Source: an uncultured archaeon
Lineage (GTDB): Archaea; Thermoproteota; Nitrososphaeria; Nitrososphaerales; Gagatemarchaeaceae
Length of the DNA stretch: 64,000 nt
Direction: 5' to 3'
Assembly: GCA_963799775.1 (NCBI GenBank)
Contig: CAWCYD010000003.1
Location: forward strand, 1,312,001 to 1,376,000
The first letter of the stretch is position 1; every line of letters begins with the position of its first letter. A program made the position numbers and the translations under genes. Below are positions 1 to 64,000 of the stretch, piece by piece. The notes under the pieces were generated by a model, which was not told where the DNA came from, ran no database searches, and saw only the letters and a program-made list of their open reading frames with translations.

Positions 1-708
1 CATGCAGACGACCGTGTTCTCTCTCACAAAGCGCGCGATGTCGTCGACGTGCCCGTCGGTGTCGTCACCCTCGATCCCGTTCTTCAGCCAGATTACTCTC
101 GACACCCCAAGATAGTCGTGGAGCAGCGCCTCGAGCCGGGCCTTTCCCAGGCTCGGGTTTCGGTTCTTGTTGAGGAGGCATTGCTCTGTGGTGAGAAGCG
201 AACCTTTGCCGTTGACGTCTATCGAGCCTCCTTCGAGGACGACCCCTGTCTGGAAGATCTTCAACCCCGTGGCCTTCGCCACCTCCGTCCCAGTCTGGTC
301 GTCCATCAAGAGGTCGTCGTACTTGTTGCCCCAGGCGTTGAACTCCCATTTCGTGGCGGCGACCCCCTGCGCCCCTCCGCGGGCGTTGCGGACGAATATC
401 GGGCCGTAGTCGCGGATCCACACGTCCGCGCTCTCTATCCTGTGGAAGGTCACTCTCTTTCTCGAGACGATCGAGCTCACGTGGTCCTCCATCGCCTCGT
501 CGTCTACAAGGAGGTCGACCCTCTCTCCTGAGGTCAGAGCCTCGAGCAAGTCCGCGTAAGCCTCCTCCACTTTTGGCAGGACATCCTTCGGGAAGGTCAG
601 AGGGTTCTTCGGCCAGGACATCCACGTGGAGTCGTGTCTTTCCCATTCCGCGGGCATCGCATAGCCCAGAGCGGAAGGAGTGTCGTGTCGAGCCTTGCCC
701 TTGTCCAT
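1..708 (-). CDS. aguA: Agmatine deiminase (runs off left edge)
   Basis: Manual translation from ATG 708 gives GYAMPAEWERHDSTWMSWP, DVWIRDYGP, LEGGSIDVNGKG and GDDTDGHVDDIARF, the agmatine deiminase motifs. Not in the ORF track because it is incomplete. Confidence 0.92.
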   Translation of the reverse strand, partial: MDKGKARHDTPSALGYAMPAEWERHDSTWMSWPKNPLTFPKDVLPKVEEAYADLLEALTSGERVDLLVDDEAMEDHVSSIVSRKRVTFHRIESADVWIRDYGPIFVRNARGGAQGVAATKWEFNAWGNKYDDLLMDDQTGTEVAKATGLKIFQTGVVLEGGSIDVNGKGSLLTTEQCLLNKNRNPSLGKARLEALLHDYLGVSRVIWLKNGIEGDDTDGHVDDIARFVRENTVVCM

Positions 709-724
709 TCCATCGAACCCCTGC

Positions 725-1619
725 TCAGTTCGCCAGTCTGCGGTAGGTGGCGGGCTTCCTGTTCCTGAGGAAGCCCCATCCCTCCTCAACCTGCTTCCCC
801 AGATTGAGGTCGCAAGACGCAATGACGATCTGCTCCTTGTCGTCGGCACGTGCGAGGACCTTCCCGAACTGGTCGCAGACGAAGGAGCCGCCCCAGAAGG
901 TCATCCGGCCCTCCCTACCCACGCGGTTGACCGCGGCCACTATCATGCTGTTCGCGATGGCGTGCCCACGCTGGACGGTCTCCCAGGCGTCCCTCCAGTC
1001 CCCCTCTGTCTCCTCGATCCCGTCGACCCTGCCTATGGCTGTGGGATAGAAGAGGACGTCTGCCCCCATGAGCTTGACGACCCTTGCCGGTTCCGGATAC
1101 CACTGGTCGAAGCATATCAGAACGCCCAGCGATGCGGCCCGGGTCTTGAAGACGCCGTAGCTCGTCCCGCTCGCGAAGTAGTCCTTCTCGTAGAAGGACT
1201 CGTCCTGCGGGACCTGGACCTTCCTGTACTTGCCGACCATCCTTCCTGTCTCGTCGAAGACGGGCGAGGTGTTGTATAGGCGCCCCCCTGGCGCCTTCTC
1301 GTAGAGCGAGCCGCCGACCAGGGCGACCTTGAGTGCCCCGCGCTGCCTCTGAAAGGCGCTTCGTCGTCGGTCCTGGGATCCTTTCGGGTTTGACACTCGT
1401 CTCCCTTTCTTGGGGGAAGTAGCGGTATGCGAAGAGCTCGGGGAGGCAGACCACCGATGCGCCCTTATCGGCGGCCTCCCTGGTCATCTCCAAGGCCTTG
1501 GAGACGTTGGCCTCGTGGTCGTCCTCCATCGACATCTGGACGAGGCCCAGCGTGAGCTTGCGTCCTTGTCCAATCTCGTCTCTGCGATTAGTTTTCTTCT
1601 CTCTTACCATCTGAGCCAA
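725..1619 (-). CDS. aguB: N-carbamoylputrescine amidohydrolase (nitrilase family), frameshift near 1350
   Basis: CLPELF in ORF 915..1619; YRKVQVPQD, ICFDQWYPE, YPTAIG, QRGHAIAN in ORF 725..1396; adjacent to aguA. Confidence 0.88.
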
Positions 1620-1625
1620 ACTGTC

Positions 1626-3212
1626 CTAGCCTAGGCATCTTCTGAGTTTGGCCGCTTCTATGAAAGCGTTTGAGGCGCTAGACCTCTCCCCGTCCATCGC
1701 GCACATCATGAAGGTGTTGACAAAGTTCTCGTGCTTCTTCGAGTTGTTGTCGGAGGGACCCAACGGGAGAGAGAGCGTCTCCTCCACCGTGGAGAGGTCG
1801 GCCATCACGTACCTCAGGGCCGTCTTCAGCTTCTCCTTGTTCATCTGGGTGAACTTCGCCATGAGATCGTACTTGTCGACGAGCAGGTGGACGGTCTCCC
1901 ATGACACGAGCGAGCCTGCCACTCTGTAGTCGAAGTGGATGTTCTTGTAGCAGCGCCTCAAGGCGTCGAACTCCTTGTCCGAGAGAGACCGCAGGGCCTG
2001 AGCGCCGATGAACTCCGGCGGGATGCCGAGGGAGTAGAACGCGGCCGCGAAGGGGATGGCCCTCGGCATCGTGACGCCCTTGACTCTCCTGCTGTACCCG
2101 AACAGCCCGATGTGCAGCTTGCGCGCCCTCCTCGTAGGGATGAAGGACGCGACGTAGTTGATGAGCGGAGCCAGGATCTCCACCCTCGACTGGAAGACGG
2201 GGATGAGCTTCTTCATCGAGCTCTCTATCAAGCGGACGTCGTCTTCGTCCATCTCGGACAGCTCGCCGTTGGGGAGGCGCTGGTTGAGCGTCGCTATCCC
2301 CCTCTCCACGACGTCTGCCGGATAGTCGTACCTGAACGCGGACTGGATCGTGACGGTCGAGACGCCAGAATACTCGGCGAGGAAGTTGTCTATGTTCTCC
2401 GGGTGGAGGTGCCCTCTGAAGGGCATGGTCCCGACGCCCAGGATGGGGTTCATCTTCACCCCGGTCTTCTTCTGCACCTGGGAGAGCTTCCCGAGCGCGA
2501 CCTTGGCGAGGAGGACGGCCGTGATCAGCCCATAGTTGAGCGCCGGGTCTGACCTTGCGATGAAGACCCGCATCACATCCGGCTTGACCGCCCTGACATA
2601 TTCCATCACTATCTTGTCAATCGACATGAGGGAGGGCGCGTCCTCCACCAGCGGGATGGCCTCGACCTTCTTTGGCACGAACGCCCCCACCCAGTCTTTG
2701 ACCTTCATGTCCCCCCCGAGGCTGATGTCCTCTATGCCCGCGATCGCCCTGCCGTAGCACCTGTCGAGCCACAGGAGCTCGGCGCCCTTCGTCGTGAACG
2801 GGAGGATCACAGCGGAGACCGGGACCGTCTCGCCCTCGTAGAAGGCGCTCGCCACGTCGGCCTGGAGCGGGATGGACTGCAGCGTCGAAGTGACGATCTT
2901 CCTCTCTGCCTTCTCGACGAGCGGGTTGGGGATGCGGTAGGTGAGGAAGATGTCCCGCCCGAAGACGTTGTCCATGAAGTAATCAGAATACTTGCTGAGG
3001 AGCTTCCTGACGACGTTGGTGTCCACGTCCTTGCCCTCGGAGTCCCACATGACCTCGCTGCAAGCGAGCTTGCTGTACGCGATGTAGGCCTCGTCGAGCT
3101 CCATCTCGCCCTCGATTACCCCGTTGGTGGACGACGCCCAAGGTGGTGTGTTGGCGTTGTCCGGATGCTGCGTGGTCATCGTCTTGGGGATGAATCTCTT
3201 GTCGTCTGCCAA
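1626..3212 (-). CDS. ppcA: Archaeal-type phosphoenolpyruvate carboxylase
   Basis: IPKTMTTQHPDN, MWDSEGKD, FIARSDPALNYG, PFRGHL, RKLHIGLFGYSR, PRAIPF; about 530 aa, archaeal size. TTG start inferred. Confidence 0.93.
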   Translation of the reverse strand: MADDKRFIPKTMTTQHPDNANTPPWASSTNGVIEGEMELDEAYIAYSKLACSEVMWDSEGKDVDTNVVRKLLSKYSDYFMDNVFGRDIFLTYRIPNPLVEKAERKIVTSTLQSIPLQADVASAFYEGETVPVSAVILPFTTKGAELLWLDRCYGRAIAGIEDISLGGDMKVKDWVGAFVPKKVEAIPLVEDAPSLMSIDKIVMEYVRAVKPDVMRVFIARSDPALNYGLITAVLLAKVALGKLSQVQKKTGVKMNPILGVGTMPFRGHLHPENIDNFLAEYSGVSTVTIQSAFRYDYPADVVERGIATLNQRLPNGELSEMDEDDVRLIESSMKKLIPVFQSRVEILAPLINYVASFIPTRRARKLHIGLFGYSRRVKGVTMPRAIPFAAAFYSLGIPPEFIGAQALRSLSDKEFDALRRCYKNIHFDYRVAGSLVSWETVHLLVDKYDLMAKFTQMNKEKLKTALRYVMADLSTVEETLSLPLGPSDNNSKKHENFVNTFMMCAMDGERSSASNAFIEAAKLRRCLG

Positions 3213-3340
3213 GTTCTGATGTGCGAGCGAGCGTCTCAAAGTTACCGTATTAATGTTAGACGGAACGAGATCCTCCGCGGGCTCAGCGCGAACTCGGGTT
3301 GCTCCGACTCGTTAAATATCGCTTGGCGTCAGGAGAAGCC

Positions 3341-3766
3341 ATGCCCACCAAGTACGACACCGTCGTCCAGACCAAGGCCCCTTTGAGCAAGGCGATCGAC
3401 TACTACTCGCACCCGGAGAACCTGCCGAAGGTGCACCCGGACTTTGTCAAGGGCGTCACGATAATCAGCAAGGACGGCGACACGGTCAAGCTCGAGCAGC
3501 AGATGGAGATGATGGGGAGGAAGCTCAAGGCTGTGAACACGATGACGTGGGACGCCGCGAACAACAAGTTCGTCGTAAACACACTCGAGGGCGACGGCAA
3601 GGGCAGCAAGATAACCATCGAGCTGAAGCAGGTCCCGACGGGGACTGAGGTGCACTACTGGGCGGAGATGGAGTTCGGCGCTCTCGGGTTCTTCATCAAG
3701 GGCAGGGCCAAGGACTCGTTCCTCAAGGTCGCCCAGGAAGACGCAAAAGCCCTCGACGCGACGTAG
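3341..3766 (+). CDS. SRPBCC/START-fold (polyketide cyclase-like) protein
   Basis: YYSHPENLPKVHP N-terminal pattern, GTEVHYWAEM, about 140 aa. Confidence 0.7.
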   Translation: MPTKYDTVVQTKAPLSKAIDYYSHPENLPKVHPDFVKGVTIISKDGDTVKLEQQMEMMGRKLKAVNTMTWDAANNKFVVNTLEGDGKGSKITIELKQVPTGTEVHYWAEMEFGALGFFIKGRAKDSFLKVAQEDAKALDAT

Positions 3767-3803
3767 CCGCGAGCGCTCCAAGCCTTCTCTAGAGAGCTGG
3801 CGG

Positions 3804-4674
3804 TCAGGGTCTCACGATCAGCGAGACAGCCAGCAGTAGCCCCACAAGCACATGGACACGGGCCACTATGGGAACTGACCTCTCCCAGGACTTACCTTTC
3901 ATTAGATCCGAACCGCCCTTCACCGCGACGGGAAGAGCGACCCAGACGAGCAAGACCGATATCGGCGCGCCGAGGACGAAGGAGGGCACCGACCACAGAA
4001 AGGCGGAAGCGATGAGAACCAGCAACAGGACGGAGCCGCGCCTCCTTCCTATTAGGACGGCGATCGTCCTTCGCCCGTGCTCTCTGTCCTTCTCTACGTC
4101 TCGTAGGTTGTTTGCGAGCAGTATCGACGTCACGAGCAAGCCGACCGGGATGGAATAGGAAAGCGCCAGGCTCGAGACCGAGCCCGACGCGGCGATGTCA
4201 GCCGAGACGACCTCGATGGGCCCCATGATGAGTCCCACGAGCAGCTCGCCGAACGGGGTCGAGGAGATGGGGAGCGGCCCCTCCGAGTAGACTATCCCCG
4301 CCAGGATCGCTAGGGTCCCGAGTATGAGCAGGAGAACCCCTCTCTCAAGCACCAGCAGGATGCCCAGGAAGAAGGCCACCCCGTAGCAGGCCGCCGCGGT
4401 GGAGATGAACCTCCCTTGCGTTGACCTCGCCCGAGACGATGATCCCGGCAAACCCCACAGAGGGGACCGTGTCCACTGCGTGCTTGTAGTCGCCGTATTC
4501 GTTGAACGCGTTCGTAGCGACCTGCATCAGCAGCGCCACGACTAGGATGTCGAGCCAGCTCAGCGGATCAAATCCGCCGCTCCTGACCGCCAGTGCACCG
4601 CCCACCAACATTGGGACGGCTGTCGCAGCGAGCGTCGGCACGCGGATGAGCCTGACGAGCTGGCCGAGTCTCAA
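3804..4674 (-). CDS. menA: 1,4-dihydroxy-2-naphthoate prenyltransferase (UbiA family), frameshift near 4410
   Basis: NAFNEYGDYKHAVD and LANNLRDVEKDREHGRRTIAV motifs; last gene of the men operon. Confidence 0.9.
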
Positions 4675-6255
4675 TTCGTGGCTTCACCACTTTCGAGCCG
4701 CTGACGGACCACGCTTCTCCGCGTCTTGCCCGTCGGGGTCTTTGGCAACTCGGTCCAAAAGTGGTATTGCTTGGGGACCTTGTAACGCGCGACCCTCTCC
4801 TTCAAGAACGCAGTCAGCTCCTTGGGTGAAGGCCCTTCGTCCCCATACTCAGGTCTTCTCTCGATTACCGCCACCACCTTCTCGCCCCACGTTGCGTCGA
4901 CCAGGCCGATGACCACGGCGTCCCTCACAGCAGCGTGCTCTCGCAGCGCTGACTCGACCTCGGCGGGTAGGATCTTTTCTCCTCCACTGACTATCGTCTC
5001 TTCTTTCCTTCCGAGCACGGTAAGGCCGCCGGAATAGGGTGCCTTTTTGTCCGCTCCAGCGATACCCAGGTCGCCGGTGAGGAACCACCCGTCGCTGAAC
5101 TTTGCCTTGGTGAGGGCCGGTCTCCGCCAATAACCGACGAACAGGGTCGGACCACGGACGGCTATCTCTCCGACCTCCCCGGGCTTCGCCAGGGCGACCC
5201 GACCCTTCGTCCCCGGCCTTGTCACCGCGAGAGCATTGGGGAAGAGGGGCTGGTATGCGGGCTCTTCGGGGTGAGCTCCGACATCGGCTATGGCGACCTG
5301 GGAGCACGTCTCGGTCATCCCATAGGTCAGTAGGACCGGAAGACGCCGCTTCCTGATCTCGGCCAGGAGTTGCGCTGGGGGTTGGCCTCCTCCGAGGAAG
5401 ATGGCCCTGACCCTCTGATTGATGGGATCGGCGCCCCGCGCCTCGATGAAGCTCCCCGAGCATCGTGGGGACGAAAGATACCAGGGTGATGCCGTCATCG
5501 TCTAGAGAGCGCGAAATCCGCGCCGGGTCAAAGGTACTCTGCGTGACGATCCCGTTGCCGTAGAGGAGGCTGCGGAAGATGATGCTGTACCCCCCGACAT
5601 GATAGAGCGGCATGCAAAGCATCCACCTGTCGTCGGGAGCCGCGCCCACCCTGAGCCCTACCGAGACGGCGTTCCACATGAAGTTCGAAAGCGTGAGCAC
5701 GACGCCCTTCGGCTCTCCGCTTGATCCTGAGGTGTAGACTATCGCGTGAGGAGAAAGGAGGTCGAGATAGGCGCCTACGAGACCGCGCGAGGCGGACTCC
5801 GACTCGGCCATCAAGTCCGAGAGTCCCTCCGATCGGCGAGCGATGGGACTTCCGCTTCCTCGAGAGCCTCTGCCTCCTTCGGTCTCGATCCGCTTCGCGA
5901 CATGCCTCAGGGCGTCGTCGTACACGACCAGCGAGGGGTCTGAGTCGAGCACCTGCGAGGCCAGCTCTGGTATCGACTGCCCGTGGTTGAGGGGCACCGC
6001 CACTGCCCCGGTCCTTGCGAGGGCGTGGACGAGGGCGACGAAGGCATGGGACGGGCGGGTGAGGATTGCTACCCTGTCTCCCTCCTTCACGCCTCTAGCT
6101 TGGAGGACCGCCGAGAGCGAGCTGACGCGCTGCTGTAGTTCGCGGTATGACCACTCCAGCGTGCCCGTCTTCAGAGCCAATGCATCGGGAGAGACCTCTG
6201 AGCGCCACCTCAGCCAGTCAGGGGCCTTCCCCGCCTGTCGGAGGCCTGAGCTCAA
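4671..6255 (-). CDS. menE: O-succinylbenzoate-CoA ligase, frameshift near 5450
   Basis: [53 protein letters not shown]; TTG start overlaps the menB stop. Confidence 0.9.
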
Positions 6256-7070
6256 GGGAGCCACGGATACTTCTTGAAGTCTGGCTTTCTCTTCTGGAGG
6301 AAGGCGTCCCTGCCTTCCTTCGCTTCCTCGGTCATGTAGTAGAGCATGGTCGCGTCCCCGGCGAGCTCCTGGAGCCCGGCGAGACCGTCCGTGTCCGCGT
6401 TGAATGCCGCCTTCATGATCCTGATGGCGGTAGGGCTCATCCGAAGGATCTCCTCCGCCCATTTCAACGTCTCCTCCTCGAGACGGGCGAGGGGCACGAC
6501 CGTGTTGACAAGGCCCATGCTCAGGGCCTGCTCGGCGTCGTATTGCCTGCAGAGATACCAGATCTCCTTGGCCTTCTTGGGGCCTACCATGCGGGCGAGG
6601 AGCCCGGCCCCGAACCCTGCGTCGAAGCTCCCGACCTTAGGGCCTGTCTGGCCGAAGACCGCGTTGTCAGCAGCGATGGTGAGGTCGCAGACAAGGTGCA
6701 AGACGTGCCCCCCGCCTATGGCGTACCCGGCGACCATGGCAATCACCGGTTTGGGGAGGCTTCGGATCTGCCTCTGAAGATCCAGGACGTTGAGCCGCGG
6801 GACGCCGTTCTTGTCCACGTAGCCTGCCTTCCCTCTGACCCTCTGGTCGCCTCCGGAGCAGAAGGCCTTGTCGCCTGCGCCCGTGAAGATGGCGACCCCG
6901 ATTGTGGGGTCGTTCCTGACGATCGAGAAGGCTTCAGAGAGCTCGAAGAGCGTCTCGGGCCTGAACGCGTTCCTCACTTCAGGCCTGTTGATGGTGAGCT
7001 TCGCGACGCCCCCTCTCCGCTCGAAGAGTATGTCTTCGTATTTCTTGACCCTCTTCCAGCTCCCTTGCAT
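6252..7070 (-). CDS. menB: 1,4-dihydroxy-2-naphthoyl-CoA synthase
   Basis: [49 protein letters not shown]. Confidence 0.97.
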
Positions 7071-7123
7071 TGGGCGTCCACCGCCCCCCGTGCTGTTGTC
7101 TTTCATCGCGCTACGTCTGCTTT

Positions 7124-7982
7124 TCATTTTTGACTCGCTACCCGTAGCATCTCAGGGCTGTCTTCAAGGAAGCGGTCCACCAGGACGGCGAACTCTTCCG
7201 GCTTTTCCACGTGGACGCAGTGCCCGGCGCCTCGGACCTCCGCGAGGACGCTTCCCTGGATCCTCTTCCGCATCTCGTCTGCGATTTGCGAGTACTTCGA
7301 GTCTGCCTTCCCTACGACAAGGAGCACTGGTATCTTGAGGCGCCCCATAGAGTTCCAGAGAGGGGCCATCGCCCCGGACCCGGCTTGCCGGAGGCTCGTC
7401 GCCAAACCATGAGCGGAGTTCGAGAGGCGGTCTCGCGCGATCCCCTGGAAGACCTCCGGTGGCAGGTCCATTTTGGGTAGAGAAGGTGGGGGTCTCCTGC
7501 CAGTAGTCGACGAACCACTCGATGCCGCGCCGCTCTATTTCGTCGGCCAGAGCCTCGTCGCTGGCCTTTCTCTCCGCTCTCTCCGAGGGACTCGCGACCC
7601 CAGGCGACGTTCCTTCGAGTACCAAGCAGCTCAGCAACTCCTGGTGCTTGCAGGCCATGTCGAGGGCGATTCTGCCGCCCAGCGAGTAGCCGATGAGCGC
7701 CGCCTTCCTTCCGTGCCCCCCATGGTTCGCGAGCCTCACGACTTCTGCGATCGCGTCGGAGGTCAGGCCGACGCACATCTCAGATGGACGAGAGACGCCT
7801 GACTTCCCATGACCGGGAAGGTCGGGCAGGATGACGAAGTGGGTCTTCGATAGCCTTTCCACGAGAAGGTCCCAGGTTCGGTGTGTCCCTGTGAACCCGT
7901 GAAGAAGGACGACTGGGCTGCTGGACCTGTCTCCCCTCGTGACGAACCAGATGGCTGGCCCCCCGCCTACCCGTTTGAGCAT
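7124..7982 (-). CDS. menH: SHCHC synthase (alpha/beta hydrolase), frameshift near 7470
   Basis: [41 protein letters not shown]; lies between menD and menB. Confidence 0.88.
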
Positions 7983-7989
7983 GGGCAAC

Positions 7990-9748
7990 TCAGCTGACCT
8001 CTCCTGCCTTGGCCGAGGGCGACGAGAGAGAGCGGAAGGTCTCATTGTGAAGCTCCAAGTTGCGTTCCCTGTCAGAGACCATGAACTCGATTATTCGGAG
8101 CCCGCTCCCCTTGGCCGAGGACGCGAACGCCCGGCCGAACGAGTCCCAGTCCGTGACTCTCTCGAAGTTTCCGCCGTAGACGAGCCTCACTCCTGAGAAG
8201 TCGAGGTCGTGCGCCTCTCCGAAGAGCCGCTCGAAGAGGTCCTTTGGCATGGAGTGCTGTGGGAGGAAGGAGAAGATCCCGCCGCCTCTGTTGTTGACGA
8301 TGATGATCGTGGCATTGAGCTTGTAGAGCCTCGAAGCCAGGAGGCCGTTCATGTCATGGTAGAAGGAGACGTCACCCAGTATCAACATGGACCTCGCCTT
8401 CGGAGGCCGAGATTCCCATCGCCGTGGATACGACGCCGTCGATTCCGTTGGCACCTCTGTTTGCGACGAACCTGATGTTCTCGCTCCCGCGGGAGAAGAA
8501 GTACTCGAGGTCGCGCACAGGCATGCTGTTGCCTACGACGACGGTGAGAGGCTTCGAAGGCGCCAGACTCGTCGAGAGTGTCTGGAAGAGCTTCCCTTCG
8601 AACGGCTCGTCCGTCTTCTCCATCATGGTTTCCATGGATGCTTCGGCGTCGGCGTCAGCTCGCAGCCACATCTTCAGCCAGTCCGCGTCTCTTCGCGCCT
8701 TGTCTTCGAGCTCGCGGTTCATGACGGCGACAGTGTGGTCTAGCTCGCCGAAGATCATGGTGGACGCCCCGAACTCCGGGTCCCTCCACCCGTTTCCATC
8801 GTCAAGGAGGATCGTCTCCGAGGCCTTGCAGAAAGAGTTCAGTTCCTTGGAGGTGGGGACGCCGCCGAGACGGATGATGCAGTCGGGCCGGTTGGCCTTG
8901 AAGTCTTGGTTGCGAACGAGTAGCTCGTAGCTTCTGACGAGGCAAGATTCGAGGCTGCGGTCCTGCCTCAGGTTCGAGAGGACGTCGGCGAGGATCGGCC
9001 ATCCGAGCCTCTCAGAGAGCCTCTCGAGCCCTTTGCGTAGCGGTGCCCCGTACTCCCCGGGCCCTGCTATAACGACTCCTCTGGTGACAGTCCTCAGGCG
9101 CTTCGCGACACGACGGACCTGCTCGTCGTCGGCGATAGACGTTGCTGCCACGACGGTCACCTTGCCGCTCTTCCGCGTTTCGTCGCCTGATTCCGAGGAA
9201 GTCCCCGAGACGAGCGGCTCCCTAAAGGAGAAGTTGACGTGCACCGGGCCGCCCGGACTCAGTCTGGCCTCGTATGAGGCCCTGGCGCCGACCCTGCGCG
9301 AATAGCGAAGAAGGTCCTCCAAGTCGGCGGCGACGGGCATGTCTTGGAACCACTTCACGTGAGAGCTGAAGAGGCCGACCTGGTCGATGGTCTGAGCGCC
9401 GCCAAAGTCACGTGACTCTGGGGGTCGGTCGGCCGTCACCACGACCATGGGGACCCGTCCGAGGCTGGCTTCAGCGACCGCGGGGAGGAGGTTTGCGGCC
9501 GCCGTCCCCGATGTGCACACGAGCGCTACAGGAGACGAGGAGCTCTTCGCTATCCCGAGGGCGAAGAAGCCAGCCGACCTCTCGTCGTATAGGGCCCATT
9601 GCCGGACATCCCCCGCCCTCTTTGCGAAGGCGATCGCGAGCGGCGTCGACCTCGACCCCGGGCAGATCACGACGTGCGTTATTCCTCCGTCTATGAGCCC
9701 GTCTACGAAGGATTGGGCGTACGATGCGAAGTCGGTCGTCCCGGTCAC
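7990..9748 (-). CDS. menD: SEPHCHC synthase (TPP-dependent), frameshift near 8390
   Basis: CPGSRSTPL, DERSAGFFALG, CTSGTA, NSMPVRD, ANRGANGIDG, GDVSFYHDMNGL, NNRGGGIF. Confidence 0.95.
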
Positions 9749-11241
9749 CCTCCACCTTCGGCGAGCACGTTTTCGTCGATGCCAAGCGCCAGGCCCATCG
9801 TCCCGAGCTTCAAGCTAGTCTCCTCGAACTCTTCCGGGGGCAGGGAGCCGGCCACGAGGCCTGCCCCAGCGTAGATCATCGCGCGCTTGCCTTTGATGAC
9901 CCCCGACCTGATCGCGACGACCAGGTCCGCTTCGTCCAGCCCGGGACTCAGGATGCCTACGACGCCAGAGTACCATCCCCTGTCGAGCTTCTCCGATCTT
10001 CGGATCCAGCTGACCGCCTTCTCCTTCGGCTCTCCTCCGATGGCTGGGTTCGGCCAGAGCGCGAGCGCGGCGTCCCACGCGTCATTCTCATCGAGCAGCT
10101 TCGCCCTCACGGGCGTGTGGAGGTGCTGGATCGTTGTGAGCTTCTTCAGGACCGGTTTGCTGGGAACTTCCATGCTAGAGCTGATGGGAGACAGGGCCCG
10201 GACCGCCGCCTTGACGACGAACTCATGCTCCCTCCTGGACTTCGAGTCGCCGAGCATGAGCGTGCCGAGGCTCTCGTCTGCCGCTGTGTTCTTGCTCCTC
10301 CGAGAAGAGGCCGCAAGGCAATCGACCTCGACGTCCCCATTCTTCGCCGACAAGAGGCTCTCCGGGGTGGCTCCGAGGAAGACCGAGCCCTTCACCTTGA
10401 CGGCGAAGATCGTAGAATCCGGGTTGAACGCGATCAGCCTCTTGATGACGACGGCCGCGGGGATCCTTCCCCGGAAGGTCAGGTCGACGGCGCGCGCCAG
10501 CACGACCTTCTTCAGCTCAGCGTTTGAGATCGAGTCGAGCGCCTCGCCGGCCAGCGACAGCCAGGCCTTGCGAGACGGGATGCTTCGGGCGTTCTCCAGC
10601 TTTGGGACACGTCCTATTTCGGCTTCGTGAGCTTCCGGCTCGACCCTCGCGTCGGGCTCGAGGGTCTCGGCCAGGGACCGATAGGACCGGCGTAGCTTCG
10701 CCAGGTCGGAGGAGGGCGTGAGCCGAGCGGCCAACGTGAGTAAGGTCTTCTCGCCTTCGAGTTTGAGGACAAGCGCCGGTATTGCCCAGCGGGAAGAGGG
10801 AAAGTCCCGCCAGATTCCTGCCCTCCTTCTGTTCTCTATGGGCGGGAAACCCCAGCCCCCGACTATCATGACCTTGGACGAGTCCGGCGTCGAGAAGGCT
10901 TCCGCCTCGGGGAGGGCCCGCTCGCTCCGCCGGCCGGCCCGACGCGAAGCGCTCGGATTGAAGGCCTTTGCGACGCCTAGGCCTAGCGCGACGTGGTCCC
11001 GGCCGACCAAAAGGAACGCGTCTTCGATGGGGGAGTCGAACGCGCCGAGGGGCAAGCCCGCGTGCAGCTCAATGGATGTCGCGAAGAGAATCGGCGCCGC
11101 GCCTCTCTTCGCCTCTGAGAGGCCCTCTGAGAGCGACCGGTCGACCCAGTCTTCCAAGATAGAACGTGGACGAGGCTCGGCGAACGACAGGGAGGAATTT
11201 CGATGGTCAGGCACGCCCGTCCATTTCCTTGCGATTACCAC
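9745..11241 (-). CDS. menF: Isochorismate synthase
   Basis: KVVLAR, FLGATPE, REHEFVV, IQHLHTP, DRGWYSG, VAIRSG, YAGAGLV. Confidence 0.9.
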   Translation of the reverse strand: MVIARKWTGVPDHRNSSLSFAEPRPRSILEDWVDRSLSEGLSEAKRGAAPILFATSIELHAGLPLGAFDSPIEDAFLLVGRDHVALGLGVAKAFNPSASRRAGRRSERALPEAEAFSTPDSSKVMIVGGWGFPPIENRRRAGIWRDFPSSRWAIPALVLKLEGEKTLLTLAARLTPSSDLAKLRRSYRSLAETLEPDARVEPEAHEAEIGRVPKLENARSIPSRKAWLSLAGEALDSISNAELKKVVLARAVDLTFRGRIPAAVVIKRLIAFNPDSTIFAVKVKGSVFLGATPESLLSAKNGDVEVDCLAASSRRSKNTAADESLGTLMLGDSKSRREHEFVVKAAVRALSPISSSMEVPSKPVLKKLTTIQHLHTPVRAKLLDENDAWDAALALWPNPAIGGEPKEKAVSWIRRSEKLDRGWYSGVVGILSPGLDEADLVVAIRSGVIKGKRAMIYAGAGLVAGSLPPEEFEETSLKLGTMGLALGIDENVLAEGGG

Positions 11242-11314
11242 GGCGAAGTGGTATTAATGGTTTGCAAAATCCGACTCAAACGTTAAAGGCGGCGCAGGCA
11301 TCCCGGCCCTTGGG

Positions 11315-12406
11315 TTGAGCTTCAGGGTCAGCCTTGTGAGGATCCCCCTCCTGTCGGTTTTTTCCAGCAGCAGGGGTTCGGTCGCTGCGAGGAGTGCCCT
11401 CATCCTTCAGCTCTCTCAGGACGGCGTCGAGGCATTCTCAGAGTGCGTGACCGAGAAGGAGGTCTCCAGCACGGGTGAGGACAACGCCTCGGCGCTGCGG
11501 CTGATAAGAAAGGTGCTGGGAGGAAAGATCCGCGGCCATCCTCCTAGCCCCACGGTCTTCCTGCAGGTGGCCAAGCGGGTGAGAGGAAACCCGATGGCAA
11601 AAGCCGCCGTCGAGATGCTGCTGTGGGACTACGAGGCCAAGGCTGCAGGAAGGCCCCTCGACGAGGTGCTGGGAGACTCTAGGGGATACGCGGATGCCGG
11701 GATTGCCTTGGGACTGGTCCCGGTTGGTGAGCTGATCACGCGGATTGATGAAGCGTTGGGCCGAGGCTACCGGCGGATCAAGGTGAAGATCGACAGGAAA
11801 AGCGCGCTGGAGAGGCTAGGGCAGATTAGAGACTCGTTCCCAGAAATCCGTCTCAGCGCCGACGCGAACGGCTGTTTCACGCTCAGGAGGGACATCGCGA
11901 CCTTGAAGCGAATCGACAAGTTCGACCTTCAATATCTCGAGCAGCCCCTGGCACCCCCGGGCCTGTTTGGCCACTCCAAGCTAGCGGAGAAGGTCTCGAC
12001 TCCGATCTGCCTTGACGAGTCGGTCACGACTCTAGAAAGCGCAGAGGAGGCCATCGGCTTGGGGGCGGCCCGGGTGATCAACATCAAGCCCGGCAGGGTC
12101 GGAGGGCTGCACGTGGCGATGGACATCACGCGGATTGCCAGGGAGGCTGGGGTCAACGTATGGGTGGGAGGGATGTTGGAAACGGGTGTCGGGAGGGCGT
12201 TCAACGTCGCCCTCGCTTCCCAGAGGCAAGTCGACCTTCCGGGGGACACCTCACCCAACGACCGCTATTTCGAGCGGGATATCGTGAAGAACCCCTTCGC
12301 CATGAGAGACGGACGGGTCAAGCCCAACCAGGGGCCTGGCATCGGGGTCAAGATGGACGGCGAGTTCCTGAGGACCGTGACGGTGGGGAGCTGGAAGGTC
12401 TTCTGA
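11315..12406 (+). CDS. menC: O-succinylbenzoate synthase (enolase superfamily)
   Basis: RIKVKI, SADAN, LEQP, CLDES, NIKPGRVGG, GGMLETGVGRA, PGDTS; divergent from menF. Confidence 0.9.
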   Translation: MSFRVSLVRIPLLSVFSSSRGSVAARSALILQLSQDGVEAFSECVTEKEVSSTGEDNASALRLIRKVLGGKIRGHPPSPTVFLQVAKRVRGNPMAKAAVEMLLWDYEAKAAGRPLDEVLGDSRGYADAGIALGLVPVGELITRIDEALGRGYRRIKVKIDRKSALERLGQIRDSFPEIRLSADANGCFTLRRDIATLKRIDKFDLQYLEQPLAPPGLFGHSKLAEKVSTPICLDESVTTLESAEEAIGLGAARVINIKPGRVGGLHVAMDITRIAREAGVNVWVGGMLETGVGRAFNVALASQRQVDLPGDTSPNDRYFERDIVKNPFAMRDGRVKPNQGPGIGVKMDGEFLRTVTVGSWKVF

Positions 12407-12488
12407 GCCGACCTCGGGTCGGCGGGCGAAGGCGAGGATGTAAGAGCCGGCCGGCACTTTACGCGCGTTACCCGTGTCCGCCGACGGG

Positions 12489-13342
12489 CTAGGCCTTTGA
12501 GATGAACTTCATGACCTCGGAGTTGAACTCGGACGGGTTCTCCATGTGGGGGAAGTGCCTCGACTTGCTTATAGTCGAAGCCTCGCTATGAGGGATTGCC
12601 TTAGCTGCCAGCTCTCCGACCTTCCTGAGCCACGCGGCCGTGTCCCACCCGTTGACCACGAGGGTGCGTCGCTGGATCTTCTTTGCTCCCTGCTTGAAAG
12701 GCGGGAGCGTCGTCCGGAGCTCGGCGATCGTCCTAGCGTTATCCAGCATTATCCCTTGTCTCTCCTTTGGCAGCTCGGCGAACGCGCCCACCTTGTTCTG
12801 GACCCCGTCCACGTTGAGCTGGACCGCCTTCTGGAGCTGACCGGCGTCCAACGCCTTGAGTGAGGGGCCGAGGACCCGACCTGGAAGCGCCTCGCGGAGA
12901 GGGCCACGCCGGGGTTGCTGACGAGGAGCGAGAAGAGTTGACCCGAGCTGTTGGGGCCCTCGATGAGGAGCGTGGCGATGGCCGGTTCGACCAGGACAAG
13001 GGAGCGTACGAGCTCGGGGTGGTCGGCTGTCAGGTAGGCTGCGACGAATCCTCCGTAGGAGTGTCCCACAAGGTGGACGGGCGCTATCCCGAGCTTCTCA
13101 ATCAGGCCCTTTAGGTCGGTCGCGTTAGCCTCTATTGTGCTGTCGCTCACGTCCCCCTGCCTCTGGTTGGGGAAGGCGTACCTCCTGCTGTAAGTCACGG
13201 TCGTGTAGCTCTTTGAGAATTCCCCGACCTGCGCCTCCCACGCCCGGTAGTCCGTCGGGATGCCGTGAGAGAACACGATCGGCGTACCCTGCCCGGAGCG
13301 CTCGTAGTAGAGCGAGACGCCTGCCACGTCCAAGCTCGGCAT
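12489..13342 (-). CDS. Alpha/beta fold hydrolase, frameshift near 12870
   Basis: FSHG, GHSYGG nucleophile elbow, SRHFPHMENP. Confidence 0.85.
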
Positions 13343-13445
13343 TCTCAAAACTGCCGTCCAGCCATCTATAAGCAGTTCGGAGAGATTGAGCGAAGCTGCG
13401 CGCTCCGCATCGTTTTAATGAAACCCGCGCTTTCAAGCGCGGGCC

Positions 13446-14189
13446 TTGCCGGACAAGATGATCGAGATAGCGAACCTTTCGAAGGCCTACGGGAAGGTCC
13501 TCGCTCTCCACAACGTCTCGCTCGAGGTCGCGTCGGGAGAGATCCTGGGCCTTCTGGGCCCGAACGGCGCGGGCAAGAGCACCCTCATGAAGATAGTCGT
13601 CGGGATACTCCGGCCGACCAGCGGCTACGTCAAGGTGGGCGGGAACGACATCGCGAAGGAGCCGGAGGCGGCGAAGCGGAACGTGGGGTACCTGCCGGAG
13701 AACCCTTCGCTCTACACCGGGCTCACAGTCAGCGAGTTCCTGCGTTTTCTCGGGAAGATAAGGGACGTCCCCGACGGCATCCTGCAGGACAAGATCTCAG
13801 AGGCGCTCATGACTTTCTCCCTCGAGGAGAAGACGAACGCCCTTCTCGGCACGCTGTCAAAGGGCATGAAACAGAAGGTCGCCCTCATCGCGGCGACGCT
13901 CCACGACCCCAAGGTCCTTGTGCTCGACGAGCCGATCACTGCGCTCGACCCAAAGTCGCAGGTCTTCGTCAACAGCTGGATCGCCTCGCAGGGGAAGAAG
14001 GGGACAACCGTCCTCCTCTCTACCCACAACCTCGAGATCGCCCAGGACCACGCGACGAGGATAGCGATAATCGACAGAGGGAACATCATAGCGCTCGGAG
14101 CCCTCGATAGCCTCAGGAGGATGGCCGATGCGGGCAAGGATGCACGGCTTGACGAGGTCTTCCTCAAGCTCACGGCAGAGACGTCGTGA
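13446..14189 (+). CDS. ABC transporter ATP-binding protein
   Basis: GPNGAGKST, LSKGMKQK, VLDEP, STH. Confidence 0.95.
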   Translation: MPDKMIEIANLSKAYGKVLALHNVSLEVASGEILGLLGPNGAGKSTLMKIVVGILRPTSGYVKVGGNDIAKEPEAAKRNVGYLPENPSLYTGLTVSEFLRFLGKIRDVPDGILQDKISEALMTFSLEEKTNALLGTLSKGMKQKVALIAATLHDPKVLVLDEPITALDPKSQVFVNSWIASQGKKGTTVLLSTHNLEIAQDHATRIAIIDRGNIIALGALDSLRRMADAGKDARLDEVFLKLTAETS

Positions 14190-15821
14190 CCAAGGAGCCG
14201 CGCAAGACTTGGACAGCCTCGTCGCCGTCTCGACCCTCGTCCGCTACTGGATGAAGGGGAGGTTCACGCGGGCGATGGCCGCTTGGATGCTCATCGGCGA
14301 GAGCTTCGGCGTAATCATGGTCCTGTTCGTCGGCGGGACGTTCCTCTCGTTCTCCTCGAAGTTCAGTCTGGGCGGGAGCATCTCGGACGCTAGCCTGAGC
14401 ATCCTCTTCGCCCTCTTCCTCGTCGGGCTCATCCAGAGCGGGTTCAACGGGAGCGGCCTCCCCGTCTCTTCGGCCGACGTCGACTACGTCTTCACCTCCC
14501 CTGTCAGGCCCAGCCAGGTCTTCGCCGCGAAGGTTCCTGATGAACTCTGTCACCACCGTGCTCCTCTCGTTCCCCCCGATACTGGCCCTCTACCTCAGGT
14601 TCGCAGAGTCCTACGGCACGGCGGCAGGGTCGGCGTTCCTCGCAGGCGGGGTCACGCTAGCATTCTTCGTGATGGGTCTCTTCCTCAGCGCGGACATCAC
14701 CCTCTCCCTGAACTCTCGTGCGGGCTCCCGGGTCAGGCTCCTCAGGAACGTCTTGATGGGCGCGGTGATAGTCGTCTCGCTCACCCCGCTGACGCTCCTT
14801 ATCCCTAGCGCGCCTCCCATCCTCGGCGAGATAGTCGACGTCCTCCCGAACGGGCTCGCCGCCCAGGTGAGCTTCACCCTCGTGAGCGGTCTCGGGTGGA
14901 CCTTCGCGAACCTGCTCGAGCTCCTCGGGCTTGCTGCCTGGTTCGTCTGCCTCCTCGGCATCGGGATAAGGCTGTCAAGGGGGCAGTTCTACGAGGCCCT
15001 CAGGCTGGGCGACGAGGATGGAGGGATGGGCGACCCGCTGCAGGAGCAGTCCCCGACCTCCCCGAAGCTGGAGACGGCCGGGAGGTCCGTCTGGGGCGTC
15101 GTGAGGGCGAAGGAGAGGCTCATGATGAGCAGGACCAAGGAGATGCGGAGCATGCTCATCAACACGTTCTTCCTCGCGGGGTTCATGGTGATCTACAGCC
15201 TCTCGGGGGTCTTCCAGTCATCCCCCACCTCCTTCCTGTTCATCCTCTTCATCATAGGGTCACTTCGGCTCGGGGAGCGCGGCCAGGTGGCTCGAGAAGG
15301 AGAGGCTCTGGATAATCAAGACCTCGTCCCTGGAACTTACCAGATATGTCAGAGAGGCTTATCGGGCACGGGTGACACCGCTGCTGTTGTTGCTGACGCC
15401 TGTCGCCGCGGCTGTCGGCGCCCCCCTGATACTGGGGGACTTGCAGCGGCCCACCTCTCTGCTGCCTATCGCTCTCTCGCTCCCGGGGGCGCTCGTGGTC
15501 GCGGCGATAATGATGGCGGGCGGGATGTACTTCGCCGCGAAGTTCGGGCAGAGCACATCTGACGACCTGCTCCTCGCGCAGGGGCAGGGCCTGACCGACG
15601 TGAAGAGGTTCCTCTACCAGACCGTGAACAACCTCGTCATGGTCGCCCCTGTGATGGGCCTGGTGCTCGCTTCGGGGCCTTTGGTCGGCGCCCTTGGAAT
15701 TGGCTCCCTCCCGATTCTCGGGTTGGGCCTGCTCACGGTCGAGCTCGCCTACTGCGTCTTCATCCTGAACTACCTCCTCTCGGCCGCGGGACGCTCGCTG
15801 CGCGAGAGAGAGGATATCTGA
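14186..15821 (+). CDS. ABC exporter permease (several frameshifts)
   Basis: Multi-TM segments across three frames; ADVDYVFTSPV typical of ABC exporter permeases; overlaps the ATPase stop. Confidence 0.75.
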
Positions 15822-15842
15822 GCCCGGGATCTGTCGAGTTCT

Positions 15843-18012
15843 TCAGCCGATGCCGTGCCTTGGTCGGCCGCCCTCTGTGGTAGAAGACTTCTTCACGTCC
15901 TTGATGGCTTCCTCAAAGTCCTTCATCGTTATCGTGAGGTCGGCTGCGTCGCTGTCCGCCGCTTTGGCGTGAGACTTTACGTATTGCTTGATGGCGGCGA
16001 TCGAAGCGGCGTTTGCCACGGCGGCGAGCTCCGCCCCGGTGTCGCCTTCTGTTAGCTCGGCGAGCTTGGCTAGGTCCACGTCCTTAGCGAGCGGCTTCTT
16101 CTTCGTGTGGATCTTGAGGATCTCGATGCGCCCCTGCTTGTCGGGAGGAGGGATCCTGAGGATCCTGTCGAACCTGCCGGGACGGAGGAGGGCCTCGTCT
16201 ATGATGTCGGGCCTGTTGGTGGCGCCAAGGACCACGACGCCCTTGAGCTCCTCCAGCCCGTCCATCTCCGTGAGTAGCTGGCTCACCACCCGCTCGGTGA
16301 CCTGGCTGTCGGTCTCGCCCGAAGTGCGCCTGGGCGCTATGGCGTCGATCTCGTCGAAGAAGATGACGCAGGGGGCCGCGGCTCGGGCCTTCCTGAAGAT
16401 CTCCCTCACGCCCTTCTCAGACTCGCCGACCCACTTTGAGATGAGCTCCGGTCCCTTGATGCTGATGAAGTTCGCCTCGCTCTCGTTTGCCACGGCCTTT
16501 GCGATCAGCGTCTTCCCTGTTCCCGGAGGGCCGTAGAGCAAGATCCCCTTCGGAGGCTTGACGTCGCCCTTCTGGAAGAGCTTGCCGTACTTGAGGGGCC
16601 ACTCGACCGCCTCGGCGAGCTCCTCCTTGACGCTCGTCAGGCCGCCTATGTCGTCCCACTTTACGTTGGGGACCTGCACGAGCACCTCCCTCATCGCCGA
16701 CGGCTGGACGTCCCTCAGGGCGTCCTGGAAGTCCTGCATCTTCACCTTGATCTTGTTGAGCGTCTTGGGGGGAACCTTGGTCTCGTCCATGTTGATCTCC
16801 GGGAGCACCCTCCTCACCGCGAGCAGGGCCGCCTCCTTCACGAGGGCCTGGAGGTCCGCGCCCACGAACCCGTGGGTCACGCGGGCCATCTCGTCGAGCT
16901 TCACGTCGGTCTCCATGGGCATCCCTCGGGTGTGGATCTGGAGGATCTCGAGCCTGCTCTTCTCGTCCGGGATGCCCATCTCGATCTCCCTGTCGAACCT
17001 GCCCGGGCGCCTCAGGGCCGGGTCGAGCGCGTCGGGCCTGTTCGTTGCGGCTATCACTACCACCTTGCCGCGAGACTCGAGCCCGTCCATGAGGGTGAGG
17101 AGCTGCGAGACGATCCTCTTCTCCAGCTCGCCACTCACCTCTTCCCTCTTGGGGGCGATGGAGTCTATCTCGTCGATGAAGATGATGCTCGGGGCGTTTT
17201 CCGCCGCCTCCTTGAATATCCCTCTGAGCTTCTCCTCGGACTCGCCGTAGTATTTGCCCATTATCTCCGGGCCTGCGATCGAGTAGAAGTTCGCGTTCGT
17301 CTCGTTGGCGACTGCCTTCGCGAGGAGCGTCTTCCCCGTCCCCGGCGGGCCGTAGAGCAGGACGCCCTTCGGCGCCTCGACGCCCACGCGCTCGAAAATC
17401 TCGGGGTGCCTGAGGGGGAGCTCTATCATCTCGCGGATCTTCTGGATCTCCTTGGTGAGGCCCCCGAGGTCTTCGTAGGTGATGCGGGGACGCCCGGTGT
17501 TGAGGGGCTTGTGCATGGTCCCCAGGCGGAACCTCGTCTCGAGCGTGACGACGGCCGCGCCCGGCGGATTCGTCGAATCTACGATGAAGTCTATCTTCTT
17601 CCCCATTATGTTGAGAGGTAGCGAGTCGCCCTTCGTCATCACCTGGTTCTCGAGGACCATCCGGGAGGTACTCCTCGAGCCCCTCGATGTTGAGCTGCTC
17701 TGTCGGAGCGAGGACGATCTCCTGGGCCTCCTTCGCCTGAGCGGGGGCGATGGTCACCGTGTCGTCGATCCCGACGCCTATGTTGTTCCTCGTGTACCCG
17801 TCTATCCGGATGAGCCCCCTACCGTAGTCTTCGGGGTAACCCGTCCAGAGGACGGCATGGCTCTTCTTCCCCTTCCCCGTGATCTCGATGACGTCCCCGG
17901 CGGAGAGGCCCATCGACTCCATCACCTTAGGGTCCATGGCCGCTATCCCGTGGCCGACCAGCCTAGAGCTTGTCTCAGCGACCCGGAGACGCGGGTCTCT
18001 CCCTTTGTCCAT
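15843..18012 (-). CDS. cdc48: CDC48/VCP AAA+ ATPase, frameshift near 17660
   Basis: N-domain ([15 protein letters not shown]) plus two AAA domains (GPPGTGKT twice, [20 protein letters not shown]). Confidence 0.96.
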
Positions 18013-18068
18013 GCGCGCATTTCCCTGCAAGGAAAGATAAAAACGCTAAGGACATTCTACGTTGCTCG

Positions 18069-18660
18069 ATGCGGACGACCTCTTCGAGGAAGGGGACGCT
18101 GGCGTTCGTGGTCCAGAAGCACAAGGCCACCTCCCTTCACTATGACTTTCGGCTGGAGGTCGGGGGAGTCATGCCCTCGTGGTCGATACCCAAAGGCCCG
18201 ACCCTGGACAGCAAGGTGAAGCGGCTCGCGATGCCCACCTCCGACCATGCCATGGACTACCGTCGTTTCGAGGGAGTGATCGGCAGGGGGCAGTATGGCG
18301 CCGGGCCGGTGATGGTCTGGGACGAGGGGACACTACAATCCCGAGCGGGAGGTGAGCAAGGGGGTCAGGGAAGAGGTGAGGAACAAGACCGAAGCGGAGG
18401 AGGTGGCGAGCAAGAGCCTGCGAGAAGGGAACCTGAAGTTCCGGCTCTATGGGAAGAAGCTGCAAGGCTCGTTCGCCCTTGTACGGACCAAGGGGTTCGG
18501 GGACAGCGACAGGGAGATGTGGCTCCTGATAAAGCACCGCGACGAGTTCTGCAAGGAGGGTTACGACGCCAATGACTACGTCTACTCCGCACTGAGCAAG
18601 AAGACGATGGCGCAGATCGCCTCGCAGGGAGAACTGGAATCAGGGTCGTCGTTTCGTTGA
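18069..18660 (+). CDS. Stand-alone LigD 3'-phosphoesterase domain protein, frameshift near 18330
   Basis: [55 protein letters not shown]. Confidence 0.92.
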
Positions 18661-19053
18661 GGACGAGGGCTTGCCGCGCCTATTCTTGGGCGCGACGTGG
18701 CTCATGACGTAGAGCCCGGCGAAGAGCGCTATTGCTGCTGGGAGAGGCGGAGGGAATGGGGCTTTCTCGGGTTCTTGCGTCTTTGGGGAAGACTCTTCGG
18801 GTGCCGAGCCCAAGCTGGAAGGAGGCAGGAAGAATGAGAGGAAAACCGTAAGAGAGACCTGAACAGCGGAAGAGAGACATGAGCGAAGCGCGAATCAACC
18901 GCAGGAAAGGCAAACCTATGAGCCCAACGGAAGGAGACAACGCGAGAAGTGAGGCTCTCAAGGACGCCACACCCGATTCTGAGCCACCCTGGCGCATCAA
19001 GACGATGAAGGGAAAGAACCCCAAGGGCACTGCGGACGACGAATCTAGGTAGG

Positions 19054-19526
19054 CTACTTCAGCCCAAGGGCGTCGCTTAGGTCTATCTCGTGGTCCTGCT
19101 CTTGCCTGATTATGTCGCGCAGCGCCTCCGAGAGGGCGAACTCTCCCGCGGCCTCGGCTTGGCGGATCCTCTCCCGGTAGGACTTGATCGTCTCCTGTTC
19201 TGCCCTGAGGTCGATCTCCAGCATCTTCCTAGAGTCGTCTGAGAATTCCGCGGGCTTGCCTTTCACCGTCGGGACGCCTCCCAGGTAGTCTATCTGCCGC
19301 GCGACCTCAAGGGCGTGGCTCAGCTCTTGGCTGGCGTGTTGTTTCAGCTGCTCCGCGATGTCGCTGTACTGGGCGCCCTTCAGCGCGACGCTGAAGACCA
19401 CGTATTGGATGATCGCTTTGTACTCTCTTGCCAGGTTCATCATTTACGGCCCTTCACTATCTTCTCCCTTGCGGCAGATGAAGCCTTGGCCGCGTCAGCC
19501 GGATTGGAACCTTTCCCACGAGGCAT
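19054..19526 (-). CDS. Ferritin-like (bacterioferritin/DPS-type) protein, probable frameshift near 19445
   Basis: LAREYKAIIQY, QELSHA, IDYLGG, EQDHE di-iron pattern; upstream frame MPRGKG...REKIVKG supplies the N-terminus. Confidence 0.82.
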
Positions 19527-19750
19527 GAAGGAAAAGCGAATTCGACGACTTAAAAGAATTCCCGAACTTCTTGACAGTGTATTGATAATCAATCGAGAAA
19601 AAAAGGCCCTCGCGTTCAAATCGCGATGACTATGAACAATTCTGAGTTGGAAGGCAAGAGGAAGAAGATGGAGGGTGCCGCTCGCGAGGAGATGGGAAAG
19701 ATGGGCCGAGTGGACACCCTACTCTTTCTCTGAATTTTCCTCTACCGGGA

Positions 19751-21845
19751 TTATCTCGGATCGTAACGGAAGAGCAGCAGCGAGTTGGCTATCACAGTCA
19801 CCGAGCTGATGGCCATCGCGCCGGCCGCAAGGAACGGCAGGACCGAGTAGATCCCCGGTCCCCACACGGGCACGAGCGCCCCTGCGGCGATGGGGATGAG
19901 CACGATGTTGTATGCGAACGCCCAGAACAGGTTCTGCTTGATCTTTGAGAGCGTCTTTCGGCTCAGCCTGGTAGCGACCGCCACGTTCGCCAGGTCGTCG
20001 TTGACCAAGACGATCCCGCCTGTCTCCTTTGCGATGTCGGTCCCGCTTCCGATCGCCATTCCGACGTCGGCCTTTGCGAGCGCAGGCGCGTCGTTGATGC
20101 CGTCGCCCACCATGGCGACCACGTGCCCTTCCTTCTGCATCCTCTCTATCTCCTCCTCCTTCTGTCCCGGGAGCAGCTCCGCGGTGAACCTCTTGATGCC
20201 CAGGCTCTCCGCGATGGTCGCTGCGGTCCGCCGGTTGTCGCCCGTCAGCATCACGACCTCGATCTTCATCGCCTGAAGGGCTTCGACCGTCGGTCTTGCG
20301 GAGGGCTTCGCCGTGTCCGCCACCGCCACGACTCCTTCGACCCTGCCTTCGACGGCGACCATCATCGCGGTCTTCCCCTGCGCTTCTAGTCCAGACATTC
20401 TCTCTTCTGCTGGAGAGATATCGACGGCGTTGGCTCCCATTAGGCGCCTGTTCCCGAGAAGCACTGTCTTCCCCTCGACCTTTGCCTTGACGCCCATCCC
20501 CGCCACGGCCTCAAAGTCCTCCGGATCTGAGACCTGAACGCCTCGGGTCGTCGCTTCACGGAGAATCGCCACTCCTATGGGGTGCTCGGAACCCTTCTCC
20601 ACCGACGCTGCGAGATGCATGATGGCGTCGGGAGAGAGCAGTCCGACAGGGAGAAGGTCTGTCACCGAGGGCTTCCCGATGGTCAACGTGCCCGTCTTGT
20701 CGAAGGCCACGGTGTCGACCCTTGCCGCGCGTTCGAGGTTCTCGCCTCCTTTGATGAGCACCCCGCACGAGGCCCCTTTGCTGGTCCCGACGAGGAGAGC
20801 CGCGGGCGTCGCGACGCCGAGCGCGCACGGGCACGCTATCACCACTACAGAGACGAAGGCGAGGACAGAGAAAGCAAGGCTAAGATTACCGAGGAAGTAC
20901 CAGAAGACCGCGGCGAGCGTGGCCGCCGATATCACGATAGGGACGAAGTATGAGGCGATCCTGTCTGCGAGGCGCTGGATGGGCGCCCTCCCCGCCTGGG
21001 CCTGCTCCACGAGCTTGACTATCTGGAATAGAGCTGTGTCCTGGCCGACCTTCTCGGCCCTTATCCTCAGCAGCCCGGACCTGTTCATGGTCGCTCCTAT
21101 CACCCGTTCGCCGGGGTGCTTCTCCGACGGCATGCTCTCACCTGTGACCATCGACTCGTCGACGGCGGACCGACCCTCGACGACGACCCCGTCCACCGGC
21201 ACCTTCTCTCCGGGCCTGACCACGATCAAATCCCCGACCGCGACTTGCTCAACAGGGCCATCGACCTCGTTACCGCCCTCTTCGACTCTCCGGGCCGTGG
21301 TGGGTCGGAGGTCCAGGAGCTTCCTTACCGCGGCTGACGCTCGGTTCTTCGTGGCGTGCTCGAGGAACCGCCCCGCAAGGACGAGTGTGATTATAACCGC
21401 GGCGCTGTCAAAGTACACGCCAGATGAGGGAAAGTATCCCGGAGCGAAGGTCACTACGGTCGAGTAGGCCCACGCGGCCGAGGTGCACCACTGCGATCAG
21501 CGAGTCCATGTTCCCCATCCTGCTCTTCAGCCCGTCATAGGCGCCCCTGTAGAAGCGCCAGCCGATGACGAACTGCAGCGGCGTCTCCAGGGCGAAGAGG
21601 ACGTAGTCGTTCGCCCGCGACGGCAGGAGGTCGAGATACGTCAGGAGCAAGATGGGAATCGAGAGGACCACCGCTAAGATGAGCTCGATCTTGAGCGTCC
21701 GGAGCTCCTTCTCTGGGGCGAGGAACTCCCGCATGCAGCTCTCGCTGCAAAAGTAGTAGGTGACGCCCCTTACCTCGGCCTTCAGCTCCGCTGTCTTCTC
21801 GTCCACGAACATTCCGCACACAGGATCGGCCGCTATTGTTTCCAC
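19751..21845 (-). CDS. copA: Cu(I)-type P1B ATPase with N-terminal YHS/TRASH domain, frameshift near 21480
   Basis: DPVCGM...[42 protein letters not shown]. Confidence 0.93.
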
Positions 21846-21912
21846 TCGCCCGATTGGTCGGGGTCGTTTGCCATCGTTGGAGCGAGGGGCGCCAGAGGTC
21901 TTAAACCCCTGT

Positions 21913-21928
21913 CCTTACGAATGTAAAG
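21913..21928. promoter_or_regulatory. Putative copper-regulator operator upstream of the copA TATA box
   Basis: CCTTACGAATGTAAAG (TTAC-N4-GTAA dyad); near-identical copy at 22588..22603. Confidence 0.6.
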
Positions 21929-21937
21929 CTGTTTTGC

Positions 21938-22556
21938 TCACTTGCGTTTAGGCTTCGCGAGCCTCGACCCGAACTTGTCGAGGTAGGCGTTCCTACAGGT
22001 CTTGCAACAGAAGTAGTACCGCGCAGAGCTACCCACAATCGTGTACGGCCTCGCTCTAGCTATCTCCTCATGGCAGTAGTCGCACTTCAGGTTCATGGTG
22101 AGATTGGTCGCCGAAAGAGGCGTGGGTTCTTCCTTGACGACGCTCGTTATAATATGACTCGAAGTGACTCTGACATCTGGCCTCGCGAGCACGTTGCGAT
22201 TAAGAAAAGGCTGAAGACCGCCAACATCGTCCAAGGCAACCTTCATGATCATCCCCTGGCCCGTCGTGATGTAGATGTCTTCGACCTCGGGCAGTTTCGA
22301 GAGGTCGCGCGCGATCTTCTCGGCCGTCGACGAGTTCACTTTCAGGGAAATCACGGCAAAGACTCGGCGGCTCAGGGACTCCGCAGAGAGTATAGGAACG
22401 AATTTCTTGATCATGCCTGCCTTAATCATTCGACCTATCCGCGAGGAGACTGTCGGGGTGGTCAGCGCGGTCCTTTTCGCAATCTCCCTGAACGAAGCCC
22501 TCCCCTCGACCATGAGGCACCTCAAGGATGCGGGCATCGGTTTCGTCGGGCTTCAA
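21938..22556 (-). CDS. Lrp/AsnC-type regulator with C-terminal TRASH domain (CopR-like), frameshift near 22525
   Basis: HTH ASFREIAKRTALTTPTVSSRI; C-terminal CDYC...YYFCCKTC; upstream frame MKPDETDARIL. Confidence 0.88.
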
Positions 22557-22587
22557 GGGAACGTCGAAGACGAGGTACCCTTAAAGG

Positions 22588-22603
22588 CTTTACGTTTGTA
22601 AAG
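22588..22603. promoter_or_regulatory. Putative copper-regulator operator between regulator and chaperone genes
   Basis: CTTTACGTTTGTAAAG, a perfect 6-bp dyad between two divergent TATA-like boxes. Confidence 0.62.
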
Positions 22604-22649
22604 GATAGATTTGATATAGGGATGGCGGTCACTCTCTGTTGAGACACCT

Positions 22650-22799
22650 TTGACGAGAGACCCTGTGTGCGGAATGATGGTAGACGAGAAGAAGACGAAG
22701 CTATGCTCGGAGCATGACGGCCACGCCTTCTGCTTCTGCTCGCAAGCCTGCAAGGCAGCCTTCGACAAGGGCCCGCACAGATACGGCCACGTGCACTAG
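22650..22799 (+). CDS. YHS/TRASH metallochaperone, 49 aa
   Basis: Manual translation from TTG: MTRDPVCGMMVDEKKTKLCSEHDGHAFCFCSQACKAAFDKGPHRYGHVH; below the ORF-track length cut-off. Confidence 0.88.
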   Translation: MTRDPVCGMMVDEKKTKLCSEHDGHAFCFCSQACKAAFDKGPHRYGHVH

Positions 22800-22875
22800 A
22801 ATTGCGCGGCCCACGACCCTGCGCATGAGTAATTCGCATCGCCCTTAAAGGGAAGGGCGTGGTCTTCGGGCACTG

Positions 22876-23697
22876 ATGCTCGAGGGCAAGGCCTGCATGG
22901 TCACCGGGGCGAACTCGGGCATGGGCAAGGAGACGGCCATGGCGTTGGCGCAGATGAAAGCCAACGTGGTGATGGTCTGCAGGGACGAGGCCAAAGGCAA
23001 GGCCGCGAGGCGAGAGATCTCGAAGAAGACAGGTAACGACTCTGTGGACCTCCTGCTCTGCGATTTTTCAGCCCTCGAGAATGTCCGAGGGCTGGCCGCT
23101 GAAGCGCGGAGCCGCTACGGCAAGCTACATGTCCTGGTCAACAACGCCGGTCTGTTCACCTTCACGGGGAGGACGAAGGACGGGTTCGAGACGACGTTCG
23201 AGGTGAACTACCTGGCGCCCTTTCTCTTGACGAACCTGTTGCTTGAGCTCTTGAAGTCCAGCGCTCCGTCCCGAATCGTCAACGTCTCCTCCGTGGCGCA
23301 CTTCAGCGGGCACATCGACGTGCCTGCGATCGAGAAGAAGGACACGCCATCGGGATGGGCGGGCTACGGCACCTCCAAGCTGGCGCTCGTGATGTTCACG
23401 TACGAGCTGGCAAGGAGGCTACAGGGGACCGGGGTGACCGCCAACTGTCTGCACCCGGGAGGAGTCGCCATTGGCATATGGCGGATGCCGACCGCTCTCA
23501 CCAGGCCCTTCATGAAGAGCGCGAAGGAAGGCGCGCAGACCGCAATCTACCTGGCTTCGTCCCCAGACGTGGAGGGCGTGTCAGGCAAGTACTTCGAGAA
23601 CAAGGCGGCCAAGGACTCCTCGGACGAGTCCCATGACGAAGCAAAGGCACGGCTCCTGTGGGACGCGACATGGAGACTAGTTGGGCTTCCGGCCTGA
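22876..23697 (+). CDS. Short-chain dehydrogenase (retinol dehydrogenase-like)
   Basis: TGANSGMG, NNAG, YGTSK, HPG. Confidence 0.92.
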   Translation: MLEGKACMVTGANSGMGKETAMALAQMKANVVMVCRDEAKGKAARREISKKTGNDSVDLLLCDFSALENVRGLAAEARSRYGKLHVLVNNAGLFTFTGRTKDGFETTFEVNYLAPFLLTNLLLELLKSSAPSRIVNVSSVAHFSGHIDVPAIEKKDTPSGWAGYGTSKLALVMFTYELARRLQGTGVTANCLHPGGVAIGIWRMPTALTRPFMKSAKEGAQTAIYLASSPDVEGVSGKYFENKAAKDSSDESHDEAKARLLWDATWRLVGLPA

Positions 23698-23720
23698 CTG
23701 CCTATCGGGAACTCTGACGT

Positions 23721-24086
23721 CTATTTCTTTCCGCGAGCTGTGTTCAGGGAGTGATCTTCGGACCCGCCCGTGCTGATGTCAATCGACTTTTCTATCATGT
23801 GGACGAAAATCTTCCCGTCACCCACCTCGTTCGTGCTGGCGCTCTTGACAATCGCGTTCACCACCTTGTCCACGTCGGATGAGTCTACCACCACTTTCAC
23901 TATGACCCTGTGCACAACGTCGGTCGTCCAGGTCCACTTACCCCGGATGTAGGAATGCGTGATGACCTTGCCCCTTCCCCTGCCCTTGGCCTCGATCATC
24001 GTCACTCCGCTCACGCCGATGTCCTTCAGCGCTTTGTCGACGTCGGGGAACTTCTCGCTTCTGATTGTCGCCTCTACTTGCCTCAT
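23721..24086 (-). CDS. P-II family signal transduction protein
   Basis: GVSGVT..EAKGRG, VGDGKIFV. Confidence 0.9.
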   Translation of the reverse strand: MRQVEATIRSEKFPDVDKALKDIGVSGVTMIEAKGRGRGKVITHSYIRGKWTWTTDVVHRVIVKVVVDSSDVDKVVNAIVKSASTNEVGDGKIFVHMIEKSIDISTGGSEDHSLNTARGKK

Positions 24087-24206
24087 TCCTGCACTGGACA
24101 AGGTGTTAATTCGGCGTCCATTTCAGTGTAACTCTATTTAAGGATATTCGGAATTTCTCAAACATTTAGCAAGCTCGTGTCTAGATTCCTAGCCACATGT
24201 TTGGGC

Positions 24207-24570
24207 TTACTTTCTCTTGCGTGACTTGCGTTTGGGTTTCTTCTTTGCGGCGCGCTTCTTCTTCCTTGAAGCAGGTTTCTTCTTCTTTCGCCGTGTGCCT
24301 TTGCTGGCGGGTCTTGACCCCTGGCTAATCTTCTCGTCCTCTCTATCTTCTATCTTCTCCGTCTCTGCGTCCTCAGTCTCCTCCTCCGTCTCTTCCTCAA
24401 GTTCGCCGTCTTCAGGTTCGCCGGCCTCCACCACCTCCACATCGGGAACCGCCTCCGCCTCCCTCTCCTCGATGATTGACTCGGTTTCTTGCTCGTCGTT
24501 TGAGGCCGTTTCGACTTCGCCTGCTAGAGGGTAGGTTGAGGCCGAATTTATTGGTGCGCATCGTCAGGCA
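24207..24570 (-). CDS. Low-complexity protein: acidic body with Lys/Arg-rich tail (start uncertain)
   Basis: Open frame ...EEETEEETEDAETEKIEDRED...RRKKKKPASRKKKRAAKKKPKRKSRKRK. Confidence 0.55.
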
Positions 24571-24675
24571 GATCTAGGAGCAGTCTGGAGGAGCTGAGAG
24601 TCTCGTTCTCATCTTTTGAGAATCGGATGGTGGCCTTAACTAAGGCCAAGCAGAATCCAAATCAAGTGATAAAGT

Positions 24676-25485
24676 GTGAGCGTTAGCATGCAAGAAGCTA
24701 GGAAGACCCCGTTCGACCTCGGAGGCAAGAATGCAGTCGTGACCGGAGGTGCGATGGGGATAGGCTTTGGGATCTCGAAACGGCTCGCTGAAGCAGGGGC
24801 GAACGTGCTCATCGCGGACGTGAACGCAGCCGCCGCAGAGGCTGCCGCTCAGAGGCTAAGCGGGTTGCGCGGCAGAGGCGCCGCCATTCAAGCCGACGTC
24901 ACGGAAGACGGGATCGGCGACAGGATCGCGAACAAGTGCGTCGAACTCTTCGGCTCGATTGACATCCTCGTCAACGATGCAGGAATATACCCCACATCCC
25001 CGGTCCTTCAGATGACTCCGGAGTTCTTCGAGAGAGTTTACAAGATCAACCTGAAGGGACTTATCTTTATTTCTAAAGCCGCGGCGTCAAGGATGGTCGA
25101 GAGAGGAAAAGGGGGTAAGATCATAAACATCGCCTCGATTGACTCCTTCCACCCTTCGGCGGTTGGTTTGGCCGCCTACGATGCCACCAAGGGAGGCGTC
25201 CTGATGTTCACGAAGGCCCTTGCTCTCGAGCTTGCTCCTAGGGGCATCGCCGTGAACGCTATCGCCCCGGGAGGCATAGCCACCGAGGGGGCATCAAAGC
25301 CCCTGGTCGGGATGACTGAAGAGCAGACGGCCCAGATGATGAAGGCGTTCACTGCCAGGATCCCGTTTGGGAGGATAGGCGTCCCTGACGACATCGGGAA
25401 AGTCGCCGTCTTCCTCGCCTCGTCGGCCTCCGACTACATGACCGGGCAGACAATCGTCGTCGACGGCGGCATGCTTCTCAGCTAG
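24676..25485 (+). CDS. Short-chain dehydrogenase/reductase (FabG-like)
   Basis: TGGAMGIG, VNDAG, YDATK, MTGQTIVVDGG. Confidence 0.93.
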   Translation: MSVSMQEARKTPFDLGGKNAVVTGGAMGIGFGISKRLAEAGANVLIADVNAAAAEAAAQRLSGLRGRGAAIQADVTEDGIGDRIANKCVELFGSIDILVNDAGIYPTSPVLQMTPEFFERVYKINLKGLIFISKAAASRMVERGKGGKIINIASIDSFHPSAVGLAAYDATKGGVLMFTKALALELAPRGIAVNAIAPGGIATEGASKPLVGMTEEQTAQMMKAFTARIPFGRIGVPDDIGKVAVFLASSASDYMTGQTIVVDGGMLLS

Positions 25486-25529
25486 TCCCCTGTCGTCCGC
25501 CCTGCCGAAGGCCAAGGCTCGTCGAAGGC

Positions 25530-25970
25530 TCAGCGGATCTTGACCTTGTTCCCCCTCTTTGCGATGGGGAACTTCACCCTCAGCAGTCCGTTCCGGAACG
25601 TCGCCTTCGCTTTCTCGGGTTGCACGATGGTCGGAAGGTTGATGCGGACGTTGTAGCGCTCGAATACGACGCTCTTCTGGACGCTTCCCCCGACCATCAG
25701 GTTGACAGGCTTCCTCGTCTTGGCGTCGAGTTCGACAGAGTTCTCCGTGGAGGTCAGCGCGATGTCTTTCTTCTCCACATAGGGAAGGTCGAAGGTCACG
25801 GTGACCGCCCCTCCTGTCGTGTCTATTCTGTAGAGGGGCCTCAGGCTCTTTGAGCCCAAATTGAAGAGAGGCCTCGCCTCCCCGAAGAAGTAGTCGAAGA
25901 GCGATTGGAGCGCCGCGGGGCCCGGGAGCGCGAGGTCACCGAGGGATTCAGGCTCATCGTCGTCGCTCAT
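25530..25970 (-). CDS. Hsp20/alpha-crystallin family protein
   Basis: DLPYVEKKDI, AKATFRNGLLRV; own ATG at 25970 preceded by GGAGGAGG. Confidence 0.85.
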   Translation of the reverse strand: MSDDDEPESLGDLALPGPAALQSLFDYFFGEARPLFNLGSKSLRPLYRIDTTGGAVTVTFDLPYVEKKDIALTSTENSVELDAKTRKPVNLMVGGSVQKSVVFERYNVRINLPTIVQPEKAKATFRNGLLRVKFPIAKRGNKVKIR

Positions 25971-25984
25971 GCTCTTCCCTCCTC

Positions 25985-26729
25985 CTAACGATACACCGTG
26001 GGCGTCGTCTGAGCCCCCTGTTGCTGGATGGCCTGTTGTGTCTGGCTCATCAGTTGCCTCATGTTGAGTCTTATCTCCTCGGCCCCTGTCAACAACGGCT
26101 TCACGTCGAGTGTTATCGAGAGGAGCTTGCTCAAGACCTGGAGAGCGGCAGCGGCCGCGCCTGGGTCCGGGAACTCCGCGTAGGACTCCGCCAGGAGCGT
26201 GAGATTGGGGAGGCGTCCGCTGATGCACTGTTTCAGCAGCGTGGCGTGGGTGCTCGTGACGACGCCGTGCTCGTATGGCTTCGCGCCTATCGTCTTCAGC
26301 GACCTTCGAAGGTCCCTCGTCGTTTGTCACCGCCAAGACGGCGGGTGCCCCGTCCCCGCCTGACTCCACTCTCTGCTCAGACGGGAGTCCGGTTATCCCG
26401 ACGACCATCTTTCCCCGCTTCGCCTTGCTCCAAGATACGACCTCTGACGCGAGCTCGTACGAGAGCCTCGGAAAGAGGGGGATGTCGGAGAGGACGACTG
26501 CCAGCGAGCCCTTGCCGAAGATCCGTATGGGCTGCTTTGGCTCGGAGTTTTGGACCACCATGACCTGCGGAAGGATGTCCGAGTCCACCTGTGCCACCTC
26601 TGGCAGTTGGAGGTGCTCGACTAGGTAGGAGGCGCCTATCGTGCCGACAAGGCCCATCTCAGGTACGCCCACAACGACGCTCGGCTTCGACAGTTTTTCG
26701 GTTCCTTGAAGGTCCTTGATCCGAAGCAG
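25985..26729 (-). CDS. Proteasome assembly chaperone PAC2 family, frameshift near 26290 (start approximate)
   Basis: VVVGVPEMGLVGTIGASYLVEHL N-terminus; downstream frame contains the FPDP..A motif and ends PTVYR. Confidence 0.8.
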
Positions 26730-26958
26730 AGAGCCAGGTCGGGTCAAAGCCCCGTCCCCCAGCCGGAGGTCCTTTTGCTCATACGGACCCAAACGGAACG
26801 ACGCGAGCCGCAAATCCTGCCCATCGCCGGAACTCCCATGGGACGCCAAAGAGACGCTCTTCGAGCCGTGATCAGAGGTCTTGCCTGCTTTAAGCGCTTG
26901 GGAGACTCGTAGCCGAGGGTTCTGTGGTCGTCTCGACTTGTGGCCACCGGGTTTCTTG

Positions 26959-27904
26959 TCATCGATCGGGGAGGATGTCGCGAGAGATCATCGTCCCTAC
27001 AACCCAGTTGGGCTGGTCGACCACCTCGTGAACCCTGACATCAGCGGCGACGCTGCACAGCACGTAGGCGTCTTCCCTGGTAAGCTCGAAGGTCCGCGTA
27101 AGATAGTCGAGCATGTTTCGCACCGACTCTTTCGTGGCTAGCATCAGGTCGGACGCGATGCCGGTCGCCACGTAGTACCCCTTCGGCGGCCTCGGGTCTC
27201 CCTTGGTGTGGTATTGCGGCCAGCGGAGCCTCGACCCGCGCTCTATGGAGAACCTCAGCGTCGCCTCGCCCGCGCACTCTATCGCGCAGACGCAGACCTC
27301 GCCGTCTCCCATCGCGGCGTGGACGTCTCCGACGGAGAACAGAGCTCCGTCCACCCAGACCGGGATCTTGATCTTGCTCCCTGTGGTCAGGTGCCGGATG
27401 TCCATGTTCCCTCCGTGCTTCCCGGGCGGCATCACGTCGAACTCTCCCCTCTCAGGAGGGACGACTCCGAGGACCCCGCAGAAGGGCCGGATGGGGATTC
27501 TGATCCCCTTCTCGAACTTTGCGAACTTCTTGTCTCTGAGGGTCCCACTTGTAGAGATACGGCTTCTTGAACTCCTCGAGGAGCCCGAATCCGGGGATGA
27601 TCGCTGACCAGCCAAAGTCGGCTACCTTGACACTCAAGGTCTCTACCACTAGAGCGTCTCCGGGCCTCGCTCCCTCGACGAGGATAGGTCCGGCCAGAGG
27701 ATAGAATTTGGAGACGTCGATTCGAGCAAGATCCTCGGACTTTGAGTTCTTGTCTAGCTGCCAGGTAGCTACGTCGTTGATCTTGAAGGTAACAGCGTCT
27801 CCTTCTCTGATGGACAGCGCGGGTTTGTGCGACCTGCTCCATTTATAGTGAAATCTATCGAGCCCTATCTTGTGGTGCAACTCAGGTCTCAGGCCCTTTG
27901 GCAC
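26959..27904 (-). CDS. Acetamidase/formamidase family protein, frameshift near 27545
   Basis: PLAGPILVEGARPGD, PGKHGGNMD, GDVHAAMGDGEVC, AYVLCSVA. Confidence 0.9.
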
Positions 27905-27994
27905 CGCAGTCTAGTAATTCTTTCCGCGGAACCTCACCCATCGGACTTGGCTCTCCGCTCCAGGTTAATCTAGCTCCTCTGACTCACCGCGACC

Positions 27995-28945
27995 GTGCCG
28001 CGTTCGAGGATCTACTTCGTCACCGACGTGCACGGCTCCAACAAGTGCTTCAGGAAGTTCCTGAACGCGGCGGCGTTCTACAAGGCGGACGTCCTGATCC
28101 TGGGGGGAGACATAACGGGCAAGATGATGACGCCGATAGTGGAGGACGACGGGAAGTTCCGTTGCACCTACCAGGGGGCGGAGACCGTGATGAACAGCAC
28201 GGAGGAGGTGCACGAGTTCAGGAGAAAGGCGGCGGACAGCGGGGAGTACACGCACGTAGTCAGCCCGCCAGAGCTCGAAGAACTCAACGCCGACCCGGAG
28301 AGAGTCAGCAAGCTCTTCGCCAAGCTCATGGTGGAGAGGGTGCAGGAGTGGGTCGCCCTCGCGAAGGAGCGGCTCGGGAGGACCAACGTGAAGTGCTACA
28401 TCTCACCTGGCAACGACGACCTCTTCGAGATCGACCCGGTCCTGGGCTCGTCTGAGTACGTGATCAACCCCGAGGAACGGGTCCTGGAGATAGACGGAAG
28501 GCACGAGATGATTACATTGGGGACCACCAACCACACGCCCTGGCACAGCCCTAGAGAGGAGGACGAGGACGTCCTCGCCAAAAAGATCTCAGCGATGGCC
28601 GACAAGGTGAAGAACATCAAGGAGGCGATTTTCAACATACACGTCCCGCCCATCGACACCCCCATCGACCAGGCGCCTCGAATCGACGAGAACCTCAAGC
28701 TGGTCGTGAAAGCGGGGAACGTTGAGATGGTGTCGGCTGGGAGCTCGGCGTGCCGCCAGGCCATCATGAAGTACCAGCCGATGCTGGGCCTCCATGGGCA
28801 CATACACGAGTCCCGAGGGACCGTGATGCTTGGGAGGACATTGTGCGCGAACCCGGGGAGCGAGTACACCGATGGCATCCTGCGTGGCTTCCTGTGCGAA
28901 CTCGACAGCGAGAAGGTGAAGTCCTACATCCTGACCTCGGGCTGA
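27995..28945 (+). CDS. Metallophosphoesterase (calcineurin-like)
   Basis: TDVHGS, GGDITGK, PGNDD, HVPP, GLHGHIHES, NPGSEY. Confidence 0.9.
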   Translation: MPRSRIYFVTDVHGSNKCFRKFLNAAAFYKADVLILGGDITGKMMTPIVEDDGKFRCTYQGAETVMNSTEEVHEFRRKAADSGEYTHVVSPPELEELNADPERVSKLFAKLMVERVQEWVALAKERLGRTNVKCYISPGNDDLFEIDPVLGSSEYVINPEERVLEIDGRHEMITLGTTNHTPWHSPREEDEDVLAKKISAMADKVKNIKEAIFNIHVPPIDTPIDQAPRIDENLKLVVKAGNVEMVSAGSSACRQAIMKYQPMLGLHGHIHESRGTVMLGRTLCANPGSEYTDGILRGFLCELDSEKVKSYILTSG

Positions 28946-28948
28946 GGT

Positions 28949-29716
28949 CTATTCGCTTGCGACGACAGAGTCGTCGGGTTCTGGGAGCTCATACCACCGC
29001 TTCTTCTCTCCGACACGCGCCCTCATCTTCCAAGCGAAGCTCTTGGGTTCCTCCTCGATGACCTCGAGGAGCCTCCCCGACCTCGACTTCACTGTGCTCA
29101 CGTCCGCGGACGCGAGACCGAGGACATCGACGGCGTTCGCGAGCATCGATAGGTTGACCGTGAAAGTCTTGTAAATCCCCCAGTCGTTGGCGCACAGCTT
29201 GGCGATGTGGGCGCCGTTTATCGTCTCCCCATCTGTCAACCCAACATCGTGGTCAAGGAGTAAGGCTGCCATGTCCTTGAAGTCCTTGTCATTGATTTCG
29301 ACGATCTGGAGCTTTGTGGCGAGCAGGTCGGCAAGAGGCAGTGTCATGGGTTCAAGCTCAACCCTCTGGGAAAAGTCGAACTTGTGGCACATCTCGAAGA
29401 CATCGAGGAATACGTCGACGCGCCGAGTGTTGACCAGGTCGTTGAAGATCAGCCTCTTGCCTCCCATCATCGCGTTGAACCTATGGCGCGGCTCGTAGCC
29501 CATCTGGACGAAGAACTCGTTGATTGCCCTGGACTGTGTTTCATGAGCTACAAAGTCGATGTCGACGTAGTCCCGCTGAAGGAGTCTGTTTTCGGCGACG
29601 GAGGGGCACCTCAGCGCCACCGCGACCCCGCCGATGAGCCTCAGCACTACTTGCTTCTCTGAGGAGGCCTGGACAAGTCTCTTGGCTTCGGCCAGCACTC
29701 CGGGCAGCGCGCTCAA
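28949..29716 (-). CDS. Uncharacterised nucleotidyltransferase-fold protein
   Basis: IGGVAV...DYVDIDFV (GG plus DxD), second acidic strand VDVFLD, DLLATKLQ...KDFKD. Confidence 0.65.
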   Translation of the reverse strand: MSALPGVLAEAKRLVQASSEKQVVLRLIGGVAVALRCPSVAENRLLQRDYVDIDFVAHETQSRAINEFFVQMGYEPRHRFNAMMGGKRLIFNDLVNTRRVDVFLDVFEMCHKFDFSQRVELEPMTLPLADLLATKLQIVEINDKDFKDMAALLLDHDVGLTDGETINGAHIAKLCANDWGIYKTFTVNLSMLANAVDVLGLASADVSTVKSRSGRLLEVIEEEPKSFAWKMRARVGEKKRWYELPEPDDSVVASE

Positions 29717-29793
29717 TCCATCGGGACGCTGTCCTGCTTCTTCTTTAGCCCTTCCCGCGAAGATTAAGAGAGACTGCTCCTCATTCTGTGGCG

Positions 29794-30039
29794 ATGACGT
29801 TCAAGGCGTACTTGGACAACATCCAAGCAAAGACAGGCAAGTCGCCCGAGGAGTTCCTCGCGCTTGCGAAGAAGAAGGGATTCATCGAGAAGGGCAAGAT
29901 AGTCGCCAAGCACGCCGAGCTCCTCTCATGGCTGAAGACCGAGATGAAGCTGGGCCACGGGCATGCGAATGCAATGATCCTCTACTTCCGCATCCAGACG
30001 AAAGACCCCAGGCTGAAGGATATGAAGCTGCCAAAGTGA
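29794..30039 (+). CDS. DUF4287-like small protein
   Basis: YLDNIQAKTGKS...WLK.EMKLGHGHANA. Confidence 0.75.
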   Translation: MTFKAYLDNIQAKTGKSPEEFLALAKKKGFIEKGKIVAKHAELLSWLKTEMKLGHGHANAMILYFRIQTKDPRLKDMKLPK

Positions 30040-30046
30040 AGGATTC

Positions 30047-30064
30047 AAGTGGGCCGGAAGGGAT
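30047..30064. repeat. Distal att site (copy of the tRNA-Ile 3' end)
   Basis: Exact match to 37004..37021. Confidence 0.88.
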
Positions 30065-30105
30065 GCAATTAATTATTTAAGAGAATCCTCAGGCTTGCCG
30101 TGTTG

Positions 30106-30924
30106 CTAGCAGGGAGCGCTAACATCAGGAGAATGGTAGCAAATTGGTACGACACTGCCAAACGTGCCGAAATGGTCGACCATGTTGCTTCCCTCGGCAG
30201 TGAGAGTGCTTGTCGTCCCCGAATAGTATCCCACATTCTGATTGAATAGCTCTCCAGTCACCTGGGTATGCTTGAAAGTTGAGTTAGACCCTCCTCCCCA
30301 ACCAACTCCAACACTCTCAGAGAGCGTGTACTTGTTTCCGGTGAAGTAAGTTGCTCCAGGTGTCTCATAGTATGATTTCGAGGAACTGCACGTTGAGAGG
30401 TTCAGTACGAAGTACTGGAAGGTATACCCTGACTCGGTGAACTGTGTATTGCACGAAGTCACACCCCAGCCAATTGAACTAGAACCCGCATTAATCGCCA
30501 ACACAAACACATTGTTTGTGTTATTGAAGTACGAGTTGCTCCATGTAGGTGAGTAAGTTGTTCCTACCCCATAGTAGTTGCAAGATGTGTTGTTGCAACC
30601 AATAAAGTCATTCCAATAGACCGTATGGTAATCAGAGTACATGATTGCCTGATTGAAGTCTCCTTGAGTTGTTGGGGAGGTATTCGTATTGAGTTGATAA
30701 GTAAAACATTGAGACAGGGTTGTATTTCCACAGTTGTTCCCACTGTCTGTGATGTAACCGGTCTCATCAAAGTAGAACCACGTGACTACTCCGTACATGC
30801 TTATGGACGTTGATATGGCGCTGTGGTAATTGTAAGCGTAGACTGCCGGGAGAGAGGTGAAAGAAGTGACGACAAGCAATGCGGCGATTCTTATCGACAG
30901 CCGATTCGGGGAGTGTATTTTCAC
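30106..30924 (-). CDS. Secreted Ser/Thr/Tyr/Asn-rich, Cys-containing hypothetical protein (low GC)
   Basis: Signal-peptide-like N-terminus ending AVYA; several Cys; AT-richer than the flanks. Confidence 0.7.
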   Translation of the reverse strand: MKIHSPNRLSIRIAALLVVTSFTSLPAVYAYNYHSAISTSISMYGVVTWFYFDETGYITDSGNNCGNTTLSQCFTYQLNTNTSPTTQGDFNQAIMYSDYHTVYWNDFIGCNNTSCNYYGVGTTYSPTWSNSYFNNTNNVFVLAINAGSSSIGWGVTSCNTQFTESGYTFQYFVLNLSTCSSSKSYYETPGATYFTGNKYTLSESVGVGWGGGSNSTFKHTQVTGELFNQNVGYYSGTTSTLTAEGSNMVDHFGTFGSVVPICYHSPDVSAPC

Positions 30925-30925
30925 T

Positions 30926-31693
30926 TTATGCAGACCTCGGTATTGTCAAGTTTATCACAGATGCACCGATTACACCAACATAAGCAGCGTGATATGGAAA
31001 AAGCGGACCAAGCGGATGAACAAGACCGGCATTGGGAAAATCAGACGCCTGAATTCCTGATGCTGTGTATCCAACCGAAATTAGTAGGCCGGGAGCAGGA
31101 CCGAAGTCGCTGTAGAAACCTGTAGAATTGCTCAAAGGCGTTATAATGTATAGAACAGTGAACGAGGTTAACCCGAGAGTGGGATCGATAGAGTTTGGCT
31201 GAAGGATTGCATTAAACGAACCGGAATATGACTTCGCGCTGTAGGCCGTGACTGACGTTCCTGGAGTACTGGAAATACTGGTTGTGCTGTTAACCGTCCC
31301 CGAATTCGTGGGGAACTCAGTTCCGATCCTAGTGGTCACCGGAACATCGTTGAGCACTTGAAAAGGAATGGCCAACTTCCCGTCACTGAAGTAATTTGTC
31401 TTGAAGTTTGCGAAGTTTGCGGAGCTGTTCCAGTTTGTCTGATAAGTCACGCAGACTTCTACGGTGTGGCCAGGCTGCAACAGTAAAACCTGCTTGTTCG
31501 GTGGAGGCGAGGTGAAGACGTAATCTGTAACAGGGCTCGCAGAAGCACAAGCAGGAGGCGATGATTCAGCAGATACACCAGCCTGATTCATAGTCGATTG
31601 GGCAGAGAAATAGTATGAAGAAATGCCGGCCGCGGCGAGAACCAGAATGATGGGAATTAGCGTGATTCTGTTTATTCCGGTTCTGGACGCCAT
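30926..31693 (-). CDS. Membrane-anchored surface hypothetical protein (low GC)
   Basis: One N-terminal TM helix, S/T-rich segments; 1 bp from the downstream gene. Confidence 0.7.
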   Translation of the reverse strand: MASRTGINRITLIPIILVLAAAGISSYYFSAQSTMNQAGVSAESSPPACASASPVTDYVFTSPPPNKQVLLLQPGHTVEVCVTYQTNWNSSANFANFKTNYFSDGKLAIPFQVLNDVPVTTRIGTEFPTNSGTVNSTTSISSTPGTSVTAYSAKSYSGSFNAILQPNSIDPTLGLTSFTVLYIITPLSNSTGFYSDFGPAPGLLISVGYTASGIQASDFPNAGLVHPLGPLFPYHAAYVGVIGASVINLTIPRSA

Positions 31694-31882
31694 TGTAGCG
31701 AGACTTAAAGCATCAGCCGCTTATTAAACGTTGCCGGAATCGTAATCTGAATGATACATTTCCGCTTCTTTGGACTGTAATGGCTTGCACTCCGTATACC
31801 TCACTTTGGGGTATGCCTGAAGAATAGCTTCTTTTCGTCAAATAGACTGATTCTCTCCTCTTTTCTCCCCCTCACCTCGCTA

Positions 31883-32105
31883 GCCCATAGCAGCCGACAC
31901 CCCCGAGCGAGCAACGCGAGCGAGGGCCCCGCTTCAAGGCGGGGTGAAGGCGAAGGGCGAGCGGAGGAGCAAAGAGGGGGGAGGGAGCGAACGAAAGTGA
32001 GCGGAAGGCCGTGAGGAGCGAAGCGACGGACACGGCGAGCGAAGCGAGGGGGTGAATTTGCTCCGCAGCGAAGTCCGAGCCTGAAGGATGTCGGCTGCTA
32101 TGGGC
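31883..32105. repeat. Folded, purine-skewed segment bounded by a 17-bp perfect inverted repeat (origin-like)
   Basis: GCCCATAGCAGCCGACA 31883..31899 and TGTCGGCTGCTATGGGC 32089..32105; internal stems and two GCGAAGC motifs. Confidence 0.7.
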
Positions 32106-32108
32106 GAG

Positions 32109-32483
32109 CTATGTACGGCTGTCGATAAGGAACTCGCGCAGAGTCTTGACGGTCACTTGACCGTTCACGAGCTTCTTGCGATACTCTTCGGCCACCGCCG
32201 TATTGGGGACAAGGACGACGAATGGCTTGGTGGCGAACTTTGTGATCCGCTCCTGAAGGTCATCGACCCTTCGCTTGAGCCCCGTCTCGATTTCGATGTA
32301 CGCCCCGCTAGTCTCGATATCAGGGAGGGCCTCGCCTGAGGAAGCAACGTGCACGACGCCCTTGCATCCCTCGACCGCCTGACCCAGCATCCACTTGTGG
32401 AGCGGGCCCTCGTTCTCGTTGGTGCCCTTGGCAAAATACAGGGAGACGGTCTCTCCCGACTCCACATCGTCGAACCGCTGCAC
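32109..32483 (-). CDS. PD-(D/E)xK-like domain, in frame with the upstream ATPase
   Basis: PLHKWM...LPDIE...YIEIETG; begins directly after the ATPase TAG in the same frame. Confidence 0.6.
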   Translation of the reverse strand: MQRFDDVESGETVSLYFAKGTNENEGPLHKWMLGQAVEGCKGVVHVASSGEALPDIETSGAYIEIETGLKRRVDDLQERITKFATKPFVVLVPNTAVAEEYRKKLVNGQVTVKTLREFLIDSRT

Positions 32484-33995
32484 CTAAACCTCTCCCGCCT
32501 TCAGGAGCTTGAGGAGCACGTCCCTGAGTCTGAGCTTCGCGGCGTCCTTGGCGAAGTGATATCTTTCCTCAACCAACGAGGCGAGCCCAGAGACCCAGAC
32601 GACCCCACCGCGTTCGAGCTCCTCCTCGACTATCCCTCGATAGTCTACGGGGGCCTGCGGTTGAGGCTCTTGGGCGATGTCCACTGGTTCGACCGGCCGC
32701 ACCTCCATCTTCGGGAGAGCGTCCATGTCCACACGGAAGACCGGGACAAGACCGGCTTCGCCAACGCGGAACGCGAGGTCCACGAACTCGTACGGCTGAA
32801 GGTGCCTCACGATCCAGGGATAAGCCGGGTCTATCTTTCCCAACGCTTCAAGCTCCTTCGGGACGGTGGTGTGGAAGGCCAATTCCGTTCCGGACTGCCT
32901 GAGGTTGTCGGGTATGTCCGTCTGATTCTGGGTCGCCGTGAGCAGTGTTCCGAGCTGCCTTATCTCCAGCATGATGGTGTCGAGGATCGTCCGCGCGTCA
33001 ATCTGGTAGAGTTGCGTCAGCCGATGAACCTCGTCTATCACGATGGCGATGCCCTGACTGGTCATTGCGCCTTGGAGCGGTGCTACCCGTTGCGTCAAGG
33101 AGTTCCATGTCTGCCTCAAGGCTATCTCTGCGTAGAAGGTCTTCGCGGCCTCGTCAAGGCGTGAGAAGTCCAGAACGACATCCTTGGTGAGGTCCATGTT
33201 GAACGCGCCTTCGCCCACCGCCAGGCTCCCTGTCTGCTGCTGGATCAGGGCGAGCGCCTCCAGTTGAATATCTGTAGCCTTTCTCTCCATCCGTTTGAGG
33301 TTCGCCCTGAATTGGCTCCAGTCGTTGCTTTGACCGGCAACACTCTTGACGATCGCCCTGGCCTGCGAGAGCATGATGCCCCTCAGGTTGGCGGGGAAGG
33401 CGAGAGCGTATGCTGTCGAGAGCGCGTCCGCGTCCTGAAACGGGTTCGGGATGTGCCTTGATACGTCCACCACCGGATAGGGGAGGCGAAGATGCGTGTC
33501 GTTCGGCTTGAACGAGAAGACGATCTTGGGCGCTCTCACCACAGTCAGAAGAAGGGTCTTCGTGAGCTCGCTCTTGCCCATGCCTGAGCGCCCGCAGACC
33601 ATCACCAAGGGGTTGCCCTTGCTTGAGATGTACTCGTCGAAGTTCACGTAACACGGGTCGATTCTCCTCTTCAGGGGAGTGTCTCGCCTCTTCTCGCCGA
33701 CCTTCTCTCTCCTCCTCTCCACTATTGGACGGCCATCCTCGTCCTCTCCCACGTTCGCGTTGTAGTAGTGATAGACAGGCTCGGTCAGCGAGACGTAAGC
33801 GACCTGCCTTATCGGGGTCCTTGCGAAGCGCTTGAGGATCCTGGTCCTCATCACCAGGAACGCTACCACGGCGGCAGGAACGGTCGCAATCAGAACGAGG
33901 GGGAACTTGCGGGTAGCGACCAGCAACACCGTGAAGAATGTCAACAGGGCGATGAGCTTGTACCTGTCCCCTCTGGTGAATGTCGATACGTTCAT
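32484..33995 (-). CDS. Membrane-anchored HerA/FtsK/VirB4-like ATPase
   Basis: Two N-terminal TMs, Walker A GRSGMGKS, Walker B IVIDEVH, EIRQLG..LTATQ; ATG 33995 overlaps the upstream stop (ATGA). Confidence 0.82.
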   Translation of the reverse strand: MNVSTFTRGDRYKLIALLTFFTVLLVATRKFPLVLIATVPAAVVAFLVMRTRILKRFARTPIRQVAYVSLTEPVYHYYNANVGEDEDGRPIVERRREKVGEKRRDTPLKRRIDPCYVNFDEYISSKGNPLVMVCGRSGMGKSELTKTLLLTVVRAPKIVFSFKPNDTHLRLPYPVVDVSRHIPNPFQDADALSTAYALAFPANLRGIMLSQARAIVKSVAGQSNDWSQFRANLKRMERKATDIQLEALALIQQQTGSLAVGEGAFNMDLTKDVVLDFSRLDEAAKTFYAEIALRQTWNSLTQRVAPLQGAMTSQGIAIVIDEVHRLTQLYQIDARTILDTIMLEIRQLGTLLTATQNQTDIPDNLRQSGTELAFHTTVPKELEALGKIDPAYPWIVRHLQPYEFVDLAFRVGEAGLVPVFRVDMDALPKMEVRPVEPVDIAQEPQPQAPVDYRGIVEEELERGGVVWVSGLASLVEERYHFAKDAAKLRLRDVLLKLLKAGEV

Positions 33996-34156
33996 GCGAA
34001 TTCCTCCCTCAGAAGTGCCTGCCACGTCCCGAGCTTCGCCAGGTAGTCCCTAGCGTCCAACGAATCAGGCTCTGACAGCAGCACCTTGCGCAGAATCGAA
34101 TCATTCGGCAGAATTCTCGCCGCCAGCCTCTTCAGTGAGCGAATGTCCACGATCAT
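33992..34156 (-). CDS. Small hypothetical protein, 54 aa
   Basis: MIVDIRSLKRLAARILPNDSILRKVLLSEPDSLDARDYLAKLGTWQALLREEFA; GGAGGAGG upstream; translationally coupled to the ATPase. Confidence 0.75.
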   Translation of the reverse strand: MIVDIRSLKRLAARILPNDSILRKVLLSEPDSLDARDYLAKLGTWQALLREEFA

Positions 34157-34300
34157 TCTCGTCCTCCTCCAATGGAATGATGGGAAGGCCTCCGCTCAAA
34201 TCATTCGGCCGAGAATTTCGTCAAGCCAAGGGATGACGAGGTCAAAACGAACCCGAAAAAGTGTTAATTCGAAGGGTAGAGGCGTCAATTTCGAAGCCGC

Positions 34301-35134
34301 GTGGGTTCACTGGCCGATGAGCTGAGTGAGGGGGTGAAGGAGGGTCGGATCAGAAGGAGCGAGATAGGCGCGTACATGAGAGGCAAGGGATTCCAGGACT
34401 CTGCGACAAGCAGGGCGCTCGGGGCGGCCGTCAAGAAGTGGGGTTCGCTCGCGAAGGTCGAACTCGCGTCAGGTCACGACTTGGACTCGACCGATGAGGC
34501 CTACGTGCCATGCGGCGGCGGCCACGCAGCCCTTGGTGAGCTCCTGAGAAGACCCGCGACCGACAGGTTCGCCTTCAGACTTGGTTCCTCGTTCCGCGGA
34601 GTAAGCAGATACACCGAATCTCCGATTCCTCTCTACGTCGACGTGGTCGCGAACGAATCTTCAACGAACTGCAAGGCGAAGGTCAGTGCGATTCCATCTG
34701 GGAACAGAGAGGCGCAGATCTACTGGCAGCCACAGGATGCATTCTCCTTGGACTTGAACCAGGGCGAGACTGCGAGGGCAGAGTTGTTTCAGGTGGACAA
34801 CCCGGGACGAAGGGCGATAGCGAACTATCAGAGCGCGCTCGCAGGCGAGACAGACTCCAGGGCAATCGGGCACATCGAAATGAGGCTGAAGCAGACGTAC
34901 GAAAGGGCGGCAAGGCAGAAACCGGTGATCTACGTGCGGACACCGGACGTCGAGGGAAAGAGGATAAACGTCAGTGACACCGTCAACGTCCTAGTTCTCA
35001 CCGTCTATTCCACGGGCGGGTTGAGCTACGCGCCGTTCCTGGTCCTGAGAAGGAACCTCGAAGAGAGCCAGGCACTGCCGATTCTGAGGTACGAATCGAG
35101 GCGCGCTCAATGGCCTGCAAGGACGCAAGGATAG
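34301..35134 (+). CDS. Hypothetical protein of the element
   Basis: 277-aa ORF, divergent from the ATPase operon; no motif recognised. Confidence 0.55.
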   Translation: MGSLADELSEGVKEGRIRRSEIGAYMRGKGFQDSATSRALGAAVKKWGSLAKVELASGHDLDSTDEAYVPCGGGHAALGELLRRPATDRFAFRLGSSFRGVSRYTESPIPLYVDVVANESSTNCKAKVSAIPSGNREAQIYWQPQDAFSLDLNQGETARAELFQVDNPGRRAIANYQSALAGETDSRAIGHIEMRLKQTYERAARQKPVIYVRTPDVEGKRINVSDTVNVLVLTVYSTGGLSYAPFLVLRRNLEESQALPILRYESRRAQWPARTQG

Positions 35135-35182
35135 GGCTTCTGCTGCAACGCGCTTGGTTGATGGATGACGTTCAGGGCCGAG

Positions 35183-35653
35183 TCAAGCTTTGGGCCAGCT
35201 GTGAACTCCGCTGACCAGGGCGAGGAGGAGGAAGGCGTTGAACACGTAGAACCATGGGCCAAAGACCCACGTAGGAATCACGAAGTCTATCACGAGGAGG
35301 CCGAAGAGGATCACTAGCATCGACTCGATGATGCCGGTCTGCTCCACCGACTTGGACGCCTCATACTCGCGCTTCATCTCGCGCGCAGACACTTCGCGCT
35401 CGACGTAGTATTGGAAGACCTCCTTAGGGTCGTCGTACTTGTCGGGGCCCAGGGCGTCGTAGAGAGTTCTCTTCTCGCCATCTGACAGGACGAGATAGGC
35501 CTGAGAGACCTCCTTGAACTTCTCCTCCGCGTCGGGAGACTTGTTCCTGTCGGGGTGATACCTGATGGCCAGCCTCCTGTAGGCTTCCTTAATCGTTTCT
35601 CTCGATGCCGTCTTGGCGACGCCGAGAACATCGTAAAAGTCGTGCCTCTGCAT
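35183..35653 (-). CDS. J-domain (DnaJ-like) protein with C-terminal TM helices
   Basis: DFYDVLGV...[17 protein letters not shown]...FKEVSQAY; hydrophobic C-terminus. Confidence 0.9.
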
Positions 35654-35664
35654 GCCTTTCGCCC

Positions 35665-36954
35665 TCAGAACGGCACCCTGACTATCGCCCCGCCGTCAGG
35701 AAGCGACGCCACGTACTCGTATCCCTGGCCGATGAAGGACCTGACCTCTTGGATTGGAATCACCTTCTGCCTTGAGCCGTTGCCCGTCATCATGCCGACC
35801 AGCCTCTGTCTCACAGCGTTCTGGAGCTCCTCGTCGCTCATCTCTTCGAGGCTCATCTTCTCGACCTCCTCTTTCTTGAAGCCCGCGACAACGAGAAACT
35901 GCTCCCTCATTGTCTTCTTGATTTGCTCCTCGCTGGCTGACTCCGCCTTTGTTGAAAGGAGGGGCTCGCACTTCGCGTAAACTGCCCTCATCTCCTCTAT
36001 CATCGTAGGCAGGAGCCTGCCCTTGTTGGTCGAATACCTGGCCTCGATGTCCCCCTTGTGCCCCATCAGGAACTGGAGGTATGGGTGAGAAATCAAGCCC
36101 TTGGACTCCGCCACTATCATGTTGGTGTCGCAATAGGCCCTCAGGACGTAGGGCCTCCAAGTGAATCCCGCTTTGGTTATCGCCTCCTTGATGTCCCGGG
36201 TGACCAGGATGGTTCTCAGGAAGGCGTTCTTCCTTACGCCTCTCGGGTCGAACGCGAGCAGAGGGCTTTGAGGGGTCAGCTTCTCGCCGGATTTGGTCCT
36301 TTCCTGAATGTACTCCTGAATGTAGGTTATGGCCTCGGCCCCCACGAACGTAAAGTATGGATGCCTTGCCTTGCTAAGCGTTCTCCTGACGAGCAGGATC
36401 GCCCGAACCTTCTCGAACTCGACGCTGCCGCCCGATACCTTCGCCTCCGCAAAGTCAGCGAGCCTGATGCCGTCCGTTCCAAGGTAGTCGCCAAGACTCT
36501 CCGGCCTCAGACCGCTGAACGCCATCATGGCGATTGAGACTCTGCCTCTCGGCGATGCCATCCTGAGAATCCTCGAAAGCTCGTTCTTGCTCGGGATTCT
36601 TTCGTTGGCGATTGTCGGTGTCTCGGAGGTGCCCTTGATGTTGACCTTGAGCTTGACGCCGAGGTTGTTGTAGTAACTCCAGGAGAGGACGACCTTCTTG
36701 AAGCGCTCGATGTAGGAGCCCGCTTTCCCGTCTTTCTCCATCTTCCCGATAAAGTCTGTGAACTCGTCGCGGAATCTCTTGGACTTGGCCTCAGCGAGTA
36801 TCTTCTTCGGGGTCGTCCCTTCCAGGGCGCAGTAGAGTCCCATCGTTCGAAGATAGACTGTGGCGGTTATGATCGACTTGGCTTCGAGGTTCTCAAACCA
36901 CCTGCGGACGTCCTGGTCGTCCAGAAGGTGCTTGTACTTGCTCCCGGCGGGCAT
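35665..36954 (-). CDS. Tyrosine recombinase/integrase
   Basis: AFSGLRPES (R), LSKAR (K), [17 protein letters not shown] (H, Y); starts about 50 bp from the tRNA 3' end. Confidence 0.93.
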
Positions 36955-37006
36955 GTCTCCCCTTGGGAACTCGGTTTCTAATAAGGGATTCTCTTAAGAG
37001 TTTAAG

Positions 37007-37106
37007 TGGGCCGGAAGGGATTCGAACCCTTGACCTCTCGATTATCAGTCGAGTGCTCTAGCCAAGCTACCCGTCGGGATAATCCACGACTCTGAGCTAC
37101 CGGCCC
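37007..37106 (-). tRNA. tRNA-Ile(GAT) with a 25-nt D-loop intron (37067..37091)
   Basis: GGGCCGG/CCGGCCC acceptor stem, CTCGA-CTGATAA-TCGAG anticodon arm, AAGGG-TTCGAAT-CCCTT T-arm; removing the insert restores a normal D-loop. Confidence 0.92.
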
Positions 37107-37194
37107 ACCGTTCCTCAGGTGCAAGACTAACTCTCTATAAGCGTAAACATCTGAATTTCGCAGGCGGGCGGCAGAGCGAACCGGGGTGGTCCGA

Positions 37195-37617
37195 CTAGAG
37201 GCCCAGGAGGCCGTCCAAGGAGAGCGCGCCAGCTCCAAGAACGACCAGCACCAAGGCGACCATTGCGAAGAAAACCTCCACCTCAAAGTTGGGCTTGCCG
37301 TATCCGACGTAGACCGCGTTCTGCTTGGTCTTCTTCATGGCAATGATGTTGGCGAAGTAAATCGCCTCTATCGCGCCCACGACGGGAACTATGAAACCGA
37401 TGACGAGGAAGACGCCTCCGAAGAACTCGATGACCATCCCTAGGAAGACCGCGGCTGCTGGGACTCCCATGGCCGCGAAATTCTTTACCGACTGCTCCCG
37501 GTTCTGTTTGTTGAGCTTCGGGCGCCCGTGAATCATCAGGGTGGCCCCCAGCCAGACTCGCAAGACGAGCGCCAGGTAGGGTGTGTAGGGCATCAGGACC
37601 TCGAGGAGCTGCGCCAC
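37195..37617 (-). CDS. DoxX family membrane protein
   Basis: LRVWLG..LMIHG..KL, IEFFGG, GAGALSLD. Confidence 0.88.
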   Translation of the reverse strand: MAQLLEVLMPYTPYLALVLRVWLGATLMIHGRPKLNKQNREQSVKNFAAMGVPAAAVFLGMVIEFFGGVFLVIGFIVPVVGAIEAIYFANIIAMKKTKQNAVYVGYGKPNFEVEVFFAMVALVLVVLGAGALSLDGLLGL

Positions 37618-37723
37618 AAGCGTCTTCGAGAGCAGGTGCTACTTAACGAGAGCGGGGTGGGCGAAGAGAGGAGAAGCGGAGCTGGGAAAGGATAAGAAGA
37701 ATCTGGCGGAGCCACGCCTCGAC

Positions 37724-37798
37724 GGGCCGGTAGTTCAGCGGTAGAACGCTCGCCTTGCACGCGAGAGGTCAAGGGTTCAAATCCCTTCCGGTCCACCA
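37724..37798 (+). tRNA. tRNA-Ala(TGC), CCA encoded
   Basis: Cloverleaf with CTCGC-CTTGCAC-GCGAG and a G3:U70 pair. Confidence 0.96.
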
Positions 37799-38392
37799 TC
37801 AGTCACACACCGGAGTTTGCTCCGCTTGACCAATCACCGAAGATTCGCTAGCACTTATTAGGAGACGAAGTTCTTCTCTCTTAGAGCTTGGCTTCTGATC
37901 ACAAAGGAAAAGAGCCAGTCGAACAGAAGAAAGGGCACAATCACCCCATCAAGGAGAAGTGCGGTCCTCACTGCCCTCGCAACGAGAACTACAAGGGGCC
38001 TGTGAAGAAGATGGGCTTCCTATTTCGAAGGAAGCAATGAGAGAAGGCCGCCTACGAATTGTGGTTGGAGTCAATCCTAGCAGACAGGAAGCCCTAGACT
38101 TACTGCCTCGCGAATCCTCTCCTACCGAGTCCCGCTTCGCGCTTGTGATTGGGAGCCTCACGCAGGAAGAGTTGGCTGAGGCTCTTGCAGCCGCAAGTTG
38201 TGCCTAAACAGCTCTTCGACGGAGTTGAAACTTACGTCACAGGCGTCGCATCGGAACCGGCTCATTTGTTCGGCCATCGCATCATTTGTTGCACCCGGCG
38301 ATTTGATATAGAAAATGCTTGAAGTCACCAGAAGAATCTTCGAGGCGTCGGCGCCATCCGCTTATATTGCGGCCAAGGCCCGAGGACAAGAC

Positions 38393-38839
38393 ATGAGCGC
38401 CCAGAAAGGAGCCCGGTTGGTTCCTCAGCCGGAGAACACAAAGCCCGAGGAGGTCATGCACATCTCTTCGTTCGTCCTCGTAAAAAAGGGGAAGCAGATC
38501 TTGCTGACGAGACGTGTCAAGCCGGAGCAGATGGCCGGGAGCTGGAACCTACCCAGCGCCGTGATAAACTGGGGAGAGGAACCGGGAGCGGCCGCCCTGA
38601 GGATAGTCAAGGACCAGGTAGGCCTGATGCCGACTTCGTTGAAGCTTCTCGATGTCCAGTCGTTCGGCGACAAGCACTGGGACATGTGCTTCCTCTTCGA
38701 GGCGGAGGCCCCTGGCGCGCCGAAGCTCGCGCCGGAGTTTGACAAGGCGGAATACTTCGATATCACGAAGCTGCCCCCCGAACTGAGGGAGGGCCACAGG
38801 GAAGTCCTTGACATGGCGAAGTCAAGGAAGGTCATCTAG
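38393..38839 (+). CDS. NUDIX-fold protein (degenerate Nudix box)
   Basis: ILLTRR...GSWNLPS...GEEPGAAALRIVKDQVGL. Confidence 0.75.
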   Translation: MSAQKGARLVPQPENTKPEEVMHISSFVLVKKGKQILLTRRVKPEQMAGSWNLPSAVINWGEEPGAAALRIVKDQVGLMPTSLKLLDVQSFGDKHWDMCFLFEAEAPGAPKLAPEFDKAEYFDITKLPPELREGHREVLDMAKSRKVI

Positions 38840-39676
38840 ACGACCTACAAACCTCTGGGGAACAGCTCAAGGGTCTCCGAGGTAGGGATGGGGACGTATT
38901 ACGACCCCCAGTGGCTCGCGACCGCGAAGGCGTTCGGATGGAAGAGAGGGGCCTCGTCGAAGGTTGAGGCATTGAAGGCGGGGCTGGAGGGAGGCATGAA
39001 CCTCATCGACACGGCGGAGCTCTATGGGTCGGAGCCCCTAGTCGCCGAGGCCATCAGAGGCAGGAAGAGGGACGAGCTCTTAATAGCGACGAAGGTCTGG
39101 CCGAGCCACCTGAGAAGGGACGCGCTCGTCAATGCTTTGGAGAAGAGCCTGAAACGGTTGGAGACCTCTTATGTAGACCTGTATATGGCTCACTTCCCCA
39201 ACCCCAAGGTGCCGATCGCCGAGACGATGGCGGCGATGGAGGAGATGAAGGACAAGGGCAAGACCCTCTCCATCGGGGTGAGCAACTTCTCTCTCCAGCA
39301 GACGAAGGATGCAAGCGCTGCGCTCAAGAAATCTCAGCTCGCCTCGAACGAGGTCGAGTATTCCCTCGCCCACAGGGAGATTGAGGGCGACCTGCTCCCC
39401 TACTGCGAGGCAAACAAGATCGCGATACTCGCCTACTATCCCCTCGGGCACGGAAAGCTCGCGGGAGGTGGCGCTCAGGAGAAGATGGAGGAGGTTTGCA
39501 AGGCCTACTCCAAGACGCCCGCACAGGTGGCGCTGAACTGGCTCGTCACGGGCAGGGACGTCTTCGCCATCCCACGGGCATCAAGGAAGGAGCACGTGAT
39601 GGAGAACCTGGGGGCGAGCGGCTGGGAGCTCAAGCCCGAAGACAGGTCCAAGCTCGAAGCTGCTTTCCCAAGGTAG
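38840..39676 (+). CDS. Aldo/keto reductase (start uncertain)
   Basis: KPLG...VSEVGMGT, IDTAELYG, IATKV, IGVSNF, YYPLG, AQVALNW, IPRAS. Confidence 0.92.
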   Translation, partial: TTYKPLGNSSRVSEVGMGTYYDPQWLATAKAFGWKRGASSKVEALKAGLEGGMNLIDTAELYGSEPLVAEAIRGRKRDELLIATKVWPSHLRRDALVNALEKSLKRLETSYVDLYMAHFPNPKVPIAETMAAMEEMKDKGKTLSIGVSNFSLQQTKDASAALKKSQLASNEVEYSLAHREIEGDLLPYCEANKIAILAYYPLGHGKLAGGGAQEKMEEVCKAYSKTPAQVALNWLVTGRDVFAIPRASRKEHVMENLGASGWELKPEDRSKLEAAFPR

Positions 39677-39700
39677 GGTTCTCGGAAAAAGGAAAGGAAT

Positions 39701-39720
39701 GGTGTAGCTCGCGCTACACC
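39701..39720. terminator. Hairpin between convergent genes
   Basis: GGTGTAGC-TCGC-GCTACACC, 8-bp perfect stem. Confidence 0.35.
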
Positions 39721-39869
39721 GACTTCATCATTTTCTTCATCTGATCGTCGGACATTTTCATCCCAGGGTGAGCATCCATCATGTGCATCTTCGCGTGCTT
39801 CATGAGGTCGCCCTCTCCCATAGGGGTGATCATTGTCCAGCCACATTCGCAGGACATCATCTTGGCCAT
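39714..39869 (-). CDS. Small Met-rich putative metal-binding protein (DUF1059-like), 51 aa
   Basis: MAKMMSCECGWTMITPMGEGDLMKHAKMHMMDAHPGMKMSDDQMKKMMKSV; CxC...H-x4-H; not in the ORF track. Confidence 0.8.
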   Translation of the reverse strand: MAKMMSCECGWTMITPMGEGDLMKHAKMHMMDAHPGMKMSDDQMKKMMKSV

Positions 39870-39966
39870 AGGGGAATTTTCTATTCGCTACGGTAATAAG
39901 CATTTTCCCAAATGTTCTACAATTCGCCTCTAAACGTTTAATCCCTCGACGAGCGGCGAGGGTTCG

Positions 39967-40425
39967 ATGGAAGCCCACGTCGACTCTATTATGACAAAGA
40001 GCCCCGAGCCCGTCGACCTCGACCTCACGGTAATGAAGGCGGCGGGGATAATGGCCAACCGCGCCGAACGCTGTCTTGTAGTGGTCAACGGCGACTTCAT
40101 CGTCGGGATCGTGACGGCATCGGACATGATCGAGAAGGTGATAGCGGCCGGAGCGAACCCTTCGGAGGTCTACGTCAGGGACATCATGGCCACGCCCGTC
40201 GTCACGGTCAACTCGAACGCGACCATCCAGGAGGCGGCGGAGCTGATGAGCGACTATGGAGTCGCCAAACTCCCCGTCGTCGACGACTCGGGCGCACTCG
40301 TCGGGATAGTGACATCGCTAGAGCTCTCGCGCTGGCTGGCGAAGCAGCACGACTTTCAGGACCCGGCCCTCAACGCCTTGGCGAGGATGAAGAAGGAAGC
40401 GGGCGGGACCAGTCCTTACCGCTGA
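39967..40425 (+). CDS. CBS-domain protein
   Basis: Tandem CBS pair: VGIVTASD, VRDIMATPVVTV, LPVVDD.GALVGIVT. Confidence 0.92.
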   Translation: MEAHVDSIMTKSPEPVDLDLTVMKAAGIMANRAERCLVVVNGDFIVGIVTASDMIEKVIAAGANPSEVYVRDIMATPVVTVNSNATIQEAAELMSDYGVAKLPVVDDSGALVGIVTSLELSRWLAKQHDFQDPALNALARMKKEAGGTSPYR

Positions 40426-40437
40426 GCGCGCGGGCGC

Positions 40438-41025
40438 TCAGTCGACCTTTATCCTGACGCCTGAGGCCTTGCCCTTGGGCCTGGGAAGCGTGACCTCGAG
40501 GATCCCGTTGTTGAAGGTGGACTTGGCGTTCTGGAGCTCTACAGCGACGGGCAGCTCGAGTTCCTTGTGATACTTTCTGGCTGAGGTCTCCGCAGAGATC
40601 ACCAGGGTCTTCCCCTCGCCTGTGAGGTTGATGTCTTGCTTGCGGGCTCCCGGCAGCTCCGCTATCACCCTGACCTCCTTGTCCCCCTCGACGACGTCCA
40701 CGAGCGGCTCCCGCGAGTCGGTGATGGCCTCCTTCCACTCCTTGGTGGGGCCCCGCTTGATGTTCCCGAACTCCCGGATGACGGGCTTGCCGTCGGGGCC
40801 CACGGTGACAGAGTAACCGTAGACTATGGGGCCGATCTCCTTCGAGACGCTCCCGTCTTCGGCCCTCTTCTCCCTCACAAGCTCCTTCGGGAGCTCTCTC
40901 TCGATGTCAAGGTTCAAGAAATCCTTCTCCATCTCCTTCATCATCTCCTCCACGTCGGCGTACGACCACGGCCCGAAGGGCATGGCCTTTCCCCACCTCT
41001 TGAACCATTTGTCTTCAGACGACAT
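40438..41025 (-). CDS. hsp20: Archaeal small heat shock protein Hsp20
   Basis: GPIVYGYSVTVGPDGKPVIREFGN, REPLVDV, AELPG, FNNGILEV. Confidence 0.93.
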   Translation of the reverse strand: MSSEDKWFKRWGKAMPFGPWSYADVEEMMKEMEKDFLNLDIERELPKELVREKRAEDGSVSKEIGPIVYGYSVTVGPDGKPVIREFGNIKRGPTKEWKEAITDSREPLVDVVEGDKEVRVIAELPGARKQDINLTGEGKTLVISAETSARKYHKELELPVAVELQNAKSTFNNGILEVTLPRPKGKASGVRIKVD

Positions 41026-41169
41026 GCTCTAGCTACCCTGGACTCGCCGCGCGGATTTTCTTTAAGCTTTTGGAACGCCGGCCTTCGCGGGACCAGAGAA
41101 ACGCTCTGGAGCCGCCAAAGGTTTTTACGCATCCGGACGCGCGCGAAAGATTCTCAGGCGTTCAAGGCA

Positions 41170-42078
41170 ATGGGACTATACACGAGGATGGCGGCCCTGT
41201 TCTTCGTACTCACGGGACTGCTGATGCTGATAGGGTACTTCATCGGACTCTACTTTGGCGACCCTCTCGCCTTCATGCTGCTAGGCCTTGTCCTCGCAGG
41301 CGTCGTGAACTTCGTCTCCTACTACTTCAGCGACACCATAGTCGTGAAGATGAGTAGGGCTAGGATCATCCAGCCCAGCGACAACCCGACCCTCTACTCG
41401 ATAGTGCAGAAGGTGGCCCAAAGGGCGGGAATCCCCACCCCGAGGGTCGGGATCGTCAGCTCGCCCCAGCCCAACGCCTTTGCGACGGGGAGAGGCCCGA
41501 ACAAGGCGGTCGTGGTCGCGACCTCCAGCATTCTCCAGACTCTGACGCCCGACGAGCTGGAGGCGGTGATCGGCCACGAGATAGGCCACGTCGTCCACAG
41601 GGACGTGCTCACCTCGAGCGTCGCCGCGACCATCGCCGGCGTGATCTCGTACATCGGGAACATCGCGCTCTTTTCCATGATGTTCGGGTCGTTCGGGAGC
41701 GGGAACAACAAGCAGGGCTCGAACCCCATAGCCCTCGTTGCCGCCATAATCCTGGTGCCGTTGGGCGCGACGTTCGTCCAGCTGGGGATCTCACGGGGCC
41801 TGGAATACAACGCTGACGAGTACGGAGCCAAGCTGACCCAGAACCCAGGGGCGCTCGCCTCCGCACTTCAGAAGATTGCCGCAAAGGCCCAGACAAGGCC
41901 CATCTCCGCCGCGGGGAATCCCGGAGGTTCTCCCTCGCCCGCCACCGCCTCGCTCTGGATAGTGAACCCGTTCAGGGGGAGCACGATGCTCGAACTCTTC
42001 TCGACCCACCCCTCCATCCAGCACCGGGTCGAGAGGCTCCGACAGATGGGCCAGCAGATGGGCGTCTACGTCCAGTAG
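41170..42078 (+). CDS. htpX: Zinc metalloprotease HtpX (M48)
   Basis: PNAFATGR, HEIGH, EYNAD, LASALQKI, FSTHP. Confidence 0.93.
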   Translation: MGLYTRMAALFFVLTGLLMLIGYFIGLYFGDPLAFMLLGLVLAGVVNFVSYYFSDTIVVKMSRARIIQPSDNPTLYSIVQKVAQRAGIPTPRVGIVSSPQPNAFATGRGPNKAVVVATSSILQTLTPDELEAVIGHEIGHVVHRDVLTSSVAATIAGVISYIGNIALFSMMFGSFGSGNNKQGSNPIALVAAIILVPLGATFVQLGISRGLEYNADEYGAKLTQNPGALASALQKIAAKAQTRPISAAGNPGGSPSPATASLWIVNPFRGSTMLELFSTHPSIQHRVERLRQMGQQMGVYVQ

Positions 42079-42095
42079 ACGTAGCGACCGGCGCC

Positions 42096-43486
42096 CTATG
42101 TCGCTCTGAGCGCCTTTAGATGTTCCATGCTCCGGGCGATGTCCACGGCGCTCCCCACGTCGTCTCTGTGACGGAACTTCCGGCCGAGCGCGCTGACGCC
42201 GCTCAGGGAAATCTCGTGCGCTTCGCCGAGGGTCGGCGCGATCCCTGTCACGGCGACAGAACGCGACGTGCCCATCAATATCTTCCCACCCTTGCCAAGC
42301 CTGAGGTCCATGGGGAAGAGGCGGAGGTCTCCGCCGCTCTTCTTCTCGAGCGCGAGGGCACGCGTCAGACTGACCGCCTCCTGGGCAGATGGCGGCGCCC
42401 CACCCGTCCCGTAGGCCCGCGGGACCGCGCAGGTAACCACCGAGGCCATGTTGGAGAATCTTATCCCCTTGAGGTGTCCCTTCGATCATCCTGTAGCAGA
42501 CGTCGACGTAGTCGTCGAGCATGGTGGTGAGGATGCTGATCTGCTCTGTGTTCCCTCCCCTGCTGTTCCTCTCGAGTATCTTGAACCCACTGCTCGTGTG
42601 CATCAAGGCGTCGTAAAGGACGATGCCGCGGAGGCCCGGGTTCGACCCGCGCCCCTTCCACTTGTCGAAGGCCCTGCGCTCGAGCTGGACCACCTTGTCC
42701 CACTCGGATGAGGGAAGGAACGGCAACACCTCCCTGGAGTCCCTGTAGCTGCCCATTCCCCCCGTGAGCTTTCCCTTGTCCCCGTCGAGGGCGCGCTTGT
42801 AGTCCCTCGTGAGGGGGGCGGGGACGAAGTGCCGGCCGTCGCTGAAGGCGTGGAAGCTCGACTCCTCCCCTTCCACGCGCTCCTCCACGACGACCCTTCC
42901 CTTGGAGTAGACGTTGCGGAAGAACTGCAAGGCCTCTTCCTCGGTCCGAAAGTCCTTGCCCCATACACCCACCCCCGCTCCCCTCGCTGGGGCGTCTGGC
43001 TTGATCACGAAACCCCTGCGATTCTCCGATGCGAACTTCTTGAGGTCGTCCACCGCCTCCCGCTCGCTCGAGTATCTCGACGGGTCGAGTGACCCTGTAG
43101 CGCGGGTTCGCTTCGGGGCAAATCTCCTCGAACAGGAGGCGCTGGTCGGCCTTGCTCGCCTCGACCGCGAACTCCTTCGTGACGCAGAGCATCTGGATGC
43201 CGGTCTCCTTCTCGAGGACGTCCCTACCGCCTGCAGTGACAAAGTCCTCGGTGTCTGTGAGACCGAATGCGATCTTCTTCTTGTGCCGGGACGCGAACGT
43301 TACTATCTCCGCGACATTAAGGTCAGGGATCACCTTGTGGACCTTCGCCCTCTTCGAGTTCAGGGGGTTGACCTGCTTCTCAGCGACGTAGAACTCGGGC
43401 CTGTAGCTCTCGCTCCTCGCGAACGTGTCTATTATCGCGGCCGAGCTGAGACACTTCGAGACGATGAGGATGCCTACCTTGTCCAA
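42096..43486 (-). CDS. purD: Phosphoribosylamine-glycine ligase-like ATP-grasp protein (frameshifts near 43090 and 42470)
   Basis: VEASKA, VIKPD...G.GV, VEERVEGEE.S, DYKRALDGDKG..TGGMGSY. Confidence 0.7.
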
Positions 43487-43540
43487 CGAAGTGACGGCGA
43501 GTTTCTAGGAGTTTTAAACCGTAGTCGATGAGGAAAAGAA

Positions 43541-43750
43541 TGGTGGGACGGGAGAGAATCAGCAGGTATACTTACGGTTCTCGACCCAGATGACGCGCCC
43601 TCGCCTCGTCTAGTGTTCATTGCGCCTCCGCCGGGGCATGTAGGTAAATTTGGTGGGCCGGGAGAGAATTGGCAGGTTTAGTTACGCGACTCGACCCAGC
43701 TGACGCGCCCCCTTCTCGCATAGGGTCCAATGCGCCTCGGCCGGAGCATG
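43541..43750. repeat. Two diverged tandem units with 110-bp period, each starting with the tRNA-Val 3' end
   Basis: Unit A 43541..43650, unit B from 43651; 43653..43671 matches 50956..50974 exactly (19 bp); shared CTCGACCCAG-TGACGCGCCC and end motif. Confidence 0.88.
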
Positions 43751-43793
43751 CATGCTCCGAAACCGACACTGTCCTCTCGCGGGGATGCGGGGA

Positions 43794-45019
43794 CTAGACC
43801 GGCAAGCATGTGTCATTTGAACCAATCAATGAAGGGTTCGCATCGCCCTCGAAGTTCAGGTCGGGGAAGGCCAGGAGATGCCCCGAGGTCGCCACGTAGA
43901 ATTCGTTGGTGCTGGGGTTGTAGGCAACCAATTGTGGCGAGCTCGGGAGCGAGTACATGGTGAGCAGGGCTCCGGACGTTCCGTCGTACACCAGCAGGTA
44001 GTCGTAGTTCTGCGGGACCATGGCGACCTGGTTCGCCGAAGGAACCACGGTCATGCCGAGGAAGGGGCCGCAAGTGTCAGGGTCCACGTGGAAGATCGTG
44101 CCCCCGTTGGTTCCATTAAGGGCGACGAGCTCCCTTGCTCCAGAAGCGTAGACTATGTTCGTCGCCGGGTTGGAGGTCATGGTCGTGGAGTACGCCGAGT
44201 TCAGGTGAACGGTGGCGACCAGGCTACGGCTCGTCTCGTTGACTATCGACACGACCGCGTCGCAGTCAATGCCGATCTGGTCGCACCCGTCGGCATACAC
44301 CATGTTTGTCATGGGATTGACTGCCAGGTTAAAGGCCCTGAAACCAAGCGACACGTTTGACACCAGGGAGCCCGTCTGGACGTCGACGCCAAGGAGACTG
44401 CCATTATGGCCTGCGGGCCCGGGTTCCCCCCCGCGGAGCCGTAAAGGATGTGAGTGGATGGGTCGTAAGCGAGCGCGCCCTCGGGGGAGTCGAGCGGAAG
44501 CTCGCGCACGATTGCGTTCGTGGAGCCGTTGATCTCGGCGACCTCGCCCTTGACGGGCGCCCCGTCGTTGAAGAACTCGACCGAGACGAACACGATGCCT
44601 GTGGGGTTGTCGACGGCGATTCCTCCAGTGCCGCTCGCTGGCAGTGTGACGTTCGCGATCGCTGCTTGCGACGACGCGTCTAGGACGGTCTGAGTGAACC
44701 CGTCAACGATGTAGACTCTGCTGATGTTGGGATTGACCGCGATTGTCTCCGCGTACGGATCAGGAGATTGTCCGATAGTTATGTTCGCTGTCTCGACGCT
44801 CGCGACCGGAATGGGCTGACCGCTAGCTACGCTTACGAAGGAGGTAGAGGTGCTGGTCAGAGTGGACGTCGAAGTCGAGGTGCTGGTAGAGGTGATAGTC
44901 TGAGTGGATGTCGAGTTGAGCGTCTCGGTGCGCTGGGCTTGGATGCCGAGTTGGTAGCCAACCCCTAGACTCGCTGCGACCAAGACTATGACAACCGCTG
45001 CGACGATTGCGCTCCTCAT
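43794..45019 (-). CDS. Membrane-anchored YncE/YVTN-like beta-propeller protein, frameshift near 44390
   Basis: N-terminal TM, S/T linker, repeats IAVNPN..RVY, IAVDNPTG.VFV, LAVNPMTNMVY, VAYNPSTNEFYV. Confidence 0.8.
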
Positions 45020-45183
45020 AGCGCCTCAGGATGAAGCGTGCGCGCTCCCTATTGAACCCGATAGAACAGGTCTCCTAGCGCGCGGGCTCCGCCAAGCATG
45101 TCAAAATGAAGTACGCGGGGCTTTGCCATACACAGGGTTCATTGCGCCTCCGCCAGTGGATTTTAGCAGCAGAGTGGCCCAAC

Positions 45184-46929
45184 TCATCCGCAATCGTAAA
45201 GGGCTGTCAGGCCTTCATAGTCGCTGCCCGCGTACACCGTCAGGGTTGCGTTCGTGCCGTAAGCAACCACCTGGCGATTTCCGTTCTCCCACGCCATGAA
45301 TGTGCAGTTCCCCTCGTTCTGCTGCACCGACACGGCGTATTCCTGCCCATAGGTCAGGTCACTAAATGTGACTGACGTGTATCCCGTTGCTACGGTCGCT
45401 CCTGAGATGCTGAGAGACACTGCATAGCCGTAGATCAAGTGGTTTGGGTCGTTATCTGCTGCGGCGATGCCGATGCCTTGCGGTAGCATCCTCACTGTCG
45501 CGACGACACTCTCTGTCGCAGACGCCACGACTGAGAGAGGCTCGTAGGGGCCGCAAGGAGAGTATACGTCCCCGTTGGCGGAGTCGAATACCGCAGGTTC
45601 GGCACTGCACGAGACGGTCACATTCGCTATGACCGCATTTGCGGTCTCAGATATCACGGAGATCGACTTGGGGAGGGCACCCAAGGGGCCTGAAAGCCCT
45701 CCTAAGGCAGAGTCAGCGATGTAGACCCTGCCATCCAGGGAATCTAACGCGGGGGTCGTAGGACCAAACCCGACAGTGATGGTAGCAACCAGTGAATTGT
45801 TCGTGGTAGATATCACGGAGACGGTACCAGGATAAAAATCAGGATTGCCGTAGTTCGGAACGTAGATGTTCCCGTTGGTCGGGTCGAGCATAGGGAAACT
45901 AGGATCGGTGCCAACCGTGACGTTGGCGATGATGGCGTTTGAGGCTCCTGAGACTACCGACTCGACGTTCTGTTTGGAGCCGGAGGTGGTCACATAGATG
46001 TTCCCGGTTGCGGAGTCGAAGAGCGGCGGGCCAATCGGAGACCCGGGCAGGGACACGCTAGCAATCACCGTATTGCTATTGCCCGAGAGTATCACGAGGC
46101 TGTCGTTGGTGAGGGGCACGTAGACGTCACCGTTTGACGGGTCAGAGACCGCTTCTCCAGGGTCGTGACCAACAGGAATCGTGGCGATAACAGAGTTCGT
46201 GGTTCCAGATATCACCGACACACTGCCGTTGTCCGCGTTGGGGACGTAGATCTCGCCGTTGTAGGAGTCGAAGGCGGGTGTCAGAGGGTTGGTTCCCACT
46301 AGCAGATTCGCCACAACGCCATTCGTTGTCCCAGACACCACTGAGACTGTGTCCCCGTCACCGTTGGGCACGTAAAGGTAACCGTCGAAGGTGTCGAGGA
46401 CAGGAGTCTGCGGCCAACTTCCGACGGTGACCGCCCCCACCAACTCGTTCTTGACGGTTGACACCACCAAGAGCGCATCTCCCCCATCTTGAGGCACGTA
46501 GAGGCACCCATTCATCGGGTCGAAGAGGGGTAGGGATAGCGAAGCAGGGATGTTTGTGTCTGTCACAACCGGCCGGGTGTTGGTGGAAGGCGAATAGGAA
46601 GTCGCGCTGACCCTGGTCTCTGTGGGGGCGCATGCATCGGCGGTCAGTTCAGTAGTCGAGACCGTTCCGTTGACGTATCCTGACGACTCGCTCGTGGTGG
46701 TCGAGGTACCCGGGATCGTCTGACTAGCGATTTGGCTGCTCGAAGTGCCGACCTGATTCGAACTCGTGCTCGAGGATGGCGGCGCCTGGCTCGATGTGCT
46801 ACCCGATGAAGTTGAGAGGCCGTTCGGTTTGGCCTGGAACTCCAGAGGCAGCGACACGAGTAGAAGGACAACTAGGAAGATGGCGGCTTGCGCAACTGCG
46901 AATGCGCCTTCTTTCCTTCTCATCACCAT
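45184..46929 (-). CDS. Membrane-anchored YVTN-repeat beta-propeller protein
   Basis: MRRKEGAF plus TM, S/T linker, about 8 repeats of P.FD..NG.IYVP...VSVISG.TN.VIA. Confidence 0.88.
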   Translation of the reverse strand: MVMRRKEGAFAVAQAAIFLVVLLLVSLPLEFQAKPNGLSTSSGSTSSQAPPSSSTSSNQVGTSSSQIASQTIPGTSTTTSESSGYVNGTVSTTELTADACAPTETRVSATSYSPSTNTRPVVTDTNIPASLSLPLFDPMNGCLYVPQDGGDALLVVSTVKNELVGAVTVGSWPQTPVLDTFDGYLYVPNGDGDTVSVVSGTTNGVVANLLVGTNPLTPAFDSYNGEIYVPNADNGSVSVISGTTNSVIATIPVGHDPGEAVSDPSNGDVYVPLTNDSLVILSGNSNTVIASVSLPGSPIGPPLFDSATGNIYVTTSGSKQNVESVVSGASNAIIANVTVGTDPSFPMLDPTNGNIYVPNYGNPDFYPGTVSVISTTNNSLVATITVGFGPTTPALDSLDGRVYIADSALGGLSGPLGALPKSISVISETANAVIANVTVSCSAEPAVFDSANGDVYSPCGPYEPLSVVASATESVVATVRMLPQGIGIAAADNDPNHLIYGYAVSLSISGATVATGYTSVTFSDLTYGQEYAVSVQQNEGNCTFMAWENGNRQVVAYGTNATLTVYAGSDYEGLTALYDCG

Positions 46930-46935
46930 CTCGAC

Positions 46936-49144
46936 CTATCCTGCGACCACGGTGGTCTTCGCGGTCGCCGTCGAGTTGTCCGCATATAGGGCCACGAAAG
47001 TGATGACGTAAGAGTCTCCCGCTATCGCCTGCGGAGACTGGAACGTGCCCTTGTACTCGTAGATCACGTCGAGCTGCCCTATCCCGTGCCCCAGGTTCCC
47101 CTCGTCCGTCCCGTTGACGAAGAGCTGCAGGCTCTTGACGGGCTGTGGCCCCTGGAAGTAGATCTCACCTGTGAGATAGGGGCTCGGATAGAGGCAGTTC
47201 GAGGGGCAGAGCGAGAAGCTTTGCAGGGTGACCTGCTCGACGTCGAAATGGACGATTGCGAAAGCGCCCCACTCGTCGCCCGCCAAGACGGTGTAGACCC
47301 CCGGCGTGAAGGGTACGAAGGCGGAGCCGTTGTAAAAACCTTTGAAAGCGTTCGTGTACGACATCGCGTCTCGTTCTCCACCGCACCCGAGGATTATGCA
47401 CCCTTCGAGGGCACTGTTTATCGCCAGGTCGCTCGAAGCCTGGAACACGTAGCCAAAGACTTCTCCAGCTTCGAGCGGGCAGGTGTGTGGCGAGGAGTAC
47501 AGGGTGAGCCAATGCGACACGTCAGAGAAGTTGTTTGCAGCGTAGTACCCTGTGGCGATCGCCCACCCCTCCGGCAAGCCCACGATTCCGCACGGACCAT
47601 CCCCGAGTGGAGTGCCGGCCGGCGAGTGGAGCGAGCGGGGCGGTCCCAGCAGGGGGAAGCTGTCGGAGGCCGTGACGTTGTTGTCCTGTGTAAGGGCGTT
47701 CTGCTCGTCGACCGTGATGGATATGGGTTGGCCGGTCTGGATGTCCGTCGAGCTGGTCGAGATGCTGAGCACCAATCCGTCGACCGACGGAGAAGAGGCA
47801 GTTCTTGCGACGGTCGGTCCGATCACGGACAAGTCACCCGTCGAACCTGAGGCCCCGTTCGCGGGCACGTAGATGTCGCCGTTCTTAGGATCGTATGCGG
47901 GAGTGAGTGGGTTGGGACCGACCTTGAGGGTCGACACAACGGGGTCAGCTATCGGCGAAATGGGGTACGCTCCAGAGACGATGTCGACTGTGTCCCCCGT
48001 CCCGCTTGGGACCACGACGTCTCCGGTCGCCGAGTCGATTGTCGGCGTCCGGGGGTCGTCTCCCACCGTGAAGTTTCGTATGAACGTGTTCGATCTATCC
48101 AACAGCATCCAGAGGCTCCCGTGGAGGGTTCCCTCTTCAATGGCGGGCACGTAGAGCTCTCCGTTCCGAGGGTCGAACGCGGGCGTCAACGGCCGGTTGT
48201 CGCCCATGCTCACCTCGGCTACGGCCTTGTTGGTCACGCTCGACAACGTTGTGATGGAGTGTCCGCTGATGTCTGGGAAGTACAGGTCCACCGCTCTCGG
48301 GGTCGAGGGCCGGCGTGCTCGGGTTGGGGACCGCGATGCTTGCCACTATGGTGTTGTTGGCGCTCGAGATCCGGTAGACAGTGGAGTTGACTTGGTCTGG
48401 GACGTAGATGTCGCCGTTGTAGGAGTCGAAGAAGGGAGACCCCGGAAGCTGCATGCTCAACGTCGCCAGGACGGCGCTCGTGGTCCCGGAGACTACCCAC
48501 AGAGTGCCCTCGGTCCCCCCGGTCATGTTGGGGGATGACAGATAGACGTCGCCGTTGGATGCGTCGAAGACCGGCGGACCAAGGAACACCTGGTGGCTGC
48601 CTGGAAAGGTCACGTTGGAGATCACCGAGTTGGTCGCCCCCGAGACGACCAGCAGCATTGCAGGCGGTCCGCCGCGGCCCAACGGCAAGGTCCCGGAATG
48701 CTGCACGGTCGCGTATATGTCGTCATTCTCGGGGTCGAATGCCAGATTCTGTTCCCCATAGCCAAGCGTCACCGTGGCTATGACCGCGTTCGATGTTCCT
48801 GAGACCACCGACAGCTGGTTTCCGAAGAGCGTGCTTGGGACGTACAGGTCTCCGTTCGCCGGGTCGAAGAGAGGCGTCCCCGGAGTGGCCGTGACAGATA
48901 GGGAAGTAAGAACTCCGTAGGTCGAGTTCTGGGTAGGAACAAAGGAGGTGTTAGTGCCTGTCGAAATCGTGCTAGTCGTCGAGGTGGTCTGCTCACAACA
49001 TTGGCTGGACGACGATTTGGTTGTTTGGACAAACAAAAGTGGAGTGATTACGAGGCTCGCCAGGATTAAGACCGCCACGATGACGAGTGCCGCGGCTACG
49101 AATCTGTAGCGCCCATGGAGATTCCGGGACGTAATCGGATCCAA
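46936..49144 (-). CDS. Membrane-anchored YVTN-repeat protein with Cys-containing C-terminal domains, frameshift near 48295
   Basis: ORFs 48137..49144 and 46936..48291 join within a repeat (LDPESG/DLYFP). Confidence 0.82.
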
Positions 49145-49306
49145 TGTTGGCCACAGGTGAGCTGGAATTGAGATGTTTCGCGATTAATACCTTTGTCCGA
49201 ACCCGAGATTCTCGATCGCGCGCGCTGGTCCTGGCCGGATTGCGAGGCCTTAGTTTGATTGATTTCGTCCGGCAACGGGTTCGGCCCGAATCACAGCTCT
49301 TCTTGC

Positions 49307-49349
49307 CAAACGGAGCATAGTCTAGGCTATTTCTGGAGTGGGCCGGGAG
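49307..49349. repeat. 43-bp exact direct repeat (second copy 50925..50967) including the tRNA-Val 3' end
   Basis: CAAACGGAGCATAGTCTAGGCTATTTCTGGAGTGGGCCGGGAG present at both sites. Confidence 0.93.
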
Positions 49350-49413
49350 GCGCACGGCGCCATGAGCGCTTGGGGCCCAAGCATTTTATTGGACCCAACC
49401 ATTTCGCCCAAAC

Positions 49414-49677
49414 ATGGAAGAAGGCCCACTTTCGAGGATACTCGCGTTTTCCCTTATAGGCGGTCTGGCCTTGTTCCTTGGGGTGTTGCTCCTCTTGTAT
49501 GGGTTTGGCGGATGTTGCGGAGGGCAGGGATTATTGACAACTAACTCTGGCCCTTGCAGTTGTGCCACCATTACGCCCTCAGGTCCGGCATTGTCCGCCC
49601 CCTTCATTCTCGCAGGGGCTGGTCTCCTCGCAGGAGCGATGTGGACAGGATTGCAGGTTCGCCGAGAAAATCAATGA
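49414..49677 (+). CDS. Small two-TM membrane protein with Cys-rich loop
   Basis: TM-GGCCGG...PCSC-TM, 87 aa; the only + strand gene in the island. Confidence 0.55.
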   Translation: MEEGPLSRILAFSLIGGLALFLGVLLLLYGFGGCCGGQGLLTTNSGPCSCATITPSGPALSAPFILAGAGLLAGAMWTGLQVRRENQ

Positions 49678-49942
49678 GGCGGAATCACCCTTTGATTGGA
49701 CAGAGCCCGCTTGAGAGCCCTGAGACTATTAATAATTCGAACACGAGTGGGATGGTTGCGAGTCGGGGCGGCGCCGAGCGGCAATGGCACGCTTTCTATC
49801 ATCTTCGGGAGCGACAAGCACGGTAGTTGCGAGTCAGACTGCCTAGATGGACGACTCTTTTAGCGAGGAGAAGGTCCGAGGAGAGCAAGCAAAGCAGGGC
49901 ATTCGCAATGTACAGGTTTCATTGCGCCTCCGGGGCATTTCA

Positions 49943-50810
49943 TCATGCGACTTCGAAATACAGGAACACTGCCTGACCCCACTGATCATCCAACGCGACT
50001 GTGTACACACCCGGAACGAACGCCTTCGTGAATAGATCGTCTCGCAGATTTTGGGCGCTGTTCAGCACCGAATATGACGAGCTGTTCACCAGGTCATAGG
50101 CAGCTCTTCGTCTCGATAATGGCTGTCGTGTTTACGGGACCATAAGTCGTGTCGCCGACGCCATCCGGTGCGTCTTCAGTGAGGTTTGCCTTGAAGCTGT
50201 TCGGGAGAAGGATGATGTCGTGGACCGCCCCAAACTCCATGCAGGGTCCGGCCGCGTAAAGGAACGGGTGGTCGGCGATGCTGGTTATGTTCGAGCTTGT
50301 GTAGTATCCGTTGAGCACCACGATCTCCAGCGGCGTGCTCTCGTGAGGATCGGGCATGCACTGACCCCAGAAGGCGATCGGCACGCCTTCGAATGCCCAG
50401 GTATCGTTTGAGACGGATTCGCTGTTCGGTCCGGGCGAGATGCTCGAAAGCGTGGCGTTCATCGCGAGCGTCTGGCCGACCTCCAGCCTTGTTGCGTTGA
50501 TAGAGAGCGACAGCCTGATGTCGCTCGAGTCGGTGGTAGAATTGCCGCTGATGAGGGGGATGTCTGGCAGAGTCAGCGTAGTCGAAGTCGATGAGGTTGC
50601 TGAGCTTGTGGAGGAAGAAGTTTGAGAGCTTGTTATCTGTTGGGTGGATGCCTGAGAGGAAGAAGTGGTGGAAGCGGTTTCACTCGGCTTGTTGGCGAGA
50701 GCGCCGAGCGCGTACCACGATATCGCGCCCGCGGCTAGCAGGATTGCTACGGCCATGGCAACGACTTTGGTTGTCAAGAAGAACCCGTCGAGATCGAAGG
50801 GACTGGCCAC
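49943..50810 (-). CDS. Membrane-anchored S/T-rich surface protein, frameshift near 50100
   Basis: ORF 50094..50810 continues in another frame as ...AFVPGVYTVALDDQWGQAVFLYFEVA*, matching FTPGVYTVLAGDEWG in the 46936 protein. Confidence 0.8.
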
Positions 50811-50956
50811 TATTGAACCTCATCGTTAGCAGTCTTGGTAGAGGGCAGCGAATCTGCTGCCACAGGGAACTTGGAGCGATAGCGGTTTTTGCCCCAGTCT
50901 CGCCCCAAATGGAACTCCTTTTGTCAAACGGAGCATAGTCTAGGCTATTTCTGGAG

Positions 50957-51051
50957 TGGGCCGGGAGAGAATTGAACTCTCGACCTTAGCGACGCTCTTC
51001 GCGTATCCGCCGTGTCAGAGCGGCGTCCTGACCAGACTAGACGACCGGCCC
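50957..51051 (-). tRNA. tRNA-Val(GAC) with a 20-nt intron at 44/45 (50986..51005)
   Basis: CCGCT-CTGACAC-GGCGG anticodon arm; insert forms a bulge-helix-bulge; T-arm GAGAG-TTCAATT-CTCTC. Confidence 0.92.
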
Positions 51052-51117
51052 CCAAAAGACAGCCGGCAAACTGCAGTTTTTATCCTTACTCAATCTCAGC
51101 ATTCCGTTAGCGTTGCG

Positions 51118-51644
51118 TCACCGAGCCTTCTGGTAGAATTCCAGAGAGAGCAAGGTGTCCGGCGTGACTATAGCAGGTCTTGCTGACATCATTGTCGCGA
51201 ACTCGGCGACGGAGACAAACCTACCTTCCTGGGATTCGTTGCTAAGCGTTATCGACTTGTCCGACGTGCCCTCAAATACGGTGATGTACTCCCATTCTGT
51301 TCCGCCGGGTATTTTCCATCTTGGGGTGATGAACTTCCCCAGAGGAAGAATGTCGCACTCGATACCCGGCTCTTCCCTGATCTCCCTCCTCGCCCCTACG
51401 ATGTATGATTCGCCGGCGGAGACGTGGCCTGTGCAGGAAGCCGTCCAGAATCCTGGATAGAATCGACGGTCGTTGGCGCGCTTCTGCAGGTAGATCTCTC
51501 CCTTCGAGTTTGAGACGAAGGCGACGATGGCTCTGTGGAGAAGACCCTTGTCGAGGCATTCGCGGCCTGGTCGTCTGTCCACGACGACGTCGTTCTCGTC
51601 GACAACATCGAAATACTCTTGCGTGTCCTGTTCCTTGTAATCAT
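51118..51644 (-). CDS. NUDIX hydrolase, type-1 IPP isomerase-like (start frameshifted or uncertain)
   Basis: YFDVVDENDVV, LLHRA, LQKRA...PGFWTASCTGH, ARREIREE, EWEY. Confidence 0.75.
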
Positions 51645-51762
51645 TGAGATTATAGGTCGTGCGTCTCTCGCTCAGCCTGAATTATCGTGGCAGTATCGAC
51701 GAAGAGACGTCATTTGTCCGGAAGAGCGAGCGCTTTTATCCGGTCCGCTCAACTAGTCCCTC

Positions 51763-52701
51763 GTGGCCGTAGTGCCTCTCGGTGGGACCGAGTCCATCGT
51801 CGCGGTGGACAGGAAGTCCGGTGAGATGGGGGCCGCGGTGGTCTCCCAGTCCTTCGCAGCAGGGTCGCAGACAATCTGGGCGGAGCCCAGCGTAGGGATA
51901 GTGCTCGTTCAAGGGTCCGTGGAGCCTACCTATGGGCCTCTCGGGCTCGCGCTCCTCAAAGGAGGCAAGACTCCGCAGCATGCGCTCAAGTCACTGCTGG
52001 CGACCGACCCGCGTCCGGGGGTCAGGCAGGTGATGATGATGAACTCGAGAGGAAGGGTCGCCGCCCACTCCGGCAAGGGATGCCTGCCCGAGTCTGGCTA
52101 CCAGGCAGGAAGGGGTTTCTGCGTCCAGGCCAACTTTGTCGAGGCCAAGAGGGCGTGGAGGTCGATGGCAGCGGCGTTCAGGGCGGAGAAGGGGACGCTC
52201 GCGGAGAGGCTCGTCGCCTCGCTGGAAGCAGGCGAGCGGGCCTCGAAGGGGCCCAGGAGAGGAGGTGGGGCGAGGTCGGCAGCCGTCCTGGTCGTGGCTG
52301 CGACGTCGACGAACACGCCGTGGGAGGGGAGGTACCTCGACCTCAGGGTGGAGGACAGCGACAACCCGCTGAAAGAGCTGAAGGCCGCGCTGAAGGTCAA
52401 CGAGGCCTACGAGCGCGCCTCGAACGCCGAGGAGTTTCTCGGGAGGGGCGACATCGCAAAGGCAGAGAAAGAGTTCGGGAAGGCGATCTCCCTTGCGAAC
52501 GGAAGCCCAGCTCTCAAGATGAGGTTCGCCCTAGGCATGATTCAGGCCGGCGAGGAGAAGAAGGGAGCGTCTCTGATGAAGAGCGCCTTGGGGAGGGGGC
52601 ACGACGCCAAGGCATTGATGCGCGAGATGTCCTCTCGCGGGATAATCAGGGGCGGGACCGGCAAGAAGGAAAAGGCGCGAAGCAAGACTTCTCAGACTTA
52701 A
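51763..52701 (+). CDS. DUF1028-like (Ntn-hydrolase-like) protein with TPR-like C-terminus
   Basis: SIVAVDRKSGEMGAAVVS, RQV, AAHSG, QAN, RSAA, DLRVED..NPLKEL. Confidence 0.8.
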   Translation: MAVVPLGGTESIVAVDRKSGEMGAAVVSQSFAAGSQTIWAEPSVGIVLVQGSVEPTYGPLGLALLKGGKTPQHALKSLLATDPRPGVRQVMMMNSRGRVAAHSGKGCLPESGYQAGRGFCVQANFVEAKRAWRSMAAAFRAEKGTLAERLVASLEAGERASKGPRRGGGARSAAVLVVAATSTNTPWEGRYLDLRVEDSDNPLKELKAALKVNEAYERASNAEEFLGRGDIAKAEKEFGKAISLANGSPALKMRFALGMIQAGEEKKGASLMKSALGRGHDAKALMREMSSRGIIRGGTGKKEKARSKTSQT

Positions 52702-52737
52702 TAGCCAGTCAGAGAGGAAGAGACCCCAGAAGAAGCG

Positions 52738-54007
52738 ATGCAGGGGAGTTCAGAGCTTTCAGGTTTCTACAAGCTCAGTATGCAGGAGAGGCTCGAGCTC
52801 CTGCGGAAGCTGGCAGGATTGACCGAGGAGGAGGCCGCTACCTTGGCGAACACGGGAGGCCTGCCGGGCGAGGTCGCGAACAGGATGATCGAGAACGTCG
52901 TCGGAGGGATAACGCTCCCCCTCGGGATGGCGACCAACTTTCTGATCAATGGGAAGGACTACGTCGTCCCGATGGCGCTGGAGGAGCCGTCGGTAGTCGC
53001 GGCGGCCTCGAACGCTGCGAAGATCGCTCGATTGAAGGGAGGGTTCAAGGTCACCAACACAGGCCCGGTGATGATAGGGCAGATCCAGACGGTGAGGGTG
53101 CCGAATCCCAAGGGGGCGGCCAGGAAGGTGTTGGCGAAGAAGAAGCTGCTCCTGGAGAGGGCGAACGCCCAGGACCCGATGCTCGTCTCCCTAGGAGGCG
53201 GGGCGAAGTACCTCTGGGCCAGGGTCATCAAGACGCTCAGGGGGCCGATGGTGATAGTCGAGCTCTTCGTGAACTGCGGCGACGCGATGGGAGCCAACGC
53301 CGTGAACACGATGGCCGAGGCGGTGGCGCCCATGGTCGAGGAGATAACGGGGGGGAAGGTGTACCTGAGGATAATCTCGAACCTGGCCGACAGGAGGCTC
53401 GTCAGGGCGACCGCCATCTTCGAGAAGGAGGCGCTGGGCGGGCCTGAGGTCGTCGAGGGCATAGTCTACGCCTACGCCTTCGCGGAGGCCGACCCCTACA
53501 GGTGCGCGACCCACAACAAGGGCATCATGAACGGGGTGATCGCCGTCGCACTCGCTTGCGGTCAGGACACGCGGGCGCTCGAGGCTGGTGCGCACAGCTT
53601 CGCCTCTCGTTCCGGCGCATACAAGCCACTGACCGTCTGGAAGAAGACAAAGGACGGAGACCTCATGGGCATCCTGGAGATGCCGATGGCCGTCGGGCTG
53701 GTGGGGGGAGCAGCGAAGGTACACCCGGCAGCAAAGGCCAACGTCAAGGTCCCTCGGGGTAAAATCCGCGGTCGAACTGGCCAACATCATGGGTGCGGTC
53801 GGGCTCGCCCAGAACTTTGCGGCGCTCCGCGCGCTCTCAGCAGAGGGGATCCAGAGGGGGCACATGAAATTACATGCCAGAAACATCGCCGCGTCAGCAG
53901 GGGCGACGGGGAAGATGGTGGACCAGATAGCCGACCAGCTAGTGGCGGAGAAGAAGATCAGGATGGACAGGGCCAAGGAGATCCTGGACAGCCTGTCCAA
54001 GACGTAG
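52738..54007 (+). CDS. Hydroxymethylglutaryl-CoA reductase, class II, frameshift near 53755
   Basis: [60 protein letters not shown]. Confidence 0.93.
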
Positions 54008-54016
54008 GGCGACGCT

Positions 54017-54493
54017 TCAGACTGTGGCGGTCATCGGAGTGCTCGGTTTGGGGACCGTGTCACTCTTCGAGCTGTTCGTGCGCCTCGCGTCGATAAAGTC
54101 GAAGACGGTGTACCCGTAGGAGCAGACTAGCGCGAGGACTACGAGGTAGATCAGGCCCGAGCTCTCGATCCCTCCCGACCCTAGCGCAGACCCGAGGGAG
54201 CTAGGTAGGAGGAGGAAGATGTAGTAGAAGAGGGCGATGTCCACTAGCCCTCCCCCTATCTTGCCGAAGAGCCAGGGATAGTCTCCCTTCGAATAGCCAT
54301 TCCTGCAGAAGCTGGTGACGGCGAAGAGCGCGCCGAACAGGATGAAGACCTCCCACCTCTCCGTCGAAGGAGGGAGCTTGAGGTAGCCCGCGAAGAGCGG
54401 AGACAGGTAGTCGAGGGCGAGGGGGATGACGACCCCTATCAAGACGAAGATGACCACGGCGGACGAGATCCCTTTGGAGAGCTTCAGCGTCAT
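54017..54493 (-). CDS. Hypothetical four-TM membrane protein
   Basis: Four hydrophobic segments, coding-like composition. Confidence 0.65.
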   Translation of the reverse strand: MTLKLSKGISSAVVIFVLIGVVIPLALDYLSPLFAGYLKLPPSTERWEVFILFGALFAVTSFCRNGYSKGDYPWLFGKIGGGLVDIALFYYIFLLLPSSLGSALGSGGIESSGLIYLVVLALVCSYGYTVFDFIDARRTNSSKSDTVPKPSTPMTATV

Positions 54494-54497
54494 TCTC

Positions 54498-54977
54498 TCA
54501 CTGCCCCAGGCTCACCGTTATCGACCAGAGGCCGTTCTCCTGGAGAGTCATCTGGCCTCCTCCGCTGATCTGCTGCCCCTGCATCTGTGAGATCGCGCTG
54601 GGCGGGATGTCGAGGGTGAGGTTGAGTGCCCCGGAATGGAACGCAGGGAGGTCGACGCTCGCCTTCGGGGTCTGGTAGACCGTCGTGCCGTTCTCGGAGA
54701 GGCTCAGCGAGAGGGAGACGCTGGCAGGGAGGAACCACTTGTTGAACGCGGGAACGATGACAGAATGCGTCCCGTTGAGAGTGGCGGAGGACGAGAAAAT
54801 CTGCTGCAGCTGCGCCTGGACGCTCCCCAGGTTGACGCCGAGGCCTATCTCGTTGTTCGGCTGGATCTGCGGCGTCACGGCTCCGAGTATGGGGGCGGCG
54901 ACGACAAGGAGGATGAATATCCCGATGATGATGGACGCGGCCCGGAAGGCATACTTGCCGACCTTGATGCCGTTCAA
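54498..54977 (-). CDS. Hypothetical membrane-anchored protein
   Basis: N-terminal TM followed by a beta-rich region; 4 bp from the next gene. Confidence 0.65.
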   Translation of the reverse strand: MNGIKVGKYAFRAASIIIGIFILLVVAAPILGAVTPQIQPNNEIGLGVNLGSVQAQLQQIFSSSATLNGTHSVIVPAFNKWFLPASVSLSLSLSENGTTVYQTPKASVDLPAFHSGALNLTLDIPPSAISQMQGQQISGGGQMTLQENGLWSITVSLGQ

Positions 54978-55122
54978 ATTGTCAGCGACGCTTCAGGGGG
55001 CAGTTCGAGTATAATATGATTTGTAGAGCCAGGCTCTATCCGCGGCACTTATTTTCAATCCCGGACGCTCAATCGCGGCGAAGAGTTAATTCTGCCTCGA
55101 TGTCGCGACTCCCTGACCTGCC

Positions 55123-56061
55123 TTGGGTGAACTCGTCACAGAGGGGCTGACAAAGCGCTACGGCGGCAGCGCGAAGGCCTTGGATGCGGTCAGCTTCTCT
55201 GCGCCGTCGTCCGGAATCTTCGCGCTCATCGGCAGGAACGGCGCCGGGAAGACGACGCTTGTGAGGATCCTCGCGACCGAGCTCGAGCCCACGGCGGGGA
55301 GGGCGTCCATCAACGGGCTGGACGTCGTCAGGGACGACAAGAAGCTCAGGGAGAGGATCGCCATCGTGCCTCAAGAGGCGAGGACCATCTCGTGGATGAC
55401 CCCAAAGCAGTCGGCGACGTCCTACCTGATGTGGAGGGGGTTCTCGATCTCCGAGGCGAGGAAGCGGGCCGACGAGTCTCTGGCTAGGTTGAAGCTTGAG
55501 AAGTCCGCGGACAAGCTCAACCGTCTCCTCTCAGGGGGCACGAAGAGGAAGGTGCTGACGGCGATGGTGCTCGCCTCCGAGGCTGACATCATCTTCCTCG
55601 ACGAGCCCACCACAGGGCTCGACCCCATATCGAGGAAGGACTTTTGGGAGATACTCCGGGAGCTGGCGAAGGACAGGTTCATCTTCCTAACCACGCACTA
55701 TCTCGAGGAGGCCGAGCAGCTGGCCGACACTCTCGGCATCCTTGGCGCAGGACGGCTGGTCGCGGTGGGCTCGGTCCCGTCGATAAGGGGGATGACCAGG
55801 CACCAATACAGCGTCAAGCTCCCGGCGAACGCAGAGGTGCCGAGAGTGACGCAAGGGGAAGTGATCAAGGGAAGGAACGGAGAGGTCCAGATATTCACGA
55901 CCGAGGACGAGGCCTTTGATATCTCGAGGCGGCTGTCGGTCTCCGGGACGAGGTTCTCCGTCAGCCCTGTGTCGTTGGACGACATCTTCTTCCAGCTTGT
56001 CGGGGAGTCCCCGCTGGAGCAGGAGGCTCCGGTCGGGGCCGAGGGAGGGTGGTCGGCGTGA
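55123..56061 (+). CDS. ABC transporter ATP-binding protein
   Basis: GRNGAGKTT, LSGG, FLDEPTTGLDP, TTHYLEEAE. Confidence 0.95.
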   Translation: MGELVTEGLTKRYGGSAKALDAVSFSAPSSGIFALIGRNGAGKTTLVRILATELEPTAGRASINGLDVVRDDKKLRERIAIVPQEARTISWMTPKQSATSYLMWRGFSISEARKRADESLARLKLEKSADKLNRLLSGGTKRKVLTAMVLASEADIIFLDEPTTGLDPISRKDFWEILRELAKDRFIFLTTHYLEEAEQLADTLGILGAGRLVAVGSVPSIRGMTRHQYSVKLPANAEVPRVTQGEVIKGRNGEVQIFTTEDEAFDISRRLSVSGTRFSVSPVSLDDIFFQLVGESPLEQEAPVGAEGGWSA

Positions 56062-56801
56062 AGCGGAGCCTCTCGAGCCAGTTCCTTGCCTCTGTCCTGG
56101 TGAACTCCATCTACGAGATGAAGAACTACCCCATCAACCTCGTAAACACGGTCATCGCGCCCATCTCGTTCCTGCTCGTCATCGACTTTGTGAGCAAGGG
56201 GGCGCTGATCGGCCAGGCGATAGAGGGAGGCCTCATCATGAGCATGTTCCAGAGCGGGATGTCGCTCCAGGGTGACATCTCTCACCTCAAGAACGACTTC
56301 AAGCTGCAGGACATGCTGGTGAGCTCGCCTGCCTCTCCGGCGGTCTATGTCCTTGGGATGGCGGCATCGGAGGTCATCTACAGTCTCCCAGCGCTCGCCC
56401 TCCTGGTCGTCCTGGGGGAGATCTACATCCACCCGAGCATCTTCGTCGCACTCGAGCTCACGGCAGCTCTTCTCCTCATGTTCTTCACCTCGGTCACGAT
56501 AGGCTTCATGTTCGCGACGCTCTCGAGCGACATCGTCCAGAGCTTCGCCTGGTCGAGGCTTCTCACCACCATTTTCACCGCGATAACGCCCGTTTACTAT
56601 CCTATCACCTACATCCCGCTACCTTTCAGATATCTGGCCTACCTCTCGCCGACGACCTACGTGGCTGAGATAATGCAGAACGCTGCGGGATACCTGCAGT
56701 TGAGCCCGAGCGCTGCCGCCACAGACTGGGCGGTCGTGGTGGGGCTCGCGGTCGTCCTCTTCTTCATCGTGTCCCGGAACGCGAGATGGAAAGAGGTCTA
56801 G
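56058..56801 (+). CDS. ABC-2 type permease
   Basis: Six TMs, PVYYPI..IP..FRYLAYLSPTTY. Confidence 0.88.
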   Translation: MKRSLSSQFLASVLVNSIYEMKNYPINLVNTVIAPISFLLVIDFVSKGALIGQAIEGGLIMSMFQSGMSLQGDISHLKNDFKLQDMLVSSPASPAVYVLGMAASEVIYSLPALALLVVLGEIYIHPSIFVALELTAALLLMFFTSVTIGFMFATLSSDIVQSFAWSRLLTTIFTAITPVYYPITYIPLPFRYLAYLSPTTYVAEIMQNAAGYLQLSPSAAATDWAVVVGLAVVLFFIVSRNARWKEV

Positions 56802-56850
56802 GCAGAAGAATGCCCTAATCGTTTAAGCCCACGAGGACCGAGCCCTCGAG

Positions 56851-57633
56851 GTGGCTATGCCTCGCATGCAATACCGGACGGACATGTATCACGGGATGCT
56901 CGCAGAGACTGTGATGATGAGGGGGAACAACGGGGACACGATCAACGCGTACCTCGCTCGCCCGCTCGGTCCCGGGCCGTTCCCCGGGATGGTCCTCATC
57001 CATCACGCCCCTGGATGGGACGAGTGGTATTGGGAGGCGGCGAGGAGGTTCGCGCACCACGGCTATGTCGCGATGGTCCCGAACCTCTACTACCGCGTCG
57101 GCCACGGGTCACCCGAGGACGTGGCCGCGAAGGTCCGCGCGTCGGGTGGCGTGCCGGACGACCAGGCGGTCGGCGACATATCCGGGGCGAGGGACTACCT
57201 GAAGGCCATGCCGACATCGGGGAAGTTCGGCGTCTTCGGGACGTGCTCTGGCGGGAGGCAGGCGTTCCTCGCCGCATGCAGGACCAAGGCGTTCGACGCG
57301 GCCGTCGACTGCTGGGGAGGCCGGGTAGTCATGAGCAAAGAGGAGCTGACCCCGAACTATCCCGTCGCTCCTATCGACTACACGAATGGACCTGTCTTGC
57401 CCCTGCTGGGCCTGTTCGGCGAGGAGGACCAGTTCCCTCCGCCTCAGCAGGTTGCCCAACAGGAAGAGGCGCTCAAGAGTTTCGGGAAGAAGTACGAGTT
57501 CCACATGTACCCAAAGGCCGGGCACGGGTTCTTCTACTACGACAAGCCGATGTATAGGCAGGAGCAGGCGGTCGACGGCTGGAAGAAGGTCTTCGACTTC
57601 CTTGAGAGGAACCTCGGCGACGGGAGCTCTTGA
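56851..57633 (+). CDS. Dienelactone hydrolase family protein
   Basis: AYLARP, GTCSGG nucleophile, LGLFGEED, YPKAGHGF. Confidence 0.9.
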   Translation: MAMPRMQYRTDMYHGMLAETVMMRGNNGDTINAYLARPLGPGPFPGMVLIHHAPGWDEWYWEAARRFAHHGYVAMVPNLYYRVGHGSPEDVAAKVRASGGVPDDQAVGDISGARDYLKAMPTSGKFGVFGTCSGGRQAFLAACRTKAFDAAVDCWGGRVVMSKEELTPNYPVAPIDYTNGPVLPLLGLFGEEDQFPPPQQVAQQEEALKSFGKKYEFHMYPKAGHGFFYYDKPMYRQEQAVDGWKKVFDFLERNLGDGSS

Positions 57634-57648
57634 GGAGGCATCGAGAGA

Positions 57649-57993
57649 ATGTGCACAGGGCTGATCCAAAAGGCTAAGGTCGACGGCGCGGGCAAGGGAG
57701 CTGACGGCTGGTTCAAGCTGGACGAGCTGAGCGTAACCTATGACTGCTCCTATCACACCAGCTCGCCTACGGGTGTCAACATCGACTTCTTCAACGAGAA
57801 GAAGGGGCCGGGCGCGAGGGTGGCCGTCGAGCTTACGCCGACCTCCGCCATGAACCTCGTTCACGCGATAATGGAGTCGCTCTATAGCGCGGGGATCGAC
57901 CCTGGAGAGGCTGCTCTGGGCATCGTCGCGACCAAACCGGAGACGAGCGCGGCCCAGCACGAAGCCCTCGGGCGTCCCGAGATCAGGAACTGA
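57649..57993 (+). CDS. DUF6295-like small protein
   Basis: MCT...G.GKG..GWF...V.YD..YH...NIDF...GPGARVAVELT..SA. Confidence 0.7.
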   Translation: MCTGLIQKAKVDGAGKGADGWFKLDELSVTYDCSYHTSSPTGVNIDFFNEKKGPGARVAVELTPTSAMNLVHAIMESLYSAGIDPGEAALGIVATKPETSAAQHEALGRPEIRN

Positions 57994-58004
57994 GAGCCTG
58001 CCAG

Positions 58005-58439
58005 CTAGGGCACGGTCACAACAGGAATAGGCGAGTTCTCGATTATCCGTCTCGATGTGCTCCCGAGGGCACGGATCATCCCTAGCCTGTGCAGCCCAGT
58101 GACGCCCACGACTATCATCGCGGACTTTCGCTCCTTCGCCTTGCTGAGGATGAACTCGACAGGGTTCCCGACGCCGTAGATCTTCTCGACTGTGAGCTTC
58201 TCGCTCTTTATCCTGTCGTCGAGGTCGCCGAGCATCCTGTCGGAGAACTCTTTGTAGTAATCGTCCTGGTCAGGCGCGTCTTCCTCGATCGCCTTTTCGT
58301 ACTCGTCGGGGACGTTGAGCTTGGGAGCGACGTAGGCGAGGACAACCTTGGCCCTCATCGACTTTGCCAGCGCAACAGCCATGTCCACGACCTTCCCGGA
58401 TTGCTTGCTCCCGTCCACCGCCACCAGAATCTCTGTCAT
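58005..58439 (-). CDS. Universal stress protein
   Basis: ILVAVDGS, IVVG, LGSTSRRII..SPIPV. Confidence 0.92.
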   Translation of the reverse strand: MTEILVAVDGSKQSGKVVDMAVALAKSMRAKVVLAYVAPKLNVPDEYEKAIEEDAPDQDDYYKEFSDRMLGDLDDRIKSEKLTVEKIYGVGNPVEFILSKAKERKSAMIVVGVTGLHRLGMIRALGSTSRRIIENSPIPVVTVP

Positions 58440-58517
58440 TCGAGAGCGAAGGGCCTTCTCCCGTTTATTTAACTACGAGGGGCGATTCTCAGTTCGGGGA
58501 GGGTGGCGCCAAGGATA

Positions 58518-60168
58518 ATGAGCCACCTCGAGCGAGGGAGCGCGTTCTCATTGCGTCCGATAGGAGAGGTCGCCGCGGAGCTGGGCATTGATGTGAACCA
58601 GCTGACGCTTTACGGCAACTACAAGGCAAAGGTGCCCATCTCGACTCTGAAGGGGAGGCCCCTAAAGGGAAAGCTCGTCCTCGTGACGGGGATCACCCCC
58701 ACCCCCCACGGGGAGGGGAAGACCGTCGTCTCGATAGGGTTGGCCATGGCCATCAGGCTCATCGGGAAGACCTCGGTCGCGTGCATCAGGCAGCCTTCCC
58801 TAGGGCCTGTGTTCGGCGTCAAGGGAGGAGGGGCGGGGGGCGGGAGCTCCACCATCGAGCCGATGCAGGAGATCAACATGCGCCTCACCGGCGACATCGA
58901 CGCGATATCGTCGGCCCACGACCTCCTCGCCGCCGCGATAGACAACCACGTCTTCCACGGCAACGCGCTCGGGATAGACACCGAGGCCATCCTATGGCCC
59001 AGGGCGCTGGACGTCGAGGACAGGGCGCTGAGGGACGTGAGGGTGGCGCTGGGCGAGAAGAACGGGACACCCCACGAAGGGAAGTTCATCATCACCGCCG
59101 CGTCCGAGATAATGGCGATCCTCTGCCTCAGCAGAGACTACGCGGACCTAAAGTCCCGGCTGGGGAAGATGGTCGTGGCCTACGACAAGCTTGGAAGGCC
59201 GGTCACCGCGACCGACCTGAAGGTCGTGGGGGCCATGGCAGCGCTCCTGAAAGAGGCGCTGGAGCCTAACCTTGTCCAGACCAGGGAGGGGACGCCCGCC
59301 CTGGTCCACGGAGGCCCGTTCGGGAACATCGCGCACGGGGACCTGCAGCAACATCTCGATCCTCCTCGCGCTACAGTCCGCGGACTACGCCATCGTCGAG
59401 GCGGGTTTCGGCAGCGACCTCGGGGCTGAGAAGTTCGTAGACATCGTCACCCGGACCGCGGGCGTCCAGGTCGGGGTCGCCGTCATCGTGGCTACCCTCA
59501 GGGCGTTGAGACACCACGGCGGGAAGGCCGACTTTGACCGCCCGGCTCCGGAGGCGGTGAAGGCGGGCCTCGCCAACCTCGGAAAGCATATCGAGAACGT
59601 ACGCACGCTCGGCATTAGGCCGGTGGTGGCCTTGAACCTCTTCGAGGGCGACGGGAATGAAGAGGTCCGGCTGGTCTCTTCTTTCTGCGCCGGCGAGGGC
59701 GTCCCCTTCGCGAAGACGACGGCATACTCGGAGGGAGGCGAGGGGTCCAGGCTCCTCGCGGAGCTCGTCGTCGAGGAGGCTGTGGGGGAGGGCAGGTGCG
59801 TCCCTGTCTATCAGATGGACGACCCGATCAAGGAGAAGGTGGACAAAGTCGTGAAGAAGATGTACGGGGGCTCGGGTGTGGCCTACTCAGGGACTGCGAA
59901 GTCCGAGCTCGAGAGGATCGTGAGGCTCGGGTATCAAGGGTTGCCGATATGCATCGCAAAGACCTCCAACTCGCTCTCGGACGACGCGAAGCTCGTAGGC
60001 CGGCCCGTGGGGTTCGTGGCGACCGTGCACGACGTCGAGCTCGCGGCGGGAGCAGGGTATGTCATCGTCGAGATGGGCGAGATATCCCGGATGCCCGGCC
60101 TTCCATCGGTCCCAGACGCGGAGAGGATCTCGCTGAGCGACGACGGCGTGATCTCGGGCGTAGTCTAG
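58518..60168 (+). CDS. fhs: Formate-tetrahydrofolate ligase, frameshift near 59340
   Basis: ITPTPHGEGKT, PSLGPVFGVKGG, ITAASEIMA, HGGPFGNIAHG, EAGFGSDLGAEKF, CIAKT, MPGLP. Confidence 0.95.
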
Positions 60169-60178
60169 AAGAGGCGCG

Positions 60179-61069
60179 CTAGATCGTTATCCCGAACACG
60201 GCCCGCATTATGCTTCCGAAGACGTAGAGGGCCGCGGTCGCGCCTAGCATCACGCCTGCCAGCTCTGAGAACTCCCTAAGGAACCTGCTCCCGACTATGA
60301 TCGAGTTATACCAGGTCACGAATGCGATTATCGTCAGGCCGATCACCACTGACAGTGTTATCGCGAGGATCATCGTCTTTGTGAGGAAATAGGGGAGCGC
60401 GAGCAAGATGGCGGCGATGAAATATGAGCCGCCTGTGTAACCTGCGGCGAGCCCGGGCGACCCCTCGAAGCCCTGTTTTGCCTGGGCGTAAGCCGCGGAG
60501 GCCATCGCCAGCGATGCCGCTGCTCCTGCGACTATGCCGGCCAGGCCCGTCAGCTCCGTGGAGTTGTAGATGCCCAGCGAGCCCGCGTGGATCCCCGCAA
60601 TCTCCACCAGCGCATCCGCGAGGCCGAGCACGATGAAGGAGATGTACTTCACGTACGTGCCTGCGACGATGTCTGCGAAGGCCGTCTCGTGCCCCTTCTC
60701 GTCCTCGATCATCGACTGGAAAGCGGGCTTGTCCTCGGGGGGGACCGAGGGCATGAGCTCCTCGTACTTCTTGACGGTCGACTTCTCGCGTCGCTCCAGG
60801 AATTTTATCGCGAAGGAAGCCCCGAAGAGACGGCGGAGGAAGAGGACCAGATTGACTGTCGCGCCCTTCGGGCGTATCTCCTTCGTGTCCTGGGGGGCGT
60901 ATTTCTTCCAGAGCTCGTAGTGGGTGTGCTCCATCGCGCTGAGCTTCTCGAACATCTCCTTGTTCGCCTTTGACTTCTCAGAGGCGGCGAGCCGCCGATA
61001 GGTCGTGTAGTCGGTTATCTCGTCCCTAGCTTCTCCCACGGCCACCTCCGAGAGCTCCTGCTTCGACAA
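60179..61069 (-). CDS. Ferritin-like (rubrerythrin-type) domain fused to a VIT1/CCC1 membrane domain
   Basis: DE..DY, MEHTH, LERRE, DEKGHE, then VLGLADALVE and AASLAMAS. Confidence 0.85.
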   Translation of the reverse strand: MSKQELSEVAVGEARDEITDYTTYRRLAASEKSKANKEMFEKLSAMEHTHYELWKKYAPQDTKEIRPKGATVNLVLFLRRLFGASFAIKFLERREKSTVKKYEELMPSVPPEDKPAFQSMIEDEKGHETAFADIVAGTYVKYISFIVLGLADALVEIAGIHAGSLGIYNSTELTGLAGIVAGAAASLAMASAAYAQAKQGFEGSPGLAAGYTGGSYFIAAILLALPYFLTKTMILAITLSVVIGLTIIAFVTWYNSIIVGSRFLREFSELAGVMLGATAALYVFGSIMRAVFGITI

Positions 61070-61193
61070 CGCGCTACTCCCCTCCCTCGCGATGTCCGGG
61101 GATTAAACCTTGACAGGCGGTTCTCAGGCTTGAGGACGCTACGCAGCCCTCGGCTCTCTACATGCGAGCGGTTGCGCCGAAATATGCGTAGCT

Positions 61194-62117
61194 TTAGAGG
61201 GACAGGGTGAGCTTCTGGAGCTTCCAGGGCTTCATGACCAGGTCCCATCTCGACAAGACGTGGGCGCCGTCTTCAAGGACAAGGACATCGTGTCCTTTGA
61301 TTGTCAGGCTGCCGATGTCTTGGACGGCGGCATGCGGTGAGACAGTCGTCGCCTTCATCCCCCGGATCTCAGAGAGGCTGACGTCAGTCCATGACTCCGG
61401 CTTGTCCCTCGCGGCCTTGAGCCCGTTCGGAGAGAAGAGGAACGCGAGTATGTGCCTATCTGAGATGAACTCGCCCGACTTGCCGCTCAAGAAGAGTCTT
61501 CGGATCCTCTTCTCGCACATCATCTTCATCGCATCGATCAGCTTCATTTCAGGGTCCACTGAGACTAGGTCAGAGGCGACGTCCTTGGCCTCCAGCCTGC
61601 ACCTCAGTTTTCCCTCAGCGTAGAGCGAGACCACCTCCATCAATGTGATGAGCGTGTTAGGGGGCGTGTCCGCCTCTGCCCTTGCGTCTCCAAAGCCGGT
61701 GGTCTCGTAGAGTTGAAGCAGGTGCTGCAGAGTGTCTTGATAGTCCAGGGAGCCGATCCAAGTCGTGGTCGTTGAGCAGGGAGCCCAAAGTGCCTTGTAG
61801 TATTCGCTGGGCTTTGTCGCCACGATCATCCGGATGACGGGGAGTCCACCGATAGCCTGGAAGATCTTCGACTTGCGGTTACCTGGGGTCCCTGGCCTCC
61901 CTGGCGCGAGCCTCTCCTTGACAATCGGCAGCATGGGGGAATCATAGATGGACAGCATCGAGGCGGCTACTATGACAGGGGTGTCAAACGTTGTTACGGG
62001 CCTGGGAATATCGAAGAGTCCCGGGAACAACTTCGAGAGGGGCGCGTCGAGAGGAATTCCCATCTTATACATGGAAAAAACCGTTTGCACTCCATTTAAG
62101 ACTTGTGAAAATGACAT
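61194..62117 (-). CDS. CBS-domain-containing protein (start uncertain)
   Basis: AKDVASDLVSVDP...DAMKMMCEKRIRRL. Confidence 0.65.
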   Translation of the reverse strand: MSFSQVLNGVQTVFSMYKMGIPLDAPLSKLFPGLFDIPRPVTTFDTPVIVAASMLSIYDSPMLPIVKERLAPGRPGTPGNRKSKIFQAIGGLPVIRMIVATKPSEYYKALWAPCSTTTTWIGSLDYQDTLQHLLQLYETTGFGDARAEADTPPNTLITLMEVVSLYAEGKLRCRLEAKDVASDLVSVDPEMKLIDAMKMMCEKRIRRLFLSGKSGEFISDRHILAFLFSPNGLKAARDKPESWTDVSLSEIRGMKATTVSPHAAVQDIGSLTIKGHDVLVLEDGAHVLSRWDLVMKPWKLQKLTLSL

Positions 62118-62167
62118 GATATCATATCCCTTCCACCGAAAATTTGTCTTGGTGAGGGAGTTGCACT

Positions 62168-62608
62168 CTATTTTTTGAGCGTGGACTTGCCCGTCTTCAG
62201 GTAGGCGTCGTCTCCCGTGAGCCAGTCCTCTCGAAGCGGGCTGAAGCTGTCTATGTCGTCGCAATCCTCCAAGGCAACCGCCGAGTGGACGACGTTGGGC
62301 GGGATTACGAGGACATCCCCCGCCTTGACCATGATGTCCTTCCCGTCGATCGTGAACCTCAAAGAGCCGCTGATCACCATCGTTATCTGCTCTGCGAGGT
62401 GCTTGTGGGGAGGGACGGTCGCGCCCTTCGCCAGGGTCAGGCGGCCTATCATCTCGTTCTTTCCGACCGCGAGCTTCCTGGTTATCTTGTCGTTCATCCT
62501 CTCCTCCTTGACGTCCGACCATCTGATCAGCTGTGGCTTCTCCGCCGCCTTCTTCCACTTCGCGAGCTTGTCTCGAGCCAACCTGATGCTATTACCTCTC
62601 CAGCCCAC
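62168..62608 (-). CDS. Cupin-domain protein
   Basis: PPHKHLAEQ...GDVLVIPPNVVH, DSFSPLREDW. Confidence 0.9.
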   Translation of the reverse strand: MGWRGNSIRLARDKLAKWKKAAEKPQLIRWSDVKEERMNDKITRKLAVGKNEMIGRLTLAKGATVPPHKHLAEQITMVISGSLRFTIDGKDIMVKAGDVLVIPPNVVHSAVALEDCDDIDSFSPLREDWLTGDDAYLKTGKSTLKK

Positions 62609-62669
62609 CGCCGTCGCTTGATTTAACGTGTGGCGTCTCGAGCAAGCCTTGCCCTCGAGGAGTCGACCT

Positions 62670-64000
62670 TCAAGGGTGCACTTCCTTGCCTGTCGTCCCG
62701 TCCAGCCAGACTATCCTCTTCTTCCTCTTCCTAAGAAGCTCGACCCTGTAGAGAGGGTAGACGAAGCGCTTGAAGCTTTGGACGTCAGCGTAGGGTATCA
62801 GGCCCTTCAGCACCTCACGGACGCCCGCCTCCTCGAGCTTGTACTCCTCGGTCTTCCCCTTGGAACCATCCACCGTCTCCAAAGGACGCTCCGATTCGTG
62901 CCACGGTGGGTCGGGGAAGCTGAAGACCCGGCGGAAGACCTTGGACTTGCCCATTTGGATCGACCTGACGAGCCTCCTCTCCTCGAGTGACCCGCATGGG
63001 GCGTCTGAGCATCTCCTTGGAGATGCCCACCTTGTTCGCGACCTCCAAGATGCTCATGTCCCTGTCCGCCTTGACTTCGCGGAGCACCTCGATCTGCTCG
63101 GAGGTGAGCCCCATCAGCCGCTGGAATCCCTCGAACATCACAGGACCGTCTCCGAGCTCTACGAACTTCCCTGTCCGGCCGTCGAGGATGAGGTATCTCA
63201 TCTCGATCCTTCTCTTTATCCTTCCCGTCCTTAGGGCGACCCCGACCTCCACGAGGGGATGGAAGACGAGCTGCGCGTTCGCTACGACCTCCTCCCTCCC
63301 GAAGAAGACGAAGCTCTTCTCCCGTTTCACGATGGTCGGGATGTCCTCCACGTGGAAGCTCGGGTTGACACCCGGGACATCACCTCCCCGCGCCTTCATA
63401 GACCCCTGTGAGTGCGTGGCAGCTGCCGCGGACTTGGAACTGAACGGCCTGACGACGCGCGTCCCCAATTTCGGCGTCGAGCCGCCGTGGCGCGTGTCCT
63501 TCTTTCTTATCATGATTGACCTTGCGTTGGCGGAGAGGCCGCCCATGGCGAAGAACCTTCCGGGCTCGAGCGTGGTCAGGTGCTTCGGGAGCTCGTGTCC
63601 GGGAAAGAACTGGGCCACGGCCTGAAGGTCGTTCTTGATGACGAGCTTGCCGATCAGCTGGTTGCCGCATTGGCTCAGGATGTTCTTGTCGACGAGCGAG
63701 GGGCGCTGGGTGCAGACCATCAGCCCCATCCCGCGTTTCCTGCCCCTCCTGGCGACCTCGCCGAAGATGGGGGCCCTCTCCCCGTTCTGGGGGATGAGCC
63801 TGTCGGCCTCCTCGACTATCACGAGGTAGGGAGTCCTCCGCCTCTCGACCTCCTCGTAGATCGCGGAGAGAAGACCGCCAACGGCCTGCTTCGGGTTTTC
63901 AGTCTCAGAGACGTCGAGTATCAGCGGCGCGATGTCCGGCGCCTGGCTCGCAAGCTCGGCGGCGTCGAGTGTCGACCACCTGAGGTCCGAGCCCTCGTCG
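62670..64000 (-). CDS. HerA/DUF87-like ATPase with C-terminal HTH (5' end outside window; frameshift near 62990)
   Basis: LVIVEEADRLIPQ, RRGRKRGMG...TQRPS, ILSQC; MSILEVANKVGISKE. Confidence 0.82.

Follow-up and report, generated by a model that had tools for sequence, protein, structure and literature searches.

A probable composite genomic island at tRNA-Val(GAC) of a Nitrososphaerales archaeon and its putative relation to a cassette array downstream of the 23S rRNA gene

Positions 43561-50955 of the window (i.e., the whole 64,000-nt stretch of contig CAWCYD010000003.1 from an uncultured soil member of the Gagatemarchaeaceae) are, by sequence comparison, a lineage-specific insertion for which the tRNA-Val(GAC) 3' end served as target more than once. 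The region probably constitutes a composite genomic island formed by at least two, and probably three, successive site-specific insertions. Its cargo is modular: genes are followed by a site of approximately 27 nt that has the same sequence as the stretch immediately downstream of the 23S rRNA gene. Starting 12 nt past that gene, a 45-kb array consists of cassettes bounded by about 40 same-strand copies of the site.

tRNA-Val junctions, flanks and genes

The island, its borders and its proposed constituent elements comprise the following features:

50956-51051, minus strand: tRNA-Val(GAC), intron-bearing, 96 nt (ARAGORN)
50902-50967, minus strand: junction J0 (attL-like), made of the terminal 12 nt of the tRNA and a left arm of the element (54 nt); copy 1 of a 66-nt repeat (repeat D10, 86% identity, exact 43-nt core)
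49943-50810, minus strand: gene A, anchored Ser/Thr-rich surface protein, 288 aa with a 1-base indel at 50107 read through (translation, short-read contigs)
49414-49677, plus strand: small ORF, 87 aa, two hydrophobic segments, opposite in strand to the tRNA (ORF translation)
49284-49349, minus strand: junction J1, a left arm next to a partial tRNA 3' end of 12 nt; copy 2 of the 66-nt repeat and boundary of elements E3 and E2 (repeat comparison)
46936-49144, minus strand: gene B, anchored surface protein with YVTN-like repeats, 735 aa with an indel at 48290 read through (translation, short-read contigs)
45184-46929, minus strand: gene C, anchored YVTN beta-propeller surface protein, 581 aa (TIGR02276, translation)
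43794-45019, minus strand: gene D, frameshift-split in both of its copies, island and array (cassette comparison)
43651-43750, minus strand: 100-nt unit 2, with a degenerate site (43724-43736), a 47-nt right arm and a 19-20-nt tRNA 3' end with CCA (junction J2; repeat and 16-mer search)
43541-43640, minus strand: 100-nt unit 1, with a site (43616-43629), right arm and tRNA 3' end with CCA at 43541-43560 (junction J3, attR-like; flank comparison)
41791-43486, minus strand: purD, split by an apparent assembly frameshift, the conserved distal neighbour of the island (GARS_A domain, E = 2.3e-27; synteny)
49350-50955: proposed element E3, with gene A, a site copy and the small ORF
43671-49337: proposed element E2, with genes B and C, a site copy, cassette D and the right arm
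43561-43650: proposed element E1, a 110-bp remnant or empty platform

Downstream of tRNA-Val(GAC) lie three partial copies of its 3' end and four genes for anchored Ser/Thr-rich surface proteins. The three copies had been reported in an initial annotation of this DNA, and both repeat comparison and shuffled sequence confirm them: a 16-mer of the tRNA-Val end (at most two mismatches) occurs three times in the window against 0.11 expected, a count reached in none of 100 shuffles. The stretch 49307-49349 is an exact 43-nt repeat of 50925-50967, composed of 12 nt of the tRNA and 31 nt downstream of it, and extends to 66 nt at 86% identity; this core, shared by J0 and J1, has only two copies in the genome. 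At 43651-43670, 19-20 nt are the same as the tRNA-Val end, whereas approximately 17 nt match it, with one mismatch, at 43541-43560; CCA follows in both cases, and both copies terminate 100-nt tandem units that are 81% alike. These units could result from local tandem duplication instead of two insertions, and unequal crossing-over could be an alternative source of the E3/E2 boundary, where 54 nt beyond the core are held in common.

The purD to tRNA-Val interval was compared across relatives. In five of the 15 relatives with the purD upstream region fetched, tRNA-Val(GAC) lies directly upstream of purD, without site copies; the other ten, one of them represented by 4.3 kb only, lack this synteny and are uninformative either way. 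In the five, the tRNA ends in an encoded CCA, the spacer aligns with the sequence of the studied genome (G000) right after the 43541 copy, and the neighbour gene on the other side (52080-53447) is syntenic (5/5). The tRNA was found in seven relatives, all of which encode CCA and have no extra 3'-end copies, whereas the present tRNA is followed by CTC. The 7.4-kb block was not found in any of 30 other family genomes searched. Because the flank past the 43541 copy matches the native flank of relatives, the block is interpreted as an insertion by serial site-specific integration; the serial insertion initially proposed is thus upheld by the five empty sites and by the resumption of native sequence directly after the last copy. 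Below 43541, the sequence corresponds to the spacer that natively separates tRNA-Val from purD in the five relatives; 43541-43560 is therefore the original, displaced 3' end of the tRNA. Direct repeats of the tRNA 3' end, a rebuilt gene and an empty site in relatives, as in tRNA-targeting integrative elements, are all present; a self-encoded integrase was not found among the island ORFs with Pfam and NCBIfam. An intact parent element carrying the island left arm had no match in the 30 other family genomes, and no exact 36-mer was found in genome_contigs.

Genes occupy nearly the whole island. All four genes annotated as anchored surface proteins (A, B, C and D) begin with a hydrophobic segment and a Ser/Thr-rich linker, and the beta-propeller repeats of gene C score 68.5 bits with TIGR02276 (cut-off 27.85). 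Since the short-read contigs of run X1 lack one base at 50107 and one at 48290, the frameshifts of genes A and B are probably assembly indels. The reported lack of recombinase, replication and transfer genes also holds, no such domain being found in seven island ORFs with Pfam or with NCBIfam; two small plus-strand ORFs at 49338-49677 were scanned with Pfam as well. The small two-helix membrane ORF is located on the plus strand and thus has the opposite orientation to the tRNA. Much of the island cargo consists of anchored Ser/Thr-rich surface proteins.

The 23S rRNA trailer site and its cassette array

A second repeated signal divides the cargo, and the features that it defines are:

49887-49943, minus strand: 23S-trailer site copy with the motif at 49918-49931 (82-86% identical to array copies)
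45099-45163, minus strand: 23S-trailer site copy with the motif at 45138-45151, upstream boundary of cassette D (motif and array comparison)
43718-45150, minus strand: cassette D, with gene D inside, site-bounded at both ends in island and array (sequence comparison)

The motif TTCATTGCGCCTCC occurs exactly three times in the window (43616, 45138 and 49918) against 0.54 expected at up to two mismatches, and a count of three was reached in two of 100 shuffles. It had been placed just past the stop codon of three units; this is correct for two, as the 49918 copy lies approximately 12 nt after the stop of gene A (its frameshift read through) and the 45138 copy 33 nt after that of gene C, while the third exact copy (43616) sits within the 100-nt repeat. 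A degenerate fourth copy (43724-43736) follows the stop of gene D by 58 nt. Rather than a conserved end specific to these units, as first supposed, the signal is a repeat of the 23S rRNA 3' trailer found across the host family. The first motif begins 12 nt after the end of the Rfam 23S match (G000:C3:1867442); the motif directly follows the 23S gene in all four genomes checked, and the trailer pairs with the 23S leader. The signal is the 3' strand of the processing stem of the 23S rRNA. The motif and the tRNA-end copies mark junctions of distinct kinds.

The site of approximately 27 nt (+2 to +28) is near-invariant in all copies and its flanks vary. About 12 array copies also hold the last 47-48 nt of the 23S gene, with a sharp left boundary that recurs at -47/-48 in other genera, and in many array repeats the stretch in common with the native end and trailer of the 23S gene measures 75-90 nt or more. 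Within the genus, a 17-mer of the site was found in 19 of the 22 other genomes; in each of two further genera of the family, it was found in the one genome searched. None of 16 genomes of other families of the order contained it, and a reversed-pattern control gave no matches. A 20-nt site query had no exact match in viral_contigs; hence, no free site-carrying element is known from that collection.

The array contains 39 same-strand site copies (14-mer, at most one mismatch) within the 44.5 kb of C3:1867454-1911946, out of 57 genome-wide. The same layout was observed in 4/4 genomes checked, with contents almost wholly different and shuffled, i.e., a site-bounded tandem cassette array of variable, reshuffled composition. 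Two array segments are common to G000 and G018, five to G000 and G007, and none to G018 and G007. None of these seven crosses a site, against 3.9 expected (matched by 0.25% of random placements); the slower divergence of genes compared with spacers partly confounds this test. Two copies of one integrase-bearing element are distinguished by extra cassettes at a site copy. In 26 of 42 array cassettes, the longest ORF has the orientation of the site; the cargo includes PIN/VapB, Fic and GNAT domains, and 26 of 37 ORFs have no Pfam match. Cassette D of the island is 92.7% identical over 1440 nt to an array cassette (G000:C3:1879536-1880973). The cassette idea of the initial annotation is strengthened by the array of site-bounded units and by the copy of one of them in the island.

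Origin of the integrase and competing explanations

Since E1, E2 and E3 encode no recombinase, an integrase from another locus would have mediated their integration. The genome contains at least eight recombinases, namely five with PF00589 and three full-length ORFs of a divergent type, which also has one partial copy. One of these lies in the window:

35665-36954, minus strand: divergent tyrosine-recombinase-like ORF, candidate trans-acting integrase outside the island, starting 54 nt after tRNA-Ile (protein-atlas and genome comparison)

This ORF has no Pfam, NCBIfam or PHROG match; it reaches a protein-atlas score of 0.99 to 'site-specific integrase' clusters and has 31% identity (E = 2e-34) with a G000 integrase that carries PF00589. 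A partial tRNA-Ile end is located at 30051. A zinc-ribbon integrase accompanies some site copies and was found in only 10 of 22 genomes of the genus; it was not found in G018, which has an array. No recombinase domain was detected in 25 ORFs scanned in the array flanks, and no linkage of a recombinase to the tRNA-Val junctions or the 23S-trailer sites was found. Neither circles nor excision variants were seen among the public contigs covering the locus, whose short length would not reveal them.

On balance, the island probably consists of integrase-less elements inserted in trans at tRNA-Val and carrying cassettes exchangeable with the 23S-anchored array. An incoming element would bring its own copy of the tRNA end (core 12-19 nt) and rebuild the tRNA-Val gene, so that the older 3' end, with any earlier element, would be displaced towards purD at each insertion. 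Cassettes would move from one site copy to another, between array and island. Both the recombination of island elements in trans and a site-specific, instead of homologous, process at the 23S-trailer site are inferred.

Simple decay appears unlikely: the island would descend from one or several formerly autonomous integrative elements that entered with an integrase of their own and later lost it, with no movement in trans today. Such elements are common in Thaumarchaeota, and the genome itself has tRNA-adjacent, integrase-bearing elements (e.g., 35665-36954 by tRNA-Ile, with the partial end at 30051). The zinc-ribbon integrase adjoins a tRNA in L014, E1 with its 110 bp has the appearance of a remnant, and tycheposon islands are described, in the accessible text of bioRxiv 10.1101/2020.12.28.424599, with remnant integrases and scattered partial tRNAs. 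However, the island is nearly filled by genes and contains no integrase fragment recognizable by Pfam or NCBIfam, there is no space for a lost gene in the left arm (145 nt) or right arm (approximately 80 nt), and genes A and B are intact when assembly indels are allowed for. Moreover, the left arm is common to E2 and E3, both without integrase, and is unlike the left arms of integrase-bearing elements. Homologous recombination from repeat to repeat would give an equal topology. On this reading, the tRNA end and the 3' end of the 23S gene with its trailer would simply be highly conserved anchors: anchor-bearing DNA of relatives would enter by a single crossover, cassettes would loop out between repeats, and the motif would have no dedicated recombinase. 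These anchors are the most conserved DNA common to the species, the long 23S-derived identity of many array repeats would suit such a process, and the arrays have no linked recombinase. As the sole process it is nevertheless decidedly unlikely: the near-invariance of +2 to +28 between variable flanks and the sharp left boundary recurring across genera argue against it, and the tRNA-Val cores of 12-19 nt are short for it, yet typical of thaumarchaeal att sites.

The remaining explanations are far less probable. A classical integron remnant, i.e., an integrase-less attC cluster (CALIN) as in archaeal MAGs, would account for tandem short cassettes, their partial co-orientation with the site and the cargo of PIN/VapB, Fic, GNAT and unassigned ORFs, and the majority of archaeal integrons reported in the consulted portion of PMC9668308 were CALINs. 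It is very improbable, as the best scores of genome recombinases were 55.5 bits with TIGR02249 (cut-off 265) and 26.1 with NF011946 (cut-off 435), and no integron integrase, a tyrosine recombinase distinguished by an extra IntI-specific domain, was found in the genome or beside the array. An attC site is an imperfect inverted repeat with R''/R' core sites whose single strand forms a hairpin. The four repeat units, folded on both strands, gave no long hairpin in 8/8 folds (z-scores -0.59 to +2.10), RNAalifold returned no consensus structure, and no R'/R'' pair of the attC consensus (GTTRRRY/RYYYAAC) was seen; the repeat is, besides, a piece of the rRNA operon. Island and array were therefore rejected as an integron, there being no IntI and no folding of the repeats as attC hairpins; of the initial 'integron-like' label, the cassette-array architecture (about 40 sites) stands and the defining features of integrons do not. 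Mis-joining of repeats in the long-read MAG is scarcely credible. The assembly does contain indel errors (purD, genes A and B), and 48840-49473, including J1, has no covering short-read contig; against this, one short-read contig (43618-43877) spans J2 and the tandem units with 0 differences and another (49695-50321) is exact across the end of gene A and the site, although the runs may share the sample of the assembly. Like arrays also occur in many independent MAGs.

Relation to known systems

The tRNA part of the island resembles known serial-integration islands. In the available text on Prochlorococcus tycheposons (Hackl et al., bioRxiv 10.1101/2020.12.28.424599), serial integration at tRNAs leaves partial tRNAs, newer elements pushing older ones from the gene; the target at the tRNA 3' end, the short att and the displacement of older units are alike here. 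The island cores also fit the att sites of integrated thaumarchaeal elements, whose median is 17 bp in the part of Krupovic et al. 2019 (PMC6563490) consulted. Unlike thaumarchaeal elements and tycheposons, all units of the island lack an integrase, and its cargo is split by a second, unrelated site, the 23S trailer, which also occurs in a large array elsewhere in the genome. No rRNA target is described in PMC6563490, whose main text lacks the word 'rRNA'. As to the initial remark that no archaeal cassette system of this architecture is known, archaeal integrons had already been reported (Ghaly et al. 2022, PMC9668308). To judge from the available part of that source, the array resembles integrons and CALINs in its length, single direction, mostly single-gene cassettes and repeated boundary site, in contents shuffled among related genomes, in recombinase-less satellite clusters and in a cargo of toxin-antitoxin, GNAT and unknown genes; with about 40 sites, it greatly exceeds the longest archaeal array reported there on a single contig (12 attCs). 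In contrast to integrons, G000 has no IntI, the sites are sequence-conserved direct repeats from the 23S 3' end and processing stem instead of structure-defined attC hairpins, and the place of intI plus attI at the fixed end is taken by the 23S gene. A literature search found no description of a 23S-anchored cassette array.

Composite islands with recombinase-less cassettes inserted in trans exist as staphylococcal SCC/pseudo-SCC at rlmH and as Xer-dependent IMEX arrays at dif. In both, units insert serially at one chromosomal site, direct repeats separate them, and some rely on a recombinase supplied in trans. The present host belongs to another domain of life and has other sites and, presumably, other recombinases; neither system is known to lie at an rRNA gene end or to form arrays of about 40 cassettes. 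In SAR11, the rRNA operon reportedly contains a hypervariable region located between 23S and 5S, and thus likewise a variable gene island directly downstream of the 23S rRNA gene; this region is not known to have repeated 23S-end copies between its genes or a cassette structure.

Because the same site bounds both and cassette D is present in both, the tRNA-Val island probably represents a satellite of the 23S-anchored cassette platform. Its cargo may affect the cell surface, and the platform itself spans the host family.

Serial insertion at the tRNA-Val(GAC) gene

The block between tRNA-Val(GAC) and purD (43561-50955, referred to as the island) is divided by pieces of the tRNA 3' end into three units:

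50956-51051, minus strand: tRNA-Val(GAC), called by ARAGORN; 96 nt, with an intron
49350-50955: unit E3, with gene A (49943-50810), a motif copy and a small ORF
43671-49337: unit E2, with genes B (46936-49144) and C (45184-46929), a motif copy, cassette D (43718-45150) and the right arm
43561-43650: unit E1, 110 bp

The three further copies of the tRNA-Val 3' end described in the initial annotation are present. The copy at 49307-49349 is an exact 43-nt repeat of 50925-50967, with 12 nt from the tRNA and 31 nt from beyond its end; similarity runs on to 66 nt (86%). The pieces at 43651-43670 (19-20 nt) and 43541-43560 (about 17 nt) are each followed by CCA and terminate two 100-nt units arranged in tandem (81% similarity). 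With up to two mismatches allowed, a 16-mer from the end of the tRNA is found three times in the window (0.11 expected), and the second repeated signal, the motif TTCATTGCGCCTCC, is found in three exact copies, against 0.54 expected even at up to two mismatches. The tRNA-Val cores at the junctions measure 12-19 nt. Of the element ends flanking them, the left arm is common to E3 and E2, and the right arm to E2 and E1, which is the expected residue of related elements integrating repeatedly at one core; the 100-nt tandem pair, taken by itself, could also be a local duplication. A derivation of the 47-nt right arm from the 3' half of tRNA-Val was rejected, as the local alignment was no better than that of 10-20% of shuffles. 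A duplicate end reminiscent of the 110-bp unit E1, possibly a mini-insertion, was seen at tRNA-Val(TAC) of the relative G007, where a 15/16 copy of the 3' end lies 176 nt downstream (L144, G007:C1:1291000-1303600, positions 12190 and 12366).

The four large genes between the tRNA-end copies are all encoded on the tRNA strand, as had been noted; the small membrane ORF lies on the opposite strand. Each of genes A-D starts with a hydrophobic segment followed by a Ser/Thr-rich linker, and the YVTN beta-propeller repeats of gene C score over the NCBIfam cut-off. No recombinase, replication or transfer domain was found in the island ORFs scanned against Pfam and NCBIfam, in line with the original description, which gave none as present. 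Genes A and B are probably intact and the assembly affected by indel errors, since their frames read through (288 aa and 735 aa, respectively) once the single bases at 50107 and 48290, where the frames break and which the short-read contigs of the public run X1 omit, are left out. The split in purD (41791-43486) likewise appears to be due to a single-base assembly indel. In both the island and the array copy of gene D, the frame breaks at a run of G.

Among the 23 genomes of the genus, purD was found in 22, and its upstream region was retrieved for 15 relatives. In five of these (G006, G008, G016, G017, and G018), tRNA-Val(GAC) stands immediately upstream of purD, without motif copies; in the other ten, synteny is lost and the retrieved stretch (only 4.3 kb in one case) contains no tRNA. 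In the five empty-site relatives, an encoded CCA closes the tRNA, the spacer between tRNA and purD aligns to the host genome from directly after the 43541 copy up to the purD start, and the far-side neighbor of the tRNA (gene 52080-53447) is conserved. Since this native spacer aligns right after it, the piece at 43541-43560 is the original 3' end of tRNA-Val, displaced by 7.4 kb, and the present end, devoid of CCA, arrived with the inserted DNA. A displaced old end combined with an imported new one is the hallmark of a site-specific integration event at a tRNA gene. In all seven relatives where tRNA-Val(GAC) was found, CCA is present and extra end copies are absent. The purD to tRNA-Val interval, whose comparison across relatives had been proposed as a check, lacks the block in the five empty-site relatives, and none of the 30 other family genomes searched contains it. 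Insertion at the tRNA-Val end has been serial; even conservatively read, the island documents integrase-free serial integration well, both the empty site and the displaced end having been identified. The NUDIX gene at 51118-51582, between tRNA-Val and ORF 52080-53447, gave no tblastn match at the tRNA-Val loci of seven relatives (the five empty-site genomes, G001 and G002) and may itself be a lineage-specific addition.

The 23S rRNA trailer and its cassette array

Searched against the whole host genome, the 100-nt units gave 23 matches, almost all of them to the motif. Its 14-mer, with at most one mismatch, occurs in 57 copies genome-wide, 39 of which lie on the same strand, spaced by 390-2500 bp, within one region:

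about C3:1867454-1911947 of the host genome, one strand (outside the window; L009-L012): 23S array, 45 kb, about 40 motif copies, cassettes of about 1 kb each

Immediately upstream, Rfam detects the single 16S-23S operon; its 23S match stops at C3:1867442, 12 nt before the start of the first array motif. The 23S trailer, motif included, base-pairs with the leader that precedes 23S, which makes the motif the 3' strand of the 23S processing stem. With the 23S end and trailer as a BLAST query, positions from about +2 to +28 from the 23S end are common to all copies (the 27-nt site); about 12 array copies additionally hold the final 47-48 nt of 23S and begin at a sharply defined left boundary. The motif, originally taken for an element-specific distal end, is instead the 23S trailer, whose roughly 40 copies bound the array adjoining this gene. 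No Rfam family was detected in 20 kb of the array and the island repeats (E up to 1), or at gathering score in seven further loci.

The 23S end adjoins the motif in all four genomes examined (the host, G018, G014, and G007), and the upstream flank of the operon is syntenic across them. The array spans about 30 kb in G018, about 126 kb in G014 (more than 50 site copies) and about 59 kb in G007, and partial 23S ends starting from the identical -48 boundary occur in other genera of the family. The host 23S gene has a group I intron (L009:15517-15772); that of G007 has a group I intron and about 1.1 kb of extra sequence near its 3' end, which gave a misleading end point in the Rfam match. Upstream of the rRNA operon, the beta subunit of pyruvate-ferredoxin oxidoreductase contains an intein with a LAGLIDADG domain (L009:7454-9529).

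The island and the array share a cassette: the gene D segment (43718-45150) is 92.7% identical over 1440 nt to C3:1879536-1880973, and in both places the homologous stretch starts at a site copy and extends into the following one. Between species, array contents are almost completely different. The host shares two segments with G018 and five with G007, G018 and G007 share none, and the order is changed. Site crossing was seen in none of these seven segments, while random placement predicts 3.9 (0.25% of trials equalled this result); the test is partly confounded by the better conservation of coding sequence relative to spacers. An apparent joint between 43639 and 45134 was rejected as an excision product: it links two site copies, with 21 letters on one side, and is expected from the repeat. 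In public data, two of three soil-metagenome runs of one study contain parts of the locus, as short contigs only, none of which spans the E3/E2 junction.

The array cargo is diverse, with 26 of the 37 scanned ORFs lacking a Pfam match. The recognized domains include two PIN, VapB, Fic, GNAT, CorA, an AsnC-type regulator, a DDE transposase, and those of two cassettes with the following coordinates:

L011:10782-11414: TATA-binding protein paralogue
L010:16058-17206: thermopsin-family protease

The longest ORFs, 41 in all, were examined for the array and its surroundings: 16 have an N-terminal hydrophobic anchor, half of these (8/16) along with a Ser/Thr-rich stretch, which is the type of the island genes. 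In 26 of 42 cassettes, the longest ORF has the orientation of the site. It is established that the motif and the 23S trailer are identical, that the arrays are anchored at 23S and turn over between species, and that cassette D is shared; the island is a satellite of a 23S-anchored cassette platform found across the host family.

Distribution of the site and of candidate recombinases

Within the genus, a 17-mer of the site is present in 19 of the 22 further genomes. It also occurs in two other genera of the family, for each of which one genome was searched, and is absent from 16 genomes belonging to different families of the order; the reversed pattern, run as a control, had no matches anywhere. 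The exact 20-mer matches at least 90 stretches in genome_contigs. Among the matches listed, nearly all are MAGs titled Nitrososphaerota, Thaumarchaeota or Nitrososphaerales, including Candidatus Gagatemarchaeum; the lineage concerned is therefore Group I.1c soil Thaumarchaeota. Two short contigs with the exact 20-nt site (L072 and L101; 5.6 and 4.2 kb), filed as bacterial MAGs (Acidimicrobiales and Acidobacteria), are most likely mis-binned thaumarchaeal contigs. In viral_contigs, the 20-nt site had no matches. G018 has a second, smaller site cluster far from its rRNA operon (L045, G018:C3:362959-371556); at its start, 100 nt or more of the 23S 3' end are copied, and a homologue of an island surface-protein gene (76% identity, 310 nt) adjoins it.

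The host genome encodes five PF00589 recombinases, none of them in the array flanks. The loci relevant to integration are the following:

35665-36954: predicted integrase ORF, beginning 54 nt past tRNA-Ile
30051-37076: probable integrated element at tRNA-Ile(GAT)
L014, C3:116001-130000 of the host genome: element headed by a zinc-ribbon integrase
L015, C3:1378001-1392000 of the host genome, about 9 kb beyond the window end: related element headed by the same integrase type

ORF 35665-36954 has no profile match, yet the protein atlas links it to 'site-specific integrase' clusters with a score of 0.99, and it matches a PF00589 integrase of the host at 31% identity (E = 2e-34). Together with its position next to tRNA-Ile and the partial tRNA-Ile end at 30051, these matches mark it as a divergent tyrosine recombinase. 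Homologues occur in 20 of the 22 other genus genomes, and the host has three full-length copies and a partial one. The left arm of the island aligns weakly with the leader of the integrase at tRNA-Ile. The probable element at that tRNA ends in a 14/16 copy of the tRNA-Ile 3' end (30051-30066), and G+C drops to 0.43-0.49 at 30000-31500. In G015, an integrase of this type shares a contig with purD; it was rejected as occupying the same site, being 23 kb from purD, and adjoins a tRNA read by eye as Val(CAC), with no ARAGORN call.

The second type, a tyrosine integrase with a C-terminal zinc ribbon, heads the two elements L014 and L015, each with one site copy at a common position. Before this common site the two differ: L014 has two extra site-bounded cassettes (3.6 kb), and L015 has 1.4 kb of different sequence. 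The pairing of this integrase with the site recurs in G020 (C86). The zinc-ribbon integrase was found in only 10 of 22 genus genomes and not in G018, an array-bearing genome. Directly beside the integrase element, a tRNA-like gene with one or more long or unusual introns was seen by eye at L014:4640-4750; it was not called by ARAGORN or, at gathering score, by Rfam. A tRNA scan of 12 loci with other site clusters or integrases found none.

Possible mechanism and significance

As the tRNA cores are short and the island lacks an integrase, the insertions at the tRNA level were probably catalyzed by a tyrosine integrase supplied in trans. The 27-nt site, in turn, is probably a recombination site, because it is nearly invariant in all copies, its boundaries are sharp and the cassettes lie between the copies; on sequence alone, the repeats could equally have produced this topology through homologous recombination. 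The island is not the wreck of any element located in these searches: its arms have no match elsewhere in the host genome or in the 30 other family genomes, and the left arm, searched as an exact 36-mer, has none in genome_contigs. Intact integrase-bearing parent elements with these arms, raised at the outset as an alternative, were not encountered in these collections.

The tRNA part of the island resembles known serial integration. Thaumarchaeal integrated elements have a median att length of 17 bp, and tyrosine-recombinase elements build arrays by re-use of their sites (Krupovic et al. 2019, PMC6563490); in tycheposon islands, serial integration leaves partial tRNAs (Hackl et al., bioRxiv 10.1101/2020.12.28.424599). 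The 23S array, on the other hand, is like an integron or CALIN in architecture and cargo and unlike it in every defining part. It is not an integron by membership, since the five PF00589 recombinases are far from integron-integrase models and none flanks the array, the repeat forms no hairpin on either strand (8/8 folds) and it belongs to no Rfam family. For comparison, the longest archaeal integron array reported on a single contig has 12 attCs (Ghaly et al. 2022, PMC9668308). The literature surveyed gave no account of cassette arrays bounded by an rRNA gene end, some of which the supplementary tables of Ghaly et al. (2022) and Krupovic et al. (2019) could list, and the main text of the Gagatemarchaeaceae genomics paper does not mention integrase, integron, cassette, mobile genetic, rRNA operon or genomic island.

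Tentatively, and with the balance tipped slightly against it, the Gagatemarchaeaceae could be envisaged as possessing a so far undescribed functional analogue of the integron that is docked at the 23S end, seeds satellites and varies the cell surface. The 3' end of the one 23S rRNA gene, together with the trailer of its processing stem, would be the fixed docking site, where tens of cassettes (about 40 in the host) would accumulate with no linked recombinase; the proximal ones might be expressed by read-through from the rRNA promoter. The platform would seed satellite clusters, including small integrase-less elements docking at tRNA-Val, and, with anchored Ser/Thr-rich surface proteins as its main cargo, would serve to vary the cell surface. 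Resting on a putative recombination activity, the 23S-anchored array may represent a new kind of system.

For the gain and shuffling of accessory genes in uncultured soil archaea, the locus links a small tRNA island to a family-wide system in which a piece of the rRNA operon bounds exchangeable cassettes. The anchored cargo, with 16 of 41 ORFs from the array and its surroundings plus each of the four large genes of the island, points to cell-surface variation, perhaps driven by viruses or grazers. If a recombinase does act on the site, integron-style gene capture would have been invented a second time, independently and anchored at the most conserved cellular gene; the system would also provide a short, defined site for following gene flow in Group I.1c Thaumarchaeota.
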